Source: Haliotis cracherodii (taxonomy: Eukaryota). From it: a DNA stretch of 64,000 nt. The stretch spans positions 8,804,001 through 8,868,000 of the forward strand of contig NW_027266343.1 in NCBI RefSeq assembly GCF_022045235.1. The letters run 5' to 3'. How positions within the stretch are numbered: the first letter of the stretch is position 1; every line of letters starts with the position of its first letter. A program made the position numbers and the translations under genes. Positions 1 through 64,000 of the stretch are shown here, one piece after another. The notes beneath the pieces are model-generated. The model worked only from the letters and a program-made list of their open reading frames with translations. It did no database searches and was not told the DNA's origin.

Positions 1-144
1 TCCACTCTCTCTCTCACACACACACACACACACGCACGCATGAACGCACGCGTTGCGGCTGCACCATAGAAAACACTCCTCGGGCGTATAGTTTCACGCT
101 CTCCAGCTTTGCAGCAATGGCACATACAAAAGGCCCCCACAAAC

Positions 145-372
145 TTGGAGCACGGTTGGCCCAGCCATCTGAGGCGCCGCAATTACATGTGCAGAGTTAA
201 GTCCTTTAGGAATGACAGGAACCTATGATCGTGGGTTGAGATCGAATCCCGGTTCACCCTGATTATATTTATAGTTTCGTCAGAACCATACCCGTCTTCG
301 TGGAATTCACGAAAGTTTACACTTTTAACACCTGCATCACTTTGCTCAGCGACGTTAAACAAAAATCACTCG
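145..372 (+). mobile_element. Degenerate SINE family 1 copy
   Basis: Similar to 1720-2000 (GCACGGTTGGCCCAG, TCGAATCCCGGTTC, CCATACCCGT, CTGCATCACTT). Confidence 0.7.
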
Positions 373-1113
373 TTAAATCCTTTCACAAACTGTATTTATG
401 TAACAAGCAAACTCCACTGTGTGTATGCAATAAGAAATAAAACAATAAGACTTTTTATAAACTACCATACATTTATTACCATCTTCATACTGCGAATGAA
501 AAGAAGACATGGCTGCTTCATAAACCTTTTCATCGTGAGATCGGGTTTGTGTTCGGACGGCATTGCTGGTTGCCTGCAATGCATAATCAATGAAATAATG
601 AGCAGAAAATAGATGATTTCCTATTCCTTCTAACAAATATTGAAATATGTTGTATAAATAAAATTGAGCTATTTGCCAACGAATTTAAATATAAACCAAA
701 ACTGCCGACAGAATGTATGGACATTTTAAAGATTAAGCAAATTACATGTCCTGTTTTACTTTTGGAAACCCATCCCCTCGCTATGACACTTGACAATCAG
801 TTTTAAAAATGTAACATGATGTTTTCATGGGTTCATCCAAATCCAATAAATTCTTTAAACCCATTGTTCCCATTGGTCATGTACAAATGGAGTTTGCAGA
901 ATTAGAACAGGATGTGTTTTATGCTGCGTAATACAAGTTTATAAAGTATTAAACTATCTTTACCAAATGTACAGAAAGTCAAATAAGGCTTTGTCCAAAC
1001 TGGTCAAATGTGTTTTCGGAAGTAACCAACTGAACACTACACCTGATTGACAATACTTTGGAGCTTATATTTAGAAGACTAATTAACGTACCATGTGGGG
1101 CGTGTGAGACAAT

Positions 1114-1521
1114 TCAATATCCGTGTCCACCAAAATGGCTACCATGATGGTGTACCGAGATGCTGCTGCCGCCATATACATGACCATGACCGCCATATCC
1201 ATGTCCAAATCCACCATGCATTCCATTGCCTGCGTACACATGTGGAACATGTCTGGTGATGGTGTCGATATGGTTGCCATGGGGGACGTGGTGTACCTCA
1301 ACGTCGACGTGGTTAGCACCAAAACCAGGACTAATGCGAGCGTGACCAGATCCATGACCATAGCCATAGCCATGACCAAAGCCATGACCAAAGCCTCGAC
1401 CAACGCCATGACCAAAGCCATGACCAAAGCGAGGACCAAATCCATGGCCATAGCCGCCTCCATAAAACTGGCATGTCGCCCCGACAACCATGACTGCTAG
1501 AATAACGGCAATAGTCCTCAT
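1114..1521 (-). CDS. Secreted Gly/His-rich low-complexity protein, 135 aa (single coding exon; non-coding exon 1 at ~2275-2300)
   Basis: Signal peptide MRTIAVILAVMVVGATC|Q, then GHGF/GHGY repeats; 23 His in the 118-aa mature chain. Acceptor TTGATTTCAG ends at 1531, 9 nt before the ATG. Donor CAG|GTAAGT at 2275/2274. TATATA at ~2328-2334. Confidence 0.9.
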   Translation of the reverse strand: MRTIAVILAVMVVGATCQFYGGGYGHGFGPRFGHGFGHGVGRGFGHGFGHGYGYGHGSGHARISPGFGANHVDVEVHHVPHGNHIDTITRHVPHVYAGNGMHGGFGHGYGGHGHVYGGSSISVHHHGSHFGGHGY

Positions 1522-1719
1522 CTTATGTCTCTGAAATCAAAGAGATTTGGAATAATTTAATACGTTTAAAACAAACATGAAAAGGTCTTCAAATGTGTTT
1601 GTCCTTATACCTGGACCCTAAAACTATAAGGGTCAGGAAGAACGGGTTTAGGGACGGATTTGCGTTGATCAGGGAAGAAACCTGAATCATGTCCAGTAAT
1701 GGTGGTCTAACATATTGTA

Positions 1720-2000
1720 GGGGGTAACGGGTGGCCCAGTTGCCTTAGGCACCGCGATTTCGCTGTGCAGAGTTGCGTCCCTGGGCATGCCAGAAACCTA
1801 TGATTGTGGGTTCGAATCCCGGTTCGCCCCGATTATGTTTCTATGTTTGTCAGCGCCATACCCGTGCTCGTGGGTTTCACCGAAGTGGTATACGTCTGAG
1901 ATCTGCATCACTTCGGGCTTTCCTCCCACATTAAGTTGACACGCCGTGATATAACTGGAATACTGTTAAAAGTGTCGTTAAACCCAACTCACTCACTCAC
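1720..2000 (+). mobile_element. tRNA-headed SINE (family 1) in intron 1 of the Gly/His-rich gene
   Basis: A-box-like GGTGGCCCAGT, B-box GGTTCGAATCCC, (ACTC)n tail, TSD TAA[C/T]ATATTGT at 1708-1718 and 2001-2011. Confidence 0.85.
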
Positions 2001-2274
2001 TAATATATTGTCGATTTGAGTTCTACGTTTGACAGAATTTGGTCTGTATTGTATCACAGCAGCCTTCATGGATTTACTTTATAAGTTGTGCCCATGGGAT
2101 TTTGTCAAAGACCTGCATCAGTTCGGGCCTTTTCCCAACATACCAGCTGACACACCGTCATATAGCTGAATACTGTTATCAGCGACTTTCACTCACTCAA
2201 GAAAGTGGCAATCGTTTATGACCCGCATCGCTTATATCGTAACTGAATTACCATACTTTCAGATTGTAACTTAC

Positions 2275-2334
2275 CTGTTTACAAAGTCAAGCCTTGGAAT
2301 GCCTCCACTGCATGTCTTAGGGAAACCTATATAT
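2275..2334 (-). promoter_or_regulatory. TATA box and short non-coding first exon of the Gly/His-rich gene
   Basis: ATATATAG at 2327-2334 (minus), then CAG|GTAAGT about 55 nt downstream; predicted intron 2274-1531. TSS is estimated. Confidence 0.6.
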
Positions 2335-2955
2335 CCATCAGTTTAAGTGAGCAGGCGTATTGCACAAGTAACTAAGACGTCATGGTCCATGGTGACATTA
2401 CTCCCTGAGGTCAAATACAAGCTTAAGGCAGTGGACAATACTGACCATGATGACAAATAACCTTGGGCTAGCTAGTACAATGATAAATTGCTAATTATTA
2501 CGTTTGCCACTGCTACCTAGTGTCATCTGTCAATAAGGTAGAACATTTTGCAACTATGTATTTGCTTCCGTGAGACAGAAAATTGTAACACACACATAGA
2601 CACACACACACACACGTGCGCGTCGCTATATAAGTGCAATAATCTTGGACGCTACGTTAATCCCCATTTCATTTCTCCTCACCTTGCGTTTTGGCGTCCA
2701 AAGCAATGCTATTCGGCAGATAATCGAGACAGAATATTCTTTGGCGTTGGCGTTTTGTTATATAGAGATAGATGTTTTGCTACTGATAACTGTGGTTCAT
2801 GACTATTTACTCATTTCTCTTAATTAGATCTGAATTGACCATACATAGAAGTAATTTTACAATAAAACAGAGGAATATCTTTTTTTAGGTGCCAGTTTAC
2901 AGCATAGTACATTTGGATGTTCTAACCATAAATTCTTTACTGAACGAGTGAACTA

Positions 2956-3130
2956 CAGTTAACTACGGTTGTAACGAACTCAAATTGACTACTAATTTTA
3001 GTTCGTTATAATAGTAGTTCGTTATAAGCAAATATACAGCATAACTACAGCAAATAGTCGGGACCAAAAAGTAAGTTCGTTATATCCGTCAGTTCGTTAT
3101 AAGCGTGTTCGTTTTAACCGTAGTCTACTG
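2956..3130. mobile_element. pogo/Tc1-mariner-type MITE
   Basis: Imperfect 24-bp TIRs CAGTTAACTACGGTTGTAACGAAC and GTTCGTTTTAACCGTAGTCTACTG; TA on the left side. Confidence 0.7.
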
Positions 3131-3855
3131 TTTTCGCAACGAAGTTCTCTATGTCCAGTTTAACTGATCGAATCCGCGTTTGTATGGTTTGTCCTTCCTA
3201 TTGAAGTGTAAGAAATAACATTGTCCCGTATTGTATTCCCATGCTAATAGTTATTGCCACTCGCTTGATATCTGCGTCTTATGATAAGGGTGACAATAAT
3301 TATTCAATATAACTACAGATAGTTGTTGTCTAGCAAACCTTATATAATCAACCATTTAGTCAAATATATTTTCTTCTCAATGAAGAGACGTCGCTTTTAT
3401 ATTGTGTATTGTGTACGTTGTTTGATGCAATATGTTTATGTGACCCTTTTCTAGAAATCAACACAATTTCACAGTATTTCTTTATTGACCCAAGGTTATT
3501 CGGATATCACATTCGTAGCTGATTTAAGTTCGGGTTGCAATACAAATATATTTGATTGTATTAGATTTGATGTGGCTTCAAGCAGTCTTCAGTCGTCCAA
3601 TTGGTGTCGTGGTACGGAAGTAACCCGTTTGCTGATCATTAATTACCTTTGATGGCAGAAGATGATTGGCTTCCAGATTTTTTTTTCCTTTTATGTGCCA
3701 TGCGAATCATATGGGAAATAAGAAAGGTTTCTCTTAATGAAATTTGAAATATCAAGAAAACTGTACCTCGTAACTTTTGGATCCTAGACATGAATGTATG
3801 GCCGGTGATTTCTACTGCTTACAGTGAGAAAAGCTCATGTGTTTGTACACTAGTG

Positions 3856-4820
3856 AATGTGCATATGCATGTGTGTGCGTGTGCGTATGCATATGTAGAT
3901 GCGTATGTGTATGCGTATGCGTGTGCGTATGTGTATTATGCGTATGTGCATGTGCACGTGTATGTGTATGNNNNNNNNNNNNNNNNNNNNNNNNNNNNNN
4001 NNNNNNNNNNNNNNNNNNNNNNNNNNNNNNNNNNNNNNNNNNNNNNNNNNNNNNNNNNNNNNNNNNNNNNNNNNNNNNNNNNNNNNNNNNNNNNNNNNNN
4101 NNNNNNNNNNNNNNNNNNNNNNNNNNNNNNNNNNNNNNNNNNNNNNNNNNNNNNNNNNNNNNNNNNNNNNNNNNNNNNNNNNNNNNNNNNNNNNNNNNNN
4201 NNNNNNNNNNNNNNNNNNNNNNNNNNNNNNNNNNNNNNNNNNNNNNNNNNNNNNNNNNNNNNNNNNNNNNNNNNNNNNNNNNNNNNNNNNNNNNNNNNNN
4301 NNNNNNNNNNNNNNNNNNNNNNNNNNNNNNNNNNNNNNNNNNNNNNNNNNNNNNNNNNNNNNNNNNNNNNNNNNNNNNNNNNNNNNNNNNNNNNNNNNNN
4401 NNNNNNNNNNGCATGTGCATGTGTATGCGTATGCGTATGCGTATGCGTATGCGTATACGTATACGTATGTGTATGTATATGTGTATGCATATGTCTATGT
4501 GCATGTGCATGTGTATGCGTATGCGTATGCGTATGTGTTTGTGTATATGTGTTTATGTGTATGTGTATGTGTTTTGTGTTTTGTGTATGCATATGTGTAT
4601 GTTTATCTTTATGTTGTTCATGTGCATTGATATGTGTAAAAGTATGCGTACGCAGGTACGTCTGCGTATACGTATTGGATATCCATGCGCATCAGTTTAG
4701 GTATTTGCATTTGTTAGCACATGTGTGTATGTGTATATACCTGTATGCATATGCTTATGCGTATGCGCCTGTGTATGCGTTTGTGCATGTGTGTATGAGT
4801 GCGAGTATATGTATGTATAA
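3856..4820. repeat. Compound (TG)n/(TATGCG)n microsatellite spanning a 440-N assembly gap (3971-4410)
   Basis: Directly visible. Confidence 0.95.
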
Positions 4821-7282
4821 TCATTAATCAACAGCTCACTTAAGCACTAATAAATTGTGTTCACATTGTTGGAATTAATGCTCTCTTAGCAGAGTAGACC
4901 ACATCAGTGCAGGGTGTGTAAAACAGCGCATATAGTACAACTTCTGCAGACATCAGTACACATTACCCTGGTGTATGCACCTCGTTTACAGAAGGACGTC
5001 ATTGTCACAATCCGTCATAGTGTCACCCAGAGGACGTCTATCAACTGCTACAATACAATATTGTTAATTACGGGTTGCCTCTTACATAACAATAGTCTAT
5101 TGTTTTGCCTTCGGTTGTACTTAATGTAGCTTTGAACAAATTGGGTCTTTCCACCTTGTCGCTTATGTAACGTTACAGATTGGTCAGCGATATGCCCGCG
5201 GATGTAGCTGTAATCCCTCAAGTTCACTAACTTTTAACTGCTGATACATATACATGATACAAACTACTCAAGCATATGGATCTGAAACAAATATATACAA
5301 TACAGCCCCTGCAAGTCTAAAATATTTGGCAAGTCCAGATTACTGCGGTATCTGAAACTGAAAATGAAGAAAGTCTCTTGGCTCCTGTTTATTATATCTA
5401 TAATTTATAACTATAATTTAACAACTGTTTTTGTTTGAAAAGTATGTTTATTTCAGAGACTAGATGTTAGTCGGTGCAAACATGAAACGGTCATTAAGCA
5501 ATGTGTTCGTTGTATTAAAGATGCTGCTATCCTCCAGCAACAAGGTACATGTGACTTCACACAAAAGGTGCGTGATTTATTTAAGGACTTAATGGATGCT
5601 AGGATGGCTGTCACAGCTCCGATACCTGCGCTTAATGGGGCTACAGCAGAAAGGGAATAATTAAGATAAAATGGAAAAGTCATGATGTCGGTATTGAAAA
5701 TTAGATGGACCCAAAGTCTTACGCTTTGTAGTTTCATATAATATCACCATAATATTGGTAAACTTCAACGCACGAGAATAATGTAACTCGAATGTTTCAT
5801 GGACCGTTTATAGTATTCCACTAGGTGTATAAGGAAAAATAGTGGTGAAAGGTAAGTAAATGGATCAGTGATGACACAAGGTGTTCATGAAAAGTGTACG
5901 CATGTCCTGCTCTACTGGTAGCACGCGATACTTAACTACCGCAATTTAAATTAGCATATCTTGCAGTAGACTGGTCGATATGTCGAAAATTAAGATTTAT
6001 AGCTCACCTGGTACGAAGTTCCGCGGTGAGATTATGTCAGCTCCACCAGAAGATCGAATGGTCGGTCCCTAACTGACATGAAATACTCTACAAATCGCAT
6101 GCCTAATGTCCCTTTTTCGCTGTTTTCTATCAACAATGGTCTTACCACAGGAAATGCTTCATATCCGAAAAATATATGCTTTCTATTGTAATAAAAAAGT
6201 AACTTTTCATGGCTATTTTTGAGTCGACACGGTCTGTTTCTTTACGCATTTGAATCGGAATTTATGCTGGGATTGGCAAAATCAAAACAAGGCAATTTGG
6301 CCCAAAAGGGTATAATTTAAGCTTCAGGTACATCGATGATCAGTTGTCGTTTAATAATGGTCAAAGAACCCATTCCGTTCCACTGATTTACCTACCTTAA
6401 CTAGAAATAAGAGAGACCAGACAAAAACTCTTTACACGACTCTATGACAAGTGATATGAGTTCAGGTTTCCTACAGTCAACTTTCCCTTTCTGTCGAACA
6501 AGATTTCATCGGCTCCAGTCTTCGTTGTCTATATTTCACAACTTGTAAGGTACAATCGAACATGCGCTTTCTATCAACATGTCAAAGTGCGTCATGCGAC
6601 TCATGCTCAATCGTTGTTTGATCAAGGTTACAACATTTAAGGTCTCTGTAAAGCTTTCAAAATGTTTTAGGGTATACATGTTGAGGACATCAGGGACATA
6701 ACTGATATCCGATGCTATTCCCTACTTTGACTTGTGCCATATGGAGCAGTGTTTTGTCAGGTGAACATTTGACTTGCCTTTGCTTGTATTTGAGACGAGC
6801 GCCGCCGATGCGTACTCTCATCTTTCCCGAACACACGGTATCATCACTATTTGAAAGTGCCTCATAAACACATATGATATAGTCCGAATTATACAAAAGG
6901 TATTTTCTTCAGGCACCAAACAAACACTTTTTATATGAAAATAAATGTGGTGGAAAGAGGGAAAAATAGCAACTAGATCAAAAGAAAGTTCATTACGTTA
7001 AGAAAGACGTCGCAACGAAAGAGAAAAACACGCATCCAGGGAATATGGAAACGGAAATAGCACTATTTTTTTAATACCATTGTGTTTTCACTTTAATGCC
7101 AAACACGCATCAGTCAGTTTGTCCCAGTTAGCATTTGGGGTCAGGGTAGATAATTAATAACTCATGATTGCTAGAGAGCCGTCTAAATGCATGGAGACTG
7201 GGTGGTCAGTCTCTGTGTCTTGACTGAGTGTGTGCCAGTGTGCTGAGGGTGGCATGGCGCGTTGCTTTTGCTTTCAAATATA

Positions 7283-7611
7283 TACTCACCGCCAAAAGAG
7301 ACGCGAACCGTCGAAACTAATAGAGAAGTATGTACGTTTAGCAGAGATGTTTCCAATGTGTACAACTTAATGACAAAACTATCAATCAGTCAAGTGTACC
7401 ACAGCGTTTATTTATTCTTATCACGATATGCTGCATGTGATTTCAAATGGTGCATCTCGAGTCATGGTTCTGTGACGTCACATGTGATGCTTTCATGAGC
7501 ATCGGTTCAGACAACGTACCTGTATGTTCGTTTGAGTATCGATCCAATCTAATATCTTTTGAATATGAGTCTTAACATATTAAACAACAGCGTTTCTTTT
7601 GGTGATGAGTA
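7283..7611. mobile_element. Tc1-like MITE
   Basis: TIRs TACTCACCGCCAAAAGAGACGC and GCGTTTCTTTTGGTGATGAGTA (19/22 match), flanked by TA. Confidence 0.75.
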
Positions 7612-8224
7612 TATATAAAACGTCACCCCAGAGAATAATCAGTCTCGATCATCTAAGGAAACAGCTTCGACTGGGCGAAGAGGGCAAAATAACGGTTACA
7701 AAAATATGAATCGTTTTGCCTGTTCCAGACTCGAATATTTACGGAAATCTGGAATATTGCATCTGCATCGGTAAACAACGTTCACTCACTCACCAGTCAT
7801 CTTTGGAGCACATGCACTGTACAAATGGATCCCATTATGTTACATGACCTCCGGGGTAGAATAGGTCTTCAGCAACCCATGCTTGCCGTCAAGGGCGACT
7901 AACGGGATCGGGTGGTCAGGCTGGCTGACCTCGTTGATATCTTCGAATCCAAAATGCGTGGATCGATGCTCATGATCTCAAACACTGGATTGTCTTGCTT
8001 AATTCGATGCTAACTACATTCGCTTATATTTATTGCTAAAGGTAAATGAGATTTTATGTTGCATCATAACCTTCTTAATGCTAGTATATATGTTGATTAC
8101 TTGTAACCTCGTTGATCCATAGCTAAAGCATAGCATCATCAATAGACCATCGAGATACTGTACTCACATGCACATATGTCAATGGAAAATATTATTTTAA
8201 CGTAAAGTGAAGTACAAGTATACT

Positions 8225-8500
8225 CGACCCGTGAACATCCGTGTTAGAACAGGTCTTCAGCAAGCCACGCTTGCCGTAAAAAGTGACTATGCTTGTCGTA
8301 AGAGGCGACTAACAGGATCGGGTGGTCAGGCTCGCTGATTTGGTTGATGCATATCATCGTATCCCAATTGCGTGGATCGATGCTCATGATGTCAATCACT
8401 GGGTTGTCTGATCCAGACCCGATTATTTACAGACCGCCGTCATTTAGCTGGAATTTTGCCGAGTGCAGCGTTAAGCAACAAACACACATTCAAACAAACA
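8225..8500 (+). mobile_element. SINE family 2 (core GCTTGTCGTAAGAGGCGACTAA; also ~7845-8000, 13585-13860, 20265-20478, minus 23550-23815 and 24050-24185, partial ~12070-12205)
   Basis: Multiple dispersed copies with an (AAAC)n tail and a shared CTGGAATATTGCT...GTTAAAC 3' end. The core resembles Nin/Deu-type SINE domains (from memory, unverified). Confidence 0.7.
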
Positions 8501-9436
8501 TCACCTCTGAAAGTATGCCTTTCCAACGGAATGCATGAATAGTTTTATCAGCTTTGCAATGCGATTTGTGAAATGCAATGTTGATATACTCGGGTATGAA
8601 CAGTGTGGGTTCCAGGGGTTTTAACACGTCTGCCTCGCTCCGTGGCGACTCTGTCCGGGATAAGTATTTCATTCGTTTATTATTCAATCACCTAAATATT
8701 ACTTTCCCATGTCGATGGGCATTTTATGATTAAAAATAACCATGACTCATTCATTCCCCTGATGATGTTGTAAACATATACTCCGAAAAGTTGTGTTCCT
8801 CGTAATAAAGAAGTTGACATCCATAAATTCCCTTCCTTAAGAGTATTGTGTTAATTTATATCTTCTTTACTGACGAAAATGTTTTAAATCTTGAATGTAT
8901 AGAGCAAATAACTGATAACAACGCAAGAAGCTACTGTTAAAAACGGATTAGGCACTAGGTGAGGAGAGGTGAAATGGGGTTTATCGTATCTTTCAAGATT
9001 AGTGCACGATGTGCCGATTTTATAGTGCATTTAGTGGATATTTAGCAATATTCCAGCAATATCACGGCTGGGAATACAAGAAATGGCTTCACTCAGTGTA
9101 CCCATGTGGGAAAAAGAACCTGGTTTTGTATGTGACGAGTGCTATACCAATGGCTACCCCAACGCCCGCTTTTGTTTGTAAATCTACTCAGCATCTTGAT
9201 AACCACACTTAATAAACACGCATGTTGTACTGATAGTTTGGATAAAGAAGGAACACATGACTAAAGATCATAATAAATATATGTTTATTTTCAATATAGA
9301 ACAACAGCCATCAAAACATCACTCACGCCATTGCATCGTGTAGCATGACAACCCCAACTACAAGACGACTAACTGCAGTAGCATCTGTATTACATTTGCC
9401 AAGCGGATAGACCACAGTGGACTTAAGGCATGTCAC

Positions 9437-10024
9437 TTAGATTCCCATGAAAGCTGGGTCATAGGCAGCAGGTCCTGCCGGGGCAACGGCAGTGGCGGCA
9501 ATAGTTGTGGGGGCAGCAGCAGAGGAGGCAGCATACGCATCGAGTTCACCAATATAACCAGGACCTGGAATGAATGAAATGGACAGATATGACAATTGAC
9601 GAATTGCTTGATTTGTTCACATGCTTCTGTATGTGTGTCTAAGTTACTGCCTGTTTTCCTGTCACATTGCACTATTATACTTACCGTAACCCTGTGAATG
9701 AATGGCACCGGTGCCCTGTGATCCTGGATGGACTAATCCCTGGTTGAGCCCTGAGCCGAGACCAAGAGGGGAAACACCCAGGCCGAGAGAGGGGATTCCA
9801 AGTCCGAGTTGTGGGATTCCAAGTCCTATATGTGGGATTCCAAGGCCGATATGGGGGTTTCCAAGTCCGAGATGTGGAATTCCAAGGCCGATATGGGGGA
9901 ATCCAGGGCCAAATGCACCGAACGGGGGAACACCGATCCCTCCGAAAGGACGGATACCAATTCCTAAACCATGTGTTGTTGTCATGGCAACAAAGCAGAC
10001 AGCGGCAACAGCAAGAAGCTTCAT
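9437..10024 (-). CDS. Secreted Gly/Pro heptad-repeat protein A1, 155 aa; complement(join(9437..9564,9685..10024))
   Basis: Signal peptide MKLLAVAAVCFVAMTTTHG; GIPHxGL repeats; phase-1 120-nt intron G|GTAAGT...TTCCAG. Exon 3 reads GPGYIGELDAYAASSAAAPTTIAATAVAPAGPAAYDPAFMGI*. TATAAA 10750-10755, exon-1 donor 10683, acceptor 10034, AATAAA 9284-9289. Confidence 0.9.
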
Positions 10025-11458
10025 TTTGTTAATCTGTGAAAATAGAGAAACGAACTTATTCCATGTATTTGACTACTGTACATGGAAATATGAGGGTCAA
10101 ACACATTCAGTATGTTACCTTCGTTTCGTTTCGTTCCGTGTACATGGCCATGCATATCTATGATACCAGAAACAATATATATGTAAACACACTATTGATA
10201 CAAGTATTATTTCATATTTTCGGTGGGTCTAAGACTTTTGTCAGAGACAAAGTATTTATTCGGTTCCTGCTTAAACAATTCTATAAAGGGAGCAGAACAG
10301 CCGACCATTTGTTTTTGTCACAGCACATTTTATTCAGGACATCCTGCATATTCAGCTGATATTTATTTTATTTTTTATTTGTTGTAAAACCTGAGTCAAG
10401 ATTATTTTGTTTCCAATCTTTCCTGGAACAAATTATTTCTGCTGCCAAAACTACCAGGTCCTTCAGTAAAGATTGTTCTTTAGAGATTGGACAATGTGGT
10501 GCTATATATAAATACATATTAATTAAATAATTATACTTGAAAAAGTCTTTGTTGTCAAATGATTTGAGAGTTAAAATGTAGGCTAATTGATGCCTAAGAT
10601 ACGTAAGTTATAGTATATCATACATAGAACTTTGCGAAAAAGAATTCACATACACATAAAAAAACTGAGACAGAAACACTTACGTTTTGGTTGAGGTCTA
10701 CCGGGACTGACTGATTCAGAAAGTGAAGTGTCCACTGCACAGTCCTTCCTTTATATTATCATGAATGCGGGGGTACAAAGCGGGTCATAAATTGTGCATG
10801 TCAACAAAATGACCAGTTGACAACACGTTATACAACGATGACTGTGTCTACCCGACAGGTGATTAATGTATGCTGTATTAGCGTGATACAGTTATGTCAT
10901 TTGACGGTAACAACAAACAGTGAATTAGATCACACACTTGATGTTTCTGACGTTCTTGCACTTGTCATTTCAGTTGCAGTATGAAACCTCAGTTTATAGA
11001 TTTAACTTGAAGAGATGAAAAGAGCGTAACATTACGTAACCTGAAGTATAGTTTATCTATGAATAATAGTTATAAGTTAAATGAAAACCATTTGACCAAT
11101 GTATTTATGTTAAATTTTATCATGACATGTTAACTGTAATGCCATACATTTTACCTTATATCAAAGTGACAAAATCCAACATGTATTACGAATATGACTT
11201 GATTCATATCCGATGGTCCGAAGATGGCATTAACGATGCAATGGCAAGGTTGGTGTTTTAGCCATGTGATTCAAGCTTTCGATTTTCCGTATGGGTATAA
11301 GGTGTGAAGTCCATTCCGGGTCTTATTTGACTTTTTTTTTAACCAAACTCACTCAAACAAACCTCACTCACACTAAGAAGCATTTACATGTTAGTCCAAT
11401 CGATTCTATTGAGCATAGTTTTTTACGCTAAATGAACTGGCTTTAAAAGAAACATATA

Positions 11459-11629
11459 CAGTAAACTATGTTTATAATGAACACGCTTAAAACGAACTGA
11501 CGGATTTAATGAACATTTTTTAGTACTTCCGTTTGTTGTACCTATGCTGTATATATGCTCATACCGAACTATGGTTATTACGAACTAAAATTAGTGATCC
11601 CTTTGAGTTCGTTAAACCAGAGTTTACTT
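11459..11629. mobile_element. MITE of the same family as 2956-3130 (duplicate at 17837-18008)
   Basis: TA-CAGTAAACT...GAGTTTACT-TA with internal TAACGAAC repeats. Confidence 0.65.
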
Positions 11630-12329
11630 TATATATGTTTACATATATGTGTTTCAAATATACACATATACATTTTGAGTGGAAAGCGGATTATTATGTG
11701 TGTGAGTTGTAAATGTTTAAATGTTACTCGATAAGAGTATATTGTTTGTATTTTTCTCCACAAGACACATTAGTTGTGTTACTGGTCTGAATACAAATGT
11801 GTTAAATGTCACACGTTCAGCTGCACAGATCATACAGGCTGTGTCGTCGCACTGTAAACTATTGTGCTTCAAGCCTTTTGACTTCGATAATAAAACATCG
11901 ATACCAATATAACGAGTCTTAATTTTTTCATGTGTATTTTGATCAACCTTGTAACATCAGGACGGTGGTTTGGTGAAGAGGTTCAAGCGGTTCTCTTGTG
12001 GGTGCAATGTTTGAAGCATTCGTAGAATCCAGAACATATTGCGGTTGACATGTTTTACCCATGGTGTCATCTCATCCCGAAGGTGTGGATCGTTGCTCAT
12101 GATATTAGTCACTAGATTGTTTGGTCCAGACTTCATTATTCACATGCTATCTCATATACCTGGACTATTGCTGGGAGTGACGTTAAACGACAAACAAATA
12201 ACGCTCACAAAAAATACATCCCCGTGCAGACCTTGATTTAGCATATCGTGTAATCATGATAATTGTCATTCATAATATTATTATTTTAAACATGTTAACC
12301 ATACTTGTGAATATAGATTTGAAAGGCAT

Positions 12330-13007
12330 TTAGAAGTGACACACACAAGGAAGAGAATACATGGATGTCGACTTCTTTATTATGAGGAACACAACGTTTC
12401 GGAGTATATGCTTACTCCTTCATCAGGTGAATGAATGCCATGAGGCAGAGAGCATATAGATTCCTCTCATGACGGGGGAAAAGGAGATAGTTTCCCTCGT
12501 GGCTGCGCCACTCGTTAAAATATCTCCTTCTCTCTCGTCACTCGATGAGAGAAACATGATATTTCATTCGACACATGAAATAGTCTCTATTTACTCAATC
12601 GATTTCACAAAAGTGATGTTCAAGGGTTCATTCATACTGCTACCCTATTTTGACGTCACAGTGCACTCAAACATAGTATGGGGTCATTCTGCAATCTAAC
12701 ATATTGTGACGTCACAGAAAGACATTGTGTGGGGCATGCGTACAGAAATACAGCAATAAGTATTGAAGTGGCAAGAAAATGTACAATACTTGTTTCAAGA
12801 ATACTAGTATTTGAGGTAATTTAATTTTGGTTTGAAAGTATTAATAAGATAACTTTCTTTCCTTTTTCTCAGTGCATCATTTTCACATTTGTAAAACGGG
12901 AACATCATAAAATTTGGTGCTTTATTCCCGGCATATTGATCAATATGTTGACTGAATTGAATACACCGGCAAGAGGGGTCCCATATGTGTTGTCGGTTGA
13001 CTCTCAC
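12330..13007 (-). mobile_element. Penelope-like element 3' fragment: GIY-YIG C-terminus plus pLTR with hammerhead motif, interrupted by another repeat (duplicate ~18710-19370)
   Basis: ...FPFYKCENDALRKRKESYLINTFKPKLN fits the R-x-x-x-E...I...P-x-L-N end of PLE GIY-YIG endonucleases. A same-strand hammerhead motif and AATAAA lie downstream. Confidence 0.7.
12390..12429 (-). ncRNA. Minimal type I hammerhead ribozyme motif
   Basis: cac-CUGAUGA-a-GGAGUA(agcaua)UACUCC-GAAAC-GUU-gug: core boxes, perfect 6-bp stem II, 3-bp stem I, loopless palindromic stem III. Confidence 0.7.
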
Positions 13008-14406
13008 TCTCTCACTCTATATACATATTGCTACATAAGGGATTTTCGTTATAGACGAATCATCAATTCCAAAGGTATGGTCTCAATCCCTATCCATAGT
13101 GGTTCAACTTCATCGGCATATAGTGTACTCTTGTTAGTCTTCTCGGTACAATCTCGGTACAATACCAACATATGATCAGTTACGTTATGTGAAATTACCA
13201 TCACCAAACCGTCACACACGAGTGGCCATTTCCATTGTCCATTGTCGATCAATTAGCCCTGACCACTAAATAACACCACCACCACAAACTGAATATATAC
13301 CAGTCATCGTTGTATAATACGTTGACAACTCATGATTTCAATCACTGGATTGTCTGGCTTAATTCGATGCCAACTATATTCGCTTATATTTATTGCTAAA
13401 GGTAAATGAGATTTTATGTTGCATCATAACCTTCTTAATGCTAGTATATATGTTGATTACTTGTAACCTCGTTGATCCATAGCGAAAGCATAGCATCATC
13501 AATAGACCATCGAGATACTGTACTCACATGCACATATGTCAATGGAAAATATTATGTTAACGTAAAGTGAAGTACAAGTATACTCGACCCGTGAACATCC
13601 GTGTTAGAACAGGTCTTCAGCAAGCCATGCTTGCCATAAAAAGTGACTATGCTTGTCGTAATAGGCGACTTACGGGATCGGATAGTCAGGCTGGCTGACT
13701 TGGTTGATGCACATCATCGTATCCCAATTGGAAGGATCGATGCTCATGATGTCAATCACTGGGTTGTCTGATCCAGACTCGATTATTTACAGACCGCTGT
13801 CATACAGCTGGAATATTGCTGAGTGTGGCGCTAAACAACAAACATACTTTTAAACAAACATCACCTCCTGCAGTATGCCTTTCTAACGGAATGCATGAAT
13901 AGTTTTAGCGGCTTGGCAATGCGATTTGTAAAATGCGATGTTGATATACTCGGGTATGCATGTTGTAGGTTCCAGGAGCTATCCACCGTCCGCTCCGCTC
14001 CTTGGTGACTCTGTCCGGGATAAGTATTTCATTCGTTTATTATTCAATCACCTAAATATTACTTTCCCATGTCGATGGGCATTTTATGATTAAAAACCAT
14101 GACTCATTCATTCCCCTAATGAAGTAGTAAACATATACTCCGAAACGTTGTGTTCCTCGTAATAAAGAAGTTGACATCCATAAATTCCCTTCCTTAAGAG
14201 TATTGTGTTAATTTATATCTTCTTTACTGACGAAAATGTATTAAATCTTGAATGTATAGAGCAAATAACTGATTACAACGCAAGAAACTACTGTTAAAAA
14301 CGGATTAGGTACTAGGTAAGGAGAGGTGAAATGGGGTTTATCGTATCTTTCAAGATTAGTGCACTTATATAACGATGTGCCGATTTTTTAGTGCATTTAG
14401 TGGATA

Positions 14407-15427
14407 TATAGAGGTTATCACGCGAGTGTGTTTGAGGATGGTAAATATCCTGCATTAGGAATAAACATTGTATTTAGCGAGCCTTGGCGAGCTAAATACA
14501 TAGTGTTTATTCGTAATACATGATATTTACCATCCCCAAACACACAAGCGTGATAACCTCTTTATCACATAATGTCAGTCTTTAATTCTGTGCTTCAAAA
14601 TCGCTTTCCCTCTCTCCCAAACATTACTGAAACATTGCGAGTTTTCCTGGAATGCGCGCATTAATATTTATGACGTCATAGTTTAAGTGATGTGTCATTC
14701 GGACATTGACAGTGGCCAATATAGTTCCAACTGAAATCTGTTTCTTATACAGTGACGAAGCAACATATACGCAAAACAACAATTGTTTTTAATTGCCTTT
14801 CGCGGCCATCCATCGGTCTGTCCGCTAGAGTAACTGCCCTTTGTCAAAGGGAAGCTACTCTAACCCTAGTCTATGAGACGTCACGGCCACGGTCAGACAT
14901 TGTTGACAGTCGGTCTGTCCTGTCATAACGTTAAGAAGTGAGTCAGATGTGCACAGAGCGACAAAACGAAACAAGGACACAATTCAAACATATTTCGGCC
15001 AAATCCAACTATTTTAATTTGTGGAGAAGTTTTCAAACCGCAGAGGTCTACTAGCACAGATATGGCTACTGATCCCGTTTGGCTAGTCCTCGTGCCCTCG
15101 CAAAATTGTTTCGAAATTTATGTCTCCAAAGTTGCCAAAACTTATAAAATGCCTTAGCTACGTCACAGTTGGACACTGATTTTCAGTATATTAGTCTGTT
15201 CTTTTGATAATGATAGCAATTATCCCTGTAGTTTATCCAGATTCCTGATGGTTAATTCTGACTCGATCGCCGAATGAGGAGGGCGACGCCATGGTTGTAT
15301 ATAAATACTGAAAGTAGTCCCTACTTGACCTTTGATATTTGCATCTCTATCCGCATATGACCCCAACGGATATCGTTTTTATCCGTTGGCTTTATCCTGC
15401 CGAGAAACCTACCAATTATATGATAAA
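14407..15427. mobile_element. ~1.0 kb non-autonomous insertion with a ~150-bp terminal hairpin (possibly Crypton-like)
   Basis: Present in the A2 unit; empty sites in A1 (~9041) and A3 (~22958). Inverted arms 14410-14478 and 14491-14561. No clear TSD. Confidence 0.75.
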
Positions 15428-15821
15428 TAGCAATATTCCAGCAATATCACGGCTGGGAATACAAGAAATGGCTTCACTCAGTGTACCCATGTGGGAAAAA
15501 GAACCTGGTTTTGTATGTGACGAGTGCTAAACCAATGGCTACCCCAACGCCCGCTTTTGTTTGTAAATCTACTCAGCATCTTGATAACCACACTTAATAA
15601 ACACGCATGTTGTACTGATAGTTTGGATAAAGAAGGAACACATGACTAAAGATCATAATAAATATATGTTTATTTTCAATATAGAACAACAGCCATCAAA
15701 ACATCACTCACGCCATTGCATCGTGTAGCATGACAACCCCAACTACAAGACGACTAACTGCAGCAGCATCTGTATTACATTTGCCAAGCGGATAGACCAC
15801 AGTGGACTTTAGGCATGTCAC

Positions 15822-16409
15822 TTAGATTCCCATGAAAGCTGGGTCATAGGCAGCAGGTCCTGCAGGGGCAACGGCAGTGGCGGCAATAGTTGTGGGGGCA
15901 GCAGCAGAGGAGACAGCATACGCATCGAGTTCACCAATATAACCAGGACCTGGAATGAATGAAATGGACAGATATGACAATTGACGAATTGCTTGATTTG
16001 TTCACATGCTTCTGTACATGTGTCTAAGTTACTGCTTGTTTTCCTGTCACATTGCACTATCATACTTACCGTAACCCTGTGAATGAATGCCACCGGTGCC
16101 CTGTGATCCTGGATGGATTAATCCCTGGTTGAGCCCTGAGCCGAGACCAAGAGGGGAAACACCCAGGCCGAGAGAGGATATTCCAAGTCCGAGTTGTGGG
16201 ATTCCAAGTCCGATATGTGGGATTCCAAGGCCGATATGGGGGTTTCCAAGTCCGAGATGTGGAATTCCAAGGCCGATATGGGGGAATCCAGGGCCAAATG
16301 CACCGAACGGGGGAACACCGATCCCTCCGAAAGGACGGATACCAATTCCAAAACCATGTGTTGTTGTCATGGCAACAAAGCAGACAGCGGCAACAGCAAG
16401 AAGCTTCAT
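15822..16409 (-). CDS. Secreted Gly/Pro heptad-repeat protein A2, 155 aa; complement(join(15822..15949,16070..16409))
   Basis: Near-identical to A1 with intact splice sites. TATAAA 17131-17136, exon-1 donor 17064, AATAAA 15669-15674. Confidence 0.9.
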
Positions 16410-18767
16410 TTTGTTAATCTGTGAAAATAGAAAAACGAACTTATTCCATGTATTTGACTACTGTACATGGAAATATGAGGGTCAAACACATTCAGTATGT
16501 TACCTTCGTTTCGTCACGTGTACATGGCCATGCATATCTATGATACCAGAAAGAATATAAATGTAAACACACTATTGATACAAGTATTATTTAATATTTT
16601 CGGTAGGCCTAAGACTTTTGTCAGAGACAAAGTATCTATTCGGTTCCTGCTTAAAACATTCTATAAAGGGAGCAGAACAGCCGACCATTTGTTTTTGTCA
16701 CAGCACATTTTATTCAGGACATCCTGCATATTCAGCTGATATTTATTTTATTTTTCATTTGTTGTAAAACCTGAGTCAAGATTATTTTGTTTCCAATCTT
16801 TCCTGGAACAAATTATTTCTGCTGCCAAAACTACCAGGTCCTCCAGTATAGATTGTTCTTTAGAGATTGGACAATGTGGTGCTATATATAAATACATATT
16901 AATTAAATAATTATACTTGAAAAAGTCTTTGTTGTCAAATGATTTGAGAGTTAAAATGTAGGCTAATTGATGCCTAAGATACGTAAGTTATAGTATATCA
17001 TACATAGAACTTTGCGAAAAAGAATTCACATACACATAAAAAAAACTGAGACAGAAACACTTACGTTTTGGTTGAGGTCTACCGGGACTGACTGATTCAG
17101 AAAGTGAAGTGTCCACTGCACAGTCCTTCCTTTATATTAACATGAATACGGGGGTACAAAGCGGGTCATAAATTGTGCATGTCTACAAAATGCCCAGTTG
17201 ACAACTCGTTATACAACGATGACTGTGTCTACCCGACAGGTAATTAATGTATGCTGTATTAGCGTGATACAGTTATGTCATTTGACGGTAACAACAAACA
17301 GTGAATTAGATCACACACTTGATGTTTCTGACGTTCTTGCACTTGTCATTTCAGTTGCAGTATGAAATCTCAGTTTATAGATTTATTTTGAAGAGATGAA
17401 AAGAGCGTAACATTACGTAACCTGAAGTATAGTTTATCTATGAATAATAGTTATAAGTTAAATGAAAACCATTTGACCAATGTATTTATGTTACATTTTA
17501 TCATGACATATTAACTGTAATGCCATACATTTTACCTTATATCAAAGTGACAAAATCCAACATGTATTACGAATATGACTTGATTCATATCCGATGGTCC
17601 GAAGATGGCATTAACGATGCAATGGCAAGGTTGGTGTTTTAGCCATATGATTCAACTTTCGATTTTCCGTAAGGGTATAAGGTGTGAAGTCCATTCCGGG
17701 TCTTATTTGACTTTTTTTTAACCAAACTCACTCAAACAAACCTCACTCACTCTAAGAAGCATTTACATGTTAGTCCAATCGATTCTATTGAGCATAGTTT
17801 TTATGCTAAATGAACTGGCTTTAAAAGAAACATATACAGTAAACTATGTTTATAATGAACACGCTTAAAACGAACTGACGGATTCAATGAACATTTTTTA
17901 GTACTTCCATTTGTTGTACCTATGCTGTATATATGCTTATAACGAACTATTGTTATTACGAACTAAAATTAGTGATCCCTTTGAGTTCGTTATAACCAGA
18001 GTTTACTTTATATATGTTTACATATATATGTTTCAAATATACACATATACATTTTGAGTGGAAAGCGGATTATTATGTGTGTGAGTTGTAAATGTTTAAA
18101 TGTTACTCGAAAAGAGTATATTGTTTGTATTTTTTTCCACAAGACACATTAGTTGTGTTACTGGTCTGAATACAAATGTGTTAAATGTCACATGTTCAGC
18201 TGCACAGATCATACAGGCTGTGTCGTCGCACTGTAAACTATTGTGCTTCAAGCCTTTTGGCTTCGATAATAAAACATCGATACCAGTATAACGAGTCTTA
18301 TTTTTTCAAGTGTATTTTGATCAACCTTGTAACATCAGGACGGTGGTTTGGTGAAGAGGTTCAAGCGGTTCCCTTGTGGGTGCAATGTTTGAAGCATTCG
18401 TAGAATCCAGAACATATTGCGGTTGACACGTTTTACCCATGGTGTCATCTCATCCCGAAGGTGTGGATCGTTGCTCATGATATTAGTTACTAGATTGTTT
18501 GGTCCAGACTTCATTATTCAAATGCTATCTCATATAACTGGACTACTGCTGGGAGTGACGTTAAACGACAAACAAATAACGCTCACAAAAAATACATCCC
18601 CGTGCAGACCTTGATTTAGCATATCGTGTAATCATGATAATTGTCATTCATAATATTATTATTTTAAACATGTTAACCATACTTGTGGATATAGATTAAA
18701 AAGGCATTTAGAAGTGACACACACAAGGAAGAGAATACATGGATGTCGACTTCTTTATTATGAGGAA

Positions 18768-18807
18768 CACAACGTTTCGGAGTATATGCTTACTCCTTCA
18801 TCAGGTG
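18768..18807 (-). ncRNA. Minimal type I hammerhead ribozyme motif (duplicate)
   Basis: Identical to 12390-12429. Confidence 0.7.
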
Positions 18808-19597
18808 AATGAATGCCATGAGGCAGAGAGCATATAGATTCCTCTCATGACGGGGGAAAAGGAGATAGTTTCCCTCGTGGCTGCGCCACTCGTTAAAATA
18901 TCTCCTTCTCTCCCGTCACTCGAAGAGAGAAACATGATATTTCATTCGACACATGAAATATTCTCTATTTACTCAATCGATTTCACATAAGTGATGTTCA
19001 AGGGTTCATTCATACTGCTACCCTATTTTGACGTCACAGTGCACTCAAACATAGTATGGGGTCATCCTGCAATCTAACATATTGTGACGTCACAGAAAGA
19101 CATTGTGTGGGGCATGCGTACAGAAATACAGCAATAAGTATTGAAGTGGCAAGAAAATGTACAATACTTGTTTAAAAAATACCAGTATTTGAGGCCATTT
19201 AATTTTGGTTTGAAAGTATTAATAAGATAACTTTCTTTCATTTTTCTCAGTGCATCATTTTCACATTTGTAAAACGGGAACATCATAAAATTTGGTGCTT
19301 TATTCCCGGCATATTGATCAATGTGTTGACTGAGTTGGATACACCGGCAAGAGGGGTCCCATATGTGTTGACTCTCACTCTCTCACTTTATATACATATT
19401 GCTACATAAGAGATTTTCGTTATAGACGAGTCATCAATTCCAAAGGTATGGTCTCAATCCCTATCCACAGTGGTTCAAATTCATCGGCATATAGTGTACT
19501 CTTGTTAGTCTTCTCGGTACAATCTCGGTACAATACCAACATATGATGAGTTACGTTATGTGAAATTACCATCACCAAACCGTCACACATGAGTGGC

Positions 19598-19770
19598 CAT
19601 TTCCATTGTCCATTGTCGATCAATTAGCCCTGACCACTAAATAACACCACCACCACAAACTGAATATATACCAGTCATCGTTGTATAATACGTTGACAAC
19701 TTTCATGTTGCGGGACATTTACAATTTATGATTGTATGTGTACTGTATCTGCGCAATTTAAACGTCCTTG
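19598..19770 (+). pseudogene. Orphan B-type promoter remnant with no TATA box or gene downstream (truncated duplicate 13230-13330)
   Basis: TCCATTGTCGATCAATTAG..AAATAACACC..CATCGTTGTATAATACGTTGACAAC..ACATTTACAATTTATGA aligns with 28335-28490. Confidence 0.6.
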
Positions 19771-21185
19771 TTTGTACAAATTATTTCTACAATTATTGTA
19801 TATTTTCATGCCACTACAATACCAACTGCTGTATTTCTGTATGTGTGGTACGTATGCCCAACACAATTTTTTGCGTCTTTCTGTGACGTAACAATATGTT
19901 AGATTGCACTGTGACGTCATACTAACAGTATAAATGAACCTTTGAACATCACTTTCGTGAAACCTGTTGAGTACATTATATAGCTGTTCTTTGGACTATG
20001 TAAACAAAAAGAAAGATCTTTTGTTATCAGCTTGCATGCATATTTAGTATTGGGAGGCATTCTGTAGAATAAAGACAATACTGGAGCAATTTGATTTGTA
20101 ATAATGCATGCAAAATGCTGTTTTCGATGCACAGATCTGAATTAGTAGACAGATAGCTTAATGGTGTCCGTTGATATTGTTTGTGTCTGTGGTTTATCTC
20201 TTTCTTTTTTCAAACGCTGACAGTGACCTAATTCGATGCTAACTCCAATCGCTTATATTATTGCCGTAAAAGGCGACTATGCATGTCGTAAGAGGCGACT
20301 TACTTGATCGGATGGTCAGGCTCGCTGACTTGGTTGATGCATGTCATCGTATCCCAATTACGTGGATCGATGCTCCTGATGTCAATCACTGGATTGTCTG
20401 ATCCAGACTCGATTATTTACAGACCGCCGTCATATATGTGTAATATTGTTTGGTCAGCGTCAAACAACAAACAAACAAAATGAATATTCACAAGTATGGT
20501 TAACATGTTAAAAAAATAATATTATGTTTAATAATTATCATGATTACGCGATGACACGATATCAAGGTCTGCACGGGGATGTAGTTATTGTGAGCGTTAT
20601 TTGTTTTTTGTTTAATGTCACTCCCAGCAATAGTACATATATATGGCGATAACATGTAACTAATCAAGTTTTGACCAGACAATCGCGTGACGGATCCACA
20701 ACTTCGGGGTGAGAACACAACGATTCACACGTGTCAACCGCAAGATGCTCTGGGTTTTACGAATGCTTCAAACATTGTACACCATAAGGAAACCGCTTGA
20801 ACCTTATCACTAAACCGCCATCCTGATGTTACAAGGTAGATAAAAATACACATATAAAGACATTGAGACTTGTTATACTAGTATCGACTTCTCTGCATCA
20901 GAATGTTTTATTATCGAAGTCAAAGGGTTTCATTTAACTTAAAACTATTATTCATAGATAAACTATACTTTAAGTGACGTAATGTTACACTCTTTTTATC
21001 TCTTCAAGTAAGGATATGAAAAGATATGAAATCTATAAACTGAGATTTTATACTGCAACTGAAATGACAAGTGCAAGAACGTCAGAAACATCGAGTGGGT
21101 GTTAATTCACTGTTCGTTGTTACCGTCAAATGGCATAACTGTATCACGCTGATACATCATACATTAATCACCTGTCGGGTAGACA

Positions 21186-21346
21186 CAGTCATCGTTGTAT
21201 AACGAGTTGTCAACTGGTCATTTTGTAGACATGCACAATTTATGACCCGCTTTGTACCCCCGCATTCATGTTAATATAAAGGAAGGACTGTGCAGTGGAC
21301 ACTTCACTTTCTGAATCAGTCAGTCCCGGTAGACCTCAACCAAAAC
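21186..21346 (+). promoter_or_regulatory. Family promoter (A3 shown): conserved upstream block, TATAAA, Inr-like TCACTT and non-coding exon 1
   Basis: CATCGTTGTATAA..GTTG[TA]CAAC..ACAATTTATGAC..TATAAA..ACTTCACTTTC is shared, with small variants, by all nine genes, whereas A and B flanks otherwise do not align by eye. Confidence 0.75.
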
Positions 21347-21969
21347 GTAAGTGTTTGTATCTCAGTTTGGTTTTGTGTATGTGAATTCTTTTTCGCAAAG
21401 CTCTATGTATGATATACTATAGGTAGATAGGTATCTTGGGCATCACACGCCTTTTTTCAATTATTATTATTTAATTGATATGTATTTATATAGAGCACCA
21501 CATTGTCCAATCTCTAAAGAACAATCTATACTGAAGGACCTGGGAGTTTGGGCGACAGAAATAATTTGTTCCAGGAAAGATTGGAAACAAAATAATCTTG
21601 ACTCAGGTTTTACAACAAATAAAAAAAATGAAATAATTGTCGGCTGAATATGCCGGTTGTCCTGAATAAAATGTGCTGTGACAAAAACAAATGGTCGGCT
21701 GTTCTGCTCCCTTTATAGATGTTTTCAAGCAGGAACCGAATACATACTTTGTCTCTGACAAAAGTCTTAGACCCACCGAAAATATTAAATAATACTTGTA
21801 TCAATAGTGTGTTTACATTTATATTCTTTCTGGTATCATAGATATGCATGGCCATGTACACGTGACGAAACGAAGGTAACATACTGAATGTGTTTGACCC
21901 TCATATTTCCATGTACAGTTGTCAAACAAATGAAATAAGTTCGTTTCTCTATTTCCACAGATTAACAAA

Positions 21970-22557
21970 ATGAAGCTTCTTGCTGTTGCCGCTGTCTGCT
22001 TTGTTGCCATGACAACAACACATGGTTTTGGAATTGGTATCCGTCCTTTCGGAGGGATCGGTGTTCCCCCATTCGGTGCATTTGGCCCTGGATTCCCCCA
22101 TATCGGCCTTGGAATTCCACATCTCGGACTTGGAATTCCACATCTCGGACTTGGAATTCCACATATCGGACTTGGAAATCCACATCTCGGACTTGGAATC
22201 CCCTCTCTCGGCCTGGGTGTTTCCCCTCTTGGTCTCGGCTCAGGGCTCAACCAGGGATTAATCCATCCAGGATCACAGGGCGCCGGTGCCATTCATTCAC
22301 AGGGTTACGGTAAGTGTAAAAGTGCAATGTGACAGGAAAACAGGCAGTAACTTAGACACATGTACAGAAGCATGTGAACAAATCAAGCAATTCGTCAATT
22401 GTCATATCTGTCCATTTCATTCATTCCAGGTTCTGGTTATATTGGTGAACTCGATGCGTATGCTGTCTCCTCTGGTGCTGCCCCCACAACTATTGCCGCC
22501 ACTGCCGTTGCCCCTGCAGGACCTGCTGCCTATGACCCAGCTTTCATGGGAATCTAA
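21970..22557 (+). CDS. Secreted Gly/Pro heptad-repeat protein A3, 155 aa; join(21970..22309,22430..22557)
   Basis: TATAAA 21275-21280, exon 1 ~21306-21346, intron 21347-21960 (GTAAGT...CCACAG), intron 22310-22429. Exon 3 reads GSGYIGELDAYAVSSGAAPTTIAATAVAPAGPAAYDPAFMGI*. AATAAA 22705-22710. Confidence 0.9.
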
Positions 22558-25500
22558 GTGACATGCCTTAAGTCCACTGTGGTCTATCCGCTTGGCAAAT
22601 GTAATACAGATGCTACTGCAGTTAGTCGTCTTGTAGTTGGGGTTGTCATGCTACACGATGCAATGGCGTGAGTGATGTTTTGATGGCTGTTGTTCTATAT
22701 TGAAAATAAACATATATTTATTATGATCTTTAGTCATGTGTTCCTTCTATATCCAAACTATCAGTACAACATGCGTGTATGTTAAATGTGGTTATCAAGA
22801 CGCTGAGTAGATCCACTAACAAAAGGGGACGTGCGGGTAGCCATTGGTTTAGCGTTCGCACGTCACGAACAAAACCAGGGTTCTATGTCCCACATGGGTA
22901 CATTGAGTGAAGCCCATTTCTTGTATTCCCAGCCGTGATATTGCTGGAATATTGCTAAATATGCACTATATGCACTTTAAAATCGGCACTAGTCCGGTCT
23001 GGTCCAGGTCACACACTCACGCACGTGCATGCACGTCGCTATATAAGTGCAATAATCTGGAAAGAGACGTTAAACCCCTTTTCACCTCTCCTCACCTAAT
23101 AGCTGATCCGTCTTTGACAGTTGCTTCTTGTGTTGTAATCTGTTATTTACTCTATACATTCAAGATTTAATACATTTTCGTTAGTAAAGAAAGATATAAA
23201 TTAACAAAAAACTCTTAAGGAAGGGAATTCATGGATGTCAACTTTATTACGAGGAACACAACGTTTCGGAGTATATGTTTACTACATCATCAGGGGAATG
23301 AATGAGTTATTTTTAATCATAAAATGCCCATCGACATGGGAAGGTAATATTTAGGTGATTGAATAATAAACGAATGAAATACTTATCTCGGGACAGAGTC
23401 GCCAAAGAGCAAGGTGGACGTGTTAAAAGCCCCTGGAACCCACATCGTGCATACCCGAGTATATCAACATCGCATTTCACACATCGCATTGCAAAGCTGC
23501 TAAAACAATTCATGCATTCCGTTGGAAAGGCATACTTTCAGAGGTGATGTTTGTTTGTTTGTTGTTTAACGCTGCACTCAGCAATATTCCAGCTAAATGA
23601 CGGCGGTCTGTAAATAATTTAGTCTGGATCAGACAATCCAGAGATTGACATCATGAGCATCGATCCACGCAATTGGGATTCGATGAAATACATCAACCAA
23701 GTCTGGCAGCCTGACCATCCGTTCCCGTAAGTCGCCTCTTACGACAAGCATAGTCGCTTTTTAAGGCAAGCGTGGCTTGCTGAAGACCTGTTCTAACACG
23801 GATGTTCACGGGTCGAGTATACTTGTACTTCACTTTACGTTAACATAATATTTTCCATTGGCATATGTGCATGTGAGTACAGTATCCCGATGGTCAATTG
23901 ATGATGCTATGCTTTAGCTATGGATCAACGAGGTTACAAGTAATCAACATATATACTAGCATTAAGAAGGTTATGATGCAACATAAAATCTCATTTACCT
24001 TTAGCAATAAATATAAGCGAATATAGTTGGCATCGAATTAAGCCAGACAGTCCAGTGATTGAAATCATGAGCATCGATCCACGCATTTGGGATTCGATGA
24101 TATCAACCAAGTCAGCCAGCCTGACAACCCGATCCCGTTAGCCGCCCTTTACGGCATGGGTGGCTGTAGACCTGTTCTACCCCGGAGGTCATGTAACATA
24201 ATGGGATCCATTTGTACAGCGTATGTGCTCCAAAGATGACTGGTGAGTGAATGAACGTTGTTTACCGATGCAGATGCAATATTCCAGATTTCCGTAAATA
24301 TTCGAATCTGGAACAGGCAAAAACACGTCGTTTTTTTGTAACCGCTATTTTGCCCTCTACGTAAGTGTTTCTTTAGATGTTGTGGTGATTGTGGTCACGG
24401 CATAAAATCAGTTGTCATAGCATGATGATAAGAACAACTGCAGAGTGTCAATACTATCACGTCGAATGTATTGAAGAAAGCTCAAACCAGTATTAACTCT
24501 CCATCGGACTCGGCGCTGAGCAAAATTGAGAACTGCAGAATTTGATGTAATATATTTGACATAAAAACATTGATTTCTCCGCATGATATCCACATACGAC
24601 GTACTCGCTCCAGTAAGTTTTGTTACGTTAAGTATATGTCACAGAGCTACTTATATTTATTATCCTAATCTGACTCCCGCAGGAGATATTGCTTGTGTGA
24701 AGGCAGACAATATCTGCTAGGAGACTGACATAAGCGTTTGTATGAGGGTTCATTCTTGACGTTTTCCAACAGTACAAGGACATGACAGTCAGCATACCGA
24801 ACACTTTGGTTAGTTTGTAGGTGACTGAGTCCAGGGCCGAGACGCCCTTTAGTTGTGACGTCGAAGTAACGTCATAACATAATCCCTTCACTTTTCGACA
24901 TTGACGTCATAAGGGAACGCGCCACATGTTCAGACTATCGGTATACTCAACACGAAACTCTTAACCAATTTACCATTTAAGCAAAATAAAGTCTTTCGTT
25001 CAACTTTGCGGTTTAAGTATATGAACAAGAAATATATTAGATATGTCACAGTTACAAACAGTAGTTATGCTGCACATGTTTTCGTCGAAGAAACGTAATG
25101 CATTGCCATATCTGTCTTGTACTTACTGAGGTAAGGTACTTGATATTGGACCATAAATAGATTCAACCTCATGGATTTTGATACCAATTATATCAACACT
25201 CGTCGATAAAAGTAGAAAGCCTCCTGCAAGACGCAGAGTTTTGGTACTATAGTTGATGTATGTTGATATGTTTTATATCAAACTCGGGTGAGATTCTCTG
25301 TGTGTAGACTAAATGGTCTTGCATCAATCATAACCTAGTTTGCAATTTTGAGAATTCACATCGGTCAGCATATTGTGCACAAATTTTGGAGGCTTCATCC
25401 GGATTGACCCATAGTTCATAGATCTCAATGTATTGATTTGATCATGCTTAATCTATGTGGACCTTTGAAATTTAATTTCGAATAAAGATGGAAGATGGAA

Positions 25501-26289
25501 AATGAAAGATTGTAAATACTCGACCCATCCAAAGTCATACTTTAATAGAAATAGTCTTGCCTTGTTTGCTTCATATATATATTTTACAGATTAAAATAAC
25601 TGCAGCAAAGAGGGTTCGGGTGATCCTGGCTCAGTCAGGTTGGTGGGCTCATCATCCGTTCAGGGTTTCATGTCCCCTCTACACGCAGCCCAGACAGCGA
25701 ATGGGACTTCTCCCAGGAAGCACTACCTCGTCGAACTCATTAAAAACTGTTCGGAGCGGGTGATCATGGTGAGTCCCAACACTGCAGCCTTCTGCATTAC
25801 TCAGATTGTCAGAAGGCCGCGGGTACACTCCCAATGTCAGTCAACAGATTGGGAGGTACCAAACCTAAGTCACCGAGAACAATGGGGAGTCGGCGCTACT
25901 TGGTGATGCAAGCCATCTGACTATGCTTTTTAAAGTATTCTGAATAAGTCATACAGTCCGTAAGAGTTGTTTCGTGTTAAACTTTATAGGTTGCATGATT
26001 AGAAAACATATTCTGCCAAAAAAGTAACATAACAATATGAACATTTAATTTTTTGTTTTTTTATTACGTGTTTGAATCGTTATCTATCGTGAAGCTGTCC
26101 GATTTTCGATCACAAACGTTGATACTACTTACTTTCGTTTATCCGACATACTCGTTAATCCGACATAATCATATGCAACCATCGATGTCGGATTAACGGG
26201 ACTTGACTGTATATGATACACGTGGTGAATTACGTGAAGCTGACAAGATTGAGTTACATACATGGTGATCACTTTAACTTTTCAGTCCA

Positions 26290-28010
26290 GTTCAGTGTAA
26301 CCTCACCCATTTTTTTAACAATGGGTATAATCTCTTTTCAGTGCTATCTGTCCTGATACTGAAATAGTTCGAGGAAGCACATTTTAAACCTCATGGAACA
26401 GAACAGTTATCTTGCCTCTTCATAAGAGTGGGAACAGAGAGGACGCAAATAGTAAGTGAGTGAGTGAGTTGGGTTTTACGCCGCTTTTAACAGTATTCCA
26501 GTTATATCACGGCGTGTCAGCTTAATGTGGGAGGAAAGCCCGAAGTGATGCAGGTCTCAGACGTTTACCACTTCGGTGAAACCCACGAGCACGGGTATTG
26601 TGCTGACAACCCTAGAAACATAATTGGGGCGAACCGGGATTCGAACCCACAATCATAGGTTTCTGGCGTGCCCAAGGGACGCAACTCTGCATAGCAAATC
26701 GCGACGCCTTAGACGACTGGTCCACCCGTGCCCCCTAGGAGGCAAATAATTATAGTGGCATGACACTGTGAAGTGTGCTTCGTAAATTATACATTTATTC
26801 TTATTGAATGACTTGTGCCCTGGTCAAATGCATATGATTAAACTGAAGGATCCCAGGGTAGTTTTCGCAAACGTTATAGCCCCGTTGATAATATGTATAT
26901 TTTGCAAGCAATTATCAACAGTATTTATCCACGAGGTGGAAAAAATGTATGCTGTGTTTGTTGATTTTCAAAAGACTTTGGTTTTGTAAATAGTTCCAAA
27001 TTATGAGGTGTTCTAAAGAATAGAGGTGTTTCGCACGGCAGGAGTATTGTTGTGCGGCGTCAGGCAAAACATATTCACTTTTTTTTATGCAAATTTTGTG
27101 AATGGCGAGTGCTACCGGTTGAGCAGGATATGCTTACCCTTTTCGCGAACACCTGGTGTCATCACTGATTTTCAGTGGTCAATTTTGGTATAGTTTACAC
27201 AGCTGTTTTGCCCTTTACGCCAAATGGAATCTTTTTCGGCAGATAATCTAGACCTTTGTATTATCCTGCATTGACCATTTATATTTCAAAGATGTTAAAT
27301 GCCTTGCAATTAGTTTAAGACTCCTTGAAAGGATGTGTAAGATAATAATAATCTTCTTTCAGATGTTTTTGAATGTCCACTGTGTGTGAGACAAGGCTGC
27401 GTATTGAGCCCGTGTTTGTCTTCCATGTTTATAAATGGTTAGCTCATTCTGTTAAATCCTCTTTTTTGCATGGTATACACCTTTATCCTGACTCAGTCCA
27501 ACTGTTTCTCTTTCCCTTGTGTGACTCTGTATATGGTTCCCAAGGCCATATCAATGCACAAGGACAGTTTTGTATTGATTACCATTGAACTGTACATCTT
27601 GTAAATGATTTTTTTTAAAGTGTGACTTTTTTAAATAGGGATATTTTATCTAAACACGAACAGTGGACTCACAGAGGTTCGAATATTGAAAATATTCCAT
27701 ATTACAATATATTTCAGACATTTCGAAGACATTGACATGGTCGAATCATAAAATAAATGCGTCACTTCAAACCAATAAAGTCGTTAATGTTATATAATTG
27801 AGTCACTGTTTATTAAAAAATCTATCACATTAGGTCTTTGAAAGGCACTTTTAAGTTGAAATAACATGAATACATGACATTGTTTATGGATGGTTTAAGC
27901 TGTCTAATAAATGGGATGCTACAAATGCAAATGCATGCTACAAATGCGTGAAGGGTTTTTGCAGGTTTCGGCTATGTATGGTAGCAACAATTTAAACATA
28001 TTACTTGAGC
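26290..28010 (+). mobile_element. Decayed LINE RT fragment upstream of B1, interrupted by a SINE and other repeats
   Basis: ILPLHKSGNREDA[SINE]NNYSGMTL and KMYAVFVDFQK; homologous to, but clearly diverged from, the B-spacer LINE relic. Confidence 0.65.
26455..26735 (-). mobile_element. SINE family 1, full length, inserted into a LINE relic
   Basis: Reverse complement of 1720-2000; TSD AGGA[C/G]GCAAATA on both sides. Confidence 0.85.
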
Positions 28011-28407
28011 TTTACCTCAGTACTTGTACAGCAATATACAGTCAAGACTGACGCGATGTACTCCTCCTAAAAGCGTACACTTTAAACAATCCGTTTGCTC
28101 GGAATTATACCTTAAAGTTATAACAGTTTAAACTTTTTTTTTAGCCCTGGCTCATTTTGAATGTCGTTCACACCAATTAGAAATAAAAAAAACAGGAAGG
28201 TATGTTCAGCAACCAAGAGAAATAACATGTCTTACCCTCTCTTTCAAATTTGACATATTTTTATATGCGTAATGTGCTGATGGACTCCTCACATTTCTTG
28301 AATAAACTTCTGTAAGGAATGACATAATTTACTGTCCATTGTTGTCGTCGACCAATAAGTCCAGATCAATAAATAACAACGCCGACACACATTTAACATA
28401 GACCGGC

Positions 28408-28582
28408 CATCGTTGTGTAATACGTTGACAACCCGTCATGGTGCAGACACATTTACAATTGATGACCGTAAGTGGACCCGTGCATTTAACCGTCTGTCTT
28501 ACTATAAAAGGTTGACGTTTTGGTACAGACTTCACTTTCCGATTCGGACTCTCCTGGCAAACCTATTCTGATCTGTAGAAAA
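28408..28582 (+). promoter_or_regulatory. Family promoter and non-coding exon 1 of B1 (repeated at ~34624, 41125, 47525, 54484, 61291)
   Basis: Same upstream block, TATAAAA, ACTTCACTTTC about 27 nt downstream, donor AA|GTAAGT. Confidence 0.75.
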
Positions 28583-29151
28583 GTAAGTATTCTTGTGTCC
28601 AGTTTAATGTCGTCATCGCTTATATTAATTTCATTTCGTGTTCACATGAAGAAGATATGTGGTATATGAAACAGGATCCTTCTCGTGGATTATCCATGTG
28701 CACATATATAATTGTTTTCACAATTCTACCCGCTCTTGTCATGACATATCATTCCGTTTTCTTTAACATCTTAATATGCAGTGATAAGGAATGTTAGCAC
28801 TGTCATGTTATTTCAATCCATTCTTCAAAGAACAATACTTTAGACCACTGGATGCTTCATAATCTACTTTAATTCGTTTCAAATTTCAGGAAGATATATT
28901 ATAACAATTGGACGTTTCTGGGTGATTATTATTTCATTCGGACAAAGGCGATATTAAAACGTTTTGAGTTGTCAAAGTCAGTGTGTTAGGGAAAATGCAT
29001 GCGTAACAAACATATTTGGTAGGCATGCCTCTTAGTGTCTTTTCACTTGCATTTGTAAATCATCGTCAAAAAATAAATCATGTCAATTAGTATTTTACGG
29101 TTTCAATTAATACATGTGCCTTTTCTCTTACTTCCCAGATTCTAATAAACC

Positions 29152-29950
29152 ATGAAGGTCCTTGCTGTCACCATTGTCTGCCTTGTTGCCATAACAACAA
29201 CACACGGTTTTGGAATTGGTTTCCCTCCTTTCGGTGGGATCGGTATGCCCCCTTTCGGCTTTGGAATTCCCCATTTCGGCCTTGGAATTCCCCCCTTCGG
29301 TCATGGAATTGCCCCCTTCGGTCTTGGAATTTCCCCTTACGGTCTTGGTGTTTCCCCTCTTGGTCTCGGCTCAGGGCTCCTCAACAAAGGACTAGTTCAG
29401 CCAGGATTACAGGGCGCCGGTGCCATTCAAACCAATGGTAATGGTAAGTGCATTGTTGCAATGCGATAGAGTGAATGAGTGAGTGAGTGAGTGAGTGAGT
29501 CAGTCAGTAAGTGAGTGAGTATGGTTTTACGCCGATTTTAGCAATATGGCGGGGGACAGCAGTAATGGGCTTCATACATTTTACCCATGTCGGGAATCGA
29601 ACCTGGGTCTTTAACGCTTTAACCACTTAGCTACCCGACCGTCCCGCAATGTGATAGAACCACTAACAGTAAATGAGAACACGGACAACCTTGCTGATGT
29701 CTTCCGATGCTTATGCAATTTAATTAAAATGAACACGCAATAAACCAGAAAAAAGACTACAGTGTTGATGTGTTTGTACAAGAGGTATTACGTATCGTGT
29801 CAAAAGTCAGATCATTGTATTGTGTCTCCTGCAGGTCCTGTGTATGTTGATCTCGACGCTAATGCTGCTGCTGCTGCTGCTCCCACGACTATTGCCGCTA
29901 CTGCTCAAACAGGATCTGCTGCCTATGTCCCCGCTTACATGGCACTCTAA
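29152..29950 (+). CDS. Secreted Gly/Pro heptad-repeat protein B1, 135 aa; join(29152..29443,29835..29950)
   Basis: Signal peptide MKVLAVTIVCLVAITTTHG. TATAAAA 28503-28509, exon-1 donor 28583, acceptor 29138, phase-1 intron 29444-29834. Tail GPVYVDLDANAAAAAAPTTIAATAQTGSAAYVPAYMAL*. AATAAA 30145-30150. Confidence 0.9.
29471..29645 (-). mobile_element. Short tRNA-derived SINE (family 3) in intron 2 of B1; related copies ~9043-9165, 15428-15550, 22830-22960
   Basis: (GAGT)n tail, B-box GGTTCGATTCCC on minus, TSD GCAATG[C/T]GATAGA at 29458-29470 and 29646-29658; absent from B2-B6. Confidence 0.8.
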
Positions 29951-30989
29951 ATGAACAAGGAACAGGGTCATAGTTCGGGATGGAACAAAATCAGTGCTAT
30001 CCGTTCTGGTTCAGACAGTTTTGCATTGAAAGTGTTGGTGTCAGATTCTGTCAGTATTACTTCACGCAGCTGTCTTCAAAGTTGACATGTTTTGCACCCT
30101 AAACAAAGGTGTTTGGGATGTAATCGCTTATATGTATAACTGTTAATAAATATCCTTACAGTATATTCATGTGTTGTATGTTCAATTATTTCCAATCTAT
30201 ACATGTCCAGTACACTACACGGTAACACACGTCCATCATGCTATTTTCACTCGGAGATATAGATATATATCGGACTTAACAACTGACTTGCCTTTGCATG
30301 TGTTCGTGACGGGTGCCACCAGTGGGGCAGGATACGCTCACCTTTTCACGAACACCTGGTATCATCACTAGTTGATAGTGATTCATAAACATATTCTCAT
30401 TATAAAGTTGGCATCGTACTGTCGACTCTGCTTTTTGCAGAGATTTCTATTGGGTATGGAAAGTGTTTTGTCGCTTCACTTTATCCCTTTGCTGAAACTG
30501 TTCGATTAGTTCATTCTTTCACGCTTTCATAAGTTTGATAAACGGAAACAAGAAAGGATACCTTGTAATGTTGGTTTAGTCGTTGAAAACAAACTTCTCA
30601 CATGTATCATAAACTACATAAACGTGTCATACAATAAGAAATGTTAGGTGTATTAAATCGTCTGCTGACTGATCTACTGAGAAAATGGCCGTATAAAGGG
30701 AATCAGTCAATGTAATCAAAATGAAAATACACGAATGCTGAATGCACTTTTTGCAGTGTTATATGAAATATAGGTGTAGTTGTGGGGGAGATGAATGGTT
30801 TGGGACAGCAACATAAACTGACACTATAGAGCACATATTTGTGGCGTCGAACTGCAAAATGGGCTTAAAAGTTGTAGCCGTTGAGTGATATACATTGAAA
30901 GAAACCCGTCATGTTATACAGATTAAAATACACGATAATCATCAACCATCTTTATCTTGGAGAAGTCATATAGCTGCAATAGTTCTGAG

Positions 30990-31735
30990 TGCGGTGTTAC
31001 AAACAAACAAAATTGAATCAGTTGTGATGCTGACATGTCAAAGCACGGGACAGGTAAAATTGTTCCACCCGGTCCGATATATTGGATCAACTTTTGGCCT
31101 GCAGACTTGTCAATTCCAAAGCTCAAAAATATCTGTATACAGAGATATATATTACTGGATCCAGCAAATGTACTCACCGAATCCATGTCTCAAAGATTAA
31201 CCATAGTTATACAACCAAGGAAGCATTGCCTTTATATTCACAGAAAGTATTTGTGACAAGTGGAATTAAGACACCGTTCATTCTCAAAAACTTAAAATAT
31301 TTGCTTGAATGTGTTGAAATGTCGGAAAATTATTATTAATTACATTAATAATTTAAGCAAACTTAAGGGGAAATTTCATTTTTTCACCCATGGCGAATTT
31401 GTCACTAAATGTGATGACAATATGTATAGTTACAACTCTATTATCAAAGGTTCAGGGCAATTTGTGAGAAATGTCACCTGAAGTTAACTGATAAAACAAT
31501 GTGTGAAATCCTGTTTTTCCTCAAAGACAACATCTTTGGGAGCTTTAGAAATAGGATATGCAGGAATGATGTACATGTATTCATCCCCATGGACACTAAT
31601 TATGCTCCCCTCTCAGCTGATTTGTTTCTTTATCCATATGAATTGCATTGTCAGAATCTAAACAAGGACATTTGGTCAAGAGGTATAATCTAAGCTGCAG
31701 GTATATCGATGATCTGATATCGTTAAATAAAGATC
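30990..31735 (+). mobile_element. Decayed Penelope-like reverse transcriptase fragment (repeated ~37510-38270, 43860-44615, 50410-51170, 57210-57970)
   Basis: Broken frames contain YWIPKL (B2 onward), FLKDNIF.....IPM[DG]TNYAPLSADLFLY.YE and CRYIDDLISLN (AGGTATATCGATGATCTG), matching PLE RT motifs GIPMGTNCAP-ADLFL and RYIDD. Confidence 0.8.
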
Positions 31736-32437
31736 AATAATGGCAGGATACTTTCACCTTTTCGCCATCCCCTGGCATCATCACTAATTGATAGTGACTC
31801 ATAAACACATGCTTATTAAAGGGTCAAAACCGTAAAATAAACTTTGCTTTCAGCAGATATTTCTTATGATTATGATGAAGTTTTAGTCGCTTTAATTTTA
31901 AGTATTTACCTGCACTAGAAATTGTAGATTTATACACCTACGTATACCTCCATGTTTTGCACTAGTCTACTAATTTCGAAATAACGACAGCCGTAATTCA
32001 TATGTACAAACACTCTTCCAAAAAAAGAAACGCACAGGTAGTATGTAGTTGATTAAAGCTGACTACGAGAACGAGATACTGATTTCAGCGCAACCTTGTG
32101 CCCTTATGTGACATGACAATGAACAGTTTTCAATGCCTTTGTACAACGATAACATGTGACTATCGAGCTCCTTAATTTCATATTTGCATCTATGAGAATA
32201 TTAAATTAAATATATCGACTTCATATCGACAATGCATTTACTAAAAATCTACCTGTGCGTTTCTTTTTTTTGAAGAGTGTATATACAAACATACACAAGC
32301 TTGGCGATCACGTGTCTCCGTGTGTTAAAGCTGATAACCTTATCCTTTACGTTTATGTATGTTCTACACAGTACGTTGCCCATTTTCAGTCCAGACTTCA
32401 GCATTGTAATATAACCTTATGTACCTCAACAAAAACA

Positions 32438-32719
32438 GGGTGCACGGGTGGCCCAGTCGTCTTAGGCGCCGCAATTTGCTATCTAGAGTTGCGTCCCTTT
32501 TGCATGTCAGATAACTATGATTGTCGGTTCGAATCCCGGTTTGGCCCGATTATGTTTCTAGGGTTGTCAGCACCATACCCGTGCTCGTGGGTTTCACCGA
32601 AGTGGTAAACGTCTGAGACCTGCATCACTTGGGGCTTTCTTCCCACATTAAGCTGACACGCCGCGATATAACTGGAATACTGTTAAAAGCGGCGTTAAAC
32701 CCAAATCACTCACTCACTC
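32438..32719 (+). mobile_element. SINE family 1 in B spacer (also 38937-39184 5'-deleted, 45318-45599, 52264-52546, 59069-59351)
   Basis: Same body and (ACTC)n tail, TSD TCAAC[A/C]AAAACAG; propagated with the tandem unit. Confidence 0.85.
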
Positions 32720-32999
32720 AACCAAAACAGTGTATCTGTAGCGGTAATAGTAACTGGTACATTAATACACTTCATAACATTTCGACATTCATTTTTGTAT
32801 GAGTTTTATGCAGAATGTACACAGACACCTTTCTGTATCTGTGTATACATAATACAAATTTAGAAAAACAACTAAACATACAGTTTGACTCTTGGTATGT
32901 ATTTTCATTATGACCCAAGAAATAAGAATAATATCTGGATAGTGTATGATGCACATATTGAGTAAAGCTGATAACATTGAATGACATAAATGGGTTGTC

Positions 33000-33960
33000 A
33001 CTTAAACTATTCAGACTACAATATAGTGTTACCCAACCCATTTCTTTTACCAATGGGCATAACCACTTTACGACCGCTTTCATTGCCAACTGTCCTCTTA
33101 ATTGAAACTCAATGTGATAATGGGGATATGTGTGACCAATCCACTTTAGACAGGTAAGATTGGCAGTTAAGCAGAAAAGGAAATATTGTAGAGTAAAAAC
33201 GAATTAAAAATCTCCATTGCTAAGTTCTACAAGTTCTCATCTGATCTAATAGTACCATATACAAACTTATGTGTAACAATTTATTTGAGAAAGCACATTT
33301 TTAAATCTCTTAGAACTTAGGAGTTATCATTCATAAGAGTGGGGATAAACAAAATCCAAATAATTATGGAGTCAAATAGCAGCCAAGTGTATTCAGTACA
33401 TTATATACGTCTGTGCTCAACAATACTGGTGTTCTGGTCAAATGCATATGCTGTTGATAATATATTTATTTTGCAAGTAATTATCCTACGGCATTTGTTT
33501 AGGAAGAAGGTAAGGTTTATGCTGCATATGTTGATTTTTCAAAAGCCTCAAATCATAGTGTGTTTTAAAGAATTATAGTGTTTTTTTTGCAAGGATATTA
33601 CATGCTTTACAATCTGTTTAAAACGCCTTGAAATTAGAAGATAAACAAACTGTGTTTTCAATGTTCAGCTTAGTTAACTGTAGATTTAACCGTGTTAAAT
33701 TTAATTTGAAAACATAAGCGCAACGTGAGTTTTCAAATAGCACATTTAGTGCAGGAGAATGCGACCGATATCGAACTATAGTTTTAACCATAGAAAACGT
33801 ATTCTGCTAGTGCCTGAAAGTAGATATGTGAATAGGTGTTATAATATGATGTTTCATACATCAGAAAATGGGAAATGTGATTAATTGGGCTTCAAAAGTT
33901 AGCAAAAAAATCTTTTTCTGCCTGATTTGACTATGTATGTGAACAACAATCTAAGCATAA
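33000..33960 (+). mobile_element. Decayed non-LTR LINE RT fragment (repeated in each B spacer: ~39460, 45880, 52820, 59620)
   Basis: Frameshifted IHKSGDKQNPNNY, VDNIFILQVII and VYAAYVDFQK, matching early LINE RT motifs (PIHKxG..D..NYR; DHIF; FVDFxKAFD). Confidence 0.7.
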
Positions 33961-34412
33961 TACTTTTCACATATTATTAATTATCTTGTATTTTTATTTC
34001 GTGTGAAGGTTATATATGGTAAATTGTAGGGTGATGGGCTCCTTCCGGGTATTGAAACCAATAGTTATACCTTTTGTAAATAATCCGTTTGCTCGGAATT
34101 GTATGTTAAGGTTATAAAAGTTTCCAAATTTAAAGTAGCTCAGGTTCGTTTTAAATGTAGTTCACACCAATTGAAAATAAAAACAAGAGGATCTAACGGC
34201 AGCCAAGACAACTGCGAGTACGTGAACTGTGTTGTTGTTACACTACCGAAGATAAGGTTCTCTTTGCTATGATTTGGAATGCATTAGGGCAACATATATT
34301 CGTCAAAATTTACCCATCTTGTTGTATGTAATAAGCGAATGTCTTCCTGTGATACACGTACAATTAGAAATCTTACAATGCAATGTAAATTGTATTTAAA
34401 ATAACATGAATT

Positions 34413-34455
34413 ACTCTCTCTATCCCTCTCTCTCTCTTTATCTCTCTCTCTCTCC
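34413..34455. repeat. (CT)n microsatellite upstream of B2 (also ~40905, 47314, 54266, 61074)
   Basis: Directly visible; length varies between units. Confidence 0.85.
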
Positions 34456-35469
34456 ACAATTTGTCATGTATTCACCCTATATGTGTAATGAGCTGATGAA
34501 TTCCTCACATTTCTTGAATCAACGTCTGTAAGGAATGACAGAATTTACTGTCCATTGTTGCCGTCAATCAATGAGTCCTTGTCAATAAATAACAACACTA
34601 TCACACAGCTAACATAGACTGGCCATGATTGTATAATACATTGACAACTCGTCATAGTGCAGACACATTTACAATTTATGACCGTAAGTGGACCGGTGCA
34701 TATAACCGTCTGTCTTAGTATAAAAGGTTGACGTTTTGATGCAGACTTCACTTTCCGATTCGGACTCTCGTGGTAAACCTATTCTGATCCTTAGAAAAGT
34801 AAGTATTCATGTGTGCAGTTTAATGTCGCCATTGCATATATTAATTTCATTTCGTGTTCACATGAAGTACTTGCATGGTATATGGAACCGGATCCTTCTC
34901 ACGGATTATCCATGTGCACGAATATAATTATTTACATAATTCTTACCGCTCTGTTCATGACGGAATACATATTATTGCATTTTCTTAAACATCTTAATAT
35001 GCAGTGATGGGAATGTTAGCATTATCATGTTATTCCAATCCAATGCTAAAAGAACAATAATTCAGATCACTGGATGCTTCATAATCTACTTTACATTCGA
35101 TTCAAATTACAAGAAGATAAAAATAAATATTATAACGATTTTGACGTTTCTGGGTGATTGTTATTTCATTCGGACAAAGGCGATATTTCAACTTATGAGT
35201 TGTCAAAGTCAGTGTGTTTGTGAATATACAAACGTGTTTGATAACATGTAAATATGCGTTTACAATTTAGGATGGAGTTGAATATAAAGCTGCTTTTTGT
35301 TCATATAGTTTTAGTTCTCAGTGAAGAAAGCTAAAATTGTTTACAGTATGTCCTTCATTTGCATTACATTTTGTAAATCATCGTCAACAAAGAAATGACG
35401 TCAAAAAGTATTTCACGGTTTCAATTAACACATGTACATTTTCTCTTACTTCCCAGATTCTAATAAACC

Positions 35470-36275
35470 ATGAAGGTACTTGCTGTCACCATTGTCTGCC
35501 TTGTTGCCATAACAAGAACGCACGGTTTTGGAATTGGTTTCCCTCCTTTCGGTGGGATCGGCATTCCTCATTTCGGTGGGATCGGCATTCCCCACTTCGG
35601 CCTTGGAATTCACCCCTTCGGTCTTGGGATTCCTCCTCTCGGACATGGAATTTCCCCTTACGGATTTGGTGTTTCCCCTTACGGACTTGGTGTTTCCCCT
35701 CTTGGTCTCGGCTCAGGGCTCCCCAACCAAGGATTAGTCCATCCAGGGTTACAGGGCGCTGGTGCCATTCAATCCAATGGTAATGGTAAGTGAATTATTG
35801 CACTTTGATAGAACCGTTAACAGTAAATGAGAACACGGACAACCTTGCTGATGTTTTTCAAGGTTTATTATCAAGTAATACATCTCCTATTTATTTATTT
35901 TCTATTCTAAAGATTCTGGTTCTGGTACGATCTCGATGTCTTTATAAATTTACAGAAATGAACATACAGTAAATAAGAAACATGGCTTAATAGTCAGTTC
36001 ATTTTATTTTATCTCGATGCTTATACAATTGATACAAAAGAAACCAGCAGTAGATCAGAAACATGACTACAGTGTTGATGTGTTTGTACAAAAATGCATT
36101 AGGTATCGTGTCAAAGTCAGTTTATTGTCTTTTGTCTCCTGCAGGTCCTGTGTATGTTGATCTCGACGCTAATGCTGCTGCTGCCCCCTCTGCTGCTGCT
36201 CCCACGACTATTGCAGCAACTGCTGTTGCTCCGATAGGACCTGCTGCATATGACCCCACCTACATGATACTCTAA
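35470..36275 (+). CDS. Secreted Gly/Pro heptad-repeat protein B2, 148 aa; join(35470..35785,36145..36275)
   Basis: TATAAAA 34719-34725, donor 34799, acceptor 35456. Tail GPVYVDLDANAAAAPSAAAPTTIAATAVAPIGPAAYDPTYMIL*. AATAAA 36469-36474. Confidence 0.9.
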
Positions 36276-39200
36276 ATGAATAGAAACAGTGTCTTAGTTC
36301 GGGTATTCAAAATCAAGGCTATCCATTCTGGTTCAGCCAGTTTTGCATTGATAGTATTGGTGTCAGATACTGTCAGTATTCCTTCAAGCAGTTGTGTCTT
36401 CAAAGTTGACATGATTTCCATTCTAAACAAAGATGTTTGGGATGTAATCGCTTATATGTATAACTGTTAATAAATATCCTTACAGTATATTTATGTGTTG
36501 TATGTTCAATGATTTCCAATCCATACATGACCAGTACACTACACGGAAACACACGTCTATCATGATGATTTCACTCGGAGATATAGATATATATCGGACT
36601 TAACAACTGACTTGCCTTTGCATGTGTTTGTGACGGGTGCCACCAGTGGGACAGGAAACGCTCACCTTTTCGCGGACACTTGGTATCATTACTATTTGAT
36701 AGTGATTCATAAACATATTCTCATGATATAGTTGGCATCGTACTGTCGACTCTGCTTTATGCAGAGATTTCTATTGGGTATGGAAAGAGTTTTGTCACTT
36801 CATTTTTTTCCCTTTGGTGAAACCCACGAGCACGGAGGTGGTGCAGACAATTCAGAAACAAATTGGAGTAAGAGATCATGATTGAATATATAACATAATG
36901 TAATTATATTAAAGAACTTGCTTAACTTTCATTTTAATCCCTGTGTTTATATTTATTCCTCTTGCATGTAATTTGATTCCTGTTCGCAAACTCTTTCTGT
37001 AAGACTTGTACGTTTGATTAGTTCATTCATTCACGCTTTCATAAGTTTGATAAACGGAAACAAGAAAGCATGTCTTGTGATGTTGGTTTAGTCGTTGAAT
37101 AAAAACTGCTTAGATGTATCATAAACTACATAAACGTGTCATACAATAGGAAATGCTAGGTGTATTAAATCGTCTGCTGACTGATCTACTGAGAAAATGG
37201 CCGTATAAAGGGAATCAGTCAATGTAATCAAAATGAAAATACACGAATGCTGAATGCACTTTTTGCAGTGTTATATGAAATATAGCTGTAGTTGTGGGGG
37301 AGATGAATGGTTTGGGACAGCAACATAAACTGACACTATAGAGCACATATATGTGGCGTCAAACTGCAAAATGGGCTTAAAAGTTGTAGCCGTTGAATGA
37401 TCTACATTGAAAGAAACCCGTCTTGCTATACAGATTAAAATACACAATAATCATCAACCATCTTTATCTTGGAGAAGTCATATAGCTGCAATAGTTCTGA
37501 GTGCGGTGTTACAAACAAACAAAATTGAATCAGTTGTGATGCTGACTTGTCAAAGCACGGGACAGGTAAAATTGTTCCACCCGGTCCGATATATGGGATC
37601 AACTTTTGGCCTGCAGACTTGTCAATTTATCTTTCGTACTGGATTCCAAAGCTCAAAAATATCTGTATACAGAGATATATATTACTGGATCCAGCAAATG
37701 TACTCACCGAATCCATGTCTCAAAGATTAACCATAGTTCTTAATACAATCAAGGAAGCATTGCCTTTATATTCACAGAAAGTATTTGTGACAAGTGCAAT
37801 TATGACACCGTTCATTCTCAAAAACTTAAAATATTTGCTTGAATGTGTTGCAATCTCGGAAAATTATTATTAATTACATTAATAATTTAAGCAAACTTAA
37901 GGGGAAATTTCATTTTTTCACCCATGGCGAATTTGTCACTAAATGTGATGACAATATGTATAGTTACAACTTTATTATCAAAGGTTCAGGGCAATTTGTG
38001 AGAAATGTCACCTGAAGTTAACTGATAAAACAATGTGTGAAATCCAGGTTTTCCTCAAAGACAACATCTTTGGGAGCTTTAGAAATAGGATATGCAGGAA
38101 TGATGTACATGTATTCATCCCCATGGACACTAATTATGCTCCCCTCTCAACTGATTTGTTTCTTTATGCATATGAATTGCATTGTCAGAATCTAAACAAG
38201 GGCATTTGGTCAAGAGGTATAATCTAAGCTGCAGGTATATCGATGATCTGATATCGTTCAATAAAGATCAATAATGGCAGGATACTTTCACCTTTTCGCC
38301 ATCCCCTGGCATCATCACTAATCAATAGTTTCTCATAAACACATACTTATTAAAGGGTCAAAACCGTAAAATAAACTTTGCATTCAGCAGATATGTCTTA
38401 TGATTATGATGAAGTTATAGTCAATTCAATTTTAAGTATTTACCCGCACTAGAAATTGTAGATTTATACACCTACGTATACCTCCATATTTTGCACTAGT
38501 CTACTAATTTCGAAATAACGACAGTCGTAATTCATATATACAAACACTCTTCAAAAAAAAAGAAACGCACAGGTAGTATGTAGTTCATTGAAGCTGACTA
38601 CGAGAACGAGATACTGAGTTTATCGCAACCTTGTGCCCTTATGTGACATGACAATGAACAGTTTTCAATGCCTTTGTACAACGACAACATGTGACTATCG
38701 AGCTCCAAAATTTCATATTTGCATCTATGAGAATATTAAATTAAATATATCGACTTCATTAGGTACAATGCAATTACTAAAAATCTACCTGTGCGTTTCT
38801 TTTTTTGAAGAGTGTATACACACAAACACACACACACACACACATGTACACAGATTCACAGACAATTCAAAACGCGTTGGCATTGATACCTGATTTTCTT
38901 CCAACTATGTATTAGTCGTAAAAACTGCTTGTTTTTGCGATTCGCTATCTAGAGTTGCGCCCTTTTGCACGCCAGAAACCTATGATTGTTGGTTCGAATC
39001 CCGTTCGCCCTCATTATGTTTCTAGGTTTGTCAGCAAGATACCCGTGCTCGTGGGTTTCACCGAAGTGGTAAACGTTTGAGACCTGCATCACTTCGGGCT
39101 TTCCTCACACATGAAGCTGACACGCCGCGATATAACTGGAATACTGTTAAAAGCGGTGTTAAACCCAAATAACTCACTCACTCAACCAAAACAATGTATC

Positions 39201-40932
39201 TGTAACGGTAATAGGTAACTGGTACATTAATACACTTCGTAACATTTCGACATTCATTTTTGTATGAGTTTTATGCAGAATGTACACAGACACCTTTCTG
39301 TATCTGTGTATACATAATACAAATTTAGAAAAAAACACTAAACATACAGTTTGACTCTTGGTATGTATTTTTATTATGACCCAAGAAATAAGAATAATAT
39401 CTGGATAGTGTATGATGAGTAAAGTTGATAACATTGAATGACATAAATGGGTTGTCACTTAAACTATTCACACTCCAATACAGTGTTACCCGACCCATTT
39501 CTGTTACCAATGGGTATAACCACTTTACAACCGCTTTCATTGCCAACTGTCCTCTTAATTGAAACTCAGTGTGATAATGGTGATATGTGTGATCAGTCCA
39601 CTTTAAACAGGTAAGATTGGCAATTAAGCAGAAAGAGAAATATTGTAGAATAAAAACGAATTAAAAATCTCCATTGCTAAGTTCTACAAGTTCTCATCTG
39701 ATCTAATAGTACCATACACTAACTTATGTTTAACAATTTATCTGAGAAAGCACATTTTTAAATCTCTTAGAACTTAGGAGTTATCATTCCTAAGAGTGGG
39801 GATAAACAAAATCCAAATAATTATGGAGTCAAATAGCAGCTAAGTGTATTCAGTACATTATATACGTCTGTGCTCAACAAGACTGGTGTTCTGGTCAAAT
39901 GCATATGCTGTTGATAATATATTTATTTTGCAAGTAATTATCCAACGGCATTTGTCTTAGAAGAGGGTAAGGTTTATGCTGCATATGTTGATTTTTCAAA
40001 AGCCTCAAATCATGGTGTGTTTTAAAGAATTATAGTGGTTTTTTTGCAAGGATATTACATGCTTTGCAATCTATTTAAAACGCCTTGAAATTAGAAGATG
40101 AACAAACTGTGTTTTCAATGTTCACCTTAGTTAACTGTAGATTTAACCGTGTTAAATTTAATTTGGAAACAAACGCTCAACGTGAGTTTTCAAAAAGCAC
40201 ATTTAGCGCAGGAGAATGCGACCGATATCGAACTATAATTTTATCCATAGAAAACGTGTTTCAAAGTATCGCTGCAGTATTCTGCGAGTGCCTGAAAGTA
40301 GATATGTGAATAGGTGTTATAATATGATGTTTCATACATCAGAAAATGGGAAATGTGATTAATTGGGCTTCAAAAGTTAGCAAAAATGTCTTTTTCTGCC
40401 TGATTTGACTATGTATGTGAACAACAATTTAAGCATAATACTTTTCACATATTATTAATTATCTTGTATTTTTATTTCGTGTGAAGGTAATATATATGGT
40501 AAATTGTAGGGTGATGGGCTCCTTCCGGGTATTGAAACCAATAGTTATACCTTTTGTAAACAATCCGTTTGCACGGAATTGTATTTTGAGGCTATAACAG
40601 TTTCCAAATTTAAAGTAGCTCAGGCTCGTTTTAAATGTAGTTCACACCAATTAAAAATAATAACAAGAGGATCTAACGGCAGCCAAGACAACTGCAAGTA
40701 CGTGAACTATGTTGTTGTTACACTACCGAAGATAAGGTTCTCTTTGCTATGATTTGGAATGCATTAGAGCAACATATATTCGTCACAATGTACCCATCTT
40801 GTTGTATATAAAAGGGAATGTCTTCCTGTGATACACGTACAATTAGAAGTTTTACAATTTACGTACATCATACAGTGTAAATTGTTTTGAAAATAACATG
40901 AATTACTCTCTCCCTCTCTCTTTATCTCTCTC

Positions 40933-40970
<38 letters not shown>

Positions 40971-41841
40971 TCATGTATTCACCCTATATGTGTAATGAGC
41001 TGATGAATTCCTCACATTTCTTGAATCAACGTCTGTAAGGAATGACAGAATTTAATGACAACTGTTGCCGTCAATCAATGAGTCCTTGTCAATAAATACT
41101 ATCACACAGCTAACATAGACTGGCCATCGTTGTATAATACGTTGACAACTCGTCATAGTGCAGACACATTTACAATTTATGACCGTAAGTGGACCGGTGC
41201 ATATGACCGTCTGTCTAAGTATAAAAGGTTGACGTTTTGATGCTGACTTCACTTTCCGATTCGGACTCTCCTCGTAGACCTATTCTGATCTGTAGAAAAG
41301 TAAGTATTCTTGTGTGCAGTTTAATGTCGTCATCGCATATATTAATTTCATTTCATGTTCACATGAAGTACTTGCATGGTATATGGAACCGGATCCTTCT
41401 CACGGATTATCCATGTGCACGAATATAATTATTTACATAATTCTTACCGCTCTGTTTATGACGGAATACATATTATTGCATTTTCTTAAACATCTTAATA
41501 TGCAGTGATGGGAACAAGTGGACGTTTCTGGGTGATTGTTATTTCATTCGGACAAAGGCGATATTACAACGTTTTGAGTTGTCAAAGTCAGTGTGTATGT
41601 GAATATACAAACGTGTTTGATAACATGTAAATATGCGTTTAAAATTTAGGATGGAGTTGAATATAAAGTGGCCTTTGTTAATATAGTTTTAGTTCTCAGT
41701 GAAGAAAGCTAAAATTGTTTACAGTATATCCTTCATTTGAATTTGTAAATCATCGTCAACAAAGAAATGACGTCAATAAATATTTCACTGTTTCAATTAA
41801 CACATATACATTTTCTCTTACTTCCCAGATTCTAATAAACC

Positions 41842-42620
41842 ATGAAGGTACTTGCTGTCACCATTGTCTGCCTTGTTGCCATAACAAGAACGCACGGTTT
41901 TGGAATTGGTTTCCCTCCTTTCGGTGGGATCGGCATTCCTCCTTTCGGCCTAGGGATTCCCCACTTCGGCCTTGGAATTCCCCCCTTTGGTCTTGGAATT
42001 CACCCCTTCGGTCTTGGGATTCCTCCTCTCGGACATGGAATTTCCCCTTACGGACTTGGTGTTTCCCCTCTTGGTCTTGGCTCAGGGCTCCCCAACCAAG
42101 GATTAGTCCATCCAGGGTTACAGGGCGCTGGTGCCATTCAATCCAATGGTAATGGTAAGTGCATTATTGCATTGTGATAGAAACGCTAACAGTTAATGAG
42201 AACACGGACAACCTTGCTGATGTGTTTCAAGGTTTATTATCAAGTAATACATCTCCTATTTATTTATTTTCTATTCTACAGATTCTGGTTCTGGTACGAT
42301 CTCGATGTCTTTATAAATTTACAGAAATGAACATACAGTAAATAAGAAACATGGCTTAATAGTCAGTTCATTTTATTTTATCTCGATGCTTATGCAATTG
42401 ATACAAAAGAAACCAGCAGTAGATCAGAAACATGACTACAGTGTTGATGTGTTTGTACAAAAATGCATTAGGTATCGTGTCAAAGTCAGTTTATTGTCTT
42501 TTGTCTCCTGCAGGTCCTGTGTATGTTGATCTCGACGCTAATGCTGCTGCTGCCCCCTCTGCTGCTGCTCCCACGACTATTGCCGCAACTGCTGTTGACC
42601 CCACCTACATGATACTCTAA
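41842..42620 (+). CDS. Secreted Gly/Pro heptad-repeat protein B3, 139 aa; join(41842..42154,42514..42620)
   Basis: TATAAAA 41220-41226, donor 41300. Short tail ...PTTIAATAVDPTYMIL* (24-nt in-frame deletion relative to B2). AATAAA 42816-42821. Confidence 0.9.
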
Positions 42621-45600
42621 ATGAATAGAAACAGTGTCTTAGTTCGGGATGAAACAAAAGCAGGGCTATCCATTCTGGTTCAGCCAGTTTTGCATTGATA
42701 GTGTTGGTGTCAGATATTATCAGTATTGCTTCAAGCAGTTGTGTCTTCAAAGTTGACATGTTTTGCATTCTAAACAAAGATGTTTGGGATGTAATCGCTT
42801 ATATGTATAACTGTTAATAAATATCCTTACAATACATTCATGTGTTGTATGTTCAATGATTTCCAATCCATACATGACCAGTACACTACACGGTAACACA
42901 CGTCTATCATGATGATTTCACTCGGAGATATAGATATATATCGGACTTAACAACTGACTTGCCTTTGCATGTGTTCGTGACGGGTGCCACCAGTGGGGCA
43001 GGAAACGCTCACCTTTTCGCGGACACCTAGCATCATTACTATTTGATAGTGATTCATAAACATATTCTCATGATATAGTTGGCATCGTACTGTCGACTCT
43101 GCTTTATGCAGAGATTTCTATTGGGTATGGAAAGAGTTTTGTCACTTCTTTTTTTCACTTTGGTGAAACCCACGAGCACGGAGGTGGTGCAGACAATTCA
43201 GAAACAAATTGGAGTAAGAGATCATGATTGAATATATAACATAATGTAATTATATTAAAGAACTTGCTTAACTTTCATTTTAATCCCTGTGTTTATATTT
43301 ATTCCTCTTGCATGTAATTTGATTCTTGTTCGCAAACTCTTTCTGTAAGACTTGTACGTTTGATTAGTTCATTCATTCACGCTTTCATAAGTTTGATAAA
43401 CGGAAACAAGAAAGCATGCCTTGTGATGTTGGTTTAGTCGTTGAATAAAAACTGCTTAGATGTATCATAAAGTACATAAACGTGTCATACAATAGGAAAT
43501 GCTAGGTGTATTAAATCGTATGCTGACTGATCTACTGAGAGAATGGCCGTATAAAGGGAATCAGTCAATGTTAACAAAATGAAAATACACGAATGCTGAA
43601 TGCACTTTTTGCAGTGTTATATGAAATATAGCTGTAGTTGTGGGGGAGATGAATGGTTTGGGACAGCAACATAAACTGACACTATAGAGCACATATATGT
43701 GGCGTCAAACTGCAAAATGGGCTTAAAAGTTGTAGCCGTTGAATGATCTACATTGAAAGAAACCCGTCTTGCTATACAGATTAAAATACACGATAATCAT
43801 CAACCATCTTTATCTTGGAGAAGTCATATAGCTGCAATAGTTCTGAGTGCGGTGTTACAAACAAACAAAATTGAATCAGTTGTGATGCTGACTTGTCAAA
43901 GCACGGGACAGGTAAAATTGTTCCACCCGGTCCGATATATGGGATCAACTTTTGGCCTGCAGACTTGTCAATTTATCTTTCGTACAGGATTCCAAAGCTC
44001 AAAAATATCTGTATACAGAGATATATATTACTGGATCCAGCAAATGTACTCACCGAATCCATGTCTCAAAGATTAACCATAGTTCTTTATACACCCAAGG
44101 AAGCATTGCCTTTATATTCACAGAAAGTATTTGTGACAAGTGCAATTAAGACACCGTTCATTCTCAAAAACTTAAAATATTTGCTTGAATGTGTTGAAAT
44201 CTCGGAAAATTATTATTAATTACATTAATAATTTAAGCAAACTTAAGGGGAAATTTCATTTTTTCACCCATGGCGAATTTGTCACTAAATGTGATGACAA
44301 TATGTATAGTTACAACTCTGTTATCAAAGGCTCAGGGCAATTTGTGAGAAATGTCACCTGAAGTTAACTGATAAAACAATGTGTGAAATCCTGTTTTTCC
44401 TCAAAGACAACATCTTTGGGAGCTTTAGAAATAGGATATGCAGGAATGATGTACATGTATTCATCCCCATGGACACTAATTATGCTCCCCTCTCAACTGA
44501 TTTGTTTCTTTATGCATATGAATTGCATTGTCAGAATCTGAACAAGGACATTTGGTCAAGAGGTATAATCTAAGCTGCAGGTATATCGATGATCTGATAT
44601 CGTTAAATAAAGATCAATAATGGCAGGATACTTTCACCTTTTCGCCATCCCCTGGCATCATCACTAATTGATAGTGACTCATAAACACATGCTTATTAAA
44701 GGGTCAAAACCGTAAAATAAACTTTGCTTTCAGCAGATATTTCTTATGATTATGGTGAAGTTTTAGTCGCTTTAATTTTAAGTATTTACCCGCACTAGAA
44801 ATTGTAGATTTATACACCTACGTATACCTCCATGTTTTGCACTAGTCTACTAATTTCGAAATAACGACAGCCGTAATTCATATGTACAAACACTCTTCCA
44901 AAAAAAGAAACGCACAGGTAGTATGTAGTTGATTAAAGCTGACTACGAGAACGAGATACTGATTTCAGCGCAACATTGTGCCCTTATGTGACATGACAAT
45001 AAACAGTTTTCAATGCCTTTGTACAACGATAACATGTGACTATCGAGCTCCATAATTTCATATTTGCATCTATGAGAATATTAAATTAAATATATCGACT
45101 TCATATCGACAATGCATTTACTAAAAATCTACCTGTGCGTTTCTTTTTTTGGAAGAGTGTATATACAAACATACACAAGCTTGGCGATCACGTGTCTCCG
45201 TGTGTTAAAGCTGATAACCTTATCCTTTACGTTTATGTATGTTCTACACAGTACGTTGCCCATTTTCAGTCCAGACTTCAGCATTGTAATATAACCTTAT
45301 GTACCTCAACAAAAACAGGGTGCACGGGTGGCCCAGTCGTCTTAGGCGCCGCAATTTGCTATCTAGAGTTGCGTCCCTTTTGCATGTCAGATAACTATGA
45401 TTATCGGTTCGAATCCCGGTTCGCCCCGATTATGTTTCTAGGGTTGTCAACACGATACCCGTGCTCGTGGGTTTCACCGAAGTGGTAAACGTCTGAGACC
45501 TGCATCACTTGGGGCTTTCTTCCCACATTAAGCTGACACGCCGCGATATAACTGGAATACTGTTAAAAGCGGCGTTAAACCCAAATCACTCACTCACTCA

Positions 45601-48370
45601 ACCAAAACAGTGTATCTGTAGCGGTAATAGTAACTGGTACATTAATACACTTCATAACATTTCGACATTCATTTTTGTATGAGTTTTATGCAGAATGTAC
45701 ACAGACACCTTTCTGTATCTGTGTATACATAATACAAATTTAGAAAAACAACTAAACATACAGTTTGACTCTTGGTATGTATTTTCATTATGACCCAAGA
45801 AATAAGAATAATATCTGGATAGTGTATGATGCACATATTGAGTAAAGCTGATAACATTGAATGACATAAATGGGTTGTCACTTAAACTATTCAGACTACA
45901 ATATAGTGTTACCCAACCCATTTCTGTTACCAATGGGTATAACCACTTTACGACCGCTTTCATTGCCAACTGTCCTCTTAATTGAAACTCAATGTGATAA
46001 TGGGGATATGTGTGACCAATCCACTTTAGACAGGTAAGATTGGCAGTTAAGCAGAAAAGGAAATATTGTAGAGTAAAAACGAATTAAAAATCTCCATTGC
46101 TAAGTTCTACAAGTTCTCATCTGATCTAATAGTACCATATACAAACTTATGTGTAACAATTTATTTGAGAAAGCACATTTTTAAATCTCTTAGAACTTAG
46201 GAGTTATCATTCATAAGAGTGGGGATAAACAAAATCCAAATAATTATGGAGTCAAATAGCAGCCAAGTGTATTCAGTACATTATATACGTCTGTGCTCAA
46301 CAAGACTGGTGTTCTGGTCAAATGCATATGCTGTTGATAATATATTTATTTTGCAAGTAATTATCCAACGGCATTTGTTTAGGAAGAGGGTAAGGTTTAT
46401 GCTGCATATGTTGATTTTTCAAAAGCCTCAAATCATGGTGTGTTTTAAAGAATTATAGTGTTTTTTTTGCAAGGATATTACATGCTTTACAATCTGTTTA
46501 AAACGCCTTGAAATTAGAAGATAAACAAACTGTGTTTTCAATGTTCAGCTTAGTTAATTGTAGATTTAACCGTGTTAAATTTAATTTGAAAACAAACGCG
46601 CAACGTGAGTTTTCAAATAGCACATTTAGTGCAAGAGAATGCGACCGATATCGAACTATAGTTTTAACCATAGAAAACGTGTTTCAAAGTATCGCTGCAG
46701 TATTCTGCTAGTGCCTGAAAGTAGATATGTGAATAGGTGTTATAATATGATGTTTCATACATCAGAAAATGGGAAATGTGATTAATTGGGCTTCAAAAGT
46801 TAGCAAAAAAATCTTTTTCTGCCTGATTTGACTATGTATGTGAACAACAATCTAAGCATAATACTTTTCACATATAATTAATTATCTTGTATTTTTATTT
46901 CGTGTGAAGGTTATATATGGTAAATTGTAGGGTGATGGGCTCCTTCCGGGTATTGAAACCAATAGTTATACCTTTTGTAAATAATCCGTTTGCTCGGAAT
47001 TGTATGTTGAGGTTATAAAAGTTTCCAAATTTAAAGTAGCTCAGGTTCGTTTTAAATGTAGTTCACACCAATTGAAAATAAAAACAAGAGGATCTAACGG
47101 CAGCCAAGACAACTGCGAGTACGTGAACTATGTTGTTGTTACACTACCGAAGATAAGGTTCTCTTTGCTATGATTTGGAATGCATTAGAGCAACATATAT
47201 TCGTCAAAATTTACCCATCTTGTTGTATATAATAAGCGAATGTCTTCCTGTGATACACGTACAATTAGAAATCTTACAATGCAATGTAAATTGTATTTAA
47301 AATAACATGAATTACTCTCTCGATCCCTCTCTCTCTCTTTATCTCTCTCTCTCTCCACAATTTGTCATGTATTCACCCTATATGTGTAATGAGCTGATGA
47401 ATTCCTCACATTTCTTGAATCAACGTCTGTAAGGAATGACAGAATTTACTGTCCATTGTTGCCGTCAATCAATGAGTCCTTGTCAATAAATAACAACACT
47501 ATCACACAGCTAACATAGACTGGCCATCGTTGTATAATACATTGACAACTCGTCATAGTGCAGACACATTTACAATTTATGACCGTAAGTGGACCGGTGC
47601 ATATAACCGTCTGTCTTAGTATAAAAGGTTGACGTTTTGATGCAGACTTCACTTTCCGATTCGGACTCTCGTGGTAAACCTATTCTGATCCTTAGAAAAG
47701 TAAGTATTCATGTGTGCAGTTTAATGTCGCCATCGCATATATTAATTTCATTTCGTGTTCACATGAAGTACTTGCATGGTATATGGAACCGGATCCTTCT
47801 CACGGATTATCCATGTGCACGAATATAATTATTTACATAATTCTTACTGCTCTGTTCATGACGGAATACATATTATTGCATTTTCTTAAACATCTTAATA
47901 TGCAGTGATGGGAATGTTAGCATTATCATGTTATTCCAATCCAATCCTAAAAGAACAATAATTCAGATCACTGGATGCTTCATAATCTACTTTACATTCG
48001 ATTCAAATTACAAGAAGATAAAAATAAATATTATAACGATTTTGACGTTTCTGGGTGATTGTTATTTCATTCGGACAAAGGCGATATTTCAACTTATGAG
48101 TTGTCAAAGTCAGTGTGTTTGTGAATATACAAACGTGTTTGATAACATGTAAATATGCGTTTACAATTTAGGATGGAGTTGAATATAAAGCTGCTTTTTG
48201 TTCATATAGTTTTAGTTCTCAGTGAAGAAAGCTAAAATTGTTTACAGTATGTCCTTCATTTGCATTACATTTTGTAAATCATCGTCAACAAAGAAATGAC
48301 GTCAAAAAGTATTTCACGGTTTCAATTAACACATGTACATTTTCTCTTACTTCCCAGATTCTAATAAACC

Positions 48371-49176
48371 ATGAAGGTACTTGCTGTCACCATTGTCTGC
48401 CTTGTTGCCATAACAAGAACGCACGGTTTTGGAATTGGTTTCCCTCCTTTCGGTGGGATCGGCATTCCTCATTTCGGTGGGATCGGCATTCCCCACTTCG
48501 GCCTTGGAATTCACCCCTTCGGTCTTGGGATTCCTCCTCTCGGACATGGAATTTCCCCTTACGGATTTGGTGTTTCCCCTTACGGACTTGGTGTTTCCCC
48601 TCTTGGTCTCGGCTCAGGGCTCCCCAACCAAGGATTAGTCCATCCAGGGTTACAGGGCGCTGGTGTCATTCAATCCAATGGTAATGGTAAGTGAATTATT
48701 GCACGTTGATAGAACCGTTAACAGTAAATGAGAACACGGACAACCTTGCTGATGTTTTTCAAGGTTTATTATCAAGTAATACATCTCCTATTTATTTATT
48801 TTCTATTCTACAGATTCTGGTTCTGGTACGATCTCGATGTCTTTATAAATTTACAGAAAGGAACATACAGTAAATAAGAAACATGGCTTAATAGTCAGTT
48901 CATTTTATTTTATCTCGATGCTTATACAATTGATACAAAAGAAACCAGCAGTAGATCAGAAACATGACTACAGTGTTGATGTGTTTGTACAAAAATGCAT
49001 TAGGTATCGTGTCAAAGTCAGTTTATTGTCTTTTGTCTCCTGCAGGTCCTGTGTATGTTGATCTCGACGCTAATGCTGCTGCTGCCCCCTCTGCTGCTGC
49101 TCCCACGACTATTGCAGCAACTGCTGTTGCTCCGATAGGACCTGCTGCATATGACCCCACCTACATGATACTCTAA
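48371..49176 (+). CDS. Secreted Gly/Pro heptad-repeat protein B4, 148 aa; join(48371..48686,49046..49176)
   Basis: Nearly identical to B2 (GAI>GVI). TATAAAA 47620-47626, donor 47700, AATAAA 49370-49375. Confidence 0.9.
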
Positions 49177-62807: not shown

Positions 62808-64000
62808 ATGAACAGAAACAGTGTCTTAGTTCGGGTATTCAAAATCAGGGCTATCCATTCTGGTTCAGCCAGTTTTGCATTGATAGTGTTGGTGTCAGAT
62901 ACTGTCAGTATTGCTTCAAGCAGTTGTGTCTTTAAAGTTGACATGTTTTGCATTCTCAACAAAGATGTTTGGGATGTAATCGCTTATATGTATAACTGTT
63001 AATAAATATCCTTACAGTATATTAATGTGTTGTATGTTCAATGATTTCCAATCCATACATGACCAGTACACTACACGGTAACACACGTCCATCATGATGA
63101 TTTCACTCGGAGATATAGATATATATCGGACTTAACAACTGACTTGCCTTTGCATGTGTTTGTGACGGGTGCCACCAGTGGGGCAGGAAACGCTCACCTT
63201 TTCGCGGACACCTGGTATCATTACTATTTGATAGTGATTCATAAACAAATTCTCATGATATAGTTGGCATCGTACTGTCGACTCTGCTTTATGCAGAGAT
63301 TTCTATTGGGTATGGAAAGAGTTTTGTCACTTCATTTTTTCAATTTGGTGAAACCCACGAGCACGGAGGTGGTGCAGACAATTCAGAAACAAAATTGGAG
63401 TAAGAGATCATGATTGAATATATAACATAATGTAATTATATTAAAGAACTTGCTTAACTTTCATTTTAATCCCTGTGTTTATATTTATTCCTCTTGCATG
63501 TAATTTGATTCTTGTTCGCAAACTCTTTCTGTAAGACTTGTACGTTTGATTAGTTCATTCATTCACGCTTTCATAAGTTTGATAAACGGAAACAAGAAAG
63601 CATGCCTTGTGATGTTGGTTTAGTCGTTGAATAAAAACTGCTTAGATGTATCATAAAGTACATAAACGTGTCATACAATAGGAAATGCTAGGTGTATTAA
63701 ATCGTCTGCTGACTGATCTACTGAGAAAATGGCCGTATAAAGGGAATCAGTCAATGTAATCAAAATGAAAATACACGAATGCTGAATGCACTTTTTGCAG
63801 TGTTATATGAAATATAGGTGTAGTTGTGGGGGAGATGAATGGTTTGGGACAGCAAAATAAACTGACACTATAGAGCACATATATGTTGCGTCAAACTGCA
63901 AAATGGGCTTAAAAGTTGTAGCCGTTGAATGATCTACATTGAAAGAAACCCGTCTTGCTATACAGATTAAAATACACGATAATCATCAACCATCTTTATC

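What the first reader, a model, noticed from the sequence alone, without database searches (positions are those of the whole stretch)
1114..1521. Gly/His-rich secreted protein at the edge of the cluster: possible partner component
Seen: GHGF/GHGY repeats, an internal duplication NHVDVEVHHVPH / NHIDTITRHVPH with beta-strand-like alternation, ~19% His, no Cys or Lys in the mature chain, and an N-terminal Gln after the signal peptide. It shares the short non-coding exon 1 layout with the neighbouring family. Known: squid-beak His-rich proteins (GHGxY motifs, pH-triggered coacervation) and Nereis jaw Nvjp-1 (Gly/His, Zn-hardened) have this composition, as do some Gly/His antifungal peptides. Inference: a metal-binding or cross-linkable component co-expressed with the heptad proteins in one sclerotised material.
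Basis: partly seen in the sequence, partly recalled or inferred. Interest (0 to 1): 0.7.

Follow-up and report, generated by a model that had tools for sequence, protein, structure and literature searches.

The report
Abalone histidine-rich hairpin coat protein
An abalone carries a spliced, unnamed gene for a small glycine- and histidine-rich protein that is predicted to be secreted and to fold a central hairpin; it sits inside a run of 38 similar short genes beside a peroxidase gene and likely helps build a tough, unmineralised coating such as the shell's outer skin, though its tissue and chemistry are untested.

Summary
The gene is real. The 135-aa ORF and its composition are confirmed. Exon 1 is spliced on in contigs of a related-species run. 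The host is Haliotis cracherodii. (1) It is not at a cluster edge: it is one of three paralogues inside a ~250-kb complex of 38 short, predicted secreted genes, with a haem peroxidase gene 10 kb beyond the left end. (2) The 'internal duplication' is the conserved core of the three paralogues and is predicted to be a beta-hairpin. (3) It has no squid GHGxY motif; its motifs are nearer Nereis Nvjp-1. Partnership with the A/B genes has indirect support: shared gene layout, TGAC-rich promoters, and co-presence in 2 of 3 holder runs laid. Calculated charge falls from +21 at pH 5.5 to about 0 at pH 8.1. Best reading: a pH-switched, peroxidase-cured structural protein, probably of the periostracum. 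Tissue, metal binding and condensation are untested. The scan noted similar Gly-rich arrays elsewhere in this genome.

The parts
2334..2533 (-). Proximal promoter with seven TGAC/GTCA words (at 2379, 2393, 2410, 2442, 2451, 2522, 2529)
   Evidence: background 1.94 +/- 1.48 per 200 nt; function inferred
2328..2333 (-). TATA-like box
   Evidence: sequence; inferred from its position above exon 1
2274..2304 (-). Exon 1, non-coding (5' end approximate)
   Evidence: joint 1529-2274 in one contig of X4, 31 nt on the short side
1530..2273 (-). Intron 1 (744 nt), holding a SINE-like repeat at about 1756-2005
   Evidence: 69 hits of 100 nt or more in the 444 kb examined
1471..1521 (-). Predicted signal peptide, residues 1-17
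   Evidence: hydrophobicity, conserved in the paralogues; cleavage site inferred
1336..1470 (-). N-terminal Gly/His/aromatic arm, residues 18-62 (GHGF/GHGY units; one unit fewer in run X13)
   Evidence: 12-nt in-frame gap at 1393; pLDDT 35-40
1222..1335 (-). Conserved core, residues 63-100; two related halves predicted as the strands of one beta-hairpin (70-81, 84-95)
1114..1221 (-). C-terminal Gly/His arm, residues 101-135, ending in Tyr, and stop codon
574..1091 (-). Intron 2 (518 nt), starting 22 nt after the stop codon
   Evidence: contigs of X1, X4 and X13 end at 1091; the 22-nt loose end of X4 matches window 551-572 at 21 of 22; GT/AG ends
455..573 (-). Exon 3, 3' UTR, with AATAAA at 472-477 (3' end approximate)
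9662..62364 (.). Nine neighbouring A/B genes in the window (3 A, 6 B), part of the same 38-gene complex (G000:C80:8746972-8998295); paralogues GH2 (C80:8796062-8796802) and GH3 (C80:8785620-8786024) lie left of the window

Best explanation
The gene encodes a spliced Gly/His-rich protein with a predicted signal peptide and a predicted central beta-hairpin, which is likely one building block of a tough unmineralised secreted material, most likely the periostracum, made together with the neighbouring A/B proteins. Shown: gene structure, splicing in related species, composition, three paralogues with a conserved core, the 38-gene complex and the flanking peroxidase gene. Calculated: net charge +21 at pH 5.5 and +0.5 at pH 8.1. 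Inferred mechanism: the protein stays soluble as a polycation in acidic secretory granules. On release into seawater its histidines lose their charge and the aromatic arms condense with the weakly charged, hydrophobic A/B proteins. The hairpins then stack into small beta-sheet domains. A secreted haem peroxidase cures the material through Gly-Tyr-Gly tyrosines. His-Zn/Cu coordination is a possible extra cross-link.
For: Composition and GYGHG/GYGGH motifs like Nvjp-1, which turns beta-rich at seawater pH. Core conserved while the arms drift: 15 invariant columns of 44; among 10 listed coding differences in related-species contigs, the 4 replaced codons all lie in the arms and become Gly. Hairpin predicted in two AlphaFold runs, pLDDT 70-90 over the strands. 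38 short predicted secreted genes in 251 kb, some in arrays of 11 and 16 near-identical copies. TGAC/GTCA is the top 4-mer in five family promoters, family-wise P about 0.018; all 27 of 110 TATA-plus-donor sites with 5 or more such words lie 460-950 nt above a cluster ATG, and 0 of 27 sites outside the cluster reach 5. GH1, A and B coding contigs occur together in X4 and X13. A peroxidase gene with His/Arg motifs in place lies 10 kb from the cluster end; 2039 of 371,337 random placements did as well. 4 of 8 Tyr are in GYG, the context that PMC6007483 names as a peroxidase substrate in the pond-snail mantle edge.
Against: No tissue is known. No GHGxY motif, the tested driver of squid-protein coacervation. 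The contig holds at least 59 peroxidase loci, and the 13-kb threshold was chosen after seeing the gap. The promoter words were first seen by eye, the promoters may be homologous, tandem copies are not independent, and the candidate GH3 promoter has only 1 TGAC. The hairpin rests on a 3-sequence alignment with pTM 0.19-0.32. His content and charge switch are weaker in GH3 (+21 to +10). Small cationic Gly/His-rich secreted peptides are also antimicrobial (recalled; listing).
Confidence: 0.55

Rival explanations
1. Same chemistry, different organ: a metal-hardened or sclerotised component of the chitinous jaws, radula or larval operculum.
For: His-rich Gly proteins of this composition are best known from feeding structures: Nereis and Glycera jaws and squid beak. 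The motifs were not found in a nacre/prismatic shell proteome.
Against: No chitin-binding family was found in the protein or among 100 flanking ORFs scanned of 160 listed (short exons are missed). His 19.5% is below Nvjp-1 (27%) and Glycera MTP (40%). Asp+Glu is 2.5% against 15.5% in Nvjp-1.
Confidence: 0.17
2. A Gly/His-rich antimicrobial or metal-scavenging peptide of mucus or haemolymph, linked to the A/B genes only by descent.
For: 12 kDa, cysteine-free, cationic in acid, likely blocked N-terminal Gln. GH3 stays cationic at pH 8.1.
Against: GH1 is nearly neutral at seawater pH. It shares promoter words and runs with neutral, hydrophobic A/B proteins that do not look like antimicrobial peptides. 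The conserved part is a His/Val/Thr hairpin, not a cationic amphipathic stretch.
Confidence: 0.12
3. A component of pedal or epithelial mucus or adhesive gel, stiffened by metals and peroxidase but not forming a hard material.
For: Secreted low-complexity proteins in high copy number beside a peroxidase gene.
Against: Little Ser/Thr (6.8%) for mucin-type glycosylation and no lectin or vWA domain.
Confidence: 0.09
4. A matrix protein of the mineralised shell layers, like shematrins or Has-tsfgr1.
For: 17-residue signal, Gly-rich chain and C-terminal Tyr as in Has-tsfgr1; GH3 ends in a basic tail with Tyr.
Against: DTITR, VPHVY, TTIAAT, GLGIP and GHGYG occur in 0 of 27 supplementary files of the H. 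laevigata nacre and prism proteome. This is an exact-word search in another species, on adult, mostly bleached shells. Few acidic residues.
Confidence: 0.07

Closest known systems
Nereis virens jaw protein Nvjp-1 (PMC9999432 section 38)
   Same: Gly 32 vs 36%, Tyr 6.8 vs 7.3%; GYGHG (2) and GYGGH (1) motifs; a His-rich stretch poor in Gly; pH-dependent beta-structure is plausible.
   Different: 12 kDa vs 32-40 kDa; His 19.5 vs 27%; Asp+Glu 2.5 vs 15.5%; no DYG motif; no sequence hit to it; Zn binding untested.
Squid histidine-rich beak proteins DgHBP-1/-2/-3 (PMC6884462, PMC9999432)
   Same: Gly-His-Gly-aromatic repeats; His is the main charged residue, giving a calculated acid-to-seawater charge switch.
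   Different: Tetrapeptide GHGF/GHGY, 0 GHGxY, 0 GAGFA; repeats on both sides of a conserved core, no Ala-rich N-terminal domain; no chitin-binding partner seen.
Suckerins (PMC9999432)
   Same: Block design: a His/Thr/Val beta-prone module (12 residues between Pro80 and Pro93) with amorphous Gly/aromatic blocks; A proteins carry a Pro-bounded Ala/Thr block.
   Different: One core, not 3-13 repeats; the core is not Ala-rich; Pro80 is not kept in GH2 or GH3; the AATAV match in A proteins was noticed after the fact and is lost in 1 of 3 tested.
Lymnaea Lstag-sfc-6/-7/-8 with peroxidase Lstag-sfc-5; Has-tsfgr1 and shematrins (PMC6007483, PMC2034539)
   Same: Short secreted Gly-rich gastropod proteins with Gly-flanked Tyr, proposed as peroxidase substrates at the mantle edge.
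   Different: Those are Gly/Tyr/Leu/Asn-rich, not His-rich; no GGYGLGL repeat here; the passages read report no hairpin core or genomic linkage to the peroxidase.
RefSeq XP_071089108.1, uncharacterized protein, Haliotis cracherodii
   Same: Holds both paralogues GH2 and GH3 and their cores.
   Different: It is a fused model of two genes; GH1 itself was not found in the collection.

Membership tests
Squid HBPs | At least two GHGxY pentapeptides with spacer, or four in tandem | tested here: not met
   0 GHGxY; rule from PMC6884462
Squid HBPs | GAGFA repeats, or Ala/His N-terminal domain plus repetitive C-terminal domain | tested here: not met
   0 GAGFA, Ala 2.5%
Squid HBPs | pH-triggered coacervation | not testable with these tools
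   only the charge switch was calculated
Nvjp-1 type jaw proteins | High Gly and His with GYGHG/GYGGH motifs | tested here: met
   Gly 32%, His 19.5%, 2 GYGHG, 1 GYGGH
Nvjp-1 type jaw proteins | 32-40 kDa, Asp+Glu about 15%, DYG motifs | tested here: not met
   12.2 kDa, 2.5% acidic, 0 DYG
Nvjp-1 type jaw proteins | Sequence homology | tested here: inconclusive
   no hit; whether Nvjp-1 is in those libraries was not checked
Nvjp-1 type jaw proteins | Zn-induced fibrils; jaw location | not testable with these tools
   needs bench work
Suckerins | [Pro-M1-Pro-M2]n with n = 3-13 | tested here: not met
   4 Pro in all, one core; definition
Suckerins | Pro-bounded 12-13 residue His/Thr/Ala module | tested here: inconclusive
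   12 residues between Pro80 and Pro93, His/Thr-rich but Ala-free; Pro80 not conserved
Shematrin / Has-tsfgr1 type | Signal peptide, Gly-rich repeats, C-terminal Tyr | tested here: met
Shematrin / Has-tsfgr1 type | GGYGLGL repeats | tested here: not met
   no Leu in the mature chain
Shematrin / Has-tsfgr1 type | Mantle-edge expression or presence in shell | tested here: inconclusive
   motifs absent from the H. laevigata proteome files; tissue of the holder runs unknown
Gly/His-rich antimicrobial peptides | Haemocyte or infection-induced expression and killing activity | not testable with these tools
   only composition and charge examined

The most novel reading that the evidence does not exclude
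The 250-kb locus is a co-regulated gene complex for one undescribed abalone biomaterial, comparable to insect chorion clusters: a pH-switched His-hairpin protein, amplified elastin-like and Tyr-rich partners and their cross-linking peroxidase lie side by side under a shared TGAC promoter code, and the hairpin is a self-stacking, metal-binding beta-module that arose independently of squid and worm proteins.
Probability: 0.25. Interest if true: 0.75.

Novelty: new variant of a known kind. Interest (0 to 1): 0.5.

Why it matters
Periostracum and other tanned gastropod materials resist proteomics because they are cross-linked, so their proteins are poorly known. This locus gives a named parts list with an enzyme candidate and promoter words, which makes the question directly testable by in situ hybridisation and recombinant assays. 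A 12-kDa protein with a sharp acid-to-seawater charge switch and one short beta-module would also be a simple model for seawater-cured materials. On its own the gene is one more Gly/His-rich mollusc protein; the complex carries most of the interest.

Tried and rejected
Pfam: 0 families at E up to 1 for GH1. Whole-protein search, 74-237 aa only: 3 hits, all low-complexity or tiny matches to bacterial proteins; core-region search: no candidate; longer and shorter lengths were not searched with that tool. Profile search of 1.84 billion representatives: 3 hits, of which P0005 (fly futsch-like, 17 short stretches) and P0006 (kinase with repeats) were rejected as repeat-summed artefacts. PDB sequence search: one UreE hit at E 0.71 over 12 positions, rejected. 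Foldseek: 0 of 14 rows at E 0.001 or better; VIA wide: 1 chain at Z 2.2; Atlas: no feature hit, all TM under 0.5. These blanks do not show a new fold. The DNA hit on contig C14 is an unrelated Gly/Tyr/Cys repeat without the core. No holder run is on record as RNA; splicing is read from the joints. Run X1 holds GH1 contigs at low depth but has no cover on the A or B coding bins, and X17 (own species label) covers none of the three; contigs drop rare transcripts, so neither blank is counted as evidence. Contig depths were not used to rank genes. The position of a tsfgr1-like gene in this genome was not determined. The peroxidase promoter could not be placed. Supplements of PMC1676022 (H. asinina mantle ESTs) could not be read and may bear on mantle expression. 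Paper searches returned no listing that names this gene or cluster; the full-text motif search gave 6 unrelated papers.

Full report
Observation. The ORF at 1521-1114 (minus strand) gives 135 aa; I call it GH1. The mature chain from Gln18 has 118 residues: Gly 32.2%, His 19.5%, Phe 7.6%, Val 7.6%, Tyr 6.8%, and no Cys, Lys, Leu or Trp. There are three GHGF, three GHGY and no GHGxY. The signal peptide is inferred from hydrophobicity and from the A-x-C-Q kept in all paralogues. The internal duplication is beyond chance at the protein level (score 47, 0 of 5000 shuffles of the core) but weak in DNA, 17 of 36 nt. The halves share 7 of 13 residues in GH1, 4 in GH2 and 1 in GH3, while GH3's first half shares 6 with GH1's second. 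I read this as an old duplication.

Gene structure and expression. Sixteen runs of 6 studies hold part of the stretch, none on record as RNA. I laid 4 of the 19 listed. X4 joins 1529 to 2274, confirming exon 1. Contigs of X1, X4 and X13 all end at 1091, and the loose end in X4 matches window 551-572 at 21 of 22 nt. So a second intron of 518 nt starts 22 nt after the stop. These three runs carry other species labels and differ by about 4-5% in sequence. Of the differences shown (40 of 78 rows), 10 fall in the coding region and touch 9 codons: 5 silent and 4 replaced, all 4 in the arms and all to Gly; the only one in the core is silent (codon 128 combined by hand). X13 lacks one 12-nt repeat unit.

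Host and family. A core profile found one true hit among 1.84 billion representatives, RefSeq XP_071089108.1 of Haliotis cracherodii, on a contig of the same length as G000:C80. That model fuses the two left-hand paralogues GH2 and GH3. GH1's exact sequence is not in the collection. The core matches 3 places in the genome, all within 20 kb, with 15 invariant columns of 44. AlphaFold gives a beta-hairpin at residues 70-81 and 84-95 in the whole chain and in the core alone, pLDDT 70-90 over the strands, arms under 50. The alignment had 3 sequences and pTM was 0.19 and 0.32, so this is a local prediction only. No family or fold match was found.

Surroundings. In 444 kb (200 kb left, the window, 180 kb right), 38 short ORFs with signal-like starts lie between C80:8746972 and 8998295: 1 X, 2 Tyr/Asp-rich Y, 3 GH, 3 A, 11 B, 16 C, 1 D, 1 E (my labels; five other ORFs in those lists, without the family pattern, were dropped). 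GH1 is therefore inside the complex. Most families have a splice acceptor 8-19 nt before the ATG and a predicted donor near the stop, in phase 1 in Y, GH2, GH1, A, B, D and E. The A intron is seen in X4 and X13 and my spliced A1 model equals RefSeq P0007. Signal-peptide DNA of GH3 resembles 7 of 8 other families at 31 or fewer of 5000 shuffles; GH1 does so only weakly, 83-1355 of 5000. Positional structure of signal peptides inflates such tests, so common ancestry of the whole complex is likely but not shown. A/B relatives are annotated in H. rufescens, all on one 43.8-Mb scaffold, and in H. asinina, under automatic names. Linkage of GH1 to them in those species could not be tested.

Co-regulation. 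TGAC/GTCA occurs 7, 6, 8, 4, 5 and 7 times in the 200 nt above the TATA box of GH1, GH2, A1, B0, C1 and Y1, against 1.94 +/- 1.48 in 895 flanking windows. It is the top 4-mer, family-wise P about 0.018. Of 110 TATA-plus-donor sites, the 27 with 5 or more words all lie above cluster genes; 0 of 27 sites outside the cluster reach 5. These represent only three or four lineages, the controls are not known promoters, and GH3's candidate promoter has 1. On the same four runs, A and B coding bins are covered in X4 and X13, which also hold GH1; X1 holds GH1 at low depth without A/B cover; X17 holds none. Co-presence in 2 of 3 holder runs is consistent with co-expression and does not prove it. The tissue is unknown.

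Peroxidase. A haem peroxidase gene (PF03098, E 1.5e-49) spans about C80:8724614-8736894, 10 kb from the last cluster gene and 68 kb from GH1. It has a signal-like start, WGQFLDHD, GDHRVNE and AFRMGHS motifs and TSP1-like repeats (the roles of the distal His and Arg and the TSP1 label are recalled, the proximal His aligns to myeloperoxidase). The contig has at least 59 peroxidase loci (a lower bound); a random 252-kb interval has one within 13 kb in 2039 of 371,337 placements (threshold set after the fact). PMC6007483 (passages) places a PF03098 peroxidase in the periostracal zones of Lymnaea next to Gly-rich proteins with Gly-flanked Tyr, proposed as its substrates. GH1 has 4 of 8 Tyr in GYG, and Y1 has 13 Tyr.

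Mechanism. With His pKa 6.5, mature GH1 carries +21 at pH 5.5, +11.5 at 6.5 and +0.5 at 8.1; A and B are weakly charged throughout. I infer soluble storage in acidic granules, condensation in seawater, stacking of the hairpins, and peroxidase curing, with optional His-metal links. Each of these steps is inferred by analogy. I put 0.55 on this with the periostracum as the likeliest site, 0.17 on jaw/radula, 0.12 on antimicrobial, 0.09 on mucus and 0.07 on mineralised shell matrix. Five motifs of GH1 and A/B occur in 0 of 27 supplementary files of the H. laevigata nacre/prism proteome (PMC6003135; supplements searched; passages).

Comparison. It works like Nvjp-1, squid HBPs and suckerins (PMC9999432: passages and section 38; PMC6884462: passages) but fails a defining test for each. 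It shares signal length and terminal Tyr with Has-tsfgr1 (PMC2034539: passages) but not its repeat. PMC4944945 and PMC1676022 (passages) describe other abalone Gly-rich proteins; the supplements of the latter were unreadable. Other papers were seen as search listings only. Searches gave no listing that names this gene or cluster; subscription papers are not covered. Earlier notes of this scan describe other Gly-rich and Gly-His-Gly arrays in this genome, so such arrays recur in abalone; none was listed near this place or by this sequence.

Verdict. A real, unannotated gene of a small abalone family with a conserved predicted hairpin, set in a large gene complex beside a peroxidase. New variant of a known kind; interest 0.5.

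Noticed in passing
window 21970-22550, 9662-10024 and all A/B genes: A/B proteins are longer than their ORFs: a third coding exon adds an acidic linker and a Pro-bounded Ala/Thr block ending near YDP. Seen as a joint in X4 and X13 and in RefSeq; conserved in H. asinina.
   Followed up: partly
G000:C80:8785620-8796802 (L005, L006): RefSeq model XP_071089108.1 fuses two separate genes, GH2 and GH3, 10 kb apart; each has its own signal peptide.
   Followed up: yes
G000:C80:8918352-8986250 (L030-L036): Sixteen near-identical Pro/Phe/Gly/His-rich short genes at a period of about 4.4 kb.
   Followed up: no
G000:C80:8724614-8736894 (L011, L012): Haem peroxidase with TSP1-like C-terminal repeats and a DPI-repeat insert; contig C80 holds at least 59 peroxidase loci in several arrays.
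   Followed up: partly
L038-L039 (C80 about 9.003-9.017 Mb): Cytochrome P450 exons flank the complex on the right; repeated PAN-domain exons lie further left in L017, L022, L024.
   Followed up: no
L028 (C80:8901-8907 kb): LINE-like reverse transcriptase pieces and a Tc1-like transposase ORF lie between the B and C arrays.
   Followed up: no
window 1092-1113 and 573-530: Read through the stop codon, the spliced 3' UTR continues in frame for 21 codons starting with a His-Pro-His-Gly-Asn-like stretch that echoes the core, and intron 2 keeps phase 1 as in GH2; the stop may have moved upstream of an ancestral coding junction.
   Followed up: no
G000:C14:1838046-1838300 (L003:1322-1642): A Gly/Tyr/Cys-rich repeat frame resembling keratin-associated protein composition, without an evident signal peptide in that frame.
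   Followed up: no
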